A program made the position numbers and the translations under genes. From the IMG/VR virus record IMGVR_UViG_3300048892_000198, positions 46,729-110,728 of that record: a stretch of DNA of 64,000 nucleotides; one strand, given 5' to 3'. The notes beneath the pieces were generated by a model. That model made no database searches, was not told the origin of the DNA, and saw nothing but the letters and a program-made list of their open reading frames with translations. This DNA comes from a virus. This document shows, one piece after another, positions 1-64,000 of the stretch (position 1 is the first letter of the stretch; each line of letters opens with the position of its first letter).

Positions 1-323
1 AGCCGAGCGGCGTCTTCTGGCATGAGCGTCGACTCGCCGCCGAGCGCTTCCTCGATCTCATCGAGCTTGGCGTCGACCTCGCCACCCCACTCGAAGTGTT
101 CCTTGTGCGCGTCGAAGGCGTACTTCGACTGGTCGGCGAGGATCGAAAACATCTCCCCCACCTCAGTCGCGAGCGCCGCTGGATCATTGAGCGCGCCCGA
201 GGTGAGCTTCTTCTTGAATGCTTCGTACGCATCGGAGGCGTCGCTCGCGAGTCCCCTGAGCAAGCTCAAGACTTCGTCGGGTTCAGTAGGAGGGGCGGTG
301 ACTGCTGCTAATTTCGGGGCCAT
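1..323 (-). CDS. hypothetical acidic helical protein (partial, runs off window)
   Basis: ATG at 323 with GGAG RBS; open frame MAPKLAAVTAPPTEPDEVLSLLRG... to the window edge; not in ORF track. Confidence 0.7.
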   Translation of the reverse strand, partial: MAPKLAAVTAPPTEPDEVLSLLRGLASDASDAYEAFKKKLTSGALNDPAALATEVGEMFSILADQSKYAFDAHKEHFEWGGEVDAKLDEIEEALGGESTLMPEDAAR

Positions 324-347
324 GTGTTCTCCGTTGTGGTGTTCGCA

Positions 348-1091
348 TTAACCGAGGATGCCGAGCGACTCGTGCTCGCGCTCGAGTGCGTCGTCGACAT
401 TGAAGCTGCCGGCGGCAACGCGCTCGTTCGCTTGCTGCACTTTGAGCGCATCGAAGTCATCCAAGATCTTCTCGGACTCGAGGTGGCGCGGACTCCGAAG
501 GCTGCAGGCGAAGATCGCCGCGTCGCCGACCGAGTAGTACTCGCCCGTCTCGGACCTCATCGCCAAGCATGAGCGCGTGAGGAAGCGGCGAGTGCGGTCC
601 GCGCTGATATCGGTCATCATGCGCAGGTAGTGCCCGCAAGCGGGGCGGATGGGCTCGACCTGCACGACGGTCGATAGCTGACCGTCGACCATTGCCTTCA
701 TGCTGCAGTGGCTGCCATACAGGAAGGTCGTGAAGTTTTCTCGGCTCTGGCCGCCTCCTACTTCTCGATCTGGGTAAGTCGCATTCACGGTCTGCATCAG
801 CCGCGCCGTCGAGACGAAATACCGCCCGTCCGGCGCGCGCTGCACCTCCGCGGGCTCGAAGCTCACATAGACCGACCCGTCGGAATTGCGGATCACGAAG
901 CTCCGCTTGTCCTCCATGCACACAAGCGTGTCGACGGCGAGCGGCGGGGGTCGGTCCTCGTTGTCAGGCGCGACCGGCACCGGGAGGCGATCGTTCGGGT
1001 CGATCCCGAAGGTGACCGGCACCTCCGACCCCTGATGGAGCTCATCATTGGGTTTGGGCGCCGTAAACTTCGAAAAGTCTTCTTCTGACAT
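348..1091 (-). CDS. hypothetical protein
   Basis: 247 aa ORF packed in the leftward operon. Confidence 0.75.
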   Translation of the reverse strand: MSEEDFSKFTAPKPNDELHQGSEVPVTFGIDPNDRLPVPVAPDNEDRPPPLAVDTLVCMEDKRSFVIRNSDGSVYVSFEPAEVQRAPDGRYFVSTARLMQTVNATYPDREVGGGQSRENFTTFLYGSHCSMKAMVDGQLSTVVQVEPIRPACGHYLRMMTDISADRTRRFLTRSCLAMRSETGEYYSVGDAAIFACSLRSPRHLESEKILDDFDALKVQQANERVAAGSFNVDDALEREHESLGILG

Positions 1092-1094
1092 TTG

Positions 1095-1655
1095 TCAAGC
1101 TCTTTCAGTTGATCCTGTCGGACCAGGAACGTCTAGCTGTACCGGCAATGTGCCGTTGCGCGCTAACACCGGGGTTACGTGCCCCTCCACGTACTGTTCG
1201 TGGGTTTCCCGGATGATACTTGGCATCTCGATGTTTACCCCGCGCTTGGCGAGCTCCTGGTGCAGGTAAGCGATCCCGCTCATCATGAGCACCTGGGCGT
1301 TACCGTGACCGATAGCCTGTTCGTCGTAGAGCTTCCAGGCTGTATCGCGCTCTTGCAGTATCCCTGCAATCGATCGGCGATGCTCTTCGGCCCGACGCGC
1401 AAAATCTTCGCGCTCCCAGGTCGTGCGCTCGAGTTGTCGGGTGAGATCTTGAACCAGCACGGCCGCATCTTCGTGCTCGGCGAGCAACGCACGGAGCTCG
1501 GAATTGATCTCGTCGGCCGCCTCAAGTGCGCGGGTGTGGCGATCATTGGAGGCCTGAAGCTCCTTGACCTCACCCCAGAACCGCCAAAACATGAGCGCCG
1601 CGCCGACTGCCATCGACGCGACAATAATCATGCCATAATGAACTGCTAGCCACAT
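1095..1655 (-). CDS. membrane-anchored coiled-coil protein
   Basis: N-terminal hydrophobic helix, then heptad-rich region. Confidence 0.7.
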   Translation of the reverse strand: MWLAVHYGMIIVASMAVGAALMFWRFWGEVKELQASNDRHTRALEAADEINSELRALLAEHEDAAVLVQDLTRQLERTTWEREDFARRAEEHRRSIAGILQERDTAWKLYDEQAIGHGNAQVLMMSGIAYLHQELAKRGVNIEMPSIIRETHEQYVEGHVTPVLARNGTLPVQLDVPGPTGSTERA

Positions 1656-1688
1656 TTGTCGATACTTCCTAGCGTTTCACGTGAAAAA

Positions 1689-1946
1689 TCAGTCGAGCGC
1701 CTGGCCGGTCAGGGCCTTTTGCTCTTCGCGAAGGATGGCCTGACAGCGATCTTCGGCATCGGGCTCGTGCTCCCAGGCCTCTGGAATGAACAGCGCCACG
1801 ACCTCGGTATCCACCTTCACCACCTCGAACGCCTCCGGCAGGTCCGAGCGCTTGATCTTGCCCACAAAGGCCATCGCAATGTCTCCGCCCATGGCGAGCG
1901 CTTTGCGCGCTGCCACCCGGAACCGCGCCTCTTCCTCGCTCGTCAC
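1689..1946 (-). CDS. hypothetical protein
   Basis: GTGA-coupled to the upstream gene. Confidence 0.65.
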   Translation of the reverse strand: MTSEEEARFRVAARKALAMGGDIAMAFVGKIKRSDLPEAFEVVKVDTEVVALFIPEAWEHEPDAEDRCQAILREEQKALTGQALD

Positions 1947-2488
1947 TGGGCCTCCCCCGAAGCCCGGTAAACGAGGCCTCCGGTCAGGGCAATGGCCACG
2001 GCCAGCACGCTTTTCTTGTCCTCGGTGTCGAGGGGCTCCGCAATGAACCGGTCACAGACCCGAAGCCAGCTTTCGCGATGGGCGGGCACGAGAACTTGTT
2101 GCATGCGGTGGTCAGTGACGGGCATCGTCGGGATCTGGAAGCGGCGAGCGAGGTGAGTAACCATCACACTCACCGCGCGCACGTGTTCGGGGGGTTCTTT
2201 TGGATTGCATGGCGGCCCAATGGCGAGCGCTGCCCAAGGCTTTTTGGCCCTCCCGAACGGCACCAGGACCCGCTCGAAGACGACCTCCAAGATCAGGTGA
2301 TGGACATACGCCTTTTTTGTGAGCTCGACCAGACCCTTGAGGAAACCTGCCTCATCGTCCCGCCCAGGGAGCTTGGGGCCAAGCAGCACGTCCTTGTCCA
2401 GGACAATGGCGGGCGCGGGCACGCGGGGAAACTCCAGCACCGCGTAGGTGAGCGCCTTGAGCCCAGGGGCGACGCCGATGACGATCAT
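1943..2488 (-). CDS. RuvC-like (RNase H fold) protein with degenerate active site
   Basis: MIVIGVAPGLKALTYAVLE resembles RuvC ILGIDPG...GYAVL; C-terminal DKKSVLAVAIAL resembles D..DALAIA; catalytic acidic residues largely replaced. Confidence 0.6.
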   Translation of the reverse strand: MIVIGVAPGLKALTYAVLEFPRVPAPAIVLDKDVLLGPKLPGRDDEAGFLKGLVELTKKAYVHHLILEVVFERVLVPFGRAKKPWAALAIGPPCNPKEPPEHVRAVSVMVTHLARRFQIPTMPVTDHRMQQVLVPAHRESWLRVCDRFIAEPLDTEDKKSVLAVAIALTGGLVYRASGEAQ

Positions 2489-2601
2489 TCAGCGCGCGGG
2501 GTCCCGGGTCATTGCTGGACCGTAAGCCTAGCGCCTGGAAACGCGAGTGGTCAACCACGAGTGGCAAAATTGTCCGATGGTAGGCCCCCACTCCCTAGCG
2601 T

Positions 2602-2778
2602 TCAAGCCGCCGCGCTCTTCATGCACCGCGCGCCGACACTGAGCAGGAAGGCCACGATGCGTTCCCCCTGGAGACAGGCCTCGCAGTATTGGTGCTCGCA
2701 GCCGCAGGGGGCCTGCACCGAGCGAAGGGCGCGAGCCGGGTGCGGCACCAGGCAGCAGTAGCAACGGGCGGTTTCCAT
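2602..2778 (-). CDS. small Cys-rich zinc-finger-like protein
   Basis: CYCC...CGCEHQYCEAC; ATG 5 nt after the sigma gene stop. Confidence 0.55.
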   Translation of the reverse strand: METARCYCCLVPHPARALRSVQAPCGCEHQYCEACLQGERIVAFLLSVGARCMKSAAA

Positions 2779-2782
2779 CCGT

Positions 2783-4000
2783 TCATTGTGGGCCAGGAAG
2801 AGGACTCTCCGCAAGGGCAAGCAATGACCGCGCGACGACCGAGCGGAGCTCGTTCACGCCGGACACCTGGAAGCGAGTGAAAATGTCATGGGTCTGCCTG
2901 CCGATGGTGCGCGGCGCCGTCGCTCGTAGAAACGAGAGCTCGGTCGTGTCGGCGCCATCGAGCAGATGACGAGCGATCTCGCCCTCCGCTCGAGTCAACC
3001 CCTCGAGCAGCCGCGGCTGCCGCGTGAATTCTATCAAGCAGGGGGAGGCAAGGTGTTCGATCGACGCTTGCACGCGCGGAGCTTGCGACAAGAGCGGGAT
3101 GATGAGCGGCACGCGCTTGGTCATGCACGCGACCCCGATCTGCGCCAAGGCGTCGGTGAGCAGGCGCGACAGGCTCGCTCGAGAGACCTGAAACTCCGCT
3201 CCAATTGCCTTGGCATGTCCGGTCGTCAGCCAGCGCTCCAGCACCAGGCGATCGCGGCCGGCGAGCGGTGTGCCCTGGTTACGACGGATCTCGATCCCGA
3301 AGACGTATTCGGTCGCGTACAGGCGACCGATGCGCCAGCTGCCCTGGCAGAGGCATTCCCAGACCGCGCCGAGCACGCGGAAATCATCCTTCACGCAATG
3401 GGGGTTGGGAGGCGGCAGAGTGGACGGGCGTGGGCGACGGATTCTCTCCGGTGATGCTTGCAGTAAGAGCGCGACGGCGCGGGCCTGCAGCTGGCTCACG
3501 CGGGGCTCGGAGATCCCGAGCTCGACTCCTATCTCGCGCTGCTTTGCGCCAGAGGCAACGCGCTGAATGATGATCTTCAAACGATCGGGCAAGCGCTCGA
3601 ATGCCGCCGCACGCTCCCGGATCTGGGCGATCGCGTCCAGGCGCTCATCGGGCGGCGTATCCCATGAGACCAAGAGCGCCTGATCCCCGAACGACAACTC
3701 ATCGAGCCTCACGACCGATGGAGCCACAGTATCTTTTGATTGAGCCCGCGAGCGCGCGCGACGCGGCAGCCAGTCCTGAGTGCGGAGCTCGTCGATCACA
3801 GCCCCCCGCACGCGCACACGCAGGTACCACTCGAAGCCTTCACGGTTTCGGTCCGCGTTGACCGCCTGCCACAGGCCGAGGAAGGCCGCTGCTTCCAGAT
3901 CTTCGTAGAGCACGTTCCGGGGGAGCTTGCGCATAAACCCCTGAGCGATTCGCTTGGCTACCGGTCGATACTGCGCGAATAACTCCTCCGCATCGGACAT
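2783..4000 (-). CDS. FliA/WhiG-like sigma70 factor fused to C-terminal LuxR-type HTH domains
   Basis: Region 2 EDLEAAAFLGLWQAV...YLRVRVRGAVIDELRTQDWLPR; region 4 QREIGVELGISEPRVSQL; C-terminal LTRAEGEIARHLLDGADTTEL...RTIGRQTHDIFTRFQVSG. Confidence 0.85.
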   Translation of the reverse strand: MSDAEELFAQYRPVAKRIAQGFMRKLPRNVLYEDLEAAAFLGLWQAVNADRNREGFEWYLRVRVRGAVIDELRTQDWLPRRARSRAQSKDTVAPSVVRLDELSFGDQALLVSWDTPPDERLDAIAQIRERAAAFERLPDRLKIIIQRVASGAKQREIGVELGISEPRVSQLQARAVALLLQASPERIRRPRPSTLPPPNPHCVKDDFRVLGAVWECLCQGSWRIGRLYATEYVFGIEIRRNQGTPLAGRDRLVLERWLTTGHAKAIGAEFQVSRASLSRLLTDALAQIGVACMTKRVPLIIPLLSQAPRVQASIEHLASPCLIEFTRQPRLLEGLTRAEGEIARHLLDGADTTELSFLRATAPRTIGRQTHDIFTRFQVSGVNELRSVVARSLLALAESPLPGPQ

Positions 4001-4006
4001 GGGGAT

Positions 4007-4300
4007 CTAAGGCGGAGGCGCCTCATCCGAGCAGGCGTCAGCGGCTTGACAAGAAGTCGCCTGCGCTTGGCAGCGTGGGTTTTCCGAAGCGTAGCCGGAG
4101 GACTCGGTGTTCTCGCAAACAGCTTCGCAGGTGGCGCCCTTCGGAGTGGGATCACCCGCGGGGCAGTGCAGGATCTGAAGGTGCGCACACATCACGATGC
4201 AGTCGCTGACCGTGCCCGCCTGGAGCGGTCCGTTGTGATTGACCGGGGGCGTGAGCGCACTCGAGCAAGACGCGAGCAAGACGACGGCGATGAATCTCAT
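4007..4300 (-). CDS. Cys-rich lipoprotein
   Basis: Lipobox-like LLASC plus several further Cys. Confidence 0.7.
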   Translation of the reverse strand: MRFIAVVLLASCSSALTPPVNHNGPLQAGTVSDCIVMCAHLQILHCPAGDPTPKGATCEAVCENTESSGYASENPRCQAQATSCQAADACSDEAPPP

Positions 4301-5055
4301 AGGAATGGCCCCACATCCACGGCCACGAAGCCGAGGCTTGACTTGACGTACCCTTCAGTGAGCCGGCAGCGGCCGTTGTCGCGCCAGTTCACGTCGTAGT
4401 GATTGAGGACCCCGAAGGTGCCGTCTGCCCCGTAGTCTTCGAGCACCATGGCGTGGCTCCCCACGATGTCGGTCGTCGGCGTGTCGATAAGAGTCGGGCC
4501 GCTGTCTTTTTCGAAGTCTCGGTTGACCTGCCAGGCCCCGATGACCGGGATCCCCTTGGAGATCGCATGGCGCACGGTGACGGCGTCCGAGCGATCGATC
4601 GAGTAGTAGCCCCGAAGCCCGCGACGATCGTAACCGTCGTGGAGCGCTGTTCCGCTCACGCGCGAGTTGATGCGCATGAGGTTGAAGGGCCAGACCTCTT
4701 CGGAGCAGAGCCCGAAGCGCGTGACGGCCGTGCCCATGGCCTCGAAACTCATCCCCGCGTCGGTGTCCTCGAGCCCCATCGACGCCCGGCCAAGCTTGTA
4801 GGGAAAGAGCCCGCTCAGATCCGGGCACTCGATGCCCTTCTTCAGGCACGCGAGACGGAAGGCCTGAGCGATCGAGAAGCCGACGCAGGCATCCGAGGCG
4901 CTCTGGTATTTCGCCTGCACGCGATCGTCGCGCACGCTGGCCGAGAGGGGGAAGGAAGGCTCGGCGCCGATGAGCGCCGAGAGCGGCCGCGTCGTCGGCG
5001 CAAACGGCGCCTCAATGAAGCCTCGACCCCTAGCCATCACCACGTCGTCGGTCAT
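4297..5055 (-). CDS. papain-like C1 family cysteine peptidase
   Basis: QSASDACVGFS (oxyanion Gln, catalytic Cys); GSHAMVL (His); VLNHYDVNWRDNG (Asn, NSWG-like); LSGLFPY motif. Confidence 0.8.
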   Translation of the reverse strand: MTDDVVMARGRGFIEAPFAPTTRPLSALIGAEPSFPLSASVRDDRVQAKYQSASDACVGFSIAQAFRLACLKKGIECPDLSGLFPYKLGRASMGLEDTDAGMSFEAMGTAVTRFGLCSEEVWPFNLMRINSRVSGTALHDGYDRRGLRGYYSIDRSDAVTVRHAISKGIPVIGAWQVNRDFEKDSGPTLIDTPTTDIVGSHAMVLEDYGADGTFGVLNHYDVNWRDNGRCRLTEGYVKSSLGFVAVDVGPFL

Positions 5056-5489
5056 GACTGAATGCGGAGCCCGATCACACGGGGAACAGGGAAAGCGTCG
5101 GCCCCGGCAGTGCCGACGCCAACGAGTCCGGCGCCTATGGGGGAGATGCCGCGCGTCTTCAGGAAAGCGGTCAGGGTCTGGTAGGCGGCCGCGAAATCGG
5201 CGAAGGCAGCGTCGTACTGCCCCTGGTCAACCTGCTTCAGATCGCTCACGGTGCGCCCACCGAGCAGGAGCGCCTGGTTGGCCGCCGCCAAGAGCTGATC
5301 GTATTCGGCACGATCGGTGGGAGAGACCGGATGCGTCACCTGATATGCATCGAACACCGACTCAATCCCATTGAGCACGAGCGACGAGTCGGTAACGGCT
5401 GATTGAATGACCGGGATCGCGCTCGAGAGCGCACTGCAACCGGTCAGCGTGAGCACGAATAGGCAGAGCGCCCCGAGCAAGGTCTTCAT
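5052..5489 (-). CDS. lipoprotein
   Basis: Signal peptide with lipobox LTGC; helical body. Confidence 0.75.
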   Translation of the reverse strand: MKTLLGALCLFVLTLTGCSALSSAIPVIQSAVTDSSLVLNGIESVFDAYQVTHPVSPTDRAEYDQLLAAANQALLLGGRTVSDLKQVDQGQYDAAFADFAAAYQTLTAFLKTRGISPIGAGLVGVGTAGADAFPVPRVIGLRIQS

Positions 5490-5497
5490 GGCCGAAG

Positions 5498-5527
5498 ATC
5501 TTAGGCTACTCCGCCTTGCTCTCGCAA
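5498..5527 (-). promoter_or_regulatory. sigma70-like promoter, probably leaderless
   Basis: TTGCGA-N18-TAAGAT, 8 nt before ATG 5489. Confidence 0.55.
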
Positions 5528-5530
5528 GTT

Positions 5531-5827
5531 TTAGTCGTCCGAGTAGCCGATGGCGGATCGCCGCGGGGGGTCAGCGCGCGCTTGAAGGCCTTGGAGCCGT
5601 AGGCGCAGGCGGAGCTCCTTGTCGATCTCATCGAGCAGCTGCGGGGGAAGTGGGAGAAGCTGCGAGTGCGGGTACCGCACGTATTTTCCCGCATCCCACA
5701 CGCCGGCAGCGATTTGACCCGTCGAGTCGTGGAGCGACACCTGCACGCCTTTGACCTTGACGTGCACGTGGATGCACTCGCCTTTGGGCAGGTGAGCGAC
5801 GGCGCGGAAGTCGAAGTCTTCGCTCAT
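5531..5827 (-). CDS. hypothetical protein
   Basis: ATGA-coupled start MSEDFDF. Confidence 0.6.
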   Translation of the reverse strand: MSEDFDFRAVAHLPKGECIHVHVKVKGVQVSLHDSTGQIAAGVWDAGKYVRYPHSQLLPLPPQLLDEIDKELRLRLRLQGLQARADPPRRSAIGYSDD

Positions 5828-6456
5828 GGCGGCATGTACTCTGGGCAGAAGAGTGACTCGATCGACAGGGTGAGCTCTCCGCATGCGCAAGAACGTCCTG
5901 GCCCCGGGAGTTGGTTCTGGGTTTCCCATGGAACCACTTGCCCGCACGTTTGGCAGACCCATTCATGCTCGATCCTCTTCTGGGAGCAGTTCTCGCAGCG
6001 GTTCTGAAAGACCTTACTCTGCTGGAAGAAGGCCCTCACTTTCGGTTCAGGGCCCTTCCAACCGTGAGCCCGGAGCACGCCTTCGATGTCGGGCGGCGTC
6101 CAGCCTTCGGGCTTCAAGATCTTTCCATCCGCTCGGCGCATCACCTTGAAGGTGCCGTCGGGTTGCAGCACGGCTTTCGCCATATTGGAGCGCTGCACCT
6201 CGTCCCAAAGCGCGTGGATTGGAAGCCCAAACTCGAGCGCTGTGCCGACCAGCACATAGATCGAGTCGATGATGCCATCGGCGACCTCGACGAGATCGCG
6301 GGCAGCGAGCCCCTCCAGGAATTCCTTCGTCTCTTCGCTGACGAGCTTCTCTCGTAAATCGACACGCTCCATTCCCGGAAACCCCGGCACCTTCAGGTCG
6401 GGCGCGTCCGTGACCTCGTGGAAGCGCGCCACGTCGTACTCCCAATCGATCGTCAT
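5824..6456 (-). CDS. MazG-like/PRA-PH nucleoside triphosphate pyrophosphohydrolase with C-terminal Zn ribbon
   Basis: LVSEETKEF...EVADGIIDSIYV...DEVQRSNMAK...RADGKILKPEGW; CENC/CQTC/CAC tail. Confidence 0.85.
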   Translation of the reverse strand: MTIDWEYDVARFHEVTDAPDLKVPGFPGMERVDLREKLVSEETKEFLEGLAARDLVEVADGIIDSIYVLVGTALEFGLPIHALWDEVQRSNMAKAVLQPDGTFKVMRRADGKILKPEGWTPPDIEGVLRAHGWKGPEPKVRAFFQQSKVFQNRCENCSQKRIEHEWVCQTCGQVVPWETQNQLPGPGRSCACGELTLSIESLFCPEYMPP

Positions 6457-6815
6457 AGCGGGATCTCCACGACGGTCCAGCCAGGCTGGCGCATCATCTC
6501 CCGCACGACCGCCTCGAAGTCCCAAAGCGCGCACCGGGCAAGGTCAGTCCTGTCTCCGTAGCTGACGCAGTGCACCCCATCTCGCACTCGGCGCGGATTT
6601 AACCTGGTCTCGATCACTTTCTCTACCTCAGGCCAGAGCGCGCCGTGCCCGAACACCTCAAGATCGGTGCCGTTCCAGCGAGCGTCCACGGTCGCGCTCG
6701 TGCGCGTCACCCTCGACATCCCACCGATCTTCGATTCTATCGTTTCGGAGGACTCCCTCGTCACGAGCACTCGAGCATGCTGCCCGAGCGTCATCGCTTT
6801 CCAATTGAGCATCAT
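6453..6815 (-). CDS. hypothetical protein
   Basis: Start MMLNWK after a GGAG RBS; coupled to the downstream gene. Confidence 0.6.
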   Translation of the reverse strand: MMLNWKAMTLGQHARVLVTRESSETIESKIGGMSRVTRTSATVDARWNGTDLEVFGHGALWPEVEKVIETRLNPRRVRDGVHCVSYGDRTDLARCALWDFEAVVREMMRQPGWTVVEIPL

Positions 6816-6828
6816 CGTCGTTGTTCTC

Positions 6829-8307
6829 CTATCGGTTGTACCACTGGTCTTCGTCATCAGGCGGCATCGGATCGACATCGACGTTGTCACCGAAGTTCTG
6901 GACTTCTTCGTACCCCGTCTCAAGCGGCCGGAAGCTGATCGTCGGTCCATGGAATCCGAGCATCACCGTGCCGGTCGCGCCGCCGCGCTGTTTGGCGATG
7001 ATGATCTCGGCTTCGTTTCCGGCGTCTTTGGCGTAGTACCCCTCGCGGTAGACAAACCACACCCAGTCGGCATCGTTTTCGATAGCGCCTGACTCACGGA
7101 GATCGGCGAGCGTCGGGCGCTTGTCGCCGGTCTTCTTCTCGGGAGCTCGGTTGGTTTGAGACAAAGCGATCACGCAGAGCGCCTCCGCCTTCGACAGGTT
7201 TTTCAGCCCCTTGGTGATGGACGATACCTCGAGCTCACGGCTCTGACTCTTGTCGCCCATCATGAGCTGCAAGTAGTCGATGGCCGCGGCGGCGAGTTTT
7301 CTGGCGAGGATCCTGCCCTGGTCGATCTCACGCTTGATCTTCCGGATGATGCTGCGGAGCTCCTGCACCGTAAGGCCAGGCTTGTCGCCGACGAGGAGCG
7401 GCTGCTTACTCAGCACATCGGCCGCATGAAAGAGCCGCTCCCAGTCTTTGCTGGTGAGGAGGTTGAGGCGCATCTTCTGAAACTCCACATTGGCTTCGAT
7501 GCACACCAAGCGAAGCGCCACTTCCTGAGCCGGCATCTCGAGCGAGTGCAGGTAGACTGCGTCCGGGAGCGAGCCGTCCTTCGGCACGCGCGTCGACCGA
7601 ATCAAGCTCGAGGTGGCCAGGCTCGACTTACCCATGCCGGGCCTCGAAGCCACGATGCCGAGGTGTCCAGGTTGGTAGCCGCCGCTCTTCTTGTCGAGCT
7701 CACTGAATCCCGTCGTGAGCCCAAGCTGGCCGCCGTTTCGGAGGGATTCAGCGAGCTCCGTGAGGGCTTGTCCGGCGATGACGCCCGCAATCGCGTACGT
7801 AGTCTCGCGCTCGGTGTGAGCGAGCTCCCAGATCTTCTGCTCGTGCTCTTCGATGAGCACGCGCGTCGGCACGCCTTGAGGCTGATAGAGACGCGCGATC
7901 GTCTCGACCGCCACCGATTGCACTTGGCGCGCTGTCCAGGCCGCGATGATGCTCCGGCAGTGCTGCTCCAGCACCCCAGGACGCGACTCGACGGGGTACT
8001 CGTCAACGAGCTGAGCCAGGTAGGGCGTGCCGCCGACTTGATCGAGTCGATTGAGCGAGCGCAGATCGCCGGCGAGGCTCACGAGATCCACGTGCTTGCC
8101 CGCCTCCACGCTGATGCGGACGATGGAGCCCCAGATGATGGTGTTGGCGCCTGCATAGAAATGCTCGGGCTCTAGTCCCGTCGAGACCGCGCGATCGATG
8201 TCGCCTTCCGTCAAGATGGCCCAGCTGATGACGTAACCTTCGGCGTCCAGATCGTTGGGCGGCACGCGCCCGGGTGCGGGCGTGCCGTGCGAAGCTGGAT
8301 CGGTCAC
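6829..8307 (-). CDS. dnaB: replicative DNA helicase
   Basis: PPNDLDAE N-domain; Walker A ASRPGMGKSS; SLEM; IDYLQL; ALSQ; DLRESGAIENDAD; IAKQRGG; GTG start overlaps the upstream stop. Confidence 0.95.
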   Translation of the reverse strand: MTDPASHGTPAPGRVPPNDLDAEGYVISWAILTEGDIDRAVSTGLEPEHFYAGANTIIWGSIVRISVEAGKHVDLVSLAGDLRSLNRLDQVGGTPYLAQLVDEYPVESRPGVLEQHCRSIIAAWTARQVQSVAVETIARLYQPQGVPTRVLIEEHEQKIWELAHTERETTYAIAGVIAGQALTELAESLRNGGQLGLTTGFSELDKKSGGYQPGHLGIVASRPGMGKSSLATSSLIRSTRVPKDGSLPDAVYLHSLEMPAQEVALRLVCIEANVEFQKMRLNLLTSKDWERLFHAADVLSKQPLLVGDKPGLTVQELRSIIRKIKREIDQGRILARKLAAAAIDYLQLMMGDKSQSRELEVSSITKGLKNLSKAEALCVIALSQTNRAPEKKTGDKRPTLADLRESGAIENDADWVWFVYREGYYAKDAGNEAEIIIAKQRGGATGTVMLGFHGPTISFRPLETGYEEVQNFGDNVDVDPMPPDDEDQWYNR

Positions 8308-8747
8308 TTGAAGCGGCGCTCTCGCTGAAAGAAGTCGCACAAGATCCGGTCGACCTCATCCTCCACGCTGGAGCCGTAGATCCCTTGCCGCACGCGATGC
8401 TCGATGAGCCCAATGAGCTCCGAACGCACTTGCACGGGTCTGCCAGATTTGCGCATGCCCTGGAGCTCGGCGACGAGCCCATCGACGACTCGCCCGTATT
8501 CTTTGTCCTCAATGGACAGGCGCGTCATCTTTTTGCAGGCGCTCAAGATCGTCGTGTGGTCTTTTCGATGAAAGGCCTCAGCGATCTGAGCGTATGAAAA
8601 ATGACCCACCAGTCGCGCGACATACATGGCCGTGTGACGCGCCACCACGTGCGAGGTCACGCGGCGCGGACTCGTGAGCGAGGCGGGGTCGGCGGAGTAA
8701 TGCCGAGCTACCGCTTCGATGACCGCGGTGAGGAGTGGCTCTGTCAC
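8304..8747 (-). CDS. DnaA C-terminal (domain IV) HTH protein
   Basis: ARHTAMYVAR...SYAQIAEAFHRKDHTTILSACKK matches the Bac_DnaA_C signature. Confidence 0.9.
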   Translation of the reverse strand: MTEPLLTAVIEAVARHYSADPASLTSPRRVTSHVVARHTAMYVARLVGHFSYAQIAEAFHRKDHTTILSACKKMTRLSIEDKEYGRVVDGLVAELQGMRKSGRPVQVRSELIGLIEHRVRQGIYGSSVEDEVDRILCDFFQRERRFK

Positions 8748-8750
8748 TCG

Positions 8751-9029
8751 TTACCGGAGGCGCAGTCCGTGAGGGGTGCTCTTGATCTTCTCGTAGAAGT
8801 TAGGCGAGCAGGTCATCTGCACCGGATCACCGATGGGCTCTTCGCGCTCGCCTTCCATGTCGGTCGACAGACGGGAAGCAACATCACCCACCATCTGTAG
8901 CCGGTCCGCATCGGTCAGGTGGTAGGACGATCCCGCGTTGTACTTGCGACCGTCGGGCAACACGACGATCCAGAGCTGTTTTACGATGAGGGGCTGGGTC
9001 ATGATCTTGGGGGCACCTTTTTGTTTCAT
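8751..9029 (-). CDS. hypothetical protein
   Basis: ATGA-coupled ORF. Confidence 0.6.
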   Translation of the reverse strand: MKQKGAPKIMTQPLIVKQLWIVVLPDGRKYNAGSSYHLTDADRLQMVGDVASRLSTDMEGEREEPIGDPVQMTCSPNFYEKIKSTPHGLRLR

Positions 9030-9574
9030 TCGAAGGGGATCAGTGCGGCGTCGTCGCGTTGGTAGAGCGGGTGCACCGGCTGACCCGACTGCGTCTTCTT
9101 GAAGCAGTAGAATTCACAGCCAAAGATCTCATCGATCAGGCGCGCGACCTGGAGACCGCGGCCCAAGATCTCTCCCTCGTTGCCCCAGCCGTACACGATC
9201 TGATGCGAGTCACCCACGACGGTCAGGATGTGTTGGTCGTTGCCGGGACCGATGAGATCGCGCGTCGAGGCGAGCGAACGGAGTTTCTTCGAGTCCGTCT
9301 CGCGGTAGGCGAAGAGGTTGACGACCGCGAGGCGCGCATAGCCCCACGTGCGACCGTACTTCATCAGCTTTTCGATCGTCGGGTCGTTGGCGTTTTCGTC
9401 GGCGGTCGAAGGATTGAGCATGACGAAGCACACCGTGCGACGATCGGGAGCGGGGTCGTTCCAGGATTCGCCGTCGAGTGAGCGGTAGAGCGCGTAGCGA
9501 TACACGCGATCCTCGCTCAAGACGGCGTGGGCCGTTTCCTTCAGCCAGGGCATGACGGTTTGCTTCATCGGCAT
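9026..9574 (-). CDS. DUF1643 family protein
   Basis: YRYAL...FVMLNPSTAD...DPT...VVNLFAYR...HPLY. Confidence 0.9.
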   Translation of the reverse strand: MPMKQTVMPWLKETAHAVLSEDRVYRYALYRSLDGESWNDPAPDRRTVCFVMLNPSTADENANDPTIEKLMKYGRTWGYARLAVVNLFAYRETDSKKLRSLASTRDLIGPGNDQHILTVVGDSHQIVYGWGNEGEILGRGLQVARLIDEIFGCEFYCFKKTQSGQPVHPLYQRDDAALIPFE

Positions 9575-9577
9575 GGC

Positions 9578-9841
9578 TCAGGTCTTGATGGCTTGAGAGA
9601 GCATGGCGGCGAGCAGGCGGCCGCCCGTAGGAGGAGCTTCGGGGGCGGCGGGAGGCGGCGGCGACGCCTTCTGCTGCTTGCGCTCGGCTTGAGCCGCAAG
9701 GCGTTGGGCTTTGCGCTCGGCGTCGGCCGACGCCCGTGCTTGGCGGAGCACCTGCTCCTGGCGGCGGTCCACTTCGATCTCATGAAGGATCGAGCGGCGT
9801 TGACGACGTTGACGACGGAGTCTTCGGGTATGGGGGTTCAT
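9578..9841 (-). CDS. basic low-complexity hypothetical protein
   Basis: MNPHTRRLRRQRRQRR; coupled start. Confidence 0.55.
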   Translation of the reverse strand: MNPHTRRLRRQRRQRRSILHEIEVDRRQEQVLRQARASADAERKAQRLAAQAERKQQKASPPPPAAPEAPPTGGRLLAAMLSQAIKT

Positions 9842-9969
9842 TGAAAGATCTTCCAGATGATGATGCCTATGCAAATCAGAAACTGAATCCCAGCCAGGGC
9901 GAAGCAGGCTCGGCTGGTGCGCCTTAGCTGAGCACGCATTTCGACCCATTCAGACGGGGGGTCGTTCAT
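9838..9969 (-). CDS. small single-pass membrane protein (43 aa)
   Basis: MNDPPSEWVEMRAQLRRTSRACFALAGIQFLICIGIIIWKIFQ; below track cutoff; ATGA-coupled. Confidence 0.55.
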   Translation of the reverse strand: MNDPPSEWVEMRAQLRRTSRACFALAGIQFLICIGIIIWKIFQ

Positions 9970-10006
9970 TTGGAGGCAATCTCTTTTTGTAAGCAACGGA
10001 TCACCG

Positions 10007-10135
10007 TCACGGGGTCCAGTTCCAGATGATGAAGGCCGCGTTTCCGAGACTGAGCGCGATCAATACGGCGGCCGCAATGCGTGACCAGCGCTTGAGCGAT
10101 CGGAACTGCTCTTGCAGATCTTTCGACATAGCCAT
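10007..10135 (-). CDS. small single-pass membrane protein (42 aa)
   Basis: MAMSKDLQEQFRSLKRWSRIAAAVLIALSLGNAAFIIWNWTP; TGATG-coupled. Confidence 0.55.
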   Translation of the reverse strand: MAMSKDLQEQFRSLKRWSRIAAAVLIALSLGNAAFIIWNWTP

Positions 10136-10413
10136 CAGCAGAACGACCTCAAGTAACGCAACATCTCGACTTCGATCTCCTCGAGATCTTGCTTGGCAAC
10201 GGGACCGGAGTACACGAGCCAGCGGCCCTCGACGCAGACGGAGAGCCCAGCAGCAAGCACCGCCGGACCCTTGAAGGAGCTAATCGGCGATGACCTGGCT
10301 GCCCCCTCGTAGTCTAACTTTACGCTCCTCAAAACGGGACCCGGCGTGTCCGCTGGCGGAAGCAAGGAACGCAGGACCTCGTTCGTGGCGGCAAATTCTT
10401 CGAGCGCAATCAT
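10135..10413 (-). CDS. hypothetical protein
   Basis: Coupled ORF. Confidence 0.55.
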   Translation of the reverse strand: MIALEEFAATNEVLRSLLPPADTPGPVLRSVKLDYEGAARSSPISSFKGPAVLAAGLSVCVEGRWLVYSGPVAKQDLEEIEVEMLRYLRSFC

Positions 10414-10640
10414 CCTGCCTGAACTCCCGTAGCGAGCGCCGCGCGGAGTCGATCATGAACGATGCCAGCCATCTTCACGAAGGCGTCGCGAGAGCATCCG
10501 CCCTCGATCCAGCGATCTGAAACCGCGAGCGCTGTGAGCATCAGCGAGAATGCCGCCTCTCGATCAGGCAGCCCCGAGGCCTTGGCGAGGTGACAGAATC
10601 CTTGCAGAGACCCATCGAAGTCCTCTCTGGTCATGGCCAT
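10410..10640 (-). CDS. hypothetical protein
   Basis: Abuts the thyX stop. Confidence 0.6.
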   Translation of the reverse strand: MAMTREDFDGSLQGFCHLAKASGLPDREAAFSLMLTALAVSDRWIEGGCSRDAFVKMAGIVHDRLRAALATGVQAG

Positions 10641-11576
10641 TCAGCCTCTCTCGAACGCCAAGGCGTCCTCTTCCCCGTGGATGAGTTTTCGGGCCTGCAC
10701 CCAGCCGTTGAAGTTGCCGCAGAAGTACTCGTACTCCCCCTGCTTCCATGGCATGACGCTCGTGAAGACGCTCCCGCTTTCATCCGGGATGGGCGACGCA
10801 AACTTTCGACTGCGGCCGAAGACGCTCGCGCGCTCGTACTCACTCATGGGTCGAGCGACGTGCTCCCAGGGCGCCATGTGGCCATTGGTCAAGCAGGTAT
10901 TGGCCAAGCGCTTGTCGGCCGTCGGATCGATTTGTCCCTCGTGGTTCAGGTAGCTCACGCGCGCAGAGCGCCCGACGGAGATCTTGATGCGCTCCTCGAT
11001 CGAGTACGCCGTGCGATGTGAATCATCGTCCGGCTCGAAGGGCAGGTGCCAATCTCCCTCCTTCAGCAGCTTCGGGCGGCTTGTGCGGTAGAGATCGTTC
11101 ATGAGGGCAGCGACCTTCTGGATCTCAGGCTGAGCCAGCTTGTTATCTCGGAGGTGGAAGAAGTTCGACCACTCGGTCGCGGTCACGATGACCGTGTGCC
11201 ACATGAAGGGCTCCAAGAGGCGATTGGTGGTCTGCTTGTGAATCCCCACGTCCATCAAAAACTCGGCGGACTTGATGGCGCTGTACATGGCCTCGTTCCA
11301 GGTGTCGCGGGCGCGCGCGATCTCGTCCAGAGTGAGCACTTCTTCGGAGGCCTGCATGCCCTTCTTCTCTTTTCCCCAGACGGGTTCGAAGAGGTCGTTG
11401 TACAGGCGCTCGATCTGCTTTTTCGGTGGGATAGCACGCGAGCTCGCGCTGCTCCGCGAAAATATCCGGTGCGTATTGAACTCCGCCAGGACGATCCTCG
11501 GGAACGTTCCCACGAAGGTAGTCAGGCGCTCGCCGTACTGCGTGATGGAGTCTCTCTCGATGCGGGCTTCGTACAT
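10641..11576 (-). CDS. thyX: FAD-dependent thymidylate synthase
   Basis: FPRIVLAEFNTHRIFSRSSASSRAIP; HKQTTNRLLEPF; NFFHLR..AQPEI; SARVSY; GHMAPWEH. Confidence 0.9.
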   Translation of the reverse strand: MYEARIERDSITQYGERLTTFVGTFPRIVLAEFNTHRIFSRSSASSRAIPPKKQIERLYNDLFEPVWGKEKKGMQASEEVLTLDEIARARDTWNEAMYSAIKSAEFLMDVGIHKQTTNRLLEPFMWHTVIVTATEWSNFFHLRDNKLAQPEIQKVAALMNDLYRTSRPKLLKEGDWHLPFEPDDDSHRTAYSIEERIKISVGRSARVSYLNHEGQIDPTADKRLANTCLTNGHMAPWEHVARPMSEYERASVFGRSRKFASPIPDESGSVFTSVMPWKQGEYEYFCGNFNGWVQARKLIHGEEDALAFERG

Positions 11577-11585
11577 GGGATACTT

Positions 11586-11882
11586 TCAGTTGGATTGGTT
11601 TTGTGGCTGCGAATTTGGGGCATGAAAGAGCCCCATCATCAGGGGGATCCCCACTATCCCCAACAAGACCATCGGGGCTTTGCGCACGAGCGCACGCAGG
11701 CGCAGGGCCTCGACCATCTTCTCGAGATTGACCGACCCATAACGGATCTGTAGCCGCATCTCGACTCGCACGAAGGCGCGCAGCCAATCATCGCTCGGTC
11801 GGCTCGCGTCGAGCGAATGTCGCCAGCGGTCGACCTTCGGAAAGAGCGCGCTGAAGAGGAGGTTCTCGAGGAGCTCTTCCAT
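11586..11882 (-). CDS. hypothetical membrane protein
   Basis: C-terminal hydrophobic helix. Confidence 0.55.
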   Translation of the reverse strand: MEELLENLLFSALFPKVDRWRHSLDASRPSDDWLRAFVRVEMRLQIRYGSVNLEKMVEALRLRALVRKAPMVLLGIVGIPLMMGLFHAPNSQPQNQSN

Positions 11883-12244
11883 CAGCTCGCCGTGGGCAAT
11901 GGCAGCGCAATGATCTGCACAGCGAGCCAGATCTCTTGGGCAGCAGTGACCGCTTCTTCGGCCGCGTCCGAAGGCACCTTGACCTCACTCAACGGAACGT
12001 CGATGACCGTGGACAAGTTAGCGACCGCGTCATCCCGGGAGACGGCGGCGTTCGGGGGGTCCACGGTGTGCTTGACCGAAGGCAAGTTCATCGCCCGATT
12101 GAATTCAAACGTTGCATCAGCAATCAGCTGCAACCGATCGGCGAGCCCAGGATCGGGGCTCGCGCCGAGGCACCCGAGGTGCTCCCGGGTGCGGAACAAA
12201 AACCGCTTGATGCTTTCAGACTGAGTCGGACTGACGGTTGGCAT
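11882..12244 (-). CDS. hypothetical protein
   Basis: GAGG RBS; follows the conserved promoter-like motif. Confidence 0.6.
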   Translation of the reverse strand: MPTVSPTQSESIKRFLFRTREHLGCLGASPDPGLADRLQLIADATFEFNRAMNLPSVKHTVDPPNAAVSRDDAVANLSTVIDVPLSEVKVPSDAAEEAVTAAQEIWLAVQIIALPLPTAS

Positions 12245-12270
12245 GGATGGATTCCTCTTTCAGGGTTAAC

Positions 12271-12304
12271 CAGTGCTACGGCGTCGGCGGGAACATTCTT
12301 CCCT
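12271..12304 (-). promoter_or_regulatory. bipartite promoter-like motif, copy 1
   Basis: AGGGAAGAAT-N14-CGTAGCACTG upstream of ATG 12244. Confidence 0.6.
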
Positions 12305-12854
12305 CGAGCACCGCCCCATCGATCACGTGAAATGCACGCTCGACGCGCAAATCGAGGATCGATCCCAGGGTGCGCGTCGGCGGGTGGCCCAGCTTCATGT
12401 TTTGCAGCACGAGCAGCGAATCGAGCACAAACTCGTACATCCGGTGGTAGCCCCGGGACTCGAGGTTGACCGCCAGGTCGAGCTTCTGGTGATTGCGCAC
12501 GTGCAGCAGAAATACGAGATCGTAGCGCCGCATCGCGCTCGAAAACACGTCGAGCGCACTTTCTTCCACGTGCTCGGCCATGTGCAGCGTGCAATAGGTG
12601 AGGTTATCGAAGTAGGTGCGGTCGGTCACGAAGTCTTCGTGGGCGAGCTCCCAGTCGCGCTTGCTCTCGAAGAGCCGCTTCTGGAACTCCACGCGCCGAC
12701 CGGCCTGATCCACATCGTAGGGATTGTCGAAGCCCATCTCGAGCGCGACCGATCGAGCGCCGACGGGATTGACGGGGATCTGGTACTTCTCGGAGATGGC
12801 CCGGGCGAGCGTGGTCTTGCCGGTGCCGCTCGCCCCTGCGATCGCGATCCTCAT
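12276..12854 (-). CDS. P-loop nucleotide kinase-like protein (AAA_28/NadR-like)
   Basis: MRIAIAGASGTGKTT; FVTDRTYFDNLTY; YDLVFLL. Confidence 0.8.
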   Translation of the reverse strand: MRIAIAGASGTGKTTLARAISEKYQIPVNPVGARSVALEMGFDNPYDVDQAGRRVEFQKRLFESKRDWELAHEDFVTDRTYFDNLTYCTLHMAEHVEESALDVFSSAMRRYDLVFLLHVRNHQKLDLAVNLESRGYHRMYEFVLDSLLVLQNMKLGHPPTRTLGSILDLRVERAFHVIDGAVLEGRMFPPTP

Positions 12855-13150
12855 TTGCGGGTGACCTTTCGCTTCTTCTTGGCGTTCTTACGACGGGTTT
12901 TCACGGCGCGCACGGCGCGCGAGATGCGCTTCTGCTGCTCATCAAACCAACGCCTCGCTTCGCGGGCGCGCTGGCGGCTCGCGCGCGGACGATTGCTCTT
13001 TTTCTTCGCACGGCGCTCGATGAGCGCTGCCAAGATCACCCCGAGCGCGCCGAGGACCTCAGGGTTCACGCGACTGAGGATCCCGTCGAAGTCGAGCGCG
13101 CTATCATCGAACGCCGCCCCCTCGAATGTACCGTCAAACTTTCGCTTCAC
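12851..13150 (-). CDS. basic hypothetical protein
   Basis: GTGA-coupled; Arg/Lys-rich C-terminus. Confidence 0.55.
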   Translation of the reverse strand: MKRKFDGTFEGAAFDDSALDFDGILSRVNPEVLGALGVILAALIERRAKKKSNRPRASRQRAREARRWFDEQQKRISRAVRAVKTRRKNAKKKRKVTRK

Positions 13151-13422
13151 GGATGCTTCTCCGCCACACACGAGATCGAGACCGTGAAGGCCGACGGGGG
13201 CGACTTCGATCCCACATCCGGGCGTCGGCTCGCTAGGTAGCAGACGTTGTAGTCGCCGTTGGTCGTATCCCTCACTTTGCGGAGGGTGACCCCGTCGACC
13301 TGCGTGTCCTCTTCAATCCAGAGCCCGGGGATGGGTCCCGCGTGCGCGACCGCCAAGGCAGTCAGGAGGGTAACGGTGATGAGGAGCAGGCCGATGGCGA
13401 TGTGGCTCACGATCTTTTTCAT
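13147..13422 (-). CDS. small secreted protein
   Basis: Signal peptide ending AHA; two Cys. Confidence 0.65.
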   Translation of the reverse strand: MKKIVSHIAIGLLLITVTLLTALAVAHAGPIPGLWIEEDTQVDGVTLRKVRDTTNGDYNVCYLASRRPDVGSKSPPSAFTVSISCVAEKHP

Positions 13423-13820
13423 GGCGACTCTTTCATGTCTGGCGTGAAGGGTTTCTCGTCGTAGTCGGCGGCGCGCTGTTGATCATCTAAAAGACGCGCG
13501 GCGCACCTCAAGTCCGCGCCCGTGAGTCCGAGGTAAACAGTCAAGGTGATCCACAGATCGAAAACCACATCCAGGGTCAGGTAGTGCACCATCCCGTTGA
13601 GGAGCGGGATACCGAGCAGCCCATCGACCTCAAACACCTTCTGCTCTCGCGTAAACCCGCGCTGAAACCAGCTACACATTGGGATGCGCGGAGCGGATGG
13701 GTCTGACTCGATGCAGTCGGCCACCATCTGCATCTGCACGGCGCTCTCGAATCGGCCCTGCTGGCGATAGAGCACCTCGAGCGCTCGGAGGTTCGGGGTC
13801 CAGGACGATCGATCATTCAT
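13419..13820 (-). CDS. hypothetical protein
   Basis: Coupled ORF. Confidence 0.6.
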   Translation of the reverse strand: MNDRSSWTPNLRALEVLYRQQGRFESAVQMQMVADCIESDPSAPRIPMCSWFQRGFTREQKVFEVDGLLGIPLLNGMVHYLTLDVVFDLWITLTVYLGLTGADLRCAARLLDDQQRAADYDEKPFTPDMKESP

Positions 13821-14146
13821 GACCAGGCCTGCTTGGTTTGGTTCCGGAAGGAGAGCTCGTTCACGGCGGTGAGGGCAGCCGAGCGGATCTTGCCCCAGAT
13901 CTTTTTACCGTGGCCTGTCCCATCAAATAAGGCGAGCCACACGAAGATCCCGGTGGCCAGGAGCGAGCACCATCCGGCGTGCCGGTGCGTGCAATACACG
14001 ACACGGAGCATCCAGATCATGGCGATCCAGAACCAACTGCAACGCGGCGTCCGTCGCAAAGCGGGCAACCGCCAGATGAGCAGGTGGGCGTTCATGAGGG
14101 CGCAGAAGAGTTCACCTGCAACAATATACCAAGGCTCCAAGTGCAT
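13817..14146 (-). CDS. multi-pass membrane protein
   Basis: Start MHLEPWY; three hydrophobic segments. Confidence 0.6.
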   Translation of the reverse strand: MHLEPWYIVAGELFCALMNAHLLIWRLPALRRTPRCSWFWIAMIWMLRVVYCTHRHAGWCSLLATGIFVWLALFDGTGHGKKIWGKIRSAALTAVNELSFRNQTKQAWS

Positions 14147-14298
14147 CACGGCCACCACCCAACAAACCGGAGGATGTCCCGGCAAGTGCCTCCGATCACG
14201 ATGCCGCCGAGCAGGATGACGAGCTCGCCGAGAGGCGTCGATAGCCATGGACGACGGGGGCGTTTCCGTCGTCCGTAACCCTGAGGGGGCAGTGTCAT
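14146..14298 (-). CDS. small membrane protein (50 aa)
   Basis: MTLPPQGYGRRKRPRRPWLSTPLGELVILLGGIVIG...; coupled at both ends. Confidence 0.5.
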   Translation of the reverse strand: MTLPPQGYGRRKRPRRPWLSTPLGELVILLGGIVIGGTCRDILRFVGWWP

Positions 14299-14858
14299 GG
14301 CCTGCTCTTGATGGCCGCTTGCCACTGCTCGTAGTTGCGCTTGCTCTCGGCAATGACCCGAACGACATCGGTCTTGGCTTGCTCCAGCTCAACGCGCAGC
14401 CCCGACAGCTCATTAAACTGACGGAGGTACGTTTCTTCTAGTTTCTGGTATCGCCGGCTAACCTGAAGCAGCTGATCCCGAGCCGAGTTCAGCTGCTCTT
14501 CCAAGAAACCCCTGACCGTATCGCGACCGCTTCGCAAGATCTCCAGCTGCTTCTCCAATGAGCTCAGGCGAGCGGCACGCTCCTCGAGCAGCATGGTCGA
14601 GTCGGAACTCGCCGACGACTGCGCCGTCGTTTCGGCGGGCGCTTGGTCGGAGAGAAAGCGATCGACGACCGATATGCAATGGGCCATCGCCGCCTGCCAC
14701 GATTCGGTCCACCACCAAGCAGGACCGGGCTCGGTGCTGATGCGGATGCGCTCGTTGAGGAGAGCTGGGCCCGTGTGCTCGAAAGCAAGGCTGCGAGCGC
14801 TGTCGGCTGGGTATGCGTCACGGATGGGGTTCTTCATGGGGTCCTTGGTGTGTTGCAA
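14295..14858 (-). CDS. coiled-coil hypothetical protein
   Basis: Heptad-rich C-terminal half; start may be 14837. Confidence 0.65.
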   Translation of the reverse strand: MQHTKDPMKNPIRDAYPADSARSLAFEHTGPALLNERIRISTEPGPAWWWTESWQAAMAHCISVVDRFLSDQAPAETTAQSSASSDSTMLLEERAARLSSLEKQLEILRSGRDTVRGFLEEQLNSARDQLLQVSRRYQKLEETYLRQFNELSGLRVELEQAKTDVVRVIAESKRNYEQWQAAIKSRP

Positions 14859-15049
14859 GAGAGCTCGGCATCGAGATCAGCGAGGGCCCGAGCGGTTTTT
14901 TGCTCTTCGTCGTACATCGGTGGGCCACCGTCGATCCCGTCCTCGACCCAAAGCCGCGTGAACACGCTGCACTGCTCGGCGTTGTACGGGACGCCAACGC
15001 ACAGCTCGTACGCGCGCTCCCGGTGTTGCCTCGTCACCGGGTTGCTCAT
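14834..15049 (-). CDS. hypothetical protein
   Basis: Coupled ORF. Confidence 0.55.
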   Translation of the reverse strand: MSNPVTRQHRERAYELCVGVPYNAEQCSVFTRLWVEDGIDGGPPMYDEEQKTARALADLDAELSCNTPRTP

Positions 15050-15741
15050 GGCTTGTTCCCGAGGCGGCGAGCAAGCTCGGTGATATCGTCCTGGATCCCA
15101 GCGATGGCCTCGGCGGGAATGCCAAATATCGCCGCGTTAACCGCGCGCCGAAGCTTTGCGATCAAATCGGGCGAGCTCGGCTGCAAGGGCTCTCGCTGAT
15201 CCGATGCGCGGGCTGTCGGTTCCGGAGCCGCCGCGGGCTCCATCAGCAGCCCAAGCCGCACCTCGAGCGCATGCAGCGCCAATTCAAACTCATCCTCCTC
15301 GGGACGATTCCAGGTAGCGCGGCGGTGTTTTCTGAGTTGACGCACGAGGTGCAGCTTCGTCGGATAAAGTGGTTCTCCGCTGACACCGAAGGTCAGCTCT
15401 GCGATCCGGATGGCACCTTCCAGCGTTTCACCGAGCGACGCCGACGACTTCAACGTCGAGAGCACTGCCCGCACGAGCGCAGCCTCGCGATTGAATGCCT
15501 CTCGATACCCGAGTGGTCGCCTCCCGATCTGCAGCACCTGCACTAGCTGAGCTTGCTCGGCCGGCAAGAGCTCACCCCAAAACCTCGCCCCACTGTAGCG
15601 AGTGCGTTCATAGAGACGCTGGGCCTCTTGCAGATCGCTCAATGTCGTGTGGTCTGGATCGCCCATGGCAAGGCGCTCCACGGGCCAGGAATGATCCCAA
15701 GCGCTTTCAGTCTCTGGGCTGATCGGATCGGATTCGGTCAT
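15046..15741 (-). CDS. hypothetical protein
   Basis: 231 aa ORF directly after the DnaC-like gene. Confidence 0.65.
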   Translation of the reverse strand: MTESDPISPETESAWDHSWPVERLAMGDPDHTTLSDLQEAQRLYERTRYSGARFWGELLPAEQAQLVQVLQIGRRPLGYREAFNREAALVRAVLSTLKSSASLGETLEGAIRIAELTFGVSGEPLYPTKLHLVRQLRKHRRATWNRPEEDEFELALHALEVRLGLLMEPAAAPEPTARASDQREPLQPSSPDLIAKLRRAVNAAIFGIPAEAIAGIQDDITELARRLGNKP

Positions 15742-16456
15742 GGCTTATCCCTTCAGTACGCGGGCACCCGAGAAAGCTTCCTTGGCAGCAGGCGATTCGG
15801 TCGTGAGGATCGTGGAGAGGCCCTGGTCGCGCCGGCGCTCGTAGATCCAGATGAGTTCGGGGCCGAAGAATTCGTTCTTGAGAGAGGCGCGGTCGATGCT
15901 GTCGAGTACGAGCAGATCGAGCGTCGGGAGATCGTCGAGCGGGGAAGGTTCTTTGGCGGCGTAGGCCGCGCGCCATTGCCGAAACAGGCTCGGCACGTGC
16001 ACCGACCGATAGGTAGCGGTCGGGTAGTGCCGGATCGCATTCCTGAAGAGCACGACGGCGTATTGACGGGCAAGCTTGCCCTCGAGGAGGAGTTGCTGTT
16101 TACGCGGCGCGCGCTCCCCCGTGCCGCTCCGAAGAAACTCGCCGAGCGTCTCCTTGAACTGCTCGCCCTCTGCTCCCAGCATCGACAGGCGCACCGTCGA
16201 AAGCAGCGTGTCGACACCAGCTCGCTCGAGTCGGCGAGCCATCGCATACTCCTGGTAGCGCTCGCACGGCTTGAGCGAGACGCTTGCCTCGAGCGCTGTC
16301 ACTCCAAGTTTGACGAGCACGCCCGGAGAAAAGCAGTGTTCGGAGGAGACACAGCTGGCCCCTTGTGGTGGGCAGGCCGCGCACTCGCGCGTCCGAGACT
16401 CGAGACCCATCCAAAATGCCTGGGTCTCGCTTTCCACGACGGCACACAATTCAGAC

Positions 16457-17398
<942 letters not shown>

Positions 17399-17399
17399 T

Positions 17400-17639
17400 T
17401 CAGCCCACCTTGCGCTTGGGAAATATGGCTTCCAAGCGGTCGACGAAGGGCGATTCCTTGCCGTGGATGTATCGGTCTGCGATCCGGATCAGGTGCCGGA
17501 GCGCCTGGGGAGCCTTCAGGTGGGCGACGCCGCTGATGCGCAGGAGCGCGGCGTAATGCACCGGGTCTAGCCGGATGTTGATGGATTTTTCTGGATCGTC
17601 GGGGGTCTCTTCAGGCGGATCGCTCGGGGGCTGGGTCAT
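17400..17639 (-). CDS. small DNA-binding-like protein (possible ribbon-helix-helix)
   Basis: KSINIRLDPVHYAALLRI...ALRHLI pattern; upstream of the initiator. Confidence 0.5.
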   Translation of the reverse strand: MTQPPSDPPEETPDDPEKSINIRLDPVHYAALLRISGVAHLKAPQALRHLIRIADRYIHGKESPFVDRLEAIFPKRKVG

Positions 17640-17805
17640 GCGGGAGGCGATCACTACCTGAGCGTCTCATGTAGGCGCAAGAGTTTTGGTACAGAAATGT
17701 ACCCGCCTATCTGAACAGTAGGTGGGACAACTTGTGACCACCCTGTGGACAGTGGTGCACTGGATAGCCACAAAAAAAGACAACGGAACGGAGCAACGAA
17801 ACCGG

Positions 17806-17828
17806 CAACGGGGCTTGACGCCCCGTTG
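17806..17828 (-). terminator. GC hairpin, possible terminator
   Basis: CAACGGGGC-TTGAC-GCCCCGTTG after the stop at 17850; U-tract is not adjacent. Confidence 0.35.
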
Positions 17829-17849
17829 GAACTCGGTCTTCGCGCGCGC

Positions 17850-18224
17850 TCAGCGCCCGCCGTTGTACATCGCGGTCGATCCCACGAATTTCGCCTTCCA
17901 GTCCCAGTCATCCATGACGTACTGCGTGAACTGCGCTTCCGAGATCGTGATCTCATCGGCCGTCGACATCTCGAGCATACGGATGACGCGGTCGTAGTCC
18001 TTCATGTGCTGCACGGGCACGGTGAGCGCGATGGTGAGCTTGATCTCGTGACCGTGGATGCAGTCGTTAAGGTTGGTTTCCATGGCTTTCCAAGCTGCCT
18101 GCCGGAAACCTATTTGGGCCTGGTCGAAGTCGGCTTTGTGCTGCGCGCGGTTCTCTTTGATGGTGGCGAGGAGCTCGGTTTTTTTGATCGTGACTTTTGA
18201 TTCGCCGACGTCGTTGACGAGCAT
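17850..18224 (-). CDS. hypothetical phage protein
   Basis: 124 aa with natural composition; YDRVIRMLEMS...ITISEAQFTQYVMDDWDW. Confidence 0.75.
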   Translation of the reverse strand: MLVNDVGESKVTIKKTELLATIKENRAQHKADFDQAQIGFRQAAWKAMETNLNDCIHGHEIKLTIALTVPVQHMKDYDRVIRMLEMSTADEITISEAQFTQYVMDDWDWKAKFVGSTAMYNGGR

Positions 18225-18412
18225 GATGCGGTCCTTTGCTTGTGAAGTTGACGGATTCGGAGACGCTCGAAGTAGCGGACGCGCTTGGCGGCCCAGATCA
18301 AGATCGCATGGATGGTGCCGTCGACTTTGCGGCGCGCGGCCTCGTAAGATTTGGCGCAGCGCTCACACATGTCCCAGCGCAGAGTGGGCCGCTGACAGAA
18401 CTCGCAGATCAT
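18110..18412 (-). CDS. Zn-finger hypothetical protein
   Basis: CEFC...CERC; coupled start; tail overlaps the next gene. Confidence 0.45.
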   Translation of the reverse strand: MICEFCQRPTLRWDMCERCAKSYEAARRKVDGTIHAILIWAAKRVRYFERLRIRQLHKQRTASCSSTTSANQKSRSKKPSSSPPSKRTARSTKPTSTRPK

Positions 18413-18687
18413 CGGCGCTTGCGTGCCCAGAAAAGCCGTAGCCTATCTGCTCGACCCTCATCACCGTGCTCGACGAAGCGCGGCGCATTGGGCGACAGCT
18501 TCGAGCACGCGACGCACTGGTAGTGGCCATCGGACATGCAGGAGCCGGTGCCGTCGTAGCCGAGGTCATCGTACTCCTCGCAGGGGTAGTCCGGATCGCG
18601 CACGCCGGGCATGCCGAAGATCGGTGGGCGGTTGTTCACGAAGGCGACGAGCGCTTGCCACTGCAATAGATTAGCTGGGGCAGGCAT
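18409..18687 (-). CDS. hypothetical protein
   Basis: Start MPAPANL; Cys/His cluster. Confidence 0.55.
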   Translation of the reverse strand: MPAPANLLQWQALVAFVNNRPPIFGMPGVRDPDYPCEEYDDLGYDGTGSCMSDGHYQCVACSKLSPNAPRFVEHGDEGRADRLRLFWARKRR

Positions 18688-18985
18688 CCTGATCACCCTC
18701 TTGGATCTCGAGCTCCGCCTGGGGCGGCAGCTTGAAGTCAATTCTGAGCTTCGTGCATGCCAAGGCCGCGACCGCATCGATCGGATCATCGGTGCGAAAG
18801 CTGATGCCGAGCGCCGGAACATCAAAGAGCAGTCGCTCCCCCTTCGACCCCGCGAACTGCACAAACTTTCCTGTTGCCCGATCGCTCACCACCACGAATG
18901 GCTTCACGCTCTTTTCCTTGGCCATCATGCGCTCGAGGGCTTCGGTGATGTGCGGCATGGCATCCGCTCTTCTGACTTTAGTCAT
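18671..18985 (-). CDS. hypothetical protein
   Basis: Start MTKVRR with GGAG RBS. Confidence 0.6.
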   Translation of the reverse strand: MTKVRRADAMPHITEALERMMAKEKSVKPFVVVSDRATGKFVQFAGSKGERLLFDVPALGISFRTDDPIDAVAALACTKLRIDFKLPPQAELEIQEGDQDACPS

Positions 18986-19446
18986 GGCCAATTCTCCTGC
19001 TCGACGTAGGCGTACCAGTGCTTGAGCACGCCGATCCCGACGTGCACTTCGTCGCACGCGCCGCCTGGCCCATCCATCGTCTCGTACTCCTCCAGGTTGT
19101 AGACCACGAGCTTCATCGCCTCTGTCATGCGCGCGTACCCGACGTTGTCGTCGAGATCTCCGCCGTCGCGTCCCGCGAGCAAGCACAGGGTTGCTTTCAT
19201 TCGATAGAAGGCCCGCTCATGCGCCGCGCGCGTGCGGAGATCTTCGGCTTGCCGATCTTCGGGAGCTGTCAGCACTTGCCAGATGGCGGTAGCAGTCTCG
19301 ATGCGGTGCTGGCACCACCAGGCGATAACGGTGCGCCTCGGCACGACGATCGGCTCGTCGTCAGCCCAGCTCCCGGAGTTGCGATGCCAGTACAGAGCTT
19401 CCCATTCTTCGATCAGACGAAGCGGGCTCCAGCGCGAGCGCGTCAT
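18982..19446 (-). CDS. hypothetical protein
   Basis: Coupled ORF. Confidence 0.6.
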   Translation of the reverse strand: MTRSRWSPLRLIEEWEALYWHRNSGSWADDEPIVVPRRTVIAWWCQHRIETATAIWQVLTAPEDRQAEDLRTRAAHERAFYRMKATLCLLAGRDGGDLDDNVGYARMTEAMKLVVYNLEEYETMDGPGGACDEVHVGIGVLKHWYAYVEQENWP

Positions 19447-19670
19447 GGCCGCTCCCCGCGCTTAGCACGCTCGTGCTCCTCACGGAGCACTTGCTTCTTC
19501 TTGGAATCGAGCCACAAAAACCTCACGAACGCTCCCCACCAGTCGAGCGCGCGCAGCACTCGGTTGACGGTGAAGTCGATGACCCACAGCGCGGAGAGGA
19601 CGGCGCCGGCGGCGCAGAAGATCCCGCCGAGCCAGGTGAATGCGCCGAGGATCAGGGAGAGTATCGTCAT
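19443..19670 (-). CDS. small membrane protein
   Basis: MTILSLILGAFTWLGG... Confidence 0.6.
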   Translation of the reverse strand: MTILSLILGAFTWLGGIFCAAGAVLSALWVIDFTVNRVLRALDWWGAFVRFLWLDSKKKQVLREEHERAKRGERP

Positions 19671-19894
19671 AGGGCCTCTGGGGTAACGAGTACGGGTGGG
19701 TGCTTGGATTGACAGTCCACGCACCAGTCGTTCTGGTGGGGTTTGTCTTCTTCACTCATGGCTCCCTGGCACCAGCACACCTCGCGGTGACAGCTAGTGC
19801 ATTCGAAGACCTGGTGCTGGCGATAGCCGCAGTCGGTGACGCCTGAGATGCAGATGCGGCCGGGCTTTGGGAGAGGGGCGGGGATGGTGCTCAT
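19667..19894 (-). CDS. Cys-rich zinc-finger-like protein
   Basis: CTSC, CWC and CVDC. Confidence 0.55.
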   Translation of the reverse strand: MSTIPAPLPKPGRICISGVTDCGYRQHQVFECTSCHREVCWCQGAMSEEDKPHQNDWCVDCQSKHPPVLVTPEAL

Positions 19895-19909
19895 CGTGGG
19901 TAGGCCTTA

Positions 19910-20074
19910 TCAGTGCACCGGGCAGCGCATCAGGTCCGGTTTTCCGTTGAGCCACGAGATACTAAACGCGCAATGCTCGAGGCGCTTGATCCGGCGCTTG
20001 AGGCGCCAGCGCTCGACGGCGGCGTGAATGAACAAGAGCGCGGCAACGCCACCGAGCGCGGTCTCGGTCGTCAC
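19910..20074 (-). CDS. small hypothetical protein (54 aa)
   Basis: GTGA-coupled; below track cutoff. Confidence 0.45.
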   Translation of the reverse strand: MTTETALGGVAALLFIHAAVERWRLKRRIKRLEHCAFSISWLNGKPDLMRCPVH

Positions 20075-20328
20075 GAGATGGCCTTCTTGACTTGAAGGAT
20101 GGCGTGCTCGAGATCTTTTATCTCGCGCAGGATCCAGTCGCGATTCGTCTCGCGTTTGGAGACAGGCAACTCGGGATTGAAGCTATCCAGGGCAGAGTCG
20201 ATTCCCGCGTAGGGTTGCTCCATGAAAACGCGGAGGGTCTTCTGGGCGGCCTCGATGACTTCGGCGCATTCCTCGCTCAAGCGAGTGAGTTTTCCGCCGG
20301 ACGTCTTCGGTAGGTACTTCTTTTTCAC
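20071..20328 (-). CDS. MazG-like protein
   Basis: LTRLSEECAEVIEAAQK...ILREIKDL; GTG start with GAGG RBS. Confidence 0.6.
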   Translation of the reverse strand: MKKKYLPKTSGGKLTRLSEECAEVIEAAQKTLRVFMEQPYAGIDSALDSFNPELPVSKRETNRDWILREIKDLEHAILQVKKAIS

Positions 20329-20335
20329 GGCCGCC

Positions 20336-20593
20336 TCATGGGATCCCGAGTCCTTTTCTGATGGTGGCTTGCGCCGCGGCGTAGCCCTTGGCGTAAGCTT
20401 TCTCAAGCATACAGAGGAAATGCTGCTCGTTGCGGCGCGGATCGAAGTGCTGGGCCGCCCAGTCATTGTAGGGCTGGAGCAGGAGCACGTGGGTGTGTTC
20501 GTGTTTGCGCAGATGGAGCGTTTCGCCATATGCGTTGGAGTCTCGATACAGTCGGAAGTGCTCGCTGATAAGCTCAGGGTGGAGATCGCTCAT
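20336..20593 (-). CDS. hypothetical protein
   Basis: Coupled ORF. Confidence 0.55.
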   Translation of the reverse strand: MSDLHPELISEHFRLYRDSNAYGETLHLRKHEHTHVLLLQPYNDWAAQHFDPRRNEQHFLCMLEKAYAKGYAAAQATIRKGLGIP

Positions 20594-20775
20594 GGTCTTC
20601 GTCTTCTTTCAAACCACCCGCAGCGATGGCAGTAGCGGGCCCCGGTTTTGCTGTGGATGATCTTCGATCGCGGGTGCTTGCAGCCGGGGCAGCGCTCGCT
20701 CGGCTCGGCGCTCGGAAGCCCCGCGCCGCCGAGCGCGGCGGCCGCTAGGATCATGTTGAGCGCGCCGCGGGCCAT
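20590..20775 (-). CDS. small Zn-ribbon protein
   Basis: CPGC...CHRC. Confidence 0.55.
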   Translation of the reverse strand: MARGALNMILAAAALGGAGLPSAEPSERCPGCKHPRSKIIHSKTGARYCHRCGWFERRRRP

Positions 20776-21276
20776 TCAGTAATCCGTCGTGCACAAGAAT
20801 CCGCGCCCCTGACGATGAGCCCACTCGATCGCTGGCCTCGTCACGAGCACGATATGCGGGCCCTCCTCATCGGCCGGAGCAATCGTGCCAGATCCCGGAT
20901 GTCCGAGCCCGTAGCACTTGATGCGCAGGGGCTGATTATCCGAGAAGCGCGCCCAATCGAGCGAATCAATGGTGACCTCCTCGCCGATGGAGTCGGCATA
21001 TACGATTGCCGCGTCCTCGCAGGTGCGCGCGACGACGTAAGTCGCCTCCTCGTCCCAGAAGACGTGCAGTTTCTGATCCTCCGGGCGCCGGAGGTGCTCG
21101 ATGGCCGACAGCATCTCGGGGATCGAGGCGTCCGGCATCTCGAGCGCCTTCCGGAATGCATCGATCCCTGCGTTGTGCAGGGCTGACCAGTTGGCGTCGA
21201 GCTTCTCGTAGCCGGCTTTTACCTCGGCGAGCTCAGCAAGGACCGCGTGGATGTCAAATGTATTGGGCTCGGTCAT
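20776..21276 (-). CDS. hypothetical protein (C-terminal domain paralogous to 27615..27986)
   Basis: YVVARTCEDAA...GRGFLCTTDY. Confidence 0.65.
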   Translation of the reverse strand: MTEPNTFDIHAVLAELAEVKAGYEKLDANWSALHNAGIDAFRKALEMPDASIPEMLSAIEHLRRPEDQKLHVFWDEEATYVVARTCEDAAIVYADSIGEEVTIDSLDWARFSDNQPLRIKCYGLGHPGSGTIAPADEEGPHIVLVTRPAIEWAHRQGRGFLCTTDY

Positions 21277-21283
21277 TTGGCCT

Positions 21284-22417
21284 TTAGAGTTTTGGATAGG
21301 GGCCGCTCGCTGGCGCTGGCTCGAGTTCGTGCGCGTAGAACCATTGCCGACCCCGCACCAAGCCGTCGATCCGATACTGATCCCTCATCCCGTCGTTGAT
21401 TTCGACGACCTTAGCGACAGCAGCCCCCTTGACGACAACGGATTCACCGATCGCCGGAACCCACGCCATCAAGTATTGAGACAGGATGCGTGCGCCGCCT
21501 TTGAGTTCGATGAGGGAGTTGCTGTTGACATGCTCGACGCAGACGGGGGGCAGGTGCGGATCCGCTAAACGGACCCAGTCGCCTGCTTTCCATGGGTGAG
21601 TTGGCGCCGATGGCGCGTGCCGATCGGCGGGCTCGAGATCGGAGAGCGGTAGCAGGCGCTGGCAGCCTGCCAATCGTATATGGAAACGCATCCTCGGGGC
21701 ACCGAGCGGGAGCTCCGACCCGACCACCACGCCGTACTCAGGCACGATGGGGTTTCCGAGCGCACTCTTTACCTTCACGAACTCTTCCCCCACGACCGGG
21801 GCCCAGGGCTCGAGGAGGATGGGGTCGATCATGGAGCGATCGCGTCGATGCTCCTTGTCGGGTACGACCCAGGGAAACTCGTCGCCCGCGTCGATGATCT
21901 TGCCCACGCGGAATGGTCGCGCGCGCCCGTCCTTCCACTGCACCCAGTCCCCCTCCTTGAACGCACACAATGGGTCGGGCGTCGCCACCTCGGAAGCGTT
22001 GGCCTGCGATCCGAGGCCTTCGCTCGTCAGCCCCTGCTTGCCCCAGCAGTGAGACCAATCAATCGGATGCGGGATAGGCGCCGGCGGATTGTCGTTCTTG
22101 AAGCCGGGGATGAATTGCACACCGACCGTGTGCTCCTTGGCCGGCCGCCAGTTGAGCCCGCAGTACTGGCATCTGTGGGTGTGATGAGGCTTGGTCGCGA
22201 ACTCCCCCACGTCGATGTGCAGGTTGCCGCACCGCTCGCAGGGCAGGCGCATCGCGATGGGGGGATGAGAGGCGAGGCTGTCGAGGGTCGCAAGCGCATC
22301 GGTCACCGACCAATTAGCAACGATCCCAACCGGCACCTCAGCGAGGGCCTTGATGTATATCCGGAGTGCGGCAAACTTGCTGGAGATCATGGATTCGGTC
22401 ACGGCTGCCCGCTCCAT
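21284..22417 (-). CDS. Zn-ribbon plus duplicated SH3/Tudor-like module protein
   Basis: CERC...CQYC; FKEGDWV...WAPVVGE and WKAGDWV...WVPAIGE. Confidence 0.65.
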   Translation of the reverse strand: MERAAVTESMISSKFAALRIYIKALAEVPVGIVANWSVTDALATLDSLASHPPIAMRLPCERCGNLHIDVGEFATKPHHTHRCQYCGLNWRPAKEHTVGVQFIPGFKNDNPPAPIPHPIDWSHCWGKQGLTSEGLGSQANASEVATPDPLCAFKEGDWVQWKDGRARPFRVGKIIDAGDEFPWVVPDKEHRRDRSMIDPILLEPWAPVVGEEFVKVKSALGNPIVPEYGVVVGSELPLGAPRMRFHIRLAGCQRLLPLSDLEPADRHAPSAPTHPWKAGDWVRLADPHLPPVCVEHVNSNSLIELKGGARILSQYLMAWVPAIGESVVVKGAAVAKVVEINDGMRDQYRIDGLVRGRQWFYAHELEPAPASGPYPKL

Positions 22418-22929
22418 TCGTGGCAGTCGGCGACGTTGACGCGGTGGTCATATCCGGTCTCGCACTCGAAGTCGTGCACGAGCCAGATGTCGCCCATGCG
22501 GGATGCCCCGGTGACGCGGTAGCGTCCGGCGCGCTTCCCGCCGCCCACCGTGTCCTTGAACGTGCAGAACAGCCGGTGGTGTATCATGAACGGCCAAAAG
22601 TCCCTCTGGCACACGGCGCTCCGCCGGAAGTAATCGAGCACGAAGCGCGCGTACTGATCGCCCAGGTGGTGATCGATGAAGTCATCGACGTGCACGAAGT
22701 CCCCTGGTCGCTCAGGGGGGCCATTCGGCTTGAGGTTTACGCGACAGCTCTCACATACGCCGATGAGAAGCACGAGTTTGCCGCTCAGTTGGATGGAGGT
22801 GCTCCAATCGACTCCGCGGGACTTACGGCAGAACAGGCACTCGAGCTCGCGCTCAGTTAGGGCGACGGGCTGCTGCTTTGTCAGATAGAGCTCGACGCAC
22901 ATGGATTCTTCTTCGAGGGTCTCGGTCAT
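22399..22929 (-). CDS. hypothetical protein
   Basis: CLFC/CESC; YRVTGASRMGDIWL...GYDHRV. Confidence 0.65.
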   Translation of the reverse strand: MTETLEEESMCVELYLTKQQPVALTERELECLFCRKSRGVDWSTSIQLSGKLVLLIGVCESCRVNLKPNGPPERPGDFVHVDDFIDHHLGDQYARFVLDYFRRSAVCQRDFWPFMIHHRLFCTFKDTVGGGKRAGRYRVTGASRMGDIWLVHDFECETGYDHRVNVADCHEWSGQP

Positions 22930-23240
22930 GGGATCTCCTTGGGGGCAGGGATTGGGAATACGGATTTCGCCATCATGGCGTCGGCGATCTCGAAGGCGCG
23001 CGTCGCGATGGCATCGGGCGCAGTCGGCCGCATCTCGCGGCTGAGTTGCATATCTGCGGTCGCGATTGCTGCCGCCGCTAGCAGCTTTCGCTCAGTGTAG
23101 CGAGCCGACTCGAGTCGCTGGTTTAGTTCCCAGACGTAGCGCTCGCGCTCTTGCCTGTCGGTGCACCAACAGTCCAAGCACCGGGTGTTTTCGGCCGGCA
23201 CCATCACCTGGTTGCAGCCGCCGCATTTGACCCAGCTCAC
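22926..23240 (-). CDS. hypothetical protein
   Basis: Zn knuckle; AFEIADAMM motif. Confidence 0.6.
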   Translation of the reverse strand: MSWVKCGGCNQVMVPAENTRCLDCWCTDRQERERYVWELNQRLESARYTERKLLAAAAIATADMQLSREMRPTAPDAIATRAFEIADAMMAKSVFPIPAPKEIP

Positions 23241-24394
23241 TTGGATCCCTTCGGCGGGGGAGAGGCGATCTCCGAGATGAGGAGCACCATGGCGAGGAGG
23301 GTTTCGTTCTTGAGGAAGAGCGAGGGGCAGTCGTAGACGATGTCGTAGTAGAGATCGATCTCGGTCGGGGTAAACGATTTGACTGCCTGGCTCAGGTAGT
23401 CGGCGTTGACGTGGAGCTTGAAGCTCCCGGGCTCGGAGTCGACGACGGTGAGCTCGTCCTCGCCCTGGCTCCGCTCGCTCTTTCGAGTCGTGATCATGAC
23501 GACGCCGTCGGTGCAGGTGAGATCGATCTGCACGAAAGCGTCCTTGCCCTCCACGAAGTCGCTACCGGCGCTGACTGCCCGCACGCTCTCGAGCAGTGTC
23601 TCGCTCGAGACGCGGAAACGACGCTTGACGGGCACGCCCTCGGATAGCTGCTTCCATACCTGCGGGAACGGGCGCGCGAGCGGGGTTGCGCGGATACGAA
23701 TGCCGGGGGCGCTGGCGAAGATCTTGTGCTGATCGCGCGCGAGCGTGATGACGTGGTCTTTGGGCACCCCGCGCAAGGCCTCAAGCAGGTTGCGCGGCAG
23801 GAGGCACTCTTCGGCTGAGCCTCGCTCGGTAAACCAGCCCAAAGCCCGAGCCATCGCATGCCCGTTGACGGTCACCATTTTGAACCAAGCGTTGTCCCCT
23901 GGTGCGATGAGCGCGCCCGCGGGCATCTCGTCGCCCTTCGAGTCCATCGCGAACGCCACTTCGCTTGCGGCCTGGAGCAAGATCTTGGCCTCGACCGAAT
24001 AGAGTGGCGTGGGCTTTCCGGTGCTCGTGACGGGTGGGAAGTCACTCGGATCGAGAGCCGTCATCAAGAACTTTCTCTTGCTCGCGCTCGACTTGATCGT
24101 GACCTTGAACTTCGCGTCCACCGTGATCTCCACGTATCCTTCGGGGAGCTCATTGACGCGCGCCGACAGCTGAGCGTGGTTGAGGGCGGCCTTGCCTGCA
24201 GTCTTCACCTCGGCCTTGGCGTCGATGACGATGTCGAGCTGTCCGTCGGTCGTGGTGAAGAAGGCGAAGCCCTGGGCTACGCCGGCTTCGATGAGCAGGC
24301 ATTGGCGCACGCTCACCATGTCGGATTTGTTGATGGCCGCGCCCGAGCGCTTGAGGACAGAGAGGAGTTCTTGGCGACTGATGACGATTTGCAT
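23237..24394 (-). CDS. dnaN: DNA polymerase III beta sliding clamp (divergent)
   Basis: MQIVISRQELL...CLLIEA...TTDGQLDI...DPSDFP...VAFAM...FPQVW...VNADYL; about 385 aa. Confidence 0.85.
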   Translation of the reverse strand: MQIVISRQELLSVLKRSGAAINKSDMVSVRQCLLIEAGVAQGFAFFTTTDGQLDIVIDAKAEVKTAGKAALNHAQLSARVNELPEGYVEITVDAKFKVTIKSSASKRKFLMTALDPSDFPPVTSTGKPTPLYSVEAKILLQAASEVAFAMDSKGDEMPAGALIAPGDNAWFKMVTVNGHAMARALGWFTERGSAEECLLPRNLLEALRGVPKDHVITLARDQHKIFASAPGIRIRATPLARPFPQVWKQLSEGVPVKRRFRVSSETLLESVRAVSAGSDFVEGKDAFVQIDLTCTDGVVMITTRKSERSQGEDELTVVDSEPGSFKLHVNADYLSQAVKSFTPTEIDLYYDIVYDCPSLFLKNETLLAMVLLISEIASPPPKGSK

Positions 24395-24408
24395 GATGGA
24401 TCCTTGAG

Positions 24409-24936
24409 TCAGAGAGCGCCGAGCTCGGCGCGGTCGATGTATTCGCAATAAGCAACAGTGGGTGGACTCGGGTTGAGGTAGACGAGCGCGTCGCCGCCGA
24501 CATTCACGTACTGCACGTGCGGATCGAGACCGAAGTACTTCACCTCGGCGAAGCGCTGGAACTCCCCCTGCAGGCGTTCCCTCTCGTCCCGTAAGACGCG
24601 GTGCTTGTCGGCGCAGGCTACGGAGCAGAAGATGTCATCGCCGTCGTCGCGCACGAAGCCGTCGGTCTCGAGCCCGGTGTGCTGGTAACACTGTCCGCAC
24701 TCGAAGGTCCACCCGTTCTCGAGCATCCAAGCGAGGAGATCTCCATGGAACCCGTCGAGCTGCGGGTAGCGCTCGCATTCCACCTCCTCGAACGACAGCT
24801 CCAGCGCCTCGGCGCCGAGGCGCTTGGCCTGCAAGCCATGATCGCACCAGACGATGTGGCTCCTCTCATCGTCGGAGATCTTCCAGGCTTTGATCGCGAG
24901 CGGGTGGGCGTACGTGCCCATGTCCATGAGGGTCAT
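24409..24936 (-). CDS. hypothetical protein with Cys motif
   Basis: GWTFECGQC...FCSVAC. Confidence 0.65.
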   Translation of the reverse strand: MTLMDMGTYAHPLAIKAWKISDDERSHIVWCDHGLQAKRLGAEALELSFEEVECERYPQLDGFHGDLLAWMLENGWTFECGQCYQHTGLETDGFVRDDGDDIFCSVACADKHRVLRDERERLQGEFQRFAEVKYFGLDPHVQYVNVGGDALVYLNPSPPTVAYCEYIDRAELGAL

Positions 24937-25151
24937 CGCGGCGGCGCCTCCTTCGCGTAACGCGCGCCCTCGAGCGCCAGGATCGTCATGTGAAAGATCT
25001 CATGATCGGCCAGTCCTTGGTTTGCCAGCGCGCCCACGGCATAGGCCAGGACAGCGATGAAGAGATCTTTGGAGGGCCCTTCTCGCTCCACAGTTGCGGT
25101 GAGATCCGTGTGGATACGGATGAACAATTCCCGCTGGTCAGGAGTCATCAT
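24933..25151 (-). CDS. hypothetical protein
   Basis: Coupled ORF. Confidence 0.55.
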   Translation of the reverse strand: MMTPDQRELFIRIHTDLTATVEREGPSKDLFIAVLAYAVGALANQGLADHEIFHMTILALEGARYAKEAPPR

Positions 25152-25351
25152 CGCCGCTCTGCCTCGCGCAATAGCTCTTTGACGGTGGACTCATGCGCGG
25201 CGAGATCTTCGGTCAAGCGCGCGATCTTGTCTCGGTGATGCATGAGCAGTCGGCTCCGGCAGTTGTTGCAGTAGAGATTGGCCTCGTGCTGCGTCTTCTT
25301 CCCGCAGTCAGTCATGTCGCCGTTGTCCCACACTCGCGCGATGCAACTCAT
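25148..25351 (-). CDS. small Cys-containing coiled-coil protein
   Basis: Coupled ORF. Confidence 0.55.
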   Translation of the reverse strand: MSCIARVWDNGDMTDCGKKTQHEANLYCNNCRSRLLMHHRDKIARLTEDLAAHESTVKELLREAERR

Positions 25352-25701
25352 GCTCGTTTCTCCTCAACCGGGGTGCTGTCTTCCCACGCACTCAAGAAAG
25401 CGTGTTGGTAGTTTCTGATGGTCTTGTGAAAGGTCCGCACTTCCTCGCGGAGCTTGCCGGCAGAGTAGGGCAGATCCTGATCGAGGGCGAGTTCGCAGAT
25501 GCGATGGCAGCTCCGGATGCGCTCGCACTTTTGGCATAGGACGTACCGGGACCAGCGACCACGATCGAAGGTGCTGAGGTAGATGTAGATCTCGCCCGGC
25601 TGAATCGGGATCGGGCACTCGGCGCAGGTGTGCGCGCGTCGTGCCTTCTGGCGATGCACGGTGCCGGGGCGTTGGGACGCGGGGAGATCGTCGTCAGCCA
25701 T
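25348..25701 (-). CDS. Zn-binding phage protein (paralog of 27228..27611)
   Basis: KARRAHTCAEC...IQPGEIY...CQKC. Confidence 0.7.
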   Translation of the reverse strand: MADDDLPASQRPGTVHRQKARRAHTCAECPIPIQPGEIYIYLSTFDRGRWSRYVLCQKCERIRSCHRICELALDQDLPYSAGKLREEVRTFHKTIRNYQHAFLSAWEDSTPVEEKRA

Positions 25702-25927
25702 TCTCGTCGCCCGTTGGCCCCCCGAACGCCAGCCACAGCGCCTCCTCTTCCTCAGTGGCCTTTCGCGACGAGCACCCGAACCCCGACTCCCACTCGCCGC
25801 CTTGTCGGTATGCGGCAGAGCCGCCGTCCATCACGAAGGTGTATCCGCAGTAAACGAATACGGTCAGGCCTCGAGCTTCGGCGAAGGCCCTCACTGCCTC
25901 AAGCCCTTGCGAGGTGAAGTGAATCAT
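25694..25927 (-). CDS. hypothetical protein
   Basis: AAGGAG RBS region. Confidence 0.55.
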   Translation of the reverse strand: MIHFTSQGLEAVRAFAEARGLTVFVYCGYTFVMDGGSAAYRQGGEWESGFGCSSRKATEEEEALWLAFGGPTGDENG

Positions 25928-25945
25928 CGGTCCCGCTCCTTGTCG

Positions 25946-26464
25946 TCAGTCATGGGACACCAGCCCATCGCCCGGCTCGAGCCCTGCCCAGGCTAATTCG
26001 GCCAGCACGAGCATGCGAGCGACGTAGATCTCCGCGTGCTCCATGGCGTCTTCCGCCCGCGCGAACTCCCGCGTCGTCTCGGAAAGAGGACGAGATCCGC
26101 ACACGCTCTCGACGATCCAGAACGTCCTCTGTCCACGATTTACGATCCCGCATCGCTTCACGGTTGCGCGGAGCGGACCGATCTTGGCGCTGTAACGTCG
26201 GTGACTATCTCGGTGCCAATGCAGGCGGAGTGGCGCCATTGGCTGGAGCCCATCCTTGAGCCGCTCGCGGCCCTCAGCGGTGATCGTGTACCCGACTCGT
26301 TGCATGTCGCTCTCGGTGTGCCGCGCGTATCCGAGCACGGCCAAGGACTCGAGCGTGCGTCCGTTACGGTGCGGAAAGTACCAGGCCCCGTCTGAGTTCT
26401 GGTTGGGCTCGGAGAGCTCGCCGAGGATGCGCCATTGAGCATCGGAAAGGCGCGGGCGCTTCAT
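25946..26464 (-). CDS. hypothetical protein with wHTH-like N-terminus
   Basis: LSDAQWRIL...TLESLAVLGY...YTITAEGR. Confidence 0.6.
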   Translation of the reverse strand: MKRPRLSDAQWRILGELSEPNQNSDGAWYFPHRNGRTLESLAVLGYARHTESDMQRVGYTITAEGRERLKDGLQPMAPLRLHWHRDSHRRYSAKIGPLRATVKRCGIVNRGQRTFWIVESVCGSRPLSETTREFARAEDAMEHAEIYVARMLVLAELAWAGLEPGDGLVSHD

Positions 26465-27231
26465 GGCGTCCTCAGGAACTGCTCGTCCCGCTTGGCAACG
26501 GCGCTCCGCGGCCCGGCCGCGCGCAGCACCGCAGGCAATAGGTCATGGGCGTCGATGTCTCCATAGATGCCCGAGGCGTACGTCTGGTTGGCTTCGACGA
26601 CGGCCCAGCCGCGCCCTTCGATGATGCCCACGTCGAGCACGACCGATGACGGCAGGCGGTCGACCTCGCTGGCGAGTACTTCCTCAGCGAAGGCGATGGC
26701 TGAGGTGCGAGTGGCGTCTTCGTCGCGCTCGCCGACGAAGCGATAGAACTCGGCCGACAAGATCTTGCCGTCGAGTACGTGGCACCGATATTCCACCTCG
26801 AACGACACGACCTCGGACACCAAGATCGGGCAATCGTTGTCGATGTGGCGGAGGTGCAGATCTGCGCCGCGCTCGAAGATCCCCTTCTCGAAGACCTTGT
26901 CGTTGGCGGGCTTGAAGAACAACCGCCGATCGAACCGGTGCACGCGCCACTTGTCGGTCAGGACGACCTCACGCTTCAGGAAGTGCTCTGGCAGGTAAGG
27001 CAGCCAATCATTCGGGGGCTCGAGGAGCCCGAGCCCCGCCCGCTCGGCCATGATGTCGCAAAACGTCATCTCCCCGAACGCACACAAGACTTCGGGCCTC
27101 GGATCGGGCAGCCTAAAGCGAAGGCACCGATGCACGCCCCAGCCGGCCTTCAGCGCGGCCTGCCAGATCGCTTGCGAGTCCTGGCTGAAGCGCTGCGAGA
27201 GCAAGATCGTGGGGTTCCTCGCGGTCGTCAT
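26461..27231 (-). CDS. ATP-grasp domain protein (R2K clade/DUF4343-like)
   Basis: LPEHFLKREV; FFKPANDKVF; VSEVVSFEVEYRCHV; VLDVG...WAVVEAN...SGIYG. Confidence 0.8.
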   Translation of the reverse strand: MTTARNPTILLSQRFSQDSQAIWQAALKAGWGVHRCLRFRLPDPRPEVLCAFGEMTFCDIMAERAGLGLLEPPNDWLPYLPEHFLKREVVLTDKWRVHRFDRRLFFKPANDKVFEKGIFERGADLHLRHIDNDCPILVSEVVSFEVEYRCHVLDGKILSAEFYRFVGERDEDATRTSAIAFAEEVLASEVDRLPSSVVLDVGIIEGRGWAVVEANQTYASGIYGDIDAHDLLPAVLRAAGPRSAVAKRDEQFLRTP

Positions 27232-27611
27232 CCCATCACCGTGCTGTATTCGCGCCGGTCCGGCGTCGGGGGCTTCTTCGGGACGGGCAGGCCCTTCCAT
27301 GCCGCCCGAAATGCGACGACGTAGTGTGGCTCTTCCTGGATGCACTCCCTGACCTGCTCGAGGAGGGAGCCTACGTAGTAGCTCGAACTCCCGCCCATGG
27401 CGTGCTCGGCTTTCGCGTGCGTCACTTCCACGCGATGGCATTTCTCGCATGCCGCCCAAGCGCTCCAGCTGCCGTCGCTGAGTGACGCACAACGCCAATA
27501 GAGCGTGCCCTTCGGGATGAGGTGCCCGCACTCTGAGCATCGGTGCGCCTTCCGCGCCCGCCGCTGCTCAGAGTGGGTCGCGACAGGGGGATTGTCGATG
27601 CCTTCGCACAT
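27228..27611 (-). CDS. Zn-binding phage protein (paralog of 25348..25701)
   Basis: RARKAHRCSECGHLIPKGTLY...CEKC. Confidence 0.7.
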   Translation of the reverse strand: MCEGIDNPPVATHSEQRRARKAHRCSECGHLIPKGTLYWRCASLSDGSWSAWAACEKCHRVEVTHAKAEHAMGGSSSYYVGSLLEQVRECIQEEPHYVVAFRAAWKGLPVPKKPPTPDRREYSTVMG

Positions 27612-27614
27612 GGG

Positions 27615-27986
27615 TCAGTCCTCCGTGGTTGAGGCGAGGTAGCCGGGGCCGAAGCGGTCCACGAGCTCGCGCGCTGAGCAGCTGTCGGGCAGCACTTCCG
27701 TGGGGCCACCAGCCGCGTCGATTTCTCCGAGCGTCATGATCCCAAGGATGGAGGCGCAATCGCTCGTGGTGTCCTTGTCGAGGTAGAGCTCGACCTCGGC
27801 ATCATCCCGGAGCTGCACGAAGTCGTTGCCCGAGCAGGACTCGTCGAAGTGTTCATGCCAGCGGCGAGCGGCGTCGGGGGCGCTCCAGGCCACGACGTAG
27901 TCGCCGTGGCCGAAAAAAAGAAAGAGAAGAGGTCGAGGAGAGGCGGTTGGTAGTTTGAACGCTGGCGGGCGATTGGAGTCGGTCAT
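27615..27986 (-). CDS. hypothetical protein (paralog of 20776..21276)
   Basis: YVVAWSAPDAA...GPGYLASTTED. Confidence 0.6.
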   Translation of the reverse strand: MTDSNRPPAFKLPTASPRPLLFLFFGHGDYVVAWSAPDAARRWHEHFDESCSGNDFVQLRDDAEVELYLDKDTTSDCASILGIMTLGEIDAAGGPTEVLPDSCSARELVDRFGPGYLASTTED

Positions 27987-28261
27987 GGTTTGGTTTTGCC
28001 TTTTGGGAGGGGTTGCATCGTATCCGGATCGATGTTGGCCTCGCGGCACTCGCGTCGGTAGTCCCGCACCTGCACGGCATCGTCGACCCGCTGACACGCT
28101 TTGCAGGTCGCCGAGTCGACGAGGTCATTGGGGCCGATGATGGCAAGCTCGCGCACACGCCAGTACTTCACGCCGCGCACAGTGATCTGCTTCCGCGATT
28201 TGCCGCAGTAGGTCAGGCCGCGGGCGGCATTGTAGAGATGGGTGGTGACGGGCTTGGCCAT
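27983..28261 (-). CDS. hypothetical protein, first gene of the leftward operon
   Basis: H...CG...CKAC; directly follows the promoter-like motif. Confidence 0.6.
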   Translation of the reverse strand: MAKPVTTHLYNAARGLTYCGKSRKQITVRGVKYWRVRELAIIGPNDLVDSATCKACQRVDDAVQVRDYRRECREANIDPDTMQPLPKGKTKP

Positions 28262-28266
28262 CGGTG

Positions 28267-28300
28267 AGGTGCTACGTGACGGGCCCAGGAGATCTTCCCT
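28267..28300 (-). promoter_or_regulatory. bipartite promoter-like motif, copy 2
   Basis: AGGGAAGATC-N14-CGTAGCACCT, 5 nt before ATG 28261. Confidence 0.65.
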
Positions 28301-28325
28301 GCGGAAAGAGTGGAGAGATAGTTCG

Positions 28326-28355
28326 TTGACAGTTTTGAGATAGCAGTGCTAGCTT
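28326..28355 (+). promoter_or_regulatory. sigma70-like promoter of the rightward operon
   Basis: TTGACA-N18-TAGCTT at the strand switch. Confidence 0.65.
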
Positions 28356-28618
28356 CCGCCGTCGAGACAGAAATGGCCATCCCCGATCCGCTTCCAGAGA
28401 CACTGCCTGAAGGAACTACGGCGCTCGGTGGCGCAATGGCCCTGGTGGGCGGCAGGGGCTCTTTGCGCCGCGCAGGTCCCGTCGCCTGGTACTCCGGCCC
28501 TTGGGTTTCGACAGTGGGCATCGACTTGCGGGATGCTCCGCTGCTCATGGGCCCGCGCGAAGTAGACTGGTCGGAGGAAGATCTAGCGGCCTCGCGGGGT
28601 ACCAGTGAGGGACAGACC

Positions 28619-28954
28619 ATGAGCAACGAATCCGCTGAGCAAGCATCGGTCGCGCGAGAAGAGCGAGTGCTCGAGATCTTGGGTGGCCTCAAGGGTTGGC
28701 CGCTCGACAAGCGCGAGACGTTGGTGGCGTTCAACATGATGGGGCTGACGAGCCGGCTCCAGCCGCTCCAGGTGGAGAGCGCTGAGCATCAGAAACTCGT
28801 TGTCACGCTGGCAATCAAACTAGCGGAGTTGACGATCATGGAGGGAGAGCGGTCGCAGAGCGCGCTTGCCCAAGCATGGGAAGAGGGAAAGTATCAAGGT
28901 GAGGGCGAGGCAGTCGGAGGGCTCAGCCGGTCCCCGAATCCGTACAAGCTATGA
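28619..28954 (+). CDS. hypothetical protein (start could be 28373)
   Basis: GAGGG RBS; AWEEG...NPY C-terminal motif. Confidence 0.6.
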   Translation: MSNESAEQASVAREERVLEILGGLKGWPLDKRETLVAFNMMGLTSRLQPLQVESAEHQKLVVTLAIKLAELTIMEGERSQSALAQAWEEGKYQGEGEAVGGLSRSPNPYKL

Positions 28955-29307
28955 ATCGCCTCGGCACTCCCGCGCAGATCATCGTGTCGATCGCGGTGAT
29001 CGCGTTCATGATTTGGATGGTGATTGGTAGTCGGAAGAAGCGGGTGGTTCGAGTCGCGCCACTACCGCCTGACTCGGATCCTCCATGGGTGATCTCTTGC
29101 GGGCGGTACCGTCTTCGCGGGATCGGTCCCTGGCCGAGCACGTCAGGAGTTAGGGTTTACGTGATCGATATGCAGGGGAGTTGGGTGCGATGGTGTTACT
29201 ACAGCCGAGAGCCCACTCCGGATTTTGAGCGATACTATGGCGATGAACGATCGCGCCTCGAGTACTTCGAGCGGCTCTTCGAGCCCATCGATAAGGACGA
29301 GATCTAA
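28951..29307 (+). CDS. membrane-anchored hypothetical protein
   Basis: N-terminal TM helix; coupled. Confidence 0.6.
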   Translation: MNRLGTPAQIIVSIAVIAFMIWMVIGSRKKRVVRVAPLPPDSDPPWVISCGRYRLRGIGPWPSTSGVRVYVIDMQGSWVRWCYYSREPTPDFERYYGDERSRLEYFERLFEPIDKDEI

Positions 29308-29308
29308 G

Positions 29309-29647
29309 ATGACCGACCCCGTCGATCACGCCCTGCTCGGCCTGAAGAAGGTCAAGCCGAAACCCCTCCGTCGCCTGACGCTGGTGCACGCGCAGTCTCA
29401 AGCGAAAAAGGTCGTCGAGTACCTCGGCATGTCGGGGGAACCCCTGCGCGCCATCATCCACTGGCCCATCGCTGGCCAGTACCTGATCGCGCCCCGGTCG
29501 GGCACGATCTTGGGTTCTGCCGAGGCGCTCCGTCACTGGAAGGTTACCGCGCAGGATCACGTCTTCCTGAAGCAGGAGTATCGCCTGGCCCGCGCGCGCG
29601 TGCCGCTGCGACCTGAGCGCGTGGAGGGGCTGGCCAAATGCCGATAG
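29309..29647 (+). CDS. hypothetical protein
   Basis: Start MTDPVDH. Confidence 0.6.
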   Translation: MTDPVDHALLGLKKVKPKPLRRLTLVHAQSQAKKVVEYLGMSGEPLRAIIHWPIAGQYLIAPRSGTILGSAEALRHWKVTAQDHVFLKQEYRLARARVPLRPERVEGLAKCR

Positions 29648-30192
29648 ATCGGGATCGCTACTGCGAGGAGCACGGCGGCGGCGCTCTCCGGCAAGACTGC
29701 GTTGCGTGCTCAGCAAACGAGAGTGTCGGGCACCCGGCATGGCCAGATCCGCCCCCCGTCGACACTCGCCCCTGGTGCGTGTTCGTGTCGGGGTCGAGGG
29801 ATCTCCAGTGGAGCCATCAGGAGATCATTCGAGAGGAGCTGAAGCCGTTCGTGGGTCAGTATTCGACCGTGATCCACGGCATGGGGGAAGGTCGGAAATC
29901 CTACATACCCGGTTGTGATCGGGTCGCCGATTTCGCCGCTCGCGAGATGGGTTTCCACATCATCGCGATCCCCGCGCTTTGGGATGAGCAGCACTTGGCC
30001 GCAGGCCCCATCCGCAATCGCCTCTGTGCCCAGATGCTCCTGCTCTTTGGCAAGCACGGCTATCGCCTGGCAATGCTCGGCTTCTCGACGGGCGGCAAGG
30101 GCACCGAAGGCGCACTCGAGCTCATGGAGCGTCTCTACGATCGCGAGCAGGCCGACGTGCTGATCAAGAAAGTTCCCATGGTGGTCTCATGA
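29638..30192 (+). CDS. SLOG family (YspA/DUF2493-like) protein
   Basis: VFVSGSRD...VIHG...GCDRVA...PALW...AAGPIRN...GKGT. Confidence 0.8.
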   Translation: MPIDRDRYCEEHGGGALRQDCVACSANESVGHPAWPDPPPVDTRPWCVFVSGSRDLQWSHQEIIREELKPFVGQYSTVIHGMGEGRKSYIPGCDRVADFAAREMGFHIIAIPALWDEQHLAAGPIRNRLCAQMLLLFGKHGYRLAMLGFSTGGKGTEGALELMERLYDREQADVLIKKVPMVVS

Positions 30193-30440
30193 CGCCATGG
30201 CTGGCAGCGCTGTTGACGTTCATTTCAGGGTTTACGATCGAAACGGCGTGCGTCTATTGGGTGCACTTTTCTGAGCGCAACCGAGCGCTCCCCACAGCGC
30301 TCTGCTCGATGGCGATCGGCACCGCTCAGGTGCTAGGGATCGGCGAGTCGATTCACGACTGGCGCATGGGTGTGCCGTTCGTTTTGGGTTATGGAGCAGG
30401 GACGTTCTTCGCGGTCCGGCGTAAGGCGAGCAGGATTTGA
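30189..30440 (+). CDS. small multi-pass membrane protein
   Basis: Three hydrophobic segments; LGYGAGTFF. Confidence 0.65.
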   Translation: MTPWLAALLTFISGFTIETACVYWVHFSERNRALPTALCSMAIGTAQVLGIGESIHDWRMGVPFVLGYGAGTFFAVRRKASRI

Positions 30441-31078
30441 TCATGAACCTCCCCCTCTTGAATCGCCTCCGCACTAGCGAGATGGCCTTCCGAGCGCAGG
30501 GCCTCTTCGAGGCGGCGGTCTGCTCTCAACGCCAAGCCGACTACATCGAGTCCGGAGGCGCCGCACTCATGTGTCCGTACTCGTACCTCGACCGTGGGAT
30601 CGGTGACGGTAAGCTGGAGTTCGATGCGCGCGACGGATGGCTTCGGATTTTCTCAGTGGATGGCGGCGCTTGCCTCTCGTTTACGATCGATCGAGCATCG
30701 GCGCTGTGGATGCTCTTGCTCGCCTACCTCGAGATCACGCCCGACGAACTCCGTGACCTGGCCGACAGCGTCGAGCGCGTGCCGCTGTCGCTCGACGAGA
30801 TCCCAGTAGTGGGAGATGACTCGGATGTACGGATCTTCGTGTTCGAAGACGGGCGGGTGTACAAACGCTGGCGGGATGATCACGAGCGCTGGGGGGTGTT
30901 CATGCAAGCCGATAGCATCGAGGCGGCGCTGAAGGGCTGCGCGCGCGAGTGCTGGCTAGGAGAAGCATTAGGCCCCGGCGTCGTGCGGTGGCACCGCACT
31001 CACGTCGGCGGCAGGCTCCCGGATCATCGCCCGTTCTTCAGGTGGCTCAAGAAGTTCAGGGCCGAGGCCGAGCCATGA
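30437..31078 (+). CDS. hypothetical protein
   Basis: 213 aa coupled ORF. Confidence 0.6.
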   Translation: MIMNLPLLNRLRTSEMAFRAQGLFEAAVCSQRQADYIESGGAALMCPYSYLDRGIGDGKLEFDARDGWLRIFSVDGGACLSFTIDRASALWMLLLAYLEITPDELRDLADSVERVPLSLDEIPVVGDDSDVRIFVFEDGRVYKRWRDDHERWGVFMQADSIEAALKGCARECWLGEALGPGVVRWHRTHVGGRLPDHRPFFRWLKKFRAEAEP

Positions 31079-31335
31079 AGATCAAGATCTGGAATCCCGA
31101 CAACGAAAACGAGGAGGACGCCGACGAGCTCGATTTCGACTATGAGCTCGACGATCCCGATCTCGGGTGGCGGCTTGCGAATGAGGTCGAGGACGTGGCA
31201 GAGAAGGAGCGAGATTGCGAATGGACTGAAGGCGCGCGGACGTACCACGTGCGTCTCGGCAAGGAGCTAAAGGTATTCGCGGTCGAGATAGAATGGAGTC
31301 CGATGTTTAGCGCGTCGGAGGTGAAGCGACCATGA
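31075..31335 (+). CDS. acidic hypothetical protein (MKIKIW paralog 1)
   Basis: MKIKIWNPDNENEEDA; ATGA-coupled. Confidence 0.65.
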   Translation: MKIKIWNPDNENEEDADELDFDYELDDPDLGWRLANEVEDVAEKERDCEWTEGARTYHVRLGKELKVFAVEIEWSPMFSASEVKRP

Positions 31336-31586
31336 AGATCAAGATCTGGGACGCCCTGAACCAATCAGAGGAAGAGGCAACCGAGCGCGAATGCTCCGGA
31401 TACGTCAATGGAGCTGTCGAGACATTCATGGAACAGCGGTGGTCCAATTGCGACTACGTAGAGACCATGGAGATCAATGTACGCTTCGAGGATGGCAAAC
31501 TCTTGGAGTTCATCTGCCACGCCGAGCAGACCGTGATCTTTCGAGCGAAGATGAAGCACTACGTCGTGGGAGGATCAGTCCCGTGA
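31332..31586 (+). CDS. acidic hypothetical protein (MKIKIW paralog 2)
   Basis: MKIKIWDALNQSEEEA; ATGA-coupled. Confidence 0.65.
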   Translation: MKIKIWDALNQSEEEATERECSGYVNGAVETFMEQRWSNCDYVETMEINVRFEDGKLLEFICHAEQTVIFRAKMKHYVVGGSVP

Positions 31587-32665
31587 TCCTCTTCAGCGTC
31601 GTGCTCATCGTGCCCTTGCTGTTCGTGCTGCTGGCGTTCTTCTTGTCGAAGAAGATCGTCTGGCAAGAGCTCCTCCTGATCATCGGGGCCCAAGCCATCG
31701 TCGCCGCCGCAGCCGCCGGCATCTGCTACTCCTCCAACATCTCGGACACCGAAACCTGGAACGGTTCGGTCACCCGCAAGCGGCAGGTGGAGGTGTCCTG
31801 CTCGCATTCGTATTCGTGCAACTGCCGTGAGAGCTGCTCCGGATCCGGCAAGAATCAATCATGCTCCACCGTGTGCGACACCTGTTACGAGCACACCAAT
31901 GACTGGGACTGGCGCGTGTGGTTCTCGACGGGGAGCGAGGTCAATGTCGAGCGCGTTGACCGACGCGGATCGGACATGCCCGACCGCTACAATCGAGTCG
32001 TGATCGGTGAGCCCATCGCCGAGACGCGCTCGTACGATAACTACGTCAAGGCCTCACCCGATTCTCTCTTCCGGCACCAGGGATTGGCCCAGAAGTACGC
32101 CGCCTCGCTCCCTGCTTATCCGGGGCACGTGTACGACTACTACCGCCTCGACCGCATCGTGCAAGTCGGCACGCAGGTCCCCGATCTGCCCCAATGGAAC
32201 CTCGATCTCGCGCGCCTCAACGCCGAGCTCGGCGCGCCGCGCCAGGTCAACGTCATCGTGGTGCTCGTGCAGCATCAGCCGGACGACTGGTACGACGCGC
32301 TCGAAGAGAAGTGGATCGGTGGCAAGAAAAACGACGTGGTACTGGTCGTCTCGCTCGATCGCGAGCGGAAACCCGAGTGGGCGCGGGTGATGGCCTGGAC
32401 CGTCAATCCGATCTTCAAGGTGAAGCTTCGGGACCAGATCATGGCGGCGCCCATCCTCGAGCGCTGGACCGTGATGGAAGCCCTCCGCTCGACCATCGTC
32501 GCCTACCACCACCGGAAACCCATGGCAGACTTCCAGTACCTGGCAGCCTCCATCACGCCGACCGGCACCGAGTGGACGGTGACGCTCCTCCTCGGATTCC
32601 TGGTCGCCGCCGGGCTCACCTGGCTCTTCCAAGTGAACGACTTCTTCGAAAACCCCTACCGCTAG
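31583..32665 (+). CDS. membrane protein with Cys-rich extracytoplasmic domain
   Basis: Two N-terminal TMs; CSHSYSCNC...CDTCYEH; WIGGKKNDVV; C-terminal TM. Confidence 0.8.
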   Translation: MILFSVVLIVPLLFVLLAFFLSKKIVWQELLLIIGAQAIVAAAAAGICYSSNISDTETWNGSVTRKRQVEVSCSHSYSCNCRESCSGSGKNQSCSTVCDTCYEHTNDWDWRVWFSTGSEVNVERVDRRGSDMPDRYNRVVIGEPIAETRSYDNYVKASPDSLFRHQGLAQKYAASLPAYPGHVYDYYRLDRIVQVGTQVPDLPQWNLDLARLNAELGAPRQVNVIVVLVQHQPDDWYDALEEKWIGGKKNDVVLVVSLDRERKPEWARVMAWTVNPIFKVKLRDQIMAAPILERWTVMEALRSTIVAYHHRKPMADFQYLAASITPTGTEWTVTLLLGFLVAAGLTWLFQVNDFFENPYR

Positions 32666-32671
32666 GAACCC

Positions 32672-33250
32672 ATGTCAAACGCCATCAAAGCCCTCCTGAT
32701 CGCCTTTGTGCTCTTCGTCGTGTGCGGCCTGACCGTCACGAGCTGCGTCGTCGGCACCAACAACGACTGCGTGCGCCAAGAGGCAGGCCTCAAGGCCCAG
32801 TACTCCCAAAACCAGAACAACTACTCGAGCTACTTCAACAAGCTGAAGGAGACGGCTCAAGTGCCTGCCATGTACGCCGGCGACCTCGAGAAGATCTTCG
32901 CCGACACCATGAAGGGGCGATACGGCGCCGACGGATCGAAGGCGGCGTTCTCGTTTATTCAGGAGCACAACCCTTCCATCGATCCGAAGATGTACGTGCA
33001 GATCCAGCAGGTCATCGAGTCGGGCCGCGACAGCTTCGAGGCCGACCAGAAAACGCTGCTCGACAAAAAGCGGATCTACGAAGTGACGCTGGCGGAGTTC
33101 CCGGGGGGAAGCCTCGCACACATGCTCGGCTTCCCCAAAACGAATCTCGCCATCTATGACATCGTCACGAACGACGAGACGACCAAAGCCTTCGCGACGA
33201 AGAAAGCGGGGCCCATTTCGCTCGCCGCTCCCGTGCCGACGGCGCAATGA
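32672..33250 (+). CDS. membrane-anchored helical protein (LemA-like)
   Basis: TM helix, then helical bundle; [13 protein letters not shown] resembles the LemA FP..L.A..FGF motif. Confidence 0.6.
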
Positions 33251-33489
33251 CACGGAAACCCACCCGGCGCGATCTGCTGGTGGTGATCGGACGCCTGCAG
33301 AACCTGATCGGCGTCGCCCGCATGAACTACGAAGACGACCGCAACCAGAACGGCATCGAGCACGGGCGCGCGGCGGCTGCCGAAGCGCACTCGCTGTGCA
33401 TCGGCGCGTTGAGTCAAGACCCACCGGTCGATGTCACTCGCGGCCCATGGGCCGCGAGGGAGCTCTTGCAGCGGCGGCTGAGGAAGTGA
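33247..33489 (+). CDS. hypothetical protein
   Basis: Coupled ORF. Confidence 0.55.
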
Positions 33490-33683
33490 CCCGAAAGAAC
33501 CACATGCTGCGCGACGCCGAAAAGGACTTGGTGTTCGCGGTCGGCAAGCTCCAGTCAGGTAACCGCGTCGCTGCCTACCTGAACGCCCTAATGGCCATCG
33601 TGCACATCGGCCAGGCGATGACGGAAGCAGAGCATCAGCAGGCACTGCTCGCGACGACGCGAGCAGTGGAGTCAACACAATGA
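33486..33683 (+). CDS. hypothetical protein
   Basis: GTGA-coupled. Confidence 0.5.
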   Translation: MTRKNHMLRDAEKDLVFAVGKLQSGNRVAAYLNALMAIVHIGQAMTEAEHQQALLATTRAVESTQ

Positions 33684-33913
33684 ACAAAACAGAAACGAGC
33701 GGCGGCTTCACGGTCACTCTGCTGGCCGGGAACCAAGAGCTGGTGCTGAGTGGGCCCATTAGTGGGCCGTTCTTAAATGTTTCGATCCGTGAAGCGTTTC
33801 CGGAGATGAGTGACCACTCGCTCAGGATGATCGCGCGAGCACTGGCCGAGTGCTACCTCGCGGGCAGGCGCGACAAGATGAGTCAGATCAAGACAGCGCT
33901 GGAGACCCCATGA
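33680..33913 (+). CDS. hypothetical protein
   Basis: Coupled; GGAG RBS. Confidence 0.55.
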   Translation: MNKTETSGGFTVTLLAGNQELVLSGPISGPFLNVSIREAFPEMSDHSLRMIARALAECYLAGRRDKMSQIKTALETP

Positions 33914-34128
33914 CGCGCGACGAGCTCCGAGTCTACGCCCAAGCAATCATCGGTGAGCTGTACGATATAGACGGCGATCTGCGTCGCGTCGATACGGATT
34001 CGCGTCTCGATGAGGATTACAAGATCGAGCGCCAGCCGAAGTTCAAGCGGGAGTTCTTTGAAGAGCTTGAGCGTCGCGCCAAGGCCCTGCACGAGCACAT
34101 GTACGGTCCCGACAGTCCCTATGGCTAA
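33910..34128 (+). CDS. hypothetical protein
   Basis: Coupled; GGAG RBS. Confidence 0.55.
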   Translation: MTRDELRVYAQAIIGELYDIDGDLRRVDTDSRLDEDYKIERQPKFKREFFEELERRAKALHEHMYGPDSPYG

Positions 34129-34357
34129 GAAAGAAAAGTCCCTCACCCTGATGGAGGTGCTCGGCATGCTGCAAGAATCGGAGCAGCGCGAGGCATGGCT
34201 CCGCGACGAAAACGCCCTCCTCCGCCAGCGCTTGCTCCTGCACGAAAACGATCGCGTCGTCCGAAGCCTCGTGCACGTGCCCGGCCCGGATGGGTCGCAG
34301 GGCGAGCTCATCGTGCTCGACGAACTCACCCTGCAGTATCGCTTGCCCCCAACTTGA
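34121..34357 (+). CDS. hypothetical protein
   Basis: MAKKEKSL. Confidence 0.55.
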   Translation: MAKKEKSLTLMEVLGMLQESEQREAWLRDENALLRQRLLLHENDRVVRSLVHVPGPDGSQGELIVLDELTLQYRLPPT

Positions 34358-34383
34358 CCCTCCCCTTCCCCCTTAGGTACAAC
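34354..34383 (+). promoter_or_regulatory. sigma70-like promoter, probably leaderless
   Basis: TTGACC-N18-TACAAC, 7 nt before ATG 34391. Confidence 0.5.
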
Positions 34384-34390
34384 GCGCCCC

Positions 34391-34993
34391 ATGGATCTCC
34401 TGACTGCCATCTTCGACTCGCTCATGCGCATGACGCCCCACAATACGGACACCGAGTCCAAAGTAGAGCGCATCGCCCGCATGCACATCATCGCCCCCGC
34501 CATCCACGACGCGACGCTGCGCGCCTCGTGCTCAGGTAGCTTTGCAGTACCGGACTGCAAGCCCATCTTTTCCGATCGCCGCACGCTCGCGGGGCTCCTC
34601 CTCGGCAAAGGCCACTTCGAATCGGACTTCGCCGAATACGTGCACGAAGGTCACTGCCTCGATGGCCCGGTCGGCGCGCGCTGCGACGCCGACAAGAACG
34701 GCGTCCCCCGCGCCCACGGCCCCTGGCAGCAATGGAAGATCTCCGTCTTCCCCCAAGAAGACTGGGACAAGCTCGAGGGCTCGACGCCCGAGGCGACCGA
34801 GCTTGCGGCCTGGCACGCAGCCGTGCTCCTCGCCGGCTCGCGCTCGTCGTGCCGGAACGCTTACAACGGCGACGAGATCCAGGCGGCCATCGCGGGGTTT
34901 TCTGGGTCGTGCACGATGCGGATGCGGCCTGAGAAGATCGCCTACCAGGCCTCGGTCGTCAGAAAGATCTTGGCGACGCTGCCGGCGGAGTGA
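34391..34993 (+). CDS. putative lytic transglycosylase/lysozyme-fold protein (endolysin candidate)
   Basis: LLLGKGHFESDF (catalytic ES-like) and AHGPWQ (GxMQ-like). Confidence 0.45.
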   Translation: MDLLTAIFDSLMRMTPHNTDTESKVERIARMHIIAPAIHDATLRASCSGSFAVPDCKPIFSDRRTLAGLLLGKGHFESDFAEYVHEGHCLDGPVGARCDADKNGVPRAHGPWQQWKISVFPQEDWDKLEGSTPEATELAAWHAAVLLAGSRSSCRNAYNGDEIQAAIAGFSGSCTMRMRPEKIAYQASVVRKILATLPAE

Positions 34994-34996
34994 AGC

Positions 34997-35386
34997 ATGA
35001 TGGGCCTTTGGCACAACGGCTGGTGCTCGTTCCTCACGGCGCATCACCCCGACTCCTGGGGCTATGGCTACTCGGGCACCGAGGCTGAGGCCCTCGCAGG
35101 GCAGGCGCAATTCGTGAAGGAAGGCATGCCCGCTTCCGAGTACGCGGTCGCCCCTTTCGACCATCTTCGCGATCCGATCGTGAGACCGGGTAAGCCATCG
35201 ACGGTGCAGCTAGCCGCAATGCAGGCCATTGGGATTAACCGCGGCCCCTACCTGAAGGCGACGTACTCAGCGCTGCTCAATCACGGCTGGATCTGCAACA
35301 GTGTCACCGCGGAAGGTCAACAGGCGCAGCCGCATCTACGGCTCACGGCAGCGGGCAGAAAGTTCCTGGAGCTCAGCACTCCGTAA
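34997..35386 (+). CDS. hypothetical protein with wHTH-like C-terminus
   Basis: TYSALLNHGWI...LRLTAAGRKFL. Confidence 0.55.
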   Translation: MMGLWHNGWCSFLTAHHPDSWGYGYSGTEAEALAGQAQFVKEGMPASEYAVAPFDHLRDPIVRPGKPSTVQLAAMQAIGINRGPYLKATYSALLNHGWICNSVTAEGQQAQPHLRLTAAGRKFLELSTP

Positions 35387-35985
35387 CCCGACACGGCGTG
35401 CGAGCCAATCAGATCCATAAACACCTGCTGCCCCATCGCGTAAGCCGGCGCCTCGAACGGATTGGTCTCCGGATGCCCCGCTTGCGCTGCCGCTTTTCCC
35501 TCGCGGTACTGCTCGTGCGTCATGCCCGTCGCGTACTCGGCGACGTGGAAAAGTTCATGGGCGAGCGTGCTCATGGAGGTCGGGCTCGTGAAGAGCACGT
35601 TCGGGTCCTTGAAGTAGATGTCCCGGTCGAGTGTCGCGGCGACGGCGCCCTCGGGCGCGGGCGCGCCGCCGCGCCATTGCCCCCACTGCCCGAGGTGGAG
35701 CACGGCCACACCGAGGAGCTCCGGGCGGTAGTAGGCGCTGAGCACCGACTTTTCCCAGTTGGTCAGGGTGCGCGTCACGGCCCCCGCCGTCAAAAACGCG
35801 CTCGGCGGCGGCGAGTCCCAAGCAGACAGCGTCGGCCCGGTCGGCGTGTCCGGCGGCCGCACCCCGGGAGGCGCCGCTGCCTCGGCCACCACCCGCGCCT
35901 CTCGCCGTTTTCCCCACAGGTAGAGCCCCGCGCCCGCGGCGAGCACCACCCCGACGGCGAGCTTGTATTCGAACGGCACCGGCAT
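35317..35985 (-). CDS. membrane-anchored HExxH zinc metallopeptidase (DUF4157-like)
   Basis: N-terminal TM; RTLTNWEK; AATLDRDIYF; TLAHELFHVAEY; NPFEAPAY. Confidence 0.7.
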   Translation of the reverse strand: MPVPFEYKLAVGVVLAAGAGLYLWGKRREARVVAEAAAPPGVRPPDTPTGPTLSAWDSPPPSAFLTAGAVTRTLTNWEKSVLSAYYRPELLGVAVLHLGQWGQWRGGAPAPEGAVAATLDRDIYFKDPNVLFTSPTSMSTLAHELFHVAEYATGMTHEQYREGKAAAQAGHPETNPFEAPAYAMGQQVFMDLIGSHAVSGYGVLSSRNFLPAAVSRRCGCAC

Positions 35986-36150
35986 TCCACAAAGAGCTTG
36001 CCAGTGCTCGGGAGGCCGGAGCAAGCTTTTGGTCCCGTAACCGGGCCTGCGTGTGAAGGGGCAGGTAAAACTCAGTGGGCGCGCTCGAGTCCAAAGGGCT
36101 GTGACACGGCCAGCCACGGGCGCGCCCCGCCTGAACATCGCTCGGAAAAC

Positions 36151-36180
36151 TTTCGTTCCGGCCCCGCCCCGCGCTATCCT
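36151..36180 (+). promoter_or_regulatory. sigma70-like promoter, probably leaderless
   Basis: TTTCGT-N18-TATCCT, 7 nt before GTG 36188. Confidence 0.4.
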
Positions 36181-36187
36181 CGGGTCC

Positions 36188-36598
36188 GTGTCGTTCGATT
36201 CCTTCGACTCCAGCGCCTATCCGGGCTTCGGTGACGACGCCAGCGTCCCAGCTCCAGCTCCGGTGCCCGCGGCGCCTCCCCCTCAGGCCATGGCGCCGCT
36301 CCCGGCTCCCGCCCCTGCCACGACGCCTGCCGCCGCGCGCCGCCGCGCCGGCGCCGCCATCGTGCTCACGGGCGTCGGCGTCGGCACGGGCGCCCTCCTC
36401 GGTGGTCTCTGGGGCGCCGGCAGCGGTCTCTTTCTCTCAGGCGCCCTCTCGAACGCCCTCCGCGCCGCAGTGCTCTGGCGATCGGACTACGCCGACGACC
36501 GCAAGGAAGCGACCAAGGCCACGGTGATGACCATCCTTGGCGTCGGCATCGGCGGCTACCTCGGCTACCGCGCGAAGCAAGCGCGGGATGACGACTGA
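36188..36598 (+). CDS. Gly-zipper membrane protein
   Basis: Pro/Ala linker, then GxxxG-rich TM helices. Confidence 0.65.
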   Translation: MSFDSFDSSAYPGFGDDASVPAPAPVPAAPPPQAMAPLPAPAPATTPAAARRRAGAAIVLTGVGVGTGALLGGLWGAGSGLFLSGALSNALRAAVLWRSDYADDRKEATKATVMTILGVGIGGYLGYRAKQARDDD

Positions 36599-36610
36599 AA
36601 GGATCTGACC

Positions 36611-36937
36611 ATGAGCTACGTCGCGCTCCCGCCTACTCCCCGCCTCGTGCGCCCGCTTGCGCCGTCCCGCTTCGGACGCGGCCTCAAGGGCCTTGGCACG
36701 ATGCTCGATGACAATATGTTTACGAGCGCGTGGTACTTGCCGCTGGTCGAGAAGATCAACAAGGTGACCGGCGCTCGCTCGTACGCCTGGGCGCCTTACA
36801 AGTACCTATCCAATTGGGATGCGCTCAGTTACAACATGAGCTTCACGCAGTATACCCCGACCACTCAGCAAGAGTCGACGCTCTACCAGTGGGACGGATC
36901 GAGCTGGCGCAAAACCAGCGTGCAGTCAGACGCCTGA
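36611..36937 (+). CDS. hypothetical protein
   Basis: AAGGA RBS; aromatic-rich. Confidence 0.65.
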   Translation: MSYVALPPTPRLVRPLAPSRFGRGLKGLGTMLDDNMFTSAWYLPLVEKINKVTGARSYAWAPYKYLSNWDALSYNMSFTQYTPTTQQESTLYQWDGSSWRKTSVQSDA

Positions 36938-36952
36938 AGGATCCCAAGCCAA

Positions 36953-37792
36953 ATGAGTGAAGTCGTATTGATGGACGGGCAGTGGACGATGTGTCGGTTT
37001 CTCCGGCCCTTCGAAAACTTCGAGCGCGTCTACCAGGGCAAAGACGGCACGACTCCGATCGCCTTCCCGGGCGACTTGGATCTCTTCGCGCAGAAGGGCG
37101 TGACGGGTTACGACCCGAACCTCATGGCGGGCGTGACCGTGCCCTACGGATCGCGCGTCACGATTTGGATCCCGCAGACCATTGCGGGCACCGTGGTCGA
37201 CGCCCTCTACCAGTACCAGATCCTCTGGCGTCTCCGGAACGTCCGCGACTACCGAGCGGGACAAGCCGAGGGGCAAGCAACGCCCAATCAAAACTACTCG
37301 GGCTACCACCTATCGACGAGCGGCTTCGGTCAGCCCGAAGTCGCCGGGGCCCAGCCCAATTCCCCGAACTCCCGCTTCTTCATTCCGGGCGCGGTGCGTA
37401 CGGCGGCTTTCCCGCAAGCCGAGCCCGCAAGCGGGCTCTCGGGCGTCGTGCACCTGACGGGTGAAATGCTGACGCCGACCCTCGATCCCATCTGGGTGCA
37501 GCCCCTCACGCCGAAGGGCACTCCCGGGATCTGGCAGCAGGGCGCCTATGTCGGCAGCTCCCACACGAACAACGGCGGACCCTCGTGGCTGACGTTTGAG
37601 TGTCAGGCGCTCGGCGACGAGATGAGCATCTTGGCTTTCAAGATCCCGCCCGGCGAAGGCTCGCCTCCCGCCTGGGATTTCTCCGCCGCCGCCCCCGGCG
37701 ACCTTTCCTTCTCGAACACCTTCGGCAACGGCAATGGGCAGAATCAGCGCACGCCCTACACGTCGATCCTGGTGACGACGGGCACGTCGTAA
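36953..37792 (+). CDS. hypothetical protein, possible virion structural protein
   Basis: 279 aa, rich in Gly/Pro/Thr, beta-like composition; AAGGA RBS. Confidence 0.65.
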   Translation: MSEVVLMDGQWTMCRFLRPFENFERVYQGKDGTTPIAFPGDLDLFAQKGVTGYDPNLMAGVTVPYGSRVTIWIPQTIAGTVVDALYQYQILWRLRNVRDYRAGQAEGQATPNQNYSGYHLSTSGFGQPEVAGAQPNSPNSRFFIPGAVRTAAFPQAEPASGLSGVVHLTGEMLTPTLDPIWVQPLTPKGTPGIWQQGAYVGSSHTNNGGPSWLTFECQALGDEMSILAFKIPPGEGSPPAWDFSAAAPGDLSFSNTFGNGNGQNQRTPYTSILVTTGTS

Positions 37793-37891
37793 GCAGAGGC
37801 AGCTCGGGCGCCTACGGAAGGACCATGCTGCGCACCACTCACTACGGCGAGCCCATAGACAGCAGGCAACTGTCTCACTAAGCTCGCGCAC

Positions 37892-39208
37892 ATGATCAGC
37901 GTCTTCACGCCACTGTCCGCGAGTGGCAACCAATACATCTACGCCGCCTACGAAACACTCAAGGCCCAGACGATCCAGGACTGGGAGTGGATCGTGCTCG
38001 AAAACCACGGCGGAGCCTTGCCGAAGAACATCCGCAAGGATCCGCGCGTCAAGCTCGCCGGCGACACACGGCTCCAGGGCATCGGCGCACTGAAGCGCCG
38101 CTGCTGTGAGCTCTCGAGCGGCGAGTATTTGTTCGAGTTCGATCACGATGACTTGCTTCATGAGACGGCGCTCGAGAAAGCGATGGCGGCCTTCGATGAC
38201 GGCGCGGACTTCGTGTTCTCGGACACGGCGGAGTTCAAGGACAAGACGTGGGAGCCCAACTGCTACGGGGCGGAGTACGGGTGGACGCATTACCCGGTGG
38301 AGTTTCAGGGGCATCAGCTTTTGGCTCAGCCCAATCCCCCGGTGACGCCCCACAATCTCCGCCTCATCGACTGGTCCCCGAATCACTTCCGCGCCTTCCG
38401 CAAGGAAGCGTACCTCGCGGTCGGCGGCCACAGCCCCGAGCTCCACGTCGGCGACGATCACGATCTGATGCTGCGCTTCTTCCTGATGGGGAAGATCTTC
38501 AAGCACGTGCCCGAGTGCCTCTACTTCTATCGAGTGCACGCAAAACAGACGACCAACGCCAACGTTGGCAACGCGAAGATCCGGCAGGTGACCGAAGCAC
38601 TCTACGACAAGCACATCTTCGATCTGGCGGAGAAGTGGTGCTTGGATCACCAGCTGGACTTGGTGGGAAACTCATACAAGAAGATCGATCTCTGTGGGGC
38701 GATCGACACGTACAAGGATTACTTTCCGCTCGACAAATCCCTCGGCCACGACCTCGACGAACGCTGGCCGCTCAATGACGACTCCGTCGGCGTCATCCGC
38801 GCCTTCGATGCCATCGAGCACCTGAAAGATCCCATCCACACCATGAACGAAGCCTACCGTGTGCTGGCGCCCGGAGGCTTCTTCTTGATTCAAGTCCCGT
38901 CGACAACCGGTCCTATCATCCGTACGCCAGCGATGGATGGCGGCGAATTCCATTGGGTCGCGAGCGCGGGCCGCGGCGCCTTCCAAGATCCGACCCACGT
39001 CTCCTTCTGGAACGAAAATTCCTTCTGGTACTACACGAAGCGGGATCTCGCGCGCTACATCCCGCACATGACCGCGCGCTTTCAGGTCTCGCGGCTCCGC
39101 ACCTTCTTCCCCTCGAGCTTCCACGCCGAGCACGCCATCCCCTACGTGGAGGCGCACCTCATCGCGCTCAAAGACGGCTACAGCCCCATGGGCCGGGTGG
39201 AGATCTGA
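37892..39208 (+). CDS. GT2 glycosyltransferase fused to SAM-dependent methyltransferase
   Basis: MISVFTP...EFDHDD...GDDHDL; C-terminal DAIEHL...EAYRVLAPGG...AFQDPTHVSFWN. Confidence 0.85.
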   Translation: MISVFTPLSASGNQYIYAAYETLKAQTIQDWEWIVLENHGGALPKNIRKDPRVKLAGDTRLQGIGALKRRCCELSSGEYLFEFDHDDLLHETALEKAMAAFDDGADFVFSDTAEFKDKTWEPNCYGAEYGWTHYPVEFQGHQLLAQPNPPVTPHNLRLIDWSPNHFRAFRKEAYLAVGGHSPELHVGDDHDLMLRFFLMGKIFKHVPECLYFYRVHAKQTTNANVGNAKIRQVTEALYDKHIFDLAEKWCLDHQLDLVGNSYKKIDLCGAIDTYKDYFPLDKSLGHDLDERWPLNDDSVGVIRAFDAIEHLKDPIHTMNEAYRVLAPGGFFLIQVPSTTGPIIRTPAMDGGEFHWVASAGRGAFQDPTHVSFWNENSFWYYTKRDLARYIPHMTARFQVSRLRTFFPSSFHAEHAIPYVEAHLIALKDGYSPMGRVEI

Positions 39209-39210
39209 AG

Positions 39211-39244
39211 AGGGAAGATCCTCGCTCCGCCCAGCGTAGCACCT
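39211..39244 (+). promoter_or_regulatory. bipartite promoter-like motif, copy 3
   Basis: AGGGAAGATC-N14-CGTAGCACCT, 3 nt before ATG 39248. Confidence 0.65.
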
Positions 39245-39247
39245 ACC

Positions 39248-39913
39248 ATGACCCAGCCGGCCGTTTCCATCGTGACCGAAAACCACACGCTTCGCGCGCG
39301 AGTCCAGGCGGCGCGAGCCGAGCTGGCAAACGCCCAGCAGGCGGTCGATGCAATCGTCGAGCCCTCTGACGACTGCGCCGAGGGCCACCGGGTGAGTGCC
39401 GCTGAGGACCGCCTGCGCGCGGCCCAGCTGGCGCTCATTGGCTCCGACTGCCCGCGCGAGTGGACGCTCCGTGAAGGAGGCTACGAGTACGACACCATCA
39501 CCGCCGACTCACCCGAAGAGGCGCTCGAGGAAGCCCGGAGCAACGTCGACCGCTCGAACTATTCCTCTTGCGAAGGCACGCTCTGGATCGATGTGCGCGT
39601 CGATTGCGAGGAGACCGGCGAAAGCGACTCGGACAGCGTCACCCTCGAGCCCGACGCGCCCTCCTGCTCGGACGATCACGAGCATGAGTGGTGCTCGCCT
39701 CACGCGCTCGTCGGCGGCCTCGAAGAAAACCCCGGTGTCCATGGCCACGGCGGCGGCGTCATCATCACCGAGGTGTGCCGCCACTGCGGCTGCAAGCGCG
39801 TGACCGATACCTGGGCCCAGCGCCCCGACACCGGCGAGCAGGGCCTCCGCTCAGTCTCCTATGAAGAAGACGCCTACACGGCGGAAGAGCTCGCCGAGGT
39901 CGAGTGGGAATGA
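39248..39913 (+). CDS. acidic Cys/His-containing hypothetical protein
   Basis: HEHEW...ENPGVHGHGGG...CRHCG. Confidence 0.7.
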   Translation: MTQPAVSIVTENHTLRARVQAARAELANAQQAVDAIVEPSDDCAEGHRVSAAEDRLRAAQLALIGSDCPREWTLREGGYEYDTITADSPEEALEEARSNVDRSNYSSCEGTLWIDVRVDCEETGESDSDSVTLEPDAPSCSDDHEHEWCSPHALVGGLEENPGVHGHGGGVIITEVCRHCGCKRVTDTWAQRPDTGEQGLRSVSYEEDAYTAEELAEVEWE

Positions 39914-40047
39914 GCGCCTTGGTCGAGCATGTGTTCGCGGTGATCGGTTGCATCACTGTGGCGGTATGCACTGTCCTGGGACTGTGCGTGGCGCTCGGGA
40001 TCATCAAACTGAGAGGCACTCTGACGCACCATGACGACGACGAATAA
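39910..40047 (+). CDS. small membrane protein (45 aa)
   Basis: ATGA-coupled; one TM; below track cutoff. Confidence 0.45.
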   Translation: MSALVEHVFAVIGCITVAVCTVLGLCVALGIIKLRGTLTHHDDDE

Positions 40048-40225
40048 GATCATTCGGCACGCGGCGACTTGCCGTTGCGCGCTCTGCCGAAAGGTGGACG
40101 AGATCATCGGTCGGGAAGGAAAACGCCGAGCATTGCCCGGAGAGCCGAGGGTTGACTACTTCGTTACGAGCCCTGCCTCTGAGACCGCTGTCTGGGTGCC
40201 GGTATTCGTCTCCGCATCCTCATGA
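40031..40225 (+). CDS. hypothetical protein
   Basis: HAATCRCALC. Confidence 0.4.
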   Translation: MTTTNKIIRHAATCRCALCRKVDEIIGREGKRRALPGEPRVDYFVTSPASETAVWVPVFVSASS

Positions 40226-41254
40226 TCAGGGAAGCGCCGCGAGATCGTCCCAGCGTATTGCTTTCCGAGCGGCCTCCACGTCGCTCATGCCGGAGGCGTT
40301 CGGGAAGAGGCGACCCTGACCGCTCGCCATCGCTGGGTCGAGCCCTCGCTCGTAGCGTAGGTACATCTCGTCGCACTGGGCGTTGCTGAGCCGGGCTTCG
40401 CCGAAGCAGATCGACAAGAGGTGCACGGCGCGCGGGTCGAGCCCGCGCACGTCGAGTGCCAATAGGCCATGGGCATCGGCTTCGGTGACCAGATCGGAGT
40501 CGTCCTGCACGGCATGCCACAAGAATTCGAGGCATTCGTGCACGTTGGGCACTGTGACTCCTCTGGGGATCTCGACATTCATGGCGACGAGCGCGAGGTG
40601 GCGCCGGTCGGCCGCTTCCTCATAGGTGTATAACTCGACCGTTTTCTCGATCGTCTTCTCGATGTCGACGTTGACGCGGTTGACGTAGACGACTTCTCCC
40701 TCGTCCACGAAGCGATCGAGATCGCTCGGGGAGACATCGAGGTCCACGCCTTCATCTTTCTCGGTCTCCTCCTCGATCTTTTGATCGGCCAGCCCGATCT
40801 TCACCGCCGCCGCCCACCAGCGATCGGCCTCCGCGCTCCGGTTGTCGGTCCAGGAGCAGATCCCGTCGCCGGATTTCCACATCTCGATCTCGACCAGGTC
40901 CTCGTCGCACTGGTGTGCGCCGAGCGCGAGCGCGGTATAGAGCGCCGTCCCCCAACCGTTGCCCTTGATGAGCACGCCATCGGGCGTGTGTGAGCGCGGC
41001 AGCCCAGTGATCTGGGAAGGTTCGTTCGAGTGCTCTTCGTAGTAGCCGCGGCCGAGGCGTAAAAGCGGATCAGAAGCCTTGAGCCCACGGAGGCTCACAA
41101 ACGTGCCGTCGGTCACGACGAGCGCCGGCTCATGCGTCTTCGGGTTGGCGACCAGTCCAATCACGGTGAGCCCGGCGAGCGACCAGTTCTCGGGCGCTTT
41201 CTTGGGCTCGGGAGCGCGGAGCGCAAACGACGTATTCTTCCGCAAGCGCCGCAT
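40226..41254 (-). CDS. hypothetical protein (possible GNAT-like segment)
   Basis: 342 aa; KGNGWGTALY resembles GNAT motif A; has its own promoter. Confidence 0.65.
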   Translation of the reverse strand: MRRLRKNTSFALRAPEPKKAPENWSLAGLTVIGLVANPKTHEPALVVTDGTFVSLRGLKASDPLLRLGRGYYEEHSNEPSQITGLPRSHTPDGVLIKGNGWGTALYTALALGAHQCDEDLVEIEMWKSGDGICSWTDNRSAEADRWWAAAVKIGLADQKIEEETEKDEGVDLDVSPSDLDRFVDEGEVVYVNRVNVDIEKTIEKTVELYTYEEAADRRHLALVAMNVEIPRGVTVPNVHECLEFLWHAVQDDSDLVTEADAHGLLALDVRGLDPRAVHLLSICFGEARLSNAQCDEMYLRYERGLDPAMASGQGRLFPNASGMSDVEAARKAIRWDDLAALP

Positions 41255-41263
41255 GAGTCGGCG

Positions 41264-41347
41264 ATGGTAGAGTCACGCCCTGGTCCTTGCAAATTTTCCG
41301 CCGCTCGCCCCGAAAAGTTGCAGGCTGAAGGCCCCTCAGTATAGGCT
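41264..41347. promoter_or_regulatory. divergent sigma70-like promoters
   Basis: Minus strand TTGCAA-N17-TACCAT (41292-41264); plus strand TTGCAG-N18-TAGGCT (41318-41347). Confidence 0.55.
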
Positions 41348-41443
41348 TTCCCCACTCGATCGGTATTCGGCAGCACCCCGGCCGGATCAGGACGATGGAG
41401 CTCGGGCCGCGATCCGTCGCGCGGCCCAGGAGCACCTCTGTCC

Positions 41444-43585
41444 ATGGCCGATCGAAGCAGCGTTGCGAGTCGAAATATCGGGGCCGTGGGCACCCTCCTC
41501 GGTGCCGGAAATTCGCTCGAAAACGTCAACACGTCGCTGCTCGACGACGGTTGCTTCGCCTACGTCGAATCCGAGCACGAGCACTACGAGCTCCACCGCG
41601 ACGATACGACGCCGCCCTCCCCCCCGAACATCATCGAGCCCATCGCAGGCCCCGGCCGCTGGGTGCCGGCGACGGGCGGGACGATCGGTGCGCAGGGCTT
41701 CCAGGGCGCCCAAGGGGCGCAGGGCTTCGGCGCGCAGGGGGCGCAAGGATCTCAGGGCGCTGGCACGCAGGGCGCGCAGGGTGCCCAAGGCAACACGGGC
41801 GGCGCGCAAGGCGCCCAAGGCGCGCAGGGTCGTCAAGGCGCGCAGGGCGCTGGCACGCAGGGCGCGCAGGGATTCCAGGGAGCCACGGGCGGGTCGGGCA
41901 ATCAGGGTAGCCAGGGGGCTCAAGGCGCGCAGGGCGCCCAAGGCTTTCAGGGTGCCACGGGCTCGACTGGCAACCAAGGAGCGCAGGGCGCCCAAGGCGC
42001 CCAAGGCAATCAAGGTTTTCAGGGCGCGACGGGCACGGGAGCCCAAGGTGCGCAAGGCGCGCAGGGCATCGGTGCGCAAGGATCTCAGGGTTTCCAGGGC
42101 GCAACCGGCGCGGGCGCGCAGGGCGCGACGGGCACGCAAGGCTTTCAGGGTGCTCAGGGCTTCCAAGGCGGGGGCTTCCAGGGCGCGCAAGGATCGACCG
42201 GTGCGCAGGGATCCGGGGGCGGCGCTCAAGGCGCCCAGGGTGCGACGGGCACGCAGGGTTTCCAGGGCGCCCAAGGGCAAACGGGCGCAGGATCGCAGGG
42301 TGCCCAGGGCGCCACGGGCGCACAGGGCTTTCAGGGAGCGGCCGGCACCGGCGGTGCGCAAGGAAGCCAAGGCGCGACCGGCGCTGGCGGCGCACAGGGC
42401 GCGCAAGGCGCGACCGGCACGGGATCGCAGGGCGCGCAAGGCGCAACCGGCACCGGAGGCGCTCAAGGATCGCAGGGCGCCACGGGCGCAGGATCCCAAG
42501 GCGCTCAAGGCTTCCAAGGCGCGACCGGGGCTGGGTCGCAAGGCGCGCAGGGCGCGACGGGCACGCAGGGCTTCCAGGGTGCGCAGGGTTTCCAAGGCGG
42601 GGGCTTTCAGGGCGCGCAGGGTTTTCAGGGCGCAGTCGGTCCGGGCGGCGGCGCGCAGGGTGCCCAAGGGGCAACGGGCACGCAAGGCTTCCAGGGCGCC
42701 CAAGGCTTTCAAGGGGGAGGATTCCAGGGCGCGCAGGGAGCAACCGGCACGCAGGGCTTCCAAGGCGCCACGGGCGCAGGATCTCAAGGCGCTCAAGGCG
42801 CCACGGGCTCGCAGGGCTTTCAGGGTGCGACCGGCACGACCGGTGCTCAAGGCGCGCAGGGCGCGACTGGGACCACGGGTGCTCAAGGCGCTCAGGGCGC
42901 GACCGGCACGACGGGCAATCAAGGAGCGCAAGGCGCTACTGGCACAACCGGAGCTCAGGGCGCCCAAGGCGCGACGGGCACGACGGGAGCTCAAGGCGCT
43001 CAGGGCGCGACGGGCACCACGGGAGCTCAAGGCGCGCAGGGCGCGACGGGCACGACGGGCAATCAAGGAGCGCAAGGCGCTACTGGCACAACCGGAGCTC
43101 AGGGCGCGCAGGGTGCGACGGGCACGACTGGTGCTCAAGGCGCTCAGGGCGCGACGGGCACCACGGGCGCGCAGGGCTTCCAAGGTGCTACTGGCTCGGG
43201 ATCGCAGGGCGCGCAGGGCGCAACGGGAGCTCAAGGCGCTCAAGGCGCGCAGGGCTTTCAGGGATCCGCCAACATCGTCAACGAGGTCAATGCTGGTAAC
43301 TCCGGCACAGCCCTCACCATCAACTTCACGACGGGCCCCAATCAGCTGACCACGCTGACCGGCAACGTGACCTTCACGTTGACGGCGCCGAGCAACTCCC
43401 GCCACGTGCAGGTCCGCATGGTGCAGGACGGTACCGGCGGTCGCACGGTGACTTGGCCCGCTGCCGTCAAGTGGGCAGGCGGCACGCAACCCACCTGGGT
43501 GACGACGGCGGCTGCCATCAACATCGCGAGCTTCTACTACGACGGCACCAACTACTGGGGTGTCGGGTCGACGGGCTTCGCATGA
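41444..43585 (+). CDS. collagen-like fibre protein 1 with phage fibre head domain
   Basis: Shared N-domain [11 protein letters not shown]; long G-X-Q/G-X-T tract; head [12 protein letters not shown]...WAGGTQP. Confidence 0.85.
41687..43263 (+). repeat. Gly-X-Y collagen-coding repeat
   Basis: GAQ/GFQ/GAT triplets; distal part is a 12-aa unit GATGTTG(A/N)QGAQ. Confidence 0.95.
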
Positions 43586-43600
43586 TTTTGAGAGGTCAGC

Positions 43601-44329
43601 ATGCCTAATGCCACGGTAGTGCAGTTCGGGTTTAAAGATGATGCGCAGGTCGCGGGCAGCACCCTGACCTTCAATATCACTGGAGTCACCGTCGGCAATC
43701 GCATCCACGCGGTTGGGTTTTGCGATCCGACTGCCGCCAACATCGTCGGCATCGCCGGCACCGTGGGAGACGTTGGGTCCTACATCCAGATGGGCTCGAA
43801 CGTCGTTGATGTCGGCAATGACGGGGAGATGGGACAGTTCTATCGAGATGTGACGGCGACCTCCGGCGGCGCGATCACGATCGTCTTGACGGTCAGCGCG
43901 AGCTCGACCTTCAAGGGGATCTACTTTGCAGAGATCAACAACGTATTCGGTGTGCCGCAGACTGCGTCGATCATCTCCGATCCACAAGCCCCCGGCGGAA
44001 CCACTGACGCCATCACGACCGGAAATCGCACCCCTAGCGCTCAGCCGGCGCTCATTAGCTCGGTGTGTCTCGATGTAACGAATAATCGCGCGCCTACTTT
44101 CGGCACTGGGTATACGCTGCTCGGCGCAGGATGGCAGTTTGGTCTGGGCGGGAACGGAGCCACCGCAGAATCGAGGAGGATTACTGCCCTTACGGCATTG
44201 CCGGTGACCTATACAGCAGCTGGAGGTTTTGGCGGCGACGCTTACATGTTAGCGGCCGCCTTCTTCACTGAGGGCACAGCACCACCGCCAGGCAATGGGA
44301 TCTTCTTCGGCGCTGGCACGACTAGCTAA
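43601..44329 (+). CDS. beta-rich fibre-associated protein
   Basis: Thr/Gly-rich; ends GIFFGAGTTS. Confidence 0.75.
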   Translation: MPNATVVQFGFKDDAQVAGSTLTFNITGVTVGNRIHAVGFCDPTAANIVGIAGTVGDVGSYIQMGSNVVDVGNDGEMGQFYRDVTATSGGAITIVLTVSASSTFKGIYFAEINNVFGVPQTASIISDPQAPGGTTDAITTGNRTPSAQPALISSVCLDVTNNRAPTFGTGYTLLGAGWQFGLGGNGATAESRRITALTALPVTYTAAGGFGGDAYMLAAAFFTEGTAPPPGNGIFFGAGTTS

Positions 44330-44340
44330 CCCTACCCCGC

Positions 44341-45366
44341 ATGGCGCTCCCGAACCTGGTATTTTTTGGGCGAGCGACGGTACCCTACAGCCAGGTGCCT
44401 CCGCTCGGCGGCGACGGCTCGTGCAACGAAGCCTTTAAGAACGCCGTCTGGGCGCAGACGGCGCTCGACACCAATCCCTCCGAGAGTGGATCGTTCCTGG
44501 CGACCAGTTGCTACGATTCGGCGCATCGCCGGGTCTACCTCTTCGGCAGCACGGACTCGATCGCTTACTCCGCCGCCTACGACTGCAACGCGGACACGTA
44601 CACTCAGATCGGAGATCTTCCGACCGCGAGCGGGCAGCAGACTTATGCAGCGGCCGCCGCCGGCAAGGCCTGGCTTTTTGGCGGCGGAGCAGGCGTGCCC
44701 TTTACGACCAACTCCCCGACCGCTGGGATCCAGAGCTACGATCTTTCCCAGGTGCCCGGATCGGGTACGACTTATTCGACCATCGCTCCGGTGGTGTCGT
44801 ACTCGGCCTACGGGCTGTTTGGTGACTATGATCCGGTCACCAAGCTGATCTACTTCGGCGGAGGCTGCGACAATATCGCAGGTCCTCCCGGCCCCGCCAA
44901 CTGCTTCAATCAATGGCAGAGCTTCGATCCGTTCTCGCCGGCAACGCCGACCGCGCTCCATGTGATGCCGGTGAAGGTCGCCGAGAGCGCCTGCGCCCTC
45001 CTGAACGGCGTCATCTACGTCATCGGCGGATCGCTTGACGCGACCCCAGAGACCGTCGGCACGCGCGGCGTCTACGCCTACAACATTGCGACCAACACGT
45101 GGACGACGAAAAACAATTTTCCCATCGACATCGCCTGCGGTCGTGCCTGCAATTGGAACGGCACGCTCTATTGCGGTGGCGGCTGGAACGCCTCCGGATT
45201 CAGCTTCTCCGTCACGAACGCCACTCAAAATATCTACGCCTACAATCCCCTCGCCGATAGCTGGTCGCTGCACTCGCAGGCGACCTTCCAGGCGGCGGGC
45301 TCCATCCTGGTCGGCCTCAACTCCCCGCCGAGCGGGCTCTTCTTCGGCGCGGGCACGACGAGCTAA
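44341..45366 (+). CDS. Kelch-repeat beta-propeller protein
   Basis: Repeated (I/L)Y(L/F/V)(F/I)GG...Y(D/N)...W units; ends GLFFGAGTTS. Confidence 0.85.
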   Translation: MALPNLVFFGRATVPYSQVPPLGGDGSCNEAFKNAVWAQTALDTNPSESGSFLATSCYDSAHRRVYLFGSTDSIAYSAAYDCNADTYTQIGDLPTASGQQTYAAAAAGKAWLFGGGAGVPFTTNSPTAGIQSYDLSQVPGSGTTYSTIAPVVSYSAYGLFGDYDPVTKLIYFGGGCDNIAGPPGPANCFNQWQSFDPFSPATPTALHVMPVKVAESACALLNGVIYVIGGSLDATPETVGTRGVYAYNIATNTWTTKNNFPIDIACGRACNWNGTLYCGGGWNASGFSFSVTNATQNIYAYNPLADSWSLHSQATFQAAGSILVGLNSPPSGLFFGAGTTS

Positions 45367-46061
45367 CGCTCGCTGCCGGACCAGACTCGCATGAGAAATT
45401 CGTTGTCGTAGATGCTGCCCGGAATGATGCCGGGCGTGATCTCGTTGAGCCAGAGCACGTACGGTAAGGAGAGTTGATCCTGCACCGACCAGTGCACGCA
45501 CTCATCGAACCAATTCTTCTCGAAGTTAGCGATGCGCTCGTTGTGCCACCGAACGATGCAGCCTCCGGCGTAGAGGCAATACTCGGGATCATTGTGTGGG
45601 AACCCGGCGGCTCGGTAGTGAGCGACTTGCTCGATGCAGGGCTCGCCGGCGTATTTGCCCATCGTCATCGAGAAGGCGGCTTCCTCCTCGGGCGAGCGAT
45701 GGGGATCTTCGGGATGCTCGAAGAGCGCGAGCGCTGATTCTGATTCGGGCATCGCCTGGTGGCACCGCTGCAGCATCAAGAGCGGGTCTTTCACGCGCAC
45801 GCTCGAGTCGATGTAAATCGACCACTCACGGTCAGGGAACAAGTGGCAGGCGCTCATCTTGAACCACTTCGCATCCATCCGCGGCGTGCGAAACACGCTA
45901 CGTCGTCGAAAGACGTGCCAGTGAGGAAGCTTTTCCGCAAGCCCGGGCTTGTCGGTGAAGCAAACCAAGTCAGCGACGTGCCCGAGATCCGGGATGTCGA
46001 CCGGCTCGTCGTGATCGCCGAAGCACGCGGTGTAGATGACGGGGCGGGGGTTACTGATCAT
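45363..46061 (-). CDS. DUF616 (TOD1/MUCI70-like) glycosyltransferase
   Basis: VIYTACFGDHD; CFTD; AKWFK...HLFP...SIYIDS; DQLSLPYVLW. Confidence 0.85.
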   Translation of the reverse strand: MISNPRPVIYTACFGDHDEPVDIPDLGHVADLVCFTDKPGLAEKLPHWHVFRRRSVFRTPRMDAKWFKMSACHLFPDREWSIYIDSSVRVKDPLLMLQRCHQAMPESESALALFEHPEDPHRSPEEEAAFSMTMGKYAGEPCIEQVAHYRAAGFPHNDPEYCLYAGGCIVRWHNERIANFEKNWFDECVHWSVQDQLSLPYVLWLNEITPGIIPGSIYDNEFLMRVWSGSER

Positions 46062-46273
46062 GGTGAGATGAAGAGGTGGCGGACGAAAAGGCAGGGGCTG
46101 TGCGGAGCGCAGCTTTCAGGATGGAAAAAAGCGCCCCAGATGAGGCAACCCAACAGCAGGATCGCTGTCCCTCCGAATACAAAGAACAGTTGGAATTTGG
46201 ATGACCGCAAGCGGGCGGCGTACTGCTTTTCGGAAAGCGTGCCGCCGCATTCGTGGCAGCGGTACTCGGTCAT
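46058..46273 (-). CDS. small Zn-ribbon membrane protein
   Basis: CHECG plus TM helix; coupled. Confidence 0.5.
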   Translation of the reverse strand: MTEYRCHECGGTLSEKQYAARLRSSKFQLFFVFGGTAILLLGCLIWGAFFHPESCAPHSPCLFVRHLFISP

Positions 46274-46923
46274 CGCGCGACGTTGAAGAAGAAGAGTTGC
46301 ACGAGCCTGGGGTCCTTTTCGGTAAAGCCCTCATAGCTCGTCGCCGAGTGAATGAGCTGCGCGTCCCAGAGCACGAGCCGGTTGTAGACGTTGCCGACGC
46401 GATCGACGAGCTCCCAGTTGTCCGGATGCGTCAGGTTGAAGTCGCTGTACGTCTTGGCGTACTCGAGCGCATCATTCGGCGGGCGCCTCGCCCCGTTGTC
46501 TTTTAAGCGCCAGAAGCTCGTGCCCGAGCGCACCGGATCGCAGGCCTCCCCGTTGCGCAGCTCGCCGAGAGGCGCCGTCAAGTAAATCGCCGCGGCATAG
46601 CTCTGCGTGTCCGAGTGCCACACGAGCGGATCTCCCTCCACCGTCTTCTGGAACGACCCGTTAGCCGGCTGATCGAGCCAGTCGACGATCGTCACCCCCA
46701 AAAGTCGCATAAACTCCTCCCGCACCCACGGAAACAAAAACTTCTCCTTCGAGCGCACCCCCTTGAAGTACCGCAAATCCGCCTCGTACTCGGCGTCGAG
46801 CGCGAGCGTGCGCACGGAGTCCGGGTCGCGGTAGAAGTCATCGACCACCAGGATCGCGGGGGTCCTCTGGTGGAAATCAACGGGCGGAAGGGTTGCGGGG
46901 GCAATCGTGCGGGGGTCGGGCAT
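46270..46923 (-). CDS. 2OG-Fe(II) oxygenase (DUF6445-like)
   Basis: LVVDDFYRDPDSVR; WHSD (HxD); AAIYL; GTSF; NRLVLWD...HSA; RLVQLFFF. Confidence 0.8.
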   Translation of the reverse strand: MPDPRTIAPATLPPVDFHQRTPAILVVDDFYRDPDSVRTLALDAEYEADLRYFKGVRSKEKFLFPWVREEFMRLLGVTIVDWLDQPANGSFQKTVEGDPLVWHSDTQSYAAAIYLTAPLGELRNGEACDPVRSGTSFWRLKDNGARRPPNDALEYAKTYSDFNLTHPDNWELVDRVGNVYNRLVLWDAQLIHSATSYEGFTEKDPRLVQLFFFNVAR

Positions 46924-46937
46924 GGGGGCTGGTACGC

Positions 46938-46967
46938 AGAGTAGCGGGCTCTCCTTCCCTCGCTCAA
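46938..46967 (-). promoter_or_regulatory. sigma70-like promoter for the oxygenase/GT operon
   Basis: TTGAGC-N18-TACTCT. Confidence 0.5.
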
Positions 46968-46968
46968 C

Positions 46969-47005
46969 CCCAAAAACTTGAGCCGCGCCCGAAAGGCAGG
47001 GTAGG
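46969..47005 (+). repeat. 37-bp promoter duplicate, copy A
   Basis: 36/37 identical to 48535-48571; contains TTGAGC-N18-TAGGAT. Confidence 0.85.
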
Positions 47006-47028
47006 ATTTGTCGAAGCGATCCTAGTCC

Positions 47029-48480
47029 ATGGGCCAAAGCAGCGTTGCGAGTCGAAATATTGGGGCGGTCGCTACCCTGCTTGGCACCGAGGATTCCCTC
47101 GAGAACCTCTGCACGCAGACGTTCGATGATGGCTGCCTCGCGTACGTGCAGGCCGAGCACAAGCACTACGAGCTCCACAAAGATTCGACCGCAGCGAGTG
47201 ATCCGCCCTTCGTGATCGTGCCGATCTGCGGCATGGGCCGCTGGGTCCCCGCGACGACGGTGATCGGGGCAGAAGGTCCGCAGGGATTCCAGGGCGCCCA
47301 AGGTGCACAGGGAGCTACTGGTGCTCCCGGATCGAGCGCCCCTTTTCGGGCAACGTACTACGTCGATCCGACCTTTGGAGGAGTCGAACTCGGCAGTCAG
47401 TCGAGTCCCTTCACGACCGTCGCCGCCGCGTTTGCGGCGGGCACGGCGCTCGGCATCGTGGATGGGATTGTGTTCGTGCCGCCGGGCCCGATGAGCGAAG
47501 ACATCGTGTTCCCGCCGTCGGGGAGCTGGGAGCTGTCTTCCACGGTCCAAGGTCAAACGCAAAGGACTCAGCTGACTGGCACCGTGACCCTGGACAGCAC
47601 GGCGCAAGCCTTTCACAGCATCAGCAACATCGTGCTCCTCGGCAACGTGACCGGCGACAAGGCAAACGCCAACACCAACCGACTCTTCTTCCGGAACGTC
47701 GAAATCAACACGAACCTGACGCTGACTTCCTCAGGCACCGGAAATTGGCTCGTGTACTTCGATGGCACGATCCCAGTACCGAGCAATGCGACGGGCCTCT
47801 TGGCAGGGATCTTCGGCACCTGCTCGATTGCGGGATCGCTGTTTGCGTCCGGATGCAACCTAGAGAACGTCATCACCGTCTCGTCGGACAGCGCCTTCCG
47901 CAACGTCTTCTTCAACAATAACCAGCACGGCACCTTGGTTGCGACGACCGGCGCGGGACTCGTCAATCTCACCTTCACCGGATGCGCGCAAAAGAATCCT
48001 GCCACCATCACGGCGACGACGGGCAGCGTGGTGGCGGTATTCGATAGCTTCAGTTGGGCGGCGGCTTGCTCTACAGGTTTAGGTTTGATCGCAGGCACGG
48101 CGTGCACGTTTAAGACGCTCGCCTCGAACCAATCATCCTCCACCACCGACACAAACAACCGTGCCTCGACTGCCTTGGGAGGACGCTCACCCGACGGGCT
48201 CTATGAGATCGTCTATGACGCGACGCTGCTCGGCAATGGCGGCGGCGCAAGCGGCCTCTTGCAACTCAACGCGATCTACACGGACATGACCGGCACGCTC
48301 GTCACGGTGCCGGTGGGCACGCCTCTCAATGTCGCTGCTGCGGTCGGTAGCAAATCCAGTGGCTCGCTGCCGTTTCATCACTCGGGCGCCGCGGCGCCGA
48401 TCGCGTTTTCGACGACGGGAGTGACCGCGCCCGGAGCGATGTCGGTGGCGCTCACCGTGACGCTTCGCCGGGTCAACTAA
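47029..48480 (+). CDS. fibre/spike paralog 2 (short collagen linker, beta-helix-like body)
   Basis: Shared N-domain; TYYVDP...GSQSSPFTTVAAA beta-helix leader motif. Confidence 0.8.
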   Translation: MGQSSVASRNIGAVATLLGTEDSLENLCTQTFDDGCLAYVQAEHKHYELHKDSTAASDPPFVIVPICGMGRWVPATTVIGAEGPQGFQGAQGAQGATGAPGSSAPFRATYYVDPTFGGVELGSQSSPFTTVAAAFAAGTALGIVDGIVFVPPGPMSEDIVFPPSGSWELSSTVQGQTQRTQLTGTVTLDSTAQAFHSISNIVLLGNVTGDKANANTNRLFFRNVEINTNLTLTSSGTGNWLVYFDGTIPVPSNATGLLAGIFGTCSIAGSLFASGCNLENVITVSSDSAFRNVFFNNNQHGTLVATTGAGLVNLTFTGCAQKNPATITATTGSVVAVFDSFSWAAACSTGLGLIAGTACTFKTLASNQSSSTTDTNNRASTALGGRSPDGLYEIVYDATLLGNGGGASGLLQLNAIYTDMTGTLVTVPVGTPLNVAAAVGSKSSGSLPFHHSGAAAPIAFSTTGVTAPGAMSVALTVTLRRVN

Positions 48481-48534
48481 CCCGCCCCAGGGTGCTTCGG
48501 GAGTGAGTCCGGGGGGATTCTTGCTCGGGCTCAG

Positions 48535-48571
48535 CCCAAAAACTTGAGCCGCGCCCGAAAGGCGGGGTAGG
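48535..48571 (+). repeat. 37-bp promoter duplicate, copy B
   Basis: Contains TTGAGC-N18-TAGGCT. Confidence 0.85.
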
Positions 48572-48678
48572 CTCGACCCACTAGGTCGGTTTGGGTCCGC
48601 GTTCGAGCGCGGGGACAGACGGGACGACAGAGCGTTGGCGCAGATGCGCGCCCTTTCCTCTGGAGCTCCCCCTTGGCC

Positions 48679-51600
48679 ATGGACACAAGCAGCGTTGCCA
48701 GCCGAAATATCGGAGCGGTGGCCACCCTCCTCGGTGGAGTCAACTCCCTCGAAAATGTCGGCACGCAGACGCTCGACGACGGCTGCTTCGCCTACGTGCA
48801 GTCCGAGCTCATCCACTACGAGCTCCACAAGGAGTCGACCGCACCGAGTAACCCACCCTTCGTGATCGTGCCGATTTGCGGCGTCGGTCGCTGGGTGCCG
48901 GCGACGGGCGGCGGCGGATCGCAGGGCTTCCAGGGTGCGCAGGGTCGCCAGGGCGCCCAAGGATCGCAAGGCGCGGGCGCGCAAGGCGCAACGGGTACGC
49001 AGGGCAGTCAAGGACCCCAAGGTAACCAGGGCGCGCAGGGTTTCCAGGGCGGCGGCTTTCAGGGCGCGCAGGGTGGCACCGGCGCTCAAGGTCCGAGCGG
49101 CGGCGCGCAGGGCGCCCAGGGCGCGACGGGCCAGCAGGGCTTTCAGGGATCGAGCGGCGGCGCGCAGGGTGCCCAAGGCACGACGGGCCAGCAGGGCGCC
49201 CAAGGAGCGCAGGGCAATCAGGGCAGCGGCGCTCAAGGCGCCCAAGGCGCGCAGGGCTCCGGCACGCAGGGCAATCAAGGTGCTCAAGGCGCGCAGGGCC
49301 ATGCCGGCGCGACCGGCACCGGCACGCAGGGCGCGCAGGGATCGAGCGGCCCGCAGGGCGCTCAAGGCGGCGACGGCGCGGGCGGCGCGCAGGGATCTCA
49401 GGGCCGACAAGGCGCGGCGGGCATTCAAGGACCGGTGGGTGCTCAAGGCTTCCAGGGAGGCGGCTTTCAGGGCGCTCAAGGCGCTCAGGGCCAAACGGGT
49501 CCGGGCGGCGGCGCGCAGGGCGCTCAAGGCGCTTCTGGCACGCAGGGTTTTCAGGGCGCACAGGGCTTCCAGGGTGGCGGCTTCCAGGGCGCGCAAGGTG
49601 GCACGGGCGCTCAAGGCCCGAGCGGCGGCGCTCAAGGCGCCCAAGGCGCGCAGGGGCGCCAGGGCAACCAAGGCGCGCAGGGATCTCAAGGCGCAGGCGC
49701 TCAAGGCGCCCAAGGCGGCGCGGGAGCGCAGGGCGCCCAAGGCTCGGGCGCGCAGGGAGCACAAGGCGCTTCGGGCACGCAAGGCAACCAAGGTGCGCAG
49801 GGCTTCCAGGGTGGCGGCGCGCAAGGCGCCCAGGGTCAGGCCGGCGCCCAAGGCAATCAGGGCGCCCAAGGATCGGGCGCTCAAGGCGCCCAAGGATCGG
49901 GCGGCGCCCAAGGCGCCCAGGGCACGCAAGGCGCTGGCTTTCAAGGCGCGCAGGGTGCTCAAGGCGCGCTCGGCGTCACCGGCGCGCAGGGCTTCCAGGG
50001 ATCGCAGGGCTTCCAGGGCGGAGGCTTTCAGGGAGCTCAAGGAAATACTGGCGCGCAAGGTCCGGGCGGCGGAGCGCAGGGCGCTCAAGGCGCGACGGGC
50101 GTGCAGGGCTTCCAAGGCGCTCAAGGCTTCCAAGGCGGAGGTTTTCAGGGCGCTCAAGGATCGACCGGCGCGCAGGGCCCCGGCGGGGGAGCTCAAGGAG
50201 CGCAGGGCGCGCAGGGATCGGGCGGCCAGCTCAACCCGGCCAACATCGCAGCGCTTCAAGCCATCAACGCCACTTCGCTCCCGTCGGGCACGATCGCCGA
50301 CACGGGCGTCGTCGGCGATCTCTACCGCCTGAACAAATCCCCCAATGCGGGTGAACTCGCCGCGGTCGACGCGACCAACATCGTCGCCGTCACCACTCCC
50401 GCCGGAAGCATCTTCGAGCGCACGGGCCTGGTCAACCGATCGTTTTGGTTTGTGGCCGCATGGTTTATCGACGCCGCAGCCGGCAACGATGCCAACGACG
50501 GCCTCTCGAGCGGCACAGCGCTCAAAACGACCGAGGAGCTCAGCCGTCGCCTCTGCCCCGGAGGCCAGCAGCTCGTCGTGCAGCAAAACACGACCGTCAC
50601 GCTCGCTGCGGGCACGTACGGTGCACTCGAGCTCAACCTGATCGCGCCTGTCGGCGCGAGCGTATCCTTCACGGTCAATGGCGCGTTTACGAGCAGCGCC
50701 CCCATCACGCTCGCCACCGTCGTCGATACGGTGGCGCTCGCCTCCGCTCCCGTGCGCGGTCGCATCACGACGGCGAGTGGGACCTTCGTCGACAAGAAGC
50801 GCATTCGGGCGACGAGCGGTCCGTCTGCCGGCGCGATCACCTTCTGCACCGGTCTCAACTCAGCCACGGACGCATGGGTGAAGACGTGGTTCCTGGAGTC
50901 GTCGCTCAGTCAGGTCAACATCGCGCCTGGCACGACGGTGGTGGTCGATACGCTCGGCGTCACGGTTTCTCGGCTTCTCGTGGAGACCGGTCGAGGGACG
51001 GTGAGCGGATCGGGTTTGAGCTTCGTCGTCTCGAATGTGATCTTGCCGACCGGCTGCAAGATCAATAACCCGCTCAATGGCAGCCAGGCCTGGGACTTCT
51101 CGCAATGCGAGATTGGCGATGGGGTCACCGCCGCTAAGGTGAGCGGGAATATTCAGTTTCGAAACAGCAGGTTTGTGAGCAGCCCCTCGGCCTTCTTGCT
51201 GGCGCTCTTTCCGCCACTTCAGCCAGTGATCTGGGGCTGTGTGTTCGAGGGAGCCTGCCAGCTTTTCTCAACGGCGCTGTTTTTCAAGGCCAATTGCTCG
51301 AATGGAGCACGGTTTTCCATCGGAACGCCGCTCTCGGTCTCCCCCGGAGTCGGCGCTGTCGAGTCAGCCCAGGTAGCGTGGGATGACAATGTCGAGTGGG
51401 TCAATGGCGTCGCCGATACCGCGATCTCCGTCGGAGTGGGCAGCACGATCGGGATCTATGCGCAGATGTTCGGGTTTGGCACGCCGTACTCGGTGGGCAT
51501 CCAGCTCGAGAGCGGCGCTTCGGCCTTCACGAGCAATCCGGCACTCCTCGGGATTCTAGCGACCCAGCAGCTGTCGCTCACGGGCCACAACCTCAACTAC

Positions 51601-53760
51601 GTCGACATCCCGAATCTCACCTTCTTCCCGCGCGCCGCGTGCGTGTTTGGGATCAATCCCGATCCGGGAGCGACGAGCGGGTCGCAGGGATTCCAGGGCG
51701 CGACCGGTCAGCAGGGCGCGCAGGGATTCCAAGGATCGGGCGGCGGAGCGCAGGGCGCACAAGGCGCAACTGGAATAACCGGCGCGCAAGGCTTCCAGGG
51801 TCAAAATGGCGGCGGCGCCCAAGGATCTCAGGGTCGTCAAGGCGCAACCGGCGCGCAGGGTGCGATCGGGCAACAAGGTTTTCAGGGCGGCGGATTCCAG
51901 GGCGCGCAGGGAGCGCAAGGCTTCCAAGGCGGCGGCTTCCAGGGCGCACAGGGTAACCAGGGCGCGACTGGCGTGCAGGGCTTCCAAGGCGCGCAAGGCG
52001 GCGGCTTTCAGGGCGCGCAGGGCGGGACCGGCGCGCAGGGCGCGACGGGCACGCAGGGCAACCAAGGCGCACAGGGTTTTCAAGGCGGCGGCGCACAGGG
52101 CGCACAAGGAGGCACGGGCGTTCAAGGGGCGCAAGGCGCGCAGGGCACGCAAGGCGCGGGCTTCCAAGGCGCAACGGGCACGCAGGGTTTCCAGGGTGCT
52201 CAAGGCTTCCAGGGCGGCGGCTTTCAGGGCGCGCAGGGCAATCAAGGCGCCGTCGGTCCGGGTGGCGGCGCGCAGGGCGCCCAAGGCGCCACGGGATCTG
52301 CGGGCGCGCAGGGCTTCCAAGGCTTCAATGGTGGCGGCCCGCAGGGATCTCAGGGTCGTCAAGGCGCGACCGGCGCGCAGGGCGCCATCGGCCCGCAGGG
52401 CTTTCAGGGATCGGGCTTTCAGGGCGCGCAAGGTCGCCAGGGTTTCCAAGGCGCGCAGGGCTTCCAAGGCTTCCAAGGCTTCCAAGGCGCGTCCGTCATC
52501 CCGGCACTCACGCAGGTCTTCTACGTGGACGCGGGCCATGTCGGCACGGCGGATGGCTCGATCGCGCGCCCCTACGCATCGCTCACCGCAGCGCTCGCGG
52601 CCGTGCCGCTCAATGTGCCGACGACGTTCTTGGTGGCGCCGGCCACGTACGCGCCGGTCGTCAACATCGCCGCCTCCGCCAACATCACCATCGTGGGCCT
52701 CGGGCCGCCCACGGGGCAATCGATCATCTTCGGCGCAGGGATCAACGTCGCGTTTACGGGCAGCGCCAAGACGCTCACCCTTCAAAACGTCTTCATCACG
52801 GGCTCTCTGACCGAGACCTCGGTGGGCGATCCGGGATCGATCTTCGTGTTGATCGATGTGCATGTCGCCGGCGCCGCAATCACCGGCACGGGCAGCACCC
52901 GCCTACACATGAGCTCCGCGCTTTCGGACGCCGACTCGAGCGGCATGACGGTCGACGGCGACATCCAGACGGTGTCGCAGATCTTTGCAAGCGATGCCCT
53001 GCTCACCGGTTTTACGGGGCCGACCGTCAATACTCAGGACCGAGCCAACCGCTTCACCAATTGCACGTTCAATGCGGCGACGATCGGTGGGCCATCGGTC
53101 TTCGAAAATTGTCAGTTCCCGGTCGGGATCAGCGCCGCCTTTGGCGGAGGCACCGCGAGCTACCTCTCGGATTGTTCCATCGACGACAACATGTCATCGA
53201 CGGGCCACAACCTCTTCCTGAATGATTGCCGCATCGGAGCGAACGCGCCGCTCGCCACGATCGCGATCTCTTGGATCGGGATCCTGAGCTGCACCGGCAC
53301 CCTTTTCGGCCCGATGTCGACGGGGCACATCGCGGTCACCGCTCCATCGACGACGCTGGATCTCGACAGCGTGAGCGAGCGCAGCCTCTTCTCGGCGACC
53401 GGAGGCAAAGCCACCCTCTCCTCGAACTCCTTCGGCGTGCACGCGCTCGATCAAGGCGAAGCGGACGCGGTGCAGATCGCCGATGCCGCTGCGACCTACA
53501 CGGTCGCGTCGGGGAGGCTGTTCTTGCCGTCGACCAAGCTCACGGCCGACCGCACGATTCAGCTCGATTTGTCCAACGCAGCGGCGCTCGACATCTTGCC
53601 GCTCGATGTCTACGGCACGGGTGGCCACACGCTCACGGTGCAGTTTGCGTCCGTGACCGTGAAGACCATCCTCACGACCCACGTGCCCGCCCGCTACTTC
53701 TTCCAAGCATCTGAAGACAATGCCGTCGTGGTCTACGTCGGCGCGGAGAACTTCCAATGA
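48679..53760 (+). CDS. giant collagen-like fibre protein 3 with two collagen tracts and two beta-helix-like domains
   Basis: Shared N-domain; [14 protein letters not shown] and FYVDAG...[11 protein letters not shown] leader motifs. Confidence 0.85.
48917..50220 (+). repeat. Gly-X-Y collagen-coding repeat
   Basis: GAQ/GFQ/GSQ triplets. Confidence 0.95.
51679..52490 (+). repeat. Gly-X-Y collagen-coding repeat
   Basis: GFQ/GAQ/GAT triplets. Confidence 0.95.
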
Positions 53761-54152
53761 GCGGTTTGCGCGCTGGTCCCTGGTTACTGCCGATCCCCCG
53801 CCTAGCCGCGGTGCACACGACGGGGCTCAGCGGAGCCATCGGTCCGATCGCTCCGGTCACGACTCCGACAGGACTCTATCGAGTGTCGATGAGCATCGCC
53901 ATCACCGCCACGGGCGGTGGAGCTGCGGGTCAACTCATCATGTCGGTGACGGGCGACGGCGAGGGCGGCTCGATCCAGACGCAATCGCTTGCGGCGGTCA
54001 ACGCGGCGACATTGGGAGATCTTGCTCAGGATTCGTTTGTCGTAAACGTTGCTGAATTGGACATTTCTTATAAGGTCACCGCTGTGGGGCTCACGGCAGG
54101 ATCGCTACAATACGCGATCCGAGTCATCATCGAACAGCTGATCACGCCATAA
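53757..54152 (+). CDS. small beta-sandwich protein
   Basis: ATGA-coupled to fibre 3; GLYRV...ISYKVT resembles the C-terminal domain of 47029..48480 (GLYEI...IAFSTT). Confidence 0.7.
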
Positions 54153-54208
54153 AACCGCTTCCCGGCTCATGTAGTCGGGTCGGGGAGGGGGTAGTTCCCG
54201 GTAAAAAC

Positions 54209-54238
54209 TTGCAGAACTCGCGCATCATCCGGTAGGTT
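54209..54238 (+). promoter_or_regulatory. sigma70-like promoter
   Basis: AAAAAC-TTGCAG-N18-TAGGTT. Confidence 0.55.
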
Positions 54239-54282
54239 TATCGGGCAATGACGCCAAAACGGCCGAGCTCGAGAGCCTGCGC

Positions 54283-54627
54283 ATGACCGACGAGCAATTC
54301 AATCGGATCGTGAGCCTGATCGCCGATACCCGCACCGAATTTCGAGAGGCCCTGGGCGACCTGAAGACCGAGATGCGCGCAGGGTTTGCTGGCGTGAGAA
54401 AAAATCAGATCGTGGCCGAGGCGTTGCTCGGCACCATGGAAAGCGATCTCAGCCACATCCAGGGGCAACTCCGGGCCCACGATCAGGCGCTCGACGGGCT
54501 GACGCAGCTCAGCAAAACCAACTTCGATATGCACGAATCGGTCCTCAAGGCGATCCATGGTGGGGCAGGATCGAGCACAATGGGTCATGGCGAAACTGAA
54601 GAGAGCCGTGGGACCGGCCCCCAGTGA
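54283..54627 (+). CDS. coiled-coil hypothetical protein
   Basis: DLKTEMRAGF heptads. Confidence 0.6.
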   Translation: MTDEQFNRIVSLIADTRTEFREALGDLKTEMRAGFAGVRKNQIVAEALLGTMESDLSHIQGQLRAHDQALDGLTQLSKTNFDMHESVLKAIHGGAGSSTMGHGETEESRGTGPQ

Positions 54628-54985
54628 CCTCGCCGTGCTGCTGGTCGACGACTCCCAGAATTTCCTGAATTCACTCTCGCTGTTTCTGGCAAGAGAGGGC
54701 ATGCGGATCCTCACCGCTCGCTCGGGTTTGCATGCGCTCGAGGTGATGAAAGCAGAGCCGGTCTCGATTGTGGTCGCCGACTATTGGATGCCGGGCATGG
54801 ACGGCGTCACGCTCCTCAACGAGGTCGAGCGCCTCTTTCCGAGAGTGGGTCGGATCCTGCTCACGGGCGCCGCCGACGCAGACATCGTGGTCGACGCCGC
54901 GCGTCACCGCGTGCTCACCAAGGGTATGGACCCAAGCCTCGTCCTGCGCGTGATCCAGCGGGAAGTGAGGAAGAGCTATGGGTGA
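54587..54985 (+). CDS. stand-alone response regulator receiver (CheY-like)
   Basis: VLLVDD; VADYWMPGMDG; ILLTG; LTKG. Confidence 0.9.
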   Translation: MAKLKRAVGPAPSDLAVLLVDDSQNFLNSLSLFLAREGMRILTARSGLHALEVMKAEPVSIVVADYWMPGMDGVTLLNEVERLFPRVGRILLTGAADADIVVDAARHRVLTKGMDPSLVLRVIQREVRKSYG

Positions 54986-55730
54986 CGACGGCAATCGCTC
55001 GAAACCCACGCGCCCTCCAAGCGATAGGCTGCGCGGCGAAGACTCGCCCCCGGGTCAATACCGCCCGCGCCCCCGCATCCAGAGCGAGCCCATCGCCCGC
55101 GTTGCGCTCCGCGCCGCGCCAACCAATCGAGAGCGCCCATCAGAGGAATACCTGCAGGCCTTGAGCCAGACCGAAGGACGGCTCCTCATCGAGATGAGCG
55201 ACATGCGTGAGCAGGAGCGCGCGCGCCAAGCAGAGCTCGAGGCCGAGCTCCGCCGCGAGCTCAAGGAGTTTGTGCAGCGCTCGATCCAGCCGCCTGCTCC
55301 TACGAAACCAACGGAGAAGAAATTCGAGCTGAGTCAGCTGCAGTACGTGGCGGCCTTCGTGGTGGCCCTCACGGGCCTCATCGCGCTCATTCTCAACTCG
55401 CAGAAGCCTTCGGCCGAAGTGCTCAAGCGCTTCGATGCCGTGACTGCGGCTCAAGAAAAAACCGATCAGAAGATCGATCAGCACATCGAGGCAGAATCCA
55501 AGCAGCGATCGCTCGATCGCGAGCAGGACTACAAGTACGCGCTCGACGTGCGCAGCTGGGTGACGGACGTGCTCGAGCGCGCCGCCAGCGTGAAGATCGA
55601 CGATCCGCCCGGCACCCCCAAGCGCGACCAGCTCGGCTTCTACCCGCCGCCTCGTCTCGATCCCCACAAGATCACCGACACCCATATCGTGCAACCGAGG
55701 GACCCGTATCCGGTGCCCCCACCACCCTGA
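54978..55730 (+). CDS. single-pass membrane coiled-coil protein
   Basis: Central TM; Pro-rich ends. Confidence 0.7.
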   Translation: MGDDGNRSKPTRPPSDRLRGEDSPPGQYRPRPRIQSEPIARVALRAAPTNRERPSEEYLQALSQTEGRLLIEMSDMREQERARQAELEAELRRELKEFVQRSIQPPAPTKPTEKKFELSQLQYVAAFVVALTGLIALILNSQKPSAEVLKRFDAVTAAQEKTDQKIDQHIEAESKQRSLDREQDYKYALDVRSWVTDVLERAASVKIDDPPGTPKRDQLGFYPPPRLDPHKITDTHIVQPRDPYPVPPPP

Positions 55731-55740
55731 AAGCCCGCCC

Positions 55741-56193
55741 ATGCTTCAAGAGCTCACCCAGTTATTCCAGAGCCTCACGAATCAAAACTGGTTTGCCACC
55801 GCGGCCCTCACGATCATGCTCGGCATCCAGATCGGAAAATCGACGCCGCTCGGCGGCAGGGTTTACTCGCTCGTGCCCGATGGCTACCGCTTCCTCGTGC
55901 CGACGGTGCTCGCGATGCTGACGGCGTTCGTGCACGGCTTCCAGGTGCACGAGACCTTTCAGGCCTCGGTCTGGGATGCCATCAAGATCGCCCTCGGCGC
56001 CATGGGCGGAGCTGCGGCCCTCAAAGAGTCGCCGCTTCCCTGGGGAGGCGGGGCCGGGGGAAAGCCGCTGCCGGCGCTGTCGCGGGCGCCCACGGCTCCG
56101 GCTCTCGTGCCTGCGCTCCGCAATGCGACGGACGACGAGCAGACCCCGGTCGATCATCGGACCCAGCCGAGCGATCGCCCCGAATCCGACTGA
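55741..56193 (+). CDS. holin-like membrane protein
   Basis: Three hydrophobic helices and a charged C-tail. Confidence 0.5.
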   Translation: MLQELTQLFQSLTNQNWFATAALTIMLGIQIGKSTPLGGRVYSLVPDGYRFLVPTVLAMLTAFVHGFQVHETFQASVWDAIKIALGAMGGAAALKESPLPWGGGAGGKPLPALSRAPTAPALVPALRNATDDEQTPVDHRTQPSDRPESD

Positions 56194-56196
56194 CGC

Positions 56197-56226
56197 TTGC
56201 CTTTCCCGCGCCGCAGGTGGTACTTT
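56197..56226 (+). promoter_or_regulatory. sigma70-like promoter
   Basis: TTGCCT-N18-TACTTT. Confidence 0.45.
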
Positions 56227-56246
56227 TATGTCCAGGTAGCCCATCC

Positions 56247-56657
56247 ATGACCCGACGAGAAGAGTTCGAGGATTTGCCGGATGAAAACTTTGGTGCGCTC
56301 GGGGGCCTCGGCACCGCCGCCTTCGAGAAGGTGACCTCGAAGATCGCTCTCGATGGGCTCCACACCGCCTGCTACTGCGAGTACTGCGGCACCAAGAACG
56401 AAATCCTCTCGAATTGGGAAGAGGTGATGATGGGCGGCATGGGCTATCCCGCCCCCAACTGGTACGTGGATCAGGGACAGCTCTACCCCCGCGTTGGCTG
56501 CGCCAATCCGGGCTGTCGTCGAGAAATCGGGATTCGCTACGCGCCACAAGAGCTCGGACGCTACGTGGACGGCGCCATCGGTCAGGGCTTCTTGCCGCCA
56601 CAACGCGTGCAAGCGTTTAGGGCGCAAGTGCAGCAGGCTGCAGGGGCGCGCCGCTAA
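56247..56657 (+). CDS. Zn-binding hypothetical protein
   Basis: CEYC...CANPGC. Confidence 0.65.
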   Translation: MTRREEFEDLPDENFGALGGLGTAAFEKVTSKIALDGLHTACYCEYCGTKNEILSNWEEVMMGGMGYPAPNWYVDQGQLYPRVGCANPGCRREIGIRYAPQELGRYVDGAIGQGFLPPQRVQAFRAQVQQAAGARR

Positions 56658-56669
56658 CTCGGATCCCGC

Positions 56670-57248
56670 ATGCCCAAGCGAGCCCGAGCGCGCTCGGCTC
56701 CGCCGCCCGCGCCGCCCGTTGAATGCCTGCCGCACGATGACGAGCCGCCGCTCAGCCCGGAAGAGGCCTACGTCGTGCTTGAGCCTTACTTCGAGGTCAT
56801 CAGGCTGGAGTTTCTGGCGCAGGGCTTCAAGAAGTGCAAACGCACTCGGCTCTTCGTTGCGCCCGCCATGCACGACTCCCCCCGGCACTTCGGTGCGTGC
56901 AAAGACGACGGATCAGCCATCCTGCTCGCGCCCGAGCTTGCCGACGTTGCCGACACGGCGATGCTGGCGATCATGACGCACGAATTTGGACACGCGACGG
57001 ATTTTCTCTATCCGGGGGAATTCGTGCTCGATCACGGCGGCCCCGCAGCGCGTCGTCCCAAAGATCAGATCGACGAAAAGCAGTGGAGTAAATGGCTCAA
57101 GGCCTGGCATCGCCGCGACAGCGACGTGGTGGAGCTCACGGCCGATGCCATCGCCGAGCGCGTGATGGGGGTGCCTTACGGCTACCTCGGCCCCTGCTGG
57201 GTCCAGAGTTTTGATGCCGCCCGCGCGCGGCCCATGGGACTTCGGTAA
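56670..57248 (+). CDS. HExxH zinc metallopeptidase-like protein
   Basis: IMTHEFGHATD...ELTADAIA. Confidence 0.65.
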   Translation: MPKRARARSAPPPAPPVECLPHDDEPPLSPEEAYVVLEPYFEVIRLEFLAQGFKKCKRTRLFVAPAMHDSPRHFGACKDDGSAILLAPELADVADTAMLAIMTHEFGHATDFLYPGEFVLDHGGPAARRPKDQIDEKQWSKWLKAWHRRDSDVVELTADAIAERVMGVPYGYLGPCWVQSFDAARARPMGLR

Positions 57249-57254
57249 TCTCGC

Positions 57255-57479
57255 ATGCCTGACGCCGCCGCTCCGCCCCCGAAGACGCTCACGATCGCCG
57301 AAGTGATCGAGGCTCACATCCGCCAAACCCTCCCCCTCTTTGATTGGAACTTCTCGGCCGCTGCCCGCGCGCTCGACATCGATCGCCGCACGCTTTACCG
57401 ATGCGCCAAGCGCTATCAGATCGAGCGCCCGCTCGAGGCGAGCGAAAGCGCCTCGCCGGAAGAGACGGCTTCGGGTTAA
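57255..57479 (+). CDS. stand-alone Fis-family HTH protein
   Basis: HIRQTL...WNFSAAARALDIDRRTLYR. Confidence 0.85.
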   Translation: MPDAAAPPPKTLTIAEVIEAHIRQTLPLFDWNFSAAARALDIDRRTLYRCAKRYQIERPLEASESASPEETASG

Positions 57480-57487
57480 ACTGCGGC

Positions 57488-58198
57488 ATGTCCGCCGCTG
57501 AGAAGCTAGATCCAGAACCCGCTGACGACGGGAGCTCCCTCGTCAAACAATGGACGCCGCTCGTCTACCTGATCGCGAGCCAGTACCTCTCTCAGCTCGG
57601 TCGTTGGTATGAGCTCAGCGATCTGGTGGGCGAAGGACAGATGGTGATCTGGCAGTGCTCGACTCTCTGGGATCCGAGCGCTGGCGCGTCGTTTAAGACG
57701 TATGCGTATCACTCCCTCGTGCATCGCTACGAGTACCTGAAGAAGTCATGGCGCAGTCACAAGCGCCGCGGATCCAAGTACGCCGAAAGTATCGAGGCGG
57801 ATCGCGAGCGCGAGTGGCGGCGCTTGCCCGATCTGCTGGCGCAGGATCCGATGCCCGAGCAAGCCCTGATGAGTGGAGAGGGCTGCTGGTTGGTGCAGCA
57901 AGCGCTCGCGGCGCTCAAGCCCGCCCAGCGCCGAGTGCTCGAGGGGCGATTTGCCGAGGAGCTCTCCCTGAAGCAGGTAGGAGAGACCCTGGGTCTCACC
58001 CGCGAACGCGCTCGCCAGATCGAAAAGATCGCGCTCGGTAAGCTCCGGAAGTCCTTGATCGCGGCCTATCCCGATCTGTCTGGGGCTCCCCCGCCCACGA
58101 GCGGCGTCGGGGCTCGATCGCTGACCGATGAAGAGGCCGCTCATCGCCGACGCTACCGATCCCAGCGAAAAGTTGCCACGGAGCCTCAGGTCACGTAG
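57488..58198 (+). CDS. sigma70-family RNA polymerase sigma factor (regions 2 and 4)
   Basis: DLVGEG...WDPSAGASFKTYAY; LSLKQVGETLGLTRERARQIEKIALGKLR. Confidence 0.85.
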   Translation: MSAAEKLDPEPADDGSSLVKQWTPLVYLIASQYLSQLGRWYELSDLVGEGQMVIWQCSTLWDPSAGASFKTYAYHSLVHRYEYLKKSWRSHKRRGSKYAESIEADREREWRRLPDLLAQDPMPEQALMSGEGCWLVQQALAALKPAQRRVLEGRFAEELSLKQVGETLGLTRERARQIEKIALGKLRKSLIAAYPDLSGAPPPTSGVGARSLTDEEAAHRRRYRSQRKVATEPQVT

Positions 58199-58201
58199 TC
58201 T
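58173..58201 (+). promoter_or_regulatory. sigma70-like promoter, probably leaderless
   Basis: TTGCCA-N17-TAGTCT, 7 nt before ATG 58209. Confidence 0.5.
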
Positions 58202-58208
58202 TTTGTGC

Positions 58209-58835
58209 ATGGCTGACGCCCTCAAGAAGCAGAAACACCCGTATGGCGCGATGTTCTGGGGGGCGGTCGGGCTGGCTGCGACCTTCCGTGCGCTCTACCG
58301 GCCCTGGCGTGTGCTCGTCAAGGACGGCTTTGCGTCGCGCTGCTCGGGGGACGGATCCTGCGATCCGTCGATGACCATCACGAGCTTCCAGGGTCAGACC
58401 GAGGTGTACTCTCCCGTGCGCGGGGTTGTCGTCTCGGCCGCGCCAGGCCGCATCCTGATCGTGCCGAGCGACCAAGCGGTCGTGCTCGAGTACTCGGCCG
58501 ATCCGTCGGTCTTCTTGACGCAGATGGGGACGGGACAGAAGGTCGGAGCAGGGCAGCAGATTGGGCTTGCGGGGCAAGTGACCTTCGCGGTCTGGACGCT
58601 CAGCCGCACCGCGAGCGGTCAGCCGCAGATGGGCTCGGCCATAGAGCCCGCCAGCTGGCTCACGACGCACGGCGCGAAAATCAGTGCGAAGTATCACGTG
58701 CCGAGTCAGCAAGCCTCCTGGTGCTCGACCGGTCGGAAGCTCATCGTCCCGCAAACGATCGCAAGCCAATGCGGCACGGTGCTCCCGGCGCCGAGCGGCT
58801 ACGCGCTCTTGCCGACCTCCGTCACGATGGGGTAA
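58209..58835 (+). CDS. degenerate M23 peptidase-like protein with N-terminal anchor
   Basis: VYSPVRGVV...GQKVGAGQQIG...IEPASWL; HxxxD and HxH ligands absent. Confidence 0.5.
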   Translation: MADALKKQKHPYGAMFWGAVGLAATFRALYRPWRVLVKDGFASRCSGDGSCDPSMTITSFQGQTEVYSPVRGVVVSAAPGRILIVPSDQAVVLEYSADPSVFLTQMGTGQKVGAGQQIGLAGQVTFAVWTLSRTASGQPQMGSAIEPASWLTTHGAKISAKYHVPSQQASWCSTGRKLIVPQTIASQCGTVLPAPSGYALLPTSVTMG

Positions 58836-58841
58836 GCGGCG

Positions 58842-59180
58842 GTGCTTGCACTCGCTACGACTCCGACGCCGCTGCCCGCCATCGATAAAGGCACGGTCGA
58901 GCTCATCGGTTACGGGCTCCTCTTGGGCGGCGCCGTCGTCGTCGGAAAGCTCATGATCGATGGGCTCATCGGCGACATGGACGCGGCCAAGCAGAGGCGA
59001 GAATTCATTGGACCGATCTACGAGGTGCCCGCGCCGCCGCGGGACATCCATGTACAACTCTCCGACGTGGTGAAATTCATGGTGACGTGCGTGAGCGTGT
59101 ACTCGCTCGTGTCGGATTTGCCATCGCTCGTGAGCCAGTGGGGATCGATCGAGGCGCAGGTCGAGAGTCTGGTGAAGTGA
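58842..59180 (+). CDS. membrane protein
   Basis: Two hydrophobic segments. Confidence 0.55.
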   Translation: MLALATTPTPLPAIDKGTVELIGYGLLLGGAVVVGKLMIDGLIGDMDAAKQRREFIGPIYEVPAPPRDIHVQLSDVVKFMVTCVSVYSLVSDLPSLVSQWGSIEAQVESLVK

Positions 59181-59603
59181 ATGGGGATCTTCATCGAGAA
59201 GGGCTGGCTCATCCAGGACACCGAGATCACGATCGAGGGAGACCCTGTTGTTGACAAATCCGGCGAGCCCTACGGGACGTTCCTGGCGTTTCAGGTCTAC
59301 GACGAAAACGGAGATCCGGTCACCGGGAACTATAAAGGTCCGGGCTCGGTCAACGGCACCCAGGTCATCTTGGGAGATCCGTACCGCACCACCAATCTCA
59401 TCGAGTACAAGTGCGACCGGCAAGCGACCAGCGAGAGCTGGGACCACTACCAAGGGTACCGCGAAGCCCTCACTACTCCGCGGCAGCTCAGCGCCAAGCA
59501 ATACGCGAAAAAGATCTACGGCCAGACGCGCGCGTGGGAGGACGGCTATCAGCAGGGGTACGCCGAGAGGAAGATGCGCGGCGCTCGGAGAGTCAGATCC
59601 TGA
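59181..59603 (+). CDS. hypothetical protein
   Basis: AWEDGYQQGY motif. Confidence 0.65.
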   Translation: MGIFIEKGWLIQDTEITIEGDPVVDKSGEPYGTFLAFQVYDENGDPVTGNYKGPGSVNGTQVILGDPYRTTNLIEYKCDRQATSESWDHYQGYREALTTPRQLSAKQYAKKIYGQTRAWEDGYQQGYAERKMRGARRVRS

Positions 59604-60640
59604 TGCCGACCCCCGCACAAGCCGCGAGCTTCATCGCGCTCGAGTCCGAAGACTACGATGGCCTGGGCGGTGCCAATGGTTACGGCTGGGCGCGGGCGAC
59701 GACCGATGACGTAGCAGCCGGCATCGGCGTCTCGACCGAAGAGGCCTACCGCTTGCTCAAGGCGGCAGCGAAGAAGGGGCTCGTGCATCAGGATGCCTTC
59801 CGCCGGAAGGGCGTCTCGACGGGTCGATTCGGTGCGAGCCAGGTCGGTTGGGCGATCTGGGAAGTGCACCTCACGCGCGAACAGACGATCGAGCGTGATG
59901 GTGAAGCCCGGGAGCCCGATGAACGCTCGGTGAAGTTTCACCGGGACGCAGTGCTGGACGAATTCGTGCGGGGCGAGCAGGTGACCGGCAAGACGATGCT
60001 GCGAGCGGCTGAAGCGTGCGGCGTCGACATCGAGCCCGCGCTCAAGCGTGCCCTGAACAAGCCCGGCATCTGGGTGCGTCCCCTTACCTCGAACCTCCCC
60101 TCCGATGCGCAAAGCGCGCATGCGTGTGCCATTTACGGCACGCTCAGGCAGTCGGGAGATCAGTCGATGAAACCGAATATCCGTGACGATGAAGTCGACG
60201 AAGCGCCCCCCGGCCCGCGGATCGTCGCGCTTCGGTTGGCAGGATTCGAGGAAGTGAGGCGTGAGTTTGAGGGACGGTTCCGGGAACTCAGTGAGCGGAG
60301 AGCACGCCTCGATCGCGCGGCATATCGTGAAGAGCGCGAGCGTCTGATGGATGAGCAGGCGGCGGCTCAAGACTCGGTCAACGCCAGGTACCCGCTCCCT
60401 GCTGCACTCGCCCCGAACGCCTCCCACTACGTCTGGGTGCTCTTCTCGCGTTCGGATACGCCGATCTCGAGTGAGGGCCCCTTCGGGCCCTACTCCCAGA
60501 GCGTCGCCGATCAGTTTGCACGCATCGGCGCGAGCGAAGGCATTCACGATCGCGCGGTCAGCGTTGGGAAAGATCCCGAAGCGCGTGGTTTCAAGATCGA
60601 GCGCCGCTACGCGGCCCGCACCGGCACTCGCCTCCTCTGA
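59603..60640 (+). CDS. multi-domain hypothetical protein (wHTH-like N-terminus)
   Basis: TGATG-coupled; TTDDVAAGIGVSTEEAYRLLKAAAKKGLV. Confidence 0.65.
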   Translation: MPTPAQAASFIALESEDYDGLGGANGYGWARATTDDVAAGIGVSTEEAYRLLKAAAKKGLVHQDAFRRKGVSTGRFGASQVGWAIWEVHLTREQTIERDGEAREPDERSVKFHRDAVLDEFVRGEQVTGKTMLRAAEACGVDIEPALKRALNKPGIWVRPLTSNLPSDAQSAHACAIYGTLRQSGDQSMKPNIRDDEVDEAPPGPRIVALRLAGFEEVRREFEGRFRELSERRARLDRAAYREERERLMDEQAAAQDSVNARYPLPAALAPNASHYVWVLFSRSDTPISSEGPFGPYSQSVADQFARIGASEGIHDRAVSVGKDPEARGFKIERRYAARTGTRLL

Positions 60641-60644
60641 ACGC

Positions 60645-60890
60645 TCAGCGCGCGAGCGCTGCTACTAGGGGAGCTATCTCCTTGCGGATGTCTGCCTGTT
60701 CCAGCACCTCGGCGGGCTCGAAGAGGATGTGCTGCAGACTCGTGATGTTGGGGCGCCCGATGGCGCTGTATTTTCCTGCGTAGATGTCGTCTTTCATGCC
60801 GGGCAGTAGAGCGGCTACCGCGAGCATTCGATCCTCTGCGGTCCATTCGGATGTGAGGCCTTGGGCGATGCGCTCAGTAGAGAAAAACAT
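60645..60890 (-). CDS. hypothetical protein
   Basis: AAGGAG RBS; MFFSTER. Confidence 0.55.
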   Translation of the reverse strand: MFFSTERIAQGLTSEWTAEDRMLAVAALLPGMKDDIYAGKYSAIGRPNITSLQHILFEPAEVLEQADIRKEIAPLVAALAR

Positions 60891-60895
60891 TCGAC

Positions 60896-61093
60896 CTACT
60901 CCTTGTTGGGGTGCTTCCACGCGAGACATTTGCAGCCTTCTTCCAGGCAGGGGACCGAGTGCTGAGCTGCTGGATGCCCGCAGCTGCATAATGGACCGCG
61001 TGCGCGATCGTAGATAAATTCTAGCACTTTGCCGATTGTGTATCCCCCGGCGCCGATGATGCAGATCGCCGTCGCCGCCTGCACAGGGTCCAT
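60896..61093 (-). CDS. small membrane protein with Zn finger
   Basis: TM, then CSCGH...H...C...CKC. Confidence 0.6.
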   Translation of the reverse strand: MDPVQAATAICIIGAGGYTIGKVLEFIYDRARGPLCSCGHPAAQHSVPCLEEGCKCLAWKHPNKE

Positions 61094-61098
61094 GGGGC

Positions 61099-62511
61099 TC
61101 ACCAGGGACGATCCTTCAAGAGAGCATGTTGCCCGAGCGCCCGCAGTCGCTCGACCTCGCTGAGCTCGAATTGATGCTCGGGCGTGTTGCGCGCGCGGTC
61201 CGCGCTCGCCGCCTGCATGTTGTAGACGCTCAAGATCTGATAGACGCAGGTGTAGCGAGCGCCGGCCATCTCGAGCAGCGGCCACATGATGGCCTTGTCG
61301 ATGGCGTACTCGGTCCAGGTGCCGTCCGGCCGCAGGAGACAGCGGGGCTCAGGGATCTCGCTCGCCGTCGCCACCGCATCCAGGTACCCGAGGCTCAGCC
61401 GTTTCGCCAATCCCGCCCGGAACGTCTTCAGGTGCGTCGCGCGCCAGTCGGCATACCGCACGCGCGTGCCGGGCGCGTAGGGCGCGGCAAACCCCACCTC
61501 GCCGTCGGAAAACATAAACTGACCGTAGGTGAGCCAGGGCTCGCTCTTGTGCGCGTAGGCGAGGGCCAAGATTTCGAGCGCTCGATCGTGCGCGAGCCAA
61601 TCGTCGCCATCGAGCCAGACGACGACCTCGCTATCGGGGAGATTTTTCCAGATGTGCCAGCAGTTTTCGAGAGCGGCCTGGCGGACTTCGTTGTGCACGA
61701 CCTGGAGCTGGAGATCGGTCTCGGCATTGAAGAGCGCGATCTCCTCGGTCCGGTCTTCGCTCTTGGCGTCGACGACGATGTGCGTGTAATTGCGAAAAGT
61801 CTGGGACTGCACGCTCGAGATGCACTTCTGGATCCAGCGCTCCGCGTTGAGCGCGGTCGAGACGATGGTCATGTGCATCGGCTCTTCCTTGGGTACGAGC
61901 ACGCAGAAGTTGTGCCGCCCCATCCAGTGCTGAGCTTGGTGCACCTCCATCAGCTGCCGAAGCTGCGCCGTGCGCGCCTCGTCCAAGACCCAGCCATGGA
62001 TCCGAAAGCGCGTGAGCCAGTACTCGGGAGGCTGCAGATTGATGTGCCCTTCCCACTCCTGACCGGGAGCCGCCGCAGACCACACGATCACGTCCGTCGC
62101 GCGAGAGGCAACGTTAGCGACGATCGAGAGCGAGTGCTGCTCGGAGATGTGCTCGGCCGTCTCGGTGCAGATCACGCAGTGGAAGCCACGGAGGAGTCGA
62201 GCGTCATCGGCGGCGCTGCCAATGGGCTCCGTCAAATCGAACCGCTCGACATGCACCCCCGGCTCGATCATGTCGATCGCAAACGGCGAGTACTCGCCCC
62301 CGATGGTGCTCCAGCCGAGCTCGTTCAGGCGAGCGGTCTGTAGTCCGATGCCGCACCCGATGTCGAGGGCGCTCGGCTGGGCTCCGACCACGGCATGAAT
62401 GCAGTCGGCGAGCTTTCGGTAGTTGTCCCGGCAGCCGCGCATCTGCTCGAAAAAAGCGGCGTCGTGGGGATCGGAGCTCGGAGGTTTATCGGTGTTTTCA
62501 GGGTTTCCCAT
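61099..62511 (-). CDS. SAM-dependent methyltransferase fused to GT2 glycosyltransferase
   Basis: ALDIGCGIG...ETAEHI...AAAPGQ...HINLQPPEYW; TIVSTALNAERWIQKCI...WLDGDDWL. Confidence 0.85.
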   Translation of the reverse strand: MGNPENTDKPPSSDPHDAAFFEQMRGCRDNYRKLADCIHAVVGAQPSALDIGCGIGLQTARLNELGWSTIGGEYSPFAIDMIEPGVHVERFDLTEPIGSAADDARLLRGFHCVICTETAEHISEQHSLSIVANVASRATDVIVWSAAAPGQEWEGHINLQPPEYWLTRFRIHGWVLDEARTAQLRQLMEVHQAQHWMGRHNFCVLVPKEEPMHMTIVSTALNAERWIQKCISSVQSQTFRNYTHIVVDAKSEDRTEEIALFNAETDLQLQVVHNEVRQAALENCWHIWKNLPDSEVVVWLDGDDWLAHDRALEILALAYAHKSEPWLTYGQFMFSDGEVGFAAPYAPGTRVRYADWRATHLKTFRAGLAKRLSLGYLDAVATASEIPEPRCLLRPDGTWTEYAIDKAIMWPLLEMAGARYTCVYQILSVYNMQAASADRARNTPEHQFELSEVERLRALGQHALLKDRPW

Positions 62512-62519
62512 TGCGCGAG

Positions 62520-62549
62520 ACAGTAGCGTGCTATCTTTGGCAATGGCAA
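62520..62549 (-). promoter_or_regulatory. sigma70-like promoter, probably leaderless
   Basis: TTGCCA-N18-TACTGT, 8 nt before ATG 62511. Confidence 0.5.
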
Positions 62550-62559
62550 GGCTATAACC

Positions 62560-62760
62560 ATGGAAGAAGACATCGGGAGCGGCGACGAGCCCTGCTTGGC
62601 ATGCGGCGCCCAAGCTGGGGTGGCGTGCAAAGCGGATGGTCACTCTCGGGTGGGCCCACGAGGGCTCGCGTGCCGCGCTTGTCGCGGCAAGGGTGAGGTC
62701 GGGCTGACGAAGTGCCCTTCGTGCAAGGGATCGGGAAGGGAAACCAATGTCTCGGCGTAA
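62560..62760 (+). CDS. DnaJ-type CxxCxGxG zinc-finger protein
   Basis: CRACRGKG...CPSCKGSG. Confidence 0.65.
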   Translation: MEEDIGSGDEPCLACGAQAGVACKADGHSRVGPRGLACRACRGKGEVGLTKCPSCKGSGRETNVSA

Positions 62761-62776
62761 CCATCGTGCAGGAACC

Positions 62777-63541
62777 ATGAAAATTCTTCTGATTGGGTTA
62801 GTGCTCGGTCTCGCCGCTTGCGGCGCGCCCTTCACCGCGAACGAATTCACGCCCTCAGGTGAAGCCGGGGCTCAGACCATTGGATCGGGCGCGGGCCAGG
62901 GCGGCGATTCTTCGGGCTCCGCCGGAGCCGCCGGAGCCGTCCACGATCCAATGGCCAGAGCTGGCGCGGGAGGCGCCGCAGCCGGAGCGCCTTCGGTCGA
63001 TTTTGCGGGCGCAGCAGGCGCCGTCCCCGACGCGATCCCGACGCCCTACGTGCCTCTGCCCTGCTCTTCCGAGCGCAACGTGTCGGGTGGCTATGACAGC
63101 TCGTTCAATACGGTGCCGGCGTGCCTGCGCACCCGCGAAGCGCTCAATACCGTCGGCTGCACCAACTGGGACCATCGCTCGATCACCGTCAACGGCGTGA
63201 TAGCGACCTGCGGCGTGCCGCTCACCTTCCCGCCGAGCGCGGACGGATACACGTACATCGATCTCGGCCCCGGCTCAGCAGGGGACGCGGCGATCCGGTG
63301 GTTTCTGACCGCCCCCGCCCCGAACGCCTGCTCGGCGCGGCAATGGGTGCAGGGCGATCTCTACGCTCCAGGAGAGATCATGGTCGGCGTGTGCGACGCG
63401 CCCGGGAGCACGAAGAGCTGCGAGCTCGGGAAGACTTATGCGTTCTACTGCTCGGATAGCTCGACCAATCACTGCAGCGAGACCGGCCCCGGCGCGAACG
63501 GCTGGATTTCGGTGTGGACGCTGGTTTCGATTTGCAAGTAG
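62777..63541 (+). CDS. myxobacterial-style Cys-rich lipoprotein
   Basis: Lipobox LAAC; Gly/Ala linker; FNT..AC...GCTNW..RSITVNG domain. Confidence 0.75.
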   Translation: MKILLIGLVLGLAACGAPFTANEFTPSGEAGAQTIGSGAGQGGDSSGSAGAAGAVHDPMARAGAGGAAAGAPSVDFAGAAGAVPDAIPTPYVPLPCSSERNVSGGYDSSFNTVPACLRTREALNTVGCTNWDHRSITVNGVIATCGVPLTFPPSADGYTYIDLGPGSAGDAAIRWFLTAPAPNACSARQWVQGDLYAPGEIMVGVCDAPGSTKSCELGKTYAFYCSDSSTNHCSETGPGANGWISVWTLVSICK

Positions 63542-63622
63542 TCTCCGTACGTGATCGATCTGTGAAAATCGAAACGAAGGCAACATGGTGCCTACAGAAA
63601 CCATGGCCGCCACGAGCGCCTG

Positions 63623-63964
63623 AAGTGAAGGGAGCTCGGGCCCTACGGAAGCCGAGACTTACTGGCGGTCTACGACTCAAGGAGAGCGGCTCCGTGTGGA
63701 GGGAGCTCGGTCCCGATAGAAATCCGAGACTCGAAGTGTCCGACAAAGCGCAAAGGGAGCTCGATCCCGACAAAAATCGAGACATGGCCCGCGTGTTGAC
63801 GACAGTGCGAGGGGAGCTCGGGCCCTACGGAAGCCGAGACGTTGGCAAAGTGTTCAAAGGAAGGTGCAAAGGGAGCTCGGACCCTATGGAACCCGAGACA
63901 CCCCGGGCGACACCAATAGGTCCAGCTTGTGTGAAGGGAGCTCGGGCCCTATGGAAGCCGAGCC
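63623..63964. CRISPR. degenerate CRISPR-like array: 6 repeats (36-37 nt) and 5 unique spacers; no cas gene in window
   Basis: Consensus GTGYRAAGGGAGCTCGGNCCCTAYGGAANCCGAGAC at 63623, 63694, 63748, 63805, 63864 and 63929; spacers 35, 17, 21, 23 and 29 nt; CTCGG/CCGAG hairpin. Confidence 0.75.
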
Positions 63965-64000
63965 AAATCCGGCCACTGCTGAATATTTGACGCGCGGGCG

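Follow-up and report, generated by a model that had tools for sequence, protein, structure and literature searches.

A second CRISPR array with diverged, fold-keeping repeats in a virus that carries its own Cas12m

Type V-M CRISPR–Cas systems are built around Cas12m, of which MmCas12m (Cas12m2) and GoCas12m are described examples, with effectors of about 577–614 amino acids (aa), 36-nucleotide (nt) repeats that form a pseudoknot plus a stem and carry a conserved 3′ ...GAGAC, spacers of about 36 nt and no adaptation module. In the structure of Cas12m2, the CRISPR RNA (crRNA) has a 36-nt scaffold with its first 7 nt disordered, a stem of six Watson–Crick pairs whose 3′ strand occupies positions −8 to −3, a G:A(−2) pair, and A(−2) and C(−1) bases that are each read base-specifically; the guide–target duplex is only 17 bp in length (PMC10442227). 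Characterised Cas12m proteins process precursor crRNA in a RuvC-independent manner, and RuvC triads that begin with asparagine (N-D-D) are found among those that bind only (PMC11013384). A virus-encoded Cas12m was first reported in a 2026 preprint, with a single plain array (bioRxiv 10.64898/2026.09.14.751636). That locus, MvCas12m of myxophage MV-1, encodes an effector of 610 aa with a D-E-D triad, next to one array with 8 spacers and one consensus repeat; it is without cas1, cas2, cas4, a tracrRNA or a found protospacer, and no second diverged array, self-targeting spacer or solitary repeats were described for it (bioRxiv 10.64898/2026.09.14.751636). Two other groups of elements are close in form. 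CreR and CreA mini-CRISPRs and the viral Cracr arrays have degenerate repeats that keep their fold and short guides, and use the effector without cleavage; what defines them is partial complementarity, next to a PAM, to the promoter of a cas or toxin gene. None has been described for type V-M in the literature that we compared. Racr/SRU elements and the mini-arrays of viruses place repeats outside a full cas locus, and the Racr/SRU decoys mimic the repeats of the host without needing a guide.

Here we describe a viral locus with a Cas12m gene and two arrays of one repeat family. As in type V-M, the effector is homologous (E = 1.6e-37), the 36-nt repeats have the pseudoknot-plus-stem form and the 3′ ...GAGAC, an adaptation module is lacking, and the RuvC triad is of the asparagine-first kind, a described natural variant; the 17-bp duplex of Cas12m suits the short guides found here (PMC10442227, PMC11013384). 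The locus differs from type V-M in the size of its effector (514 aa), in being carried by a virus, and in its possession of a second array, where the repeats are non-identical and the spacers measure 15–35 nt. With the MvCas12m locus it has in common a viral Cas12m, an adjacent array, the lack of Cas1 and Cas2 matches and, for the spacers of the second array, the lack of a protospacer in the sets searched. The second array is like CreR, CreA and Cracr in its degenerate, fold-keeping repeats, short guides and predicted non-cleaving effector, and like the viral Cracr arrays in its multi-unit arrangement; however, the promoter match that defines those elements was not found for it, and the virus supplies the effector itself, whereas viral Cracrs take over that of the host. 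As with Racr/SRU elements, its repeats stand outside a full cas locus and related viruses also bear solitary units, but it comprises seven units whose spacers are all unique, is preceded by a leader and has its cognate effector encoded in cis. Already known are the biology of Cas12m, a myxophage locus with Cas12m and a single plain array, and regulatory mini-arrays with degenerate repeats, some of them multiplexed and carried by phages. New here is a viral Cas12m with a second array, in which the repeats have diverged in sequence while keeping their fold and the guides are trimmed towards 17 nt.

The window, which is the whole 64,000-nt stretch of DNA analysed, forms the 3′ end (record positions 46729–110728) of a 110,728-bp virus record from IMG/VR (hereafter G000), which is classed as ‘linear’, is estimated to be 82% complete and has contig ends that do not overlap. 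Positions are those of the window unless they are given as record positions. By synteny, the region from 15.8 to 110.0 kb of G000 is inverted relative to the genome of a related virus (G001), and the window array lies at one junction of this inversion. Nothing in G000 corresponds to 1–25.7 kb of G001, in line with the 18% estimated to be missing. This comparison argues for a segment of around 25 kb that is missing between the ends of G000, rather than for adjacent ends. The window array and the Cas12m gene are at opposite contig ends, and their true distance depends on this unassembled segment. Given the inversion and the missing segment, the two arrays face outward at either end of the contig, probably towards the unassembled segment.

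At the end of the record opposite to the window array, an open reading frame (ORF) on the minus strand (record 452–1996) encodes a protein of 514 aa. The product matches ‘Cas12m’ in the PDB (23vw_A; residues 125–509, phmmer) at the E value given above and, more weakly, UnCas12m4a (E 1e-6); it also has a weak Cas12f1-like TNB match in Pfam, and CxxC...CxxC and DQDANN motifs at the C terminus. It is thus a homologue of Cas12m, a TnpB-derived protein with a C-terminal RuvC that holds a zinc-finger/TNB insert. In all three of the viral Cas12m sequences aligned (this one and two orthologues), the RuvC-I aspartate is replaced by asparagine (A[IV]NFGWR), and the protein is therefore expected to bind DNA without cutting it. 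A canonical array (record 59–383), which shares the strand of cas12m and is opposite in strand to the window array, begins 68 nt past the stop codon of that gene and consists of five identical 36-nt repeats and 35–38-nt spacers. One of its spacers (C3) agrees in 35 of its 37 bases with codons 37–49 of cas12m itself, where the 5′ flank reads TTC; among shuffled controls, the best still had 11 mismatches. Neither Cas1 (PF01867) nor Cas2 (PF09827) was matched in the 110-kb record, 82% complete, in searches in which the controls matched. A two-strand covariance search of the 110 kb, which an imperfect anti-repeat could escape, gave no anti-repeat copy outside the arrays. With this Cas12m as query, no relatives were found in the species-genome collection.

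The window array and the features that bear on it are as follows.

37791–37823, + strand: truncated solitary repeat copy of the GGCA...GCC type (22.3 bits, E 0.0017), with the 3′ stem strand absent
62747–63541, + strand: last protein gene before the array (264 aa, from the ORF list), with its stop codon 7 nt before the leader core
63549–63568, + strand: leader core ACGTGATCGATCTGTGAAAA, with homology to the repeat-proximal part of the leader in canonical Cas12m arrays
63572–63607, + strand: repeat R0 (24.2 bits), the most diverged unit
63608–63622, + strand: spacer S0, 15 nt, with coordinates from the covariance-model search
63623–63658, + strand: repeat R1 (50.0 bits), with a core identical to that of R4
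63659–63693, + strand: spacer S1, 35 nt, of normal length, between R1 and R2
63694–63730, + strand: repeat R2, 37 nt (41.6 bits), with an extra base in the loop or 3′ strand
63731–63747, + strand: spacer S2, 17 nt, the length of the Cas12m2 guide–target duplex (PMC10442227)
63748–63783, + strand: repeat R3 (47.4 bits), with a compensatory G-C to A-U change at pair 17–30
63784–63804, + strand: spacer S3, 21 nt, with chance-level seed matches only
63805–63840, + strand: repeat R4 (49.6 bits)
63841–63863, + strand: spacer S4, 23 nt, between R4 and R5
63864–63899, + strand: repeat R5 (51.6 bits)
63900–63928, + strand: spacer S5, 29 nt, with an exact 22-mer unmatched in IMG/VR
63929–63964, + strand: repeat R6 (48.5 bits), ending GAGCC
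63965–64000, + strand: 36-nt tail up to the contig end, either a last guide-like segment or plain flank, without the start of a repeat

The array thus comprises seven repeat units, R0–R6, at 63572–63964. A covariance model that was built from 29 distinct repeats of three viruses scores R1–R6 at 41.6–51.6 bits (E 1e-8 to 3e-11), and added R0 as a seventh unit (E 5e-4 over 288 kb and 1.2e-6 locally). The reversed control of the repeat pattern gave 0 matches, and the array pattern is far beyond chance. No further units were found upstream of R0 or in the 36-nt tail by covariance search with filters off, Tandem Repeats Finder did not call the array, and no Rfam families were matched in window 60000–64000. 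Over the 110-kb record, the covariance search confines the repeat family to the two arrays and one truncated copy; the latter is intergenic, just 5′ of a short ORF and of a gene with glycosyltransferase/methyltransferase matches in Pfam.

An earlier note, made from the window alone, had placed six repeats of 36–37 nt at 63623–63964, and they lie exactly there. R2 is the unit of 37 nt, R1–R5 end in GAGAC and R6 in GAGCC as the note read them, and its spacer lengths of 35, 17, 21, 23 and 29 nt are reproduced with 36-nt repeat boundaries. The compensatory change that it saw in R3 (CTCGA/TCGAG versus CTCGG/CCGAG) is real. Its count of six becomes seven with R0, and its remark that no two repeats are identical holds over their full length but not over the 29-nt core (positions 8–36), in which R1 and R4 are the same and outside of which they differ only in the 5′ seven bases. 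The note had also called the array ‘Cas-less’. This is correct for the 64-kb window, which has no cas gene, but with Cas12m beside the same repeat family on the record (cas12m at record 452–1996), the window array is not Cas-less. The ‘nearby’ Cas12 effector that it postulated does exist, at the opposite contig end and not, as far as is visible, beyond 64000. The likeness to type V-M repeats that it proposed is borne out by the presence of the same family beside a Cas12m homologue on the record and by a fold that matches that of the Cas12m2 crRNA. Its description of the guide set as non-adaptive is consistent with the lack of Cas1 and Cas2 matches in the 110-kb record, and its statement that short spacers suffice for binding agrees with the 17-bp duplex in the Cas12m2 structure. 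Its pointer to Myxococcota is neither borne out nor contradicted by the comparisons of Cas12m and DnaB. It is certain that the repeats make up a CRISPR array of the type V-M family and that the virus encodes the Cas12m cognate to it.

The units are irregularly spaced (51, 71, 54, 57, 59 and 65 nt). All window repeats are 36–37 nt in length, whereas 5 of the 6 bounded spacers are below the 35–38 nt of the canonical array; the repeats being full length while the spacers are shortened, indels have spared the repeats. Guide lengths are 17–35 nt in 5 of the 6 bounded spacers, S0 being the exception. The most diverged unit, R0, has a swapped stem sequence (CATGGT/ACCATG) in which 6/6 pairs and the GGC/GCC pseudoknot helix are intact. 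Its positions 12 and 35 are A and G, in place of G and A, and it has double compensatory changes at pairs 14–33 (U-A to A-U) and 15–32 (C-G to U-A), neither of which varies elsewhere in the family. In the last repeat, R6, the change of A(−2) to C converts the G12.A35 pair into G-C; the terminal repeat of a CRISPR array is typically altered at its 3′ end. Upstream, 3 nt before R0, lies the closest non-self match (4 mismatches) that occurs anywhere in G000 to the 20-nt core of the canonical leader. The leaders of G000, G001 and two further related loci (L111 and L117) can be aligned, and this 20-nt repeat-proximal core is conserved among them. A simple scan gave no sigma-70 consensus promoter for the window array; the virus encodes a sigma factor of its own.

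The 29 distinct repeats, drawn from three viruses, fit an H-type pseudoknot made up of a 6-bp helix (columns 13–18/29–34) and a 3-bp helix (columns 8–10/19–21). Standard pairs fill 97.7% of the 261 pair cells, compared with 29–43% in slid controls, and double-sided changes in the helices number 20, compared with 5.9 in shuffles; three pairs covary (10–19, 17–30 and 18–29). The viral repeats fit the Cas12m2 geometry, with the 5′ 7 nt the most variable and G12, A35 and C36 each at least 90% conserved, and the fold predicted from these alignments is that of the solved Cas12m2 crRNA. Measured against the canonical repeat, the window units are changed in 2 of 75 cells at columns that are invariant in the other two viruses and in 25 of 105 cells at variable columns (Fisher p = 4e-5, a value that overstates independence, because many substitutions are common to several window repeats, which makes the cells interdependent). 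Of the stem, the core 5 bp are paired in 7/7 window units, and R3 and R0 together show three double compensatory changes. That the stem was kept in these two units by compensatory double changes argues for selection on the RNA. Pair 18–29 is broken in R1, R4, R5 and R6, and A(−2) is changed in R0 and R6.

Related viral loci have the following Cas12m genes and repeat units, with identities given relative to the Cas12m of G000.

G001, 135 kb, complete: Cas12m 72% identical; 23-repeat array, the older repeats of which drift with compensatory changes
G001, 3-repeat mini-array: spacers of 15 and 25 nt; ends 32 nt before the cas12m ATG
L111: Cas12m 70% identical; 2-repeat mini-array at the place of the G001 mini-array, with stems unlike those of its own canonical repeat but still paired
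G002/L119: Cas12m 41% identical; main array plus eight solitary diverged units
L117: Cas12m 66% identical; canonical repeat 27–29/30 identical to R1 and R4–R6
L113–L116: Cas12m 60% identical; no array within 6 kb of cas12m

The repeat family adjoins cas12m in at least five other contigs. One repeat unit of G002 lies in frame within cas12m and codes for part of a lineage-specific 23-aa insertion. As G001, L111 and G002 also bear such units, repeat units that keep the fold and are not canonical are a habit of the lineage. R1 and R4–R6 are identical to the canonical repeat of G000 at 26–27/30 positions, marginally less close than to that of L117. The covariance search gave no array after the G001 homologue of the 264-aa gene, and conservation of the window array itself is therefore not shown. 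Four single matches to the repeat pattern elsewhere in IMG/VR (L012–L015) are at places without an array and were treated as chance.

We searched several sequence sets for targets of the spacers. In G000, G001 and G002, full-length and PAM-proximal 10-nt seed scans with S0–S6 stayed at chance level, with 3 seed matches versus 2.2 expected. At record 1800–2400, 384–520 and 110150–110300, PAM-proximal matches of at least 7 nt to S0–S6 numbered 0, versus 1.0 in shuffles. No target was found in 32 other loci (384 kb; blastn-short with S0–S6), no match to the array in the PLSDB plasmids (blastn), and no copy in IMG/VR of exact 22-mers from S1 and S5, the only two spacers used in that search. A 13-nt prefix of S0 matches cas12m of G002, but without a T-rich PAM and with an E of 0.024, uncorrected for 7 spacers, and we attribute it to chance; one 38-nt match of the array in INPHARED (blastn; E = 6), in a mycobacteriophage, was set aside as noise.

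We lean towards reading the window array as a functional satellite guide array for the silencing Cas12m of the virus itself. It would be transcribed from its own leader, and Cas12m would then cut the transcript within the repeats, a step that in characterised Cas12m is independent of RuvC; each product would consist of a repeat handle and a guide of 15–35 nt. With these guides, Cas12m would bind PAM-flanked targets without cutting them, and so would block transcription or replication. The targets would lie outside this virus and its known relatives, most likely in host genes or rival mobile elements. As the system lacks an adaptation module, its guides would be fixed, open to change through recombination, deletion and point mutation alone; this would account for spacers that are irregular and short and repeats that drift and yet fold. 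In favour of a working array are the repeat family that it has in common with the cas12m-adjacent array, its own copy of the leader and the pseudoknot–stem scaffold that it has kept; the 3′-terminal A and C are also mostly kept in the window repeats. The avoidance of family-invariant columns by substitutions, the compensatory changes, the sparing of the repeats by indels, guides of at least 17 nt in five of the six bounded spacers and the fold-keeping units of relatives speak for it as well. Against it stand the lack of a target for S0–S6 in the sets searched, the lack of an orthologous array after the homologous gene in G001, the lack of a consensus promoter, an S0 of only 15 nt, the broken pair 18–29 in four units, the changed A(−2) in R0 and R6, and the stem bases of R0.

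Several of these points would equally be expected of a decaying relic, that is, a former array, perhaps recombined in from a related virus, in which deletions have shortened the spacers and point mutations erode the repeats. Irregular spacer lengths, the lack of any two identical repeats and the lack of a target all fit decay, as does the absence of the array at the syntenic place in G001. The position of the array at the junction of a 94-kb inversion is a sign of recombination, the loss of pair 18–29 in four units and of A(−2) in two also fits, and the truncated repeat at window 37791 shows that decay occurs in this genome; mini-arrays of type III that are unconserved and target-less were held by Shmakov et al. 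to be degraded repeats (PMC10120712). However, decay should break the stem and truncate the repeats, whereas the core 5 bp are paired in every unit with three double compensatory changes, the changes avoid the family-invariant columns, the repeats are at full length although the spacers shrank, and the leader is retained. On this balance, we consider a relic, the strongest competitor of our reading, possible but fairly unlikely. We give even less credence to a coding repeat or a dispersed REP-like element that is not RNA-guided, which the earlier note had named as what might undo its reading. A 158-codon open frame does span the array, but its units fall in phases 1,1,0,0,0,2,1 of this frame, thus in all three phases, and the frame has no Pfam match; a REP-like element is at odds with a family that, in 110 kb, occurs only in the two arrays and as one truncated copy and that stands beside cas12m in at least five other contigs. 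The phase analysis and this linkage to cas12m refute such readings, and their probability is negligible.

The array may instead be a decoy or a hijacker directed against a foreign Cas12m, be it encoded by the host or by a competitor virus; it would then act as a Racr-like sponge or, in the manner of Cracr, turn that effector to the silencing of its own genes. Multiplexed crRNA-like arrays of phages with degenerate repeats and short spacers have been described (bioRxiv 10.1101/2024.10.29.618823), and R1 and R4–R6 are slightly nearer to the canonical repeat of L117 (27–29/30) than to that of G000 (26–27/30). But this difference of 1–2 nt is marginal, the simpler user is the Cas12m that the virus itself encodes and whose repeat belongs to the same subfamily, and no spacer matches the promoter or gene of any cas12m examined, be it the virus’s own or that of a relative; a foreign effector as the partner is, in our view, improbable. 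An autoregulatory role of the CreR type, in which short guides with partial matches would steer Cas12m to its own promoter or to the array leaders and so set its level, has been demonstrated for types I-B, I-E and V-A (bioRxiv 10.1101/2023.03.10.532045). It would accord with the canonical G000 spacer against cas12m itself (35/37 bases, TTC flank), with the mini-arrays in the cas12m 5′ untranslated regions (UTRs) of G001 and L111, and with the in-frame repeat inside cas12m of G002. For the window array, however, it was tested by the count of PAM-proximal matches of at least 7 nt near cas12m and the leaders, which came to 0 for S0–S6 with 1.0 expected in shuffles, and the array is not beside cas12m on this contig; we hold this role to be very unlikely.

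A wider proposal goes beyond the satellite guide array that we favour, and we offer it tentatively, as unlikely in its full extent: a nuclease-inactive Cas12m may have been turned from a tool of defence into a programmable regulator of the virus, with repeat handles that have spread beyond the canonical array. The window array may be one form of this, driven by a leader, with repeats that keep the fold and are proof against recombination and with guides of minimal length. Other forms may be the mini-arrays in the cas12m 5′ UTR of G001 and L111 and the unit inside the cas12m frame of G002. The solitary units of G002 may likewise belong here where they lie near candidate gene starts, although at the GC content of G002 open frames are everywhere. 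Together with the spacer against cas12m, such handles may form a network that sets the level of Cas12m and, during infection, represses selected genes of the host or the virus.

If functional, the window array would be a natural multiplex CRISPR interference (CRISPRi) array that is non-adaptive and resistant to recombination. Its seven natural repeat variants would then map the scaffold positions at which Cas12m tolerates change, which would be useful in the design of compact CRISPRi, base editors and circuits. Taken with the units of the sister viruses, it would be a hint that viruses put a binding-only Cas12 to regulatory use instead of immunity. If it is a relic, it is a record of how an array evolves without Cas1–Cas2.

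The 264-aa gene that precedes the leader (62747–63541) matched no Pfam family, and its relatives amount to one weak match in IMG/VR and none in metagenomes, besides a homologue in G001 at 42% identity. The DnaB of the virus is only about 35% identical to those of many phyla.

At 477–514 amino acids, the three viral Cas12m orthologues fall short of the 577 and 614 amino acids of the solved Cas12m proteins that they match, and all three carry Asn in place of the RuvC-I Asp (A[IV]NFGWR). In the virus studied here (G000), spacer 3 of the canonical array matches codons 37–49 of its own cas12m at 35 of 37 bases, with mismatches at guide positions 6 and 28 and a TTC flank 5′ of the site on the non-target strand. 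The homologous site in the complete relative G001 has five mismatches. The features are as follows (L011 is the canonical-array region of G000, in record coordinates outside the window; L016 is the G001 locus).

L011:452–1996, minus strand, cas12m
L016:6001–7464, cas12m
L017:4596–6026, cas12m
L011:166–203, minus strand, canonical spacer 3
L011:1850–1887, cas12m site matched by spacer 3

Spacer 3 could serve either in autoregulation or as a guide against close relatives. In the window array, a Shine–Dalgarno-like AAGGAG or AAGGAA lies within spacers S1 (window 63659–63693) and S4 (63841–63863), and TTGACG lies within S3 (63784–63804) and the tail S6 (63965–64000). This weak enrichment for expression signals could reflect promoter or 5′-UTR targets, or could mean nothing.

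In relatives with Cas12m proteins 70–72% identical (L016 and L111), a mini-array of two or three repeats precedes cas12m, with spacers of 15, 25 or 38 nt.

L016:5821–5974, mini-array upstream of cas12m
L111:5855–5962, mini-array upstream of cas12m

These mini-arrays end about 30–40 nt before the cas12m start codon, and their repeat handles therefore lie within the 5′ UTR of cas12m itself. Their stems diverge from that of each virus's own canonical repeat, yet remain paired. The 5′ UTR of G001 cas12m also contains the motif CGCAACTTTTTG, which is found at the junctions of a large inversion in both genomes (G000, around 15730; G001, 41337); relative to G001, approximately 94 kb of G000 (15.8–110.0 kb) is inverted.

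G000 record 15690–15757 and the window end, inversion junction regions
G001 40544–42007, inversion junction region

Other genes encoded by the virus in the window include those listed here; the DnaB shares only around 35% identity with the cellular homologues found and thus gives no clue to the host.

Window 2786–4000, sigma-70-family factor
Window 6832–8340, DnaB helicase
Window 23240–24448, beta-clamp-like protein
Window 26464–27540, R2K ATP-grasp protein

Repeat units also occur singly. The more distant relative G002 (loci L019 and L020) has eight diverged solitary units spread across 41 kb, several of which have compensatory stems and several of which lie 0–40 nt upstream of candidate start codons. 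A further unit lies in frame within the cas12m ORF of G002 and L119, where it partly encodes a 23-residue Cas12m insertion that the G000 and G001 proteins lack.

G002 5693, 9030, 11751, 12584, 17974 (+), 19048, 27874 and 38797, solitary units
L020:16323–16358 (G002 36323–36358), minus strand, in-frame unit (30.7 bits, stem CCTGAT/ATCAGG)

Directly after the G002 solitary unit at 27874 come 14 nt identical to the opening 14 nt of a main-array spacer (33327–33356), which hints that recombination swaps segments between arrays and solitary units. Also in the G000 window is a truncated GGCA...GCC-type copy of the repeat, without the 3′ stem strand.

Window 37791–37823, truncated repeat copy, intergenic; downstream lie an 18-codon ORF and a glycosyltransferase/methyltransferase gene
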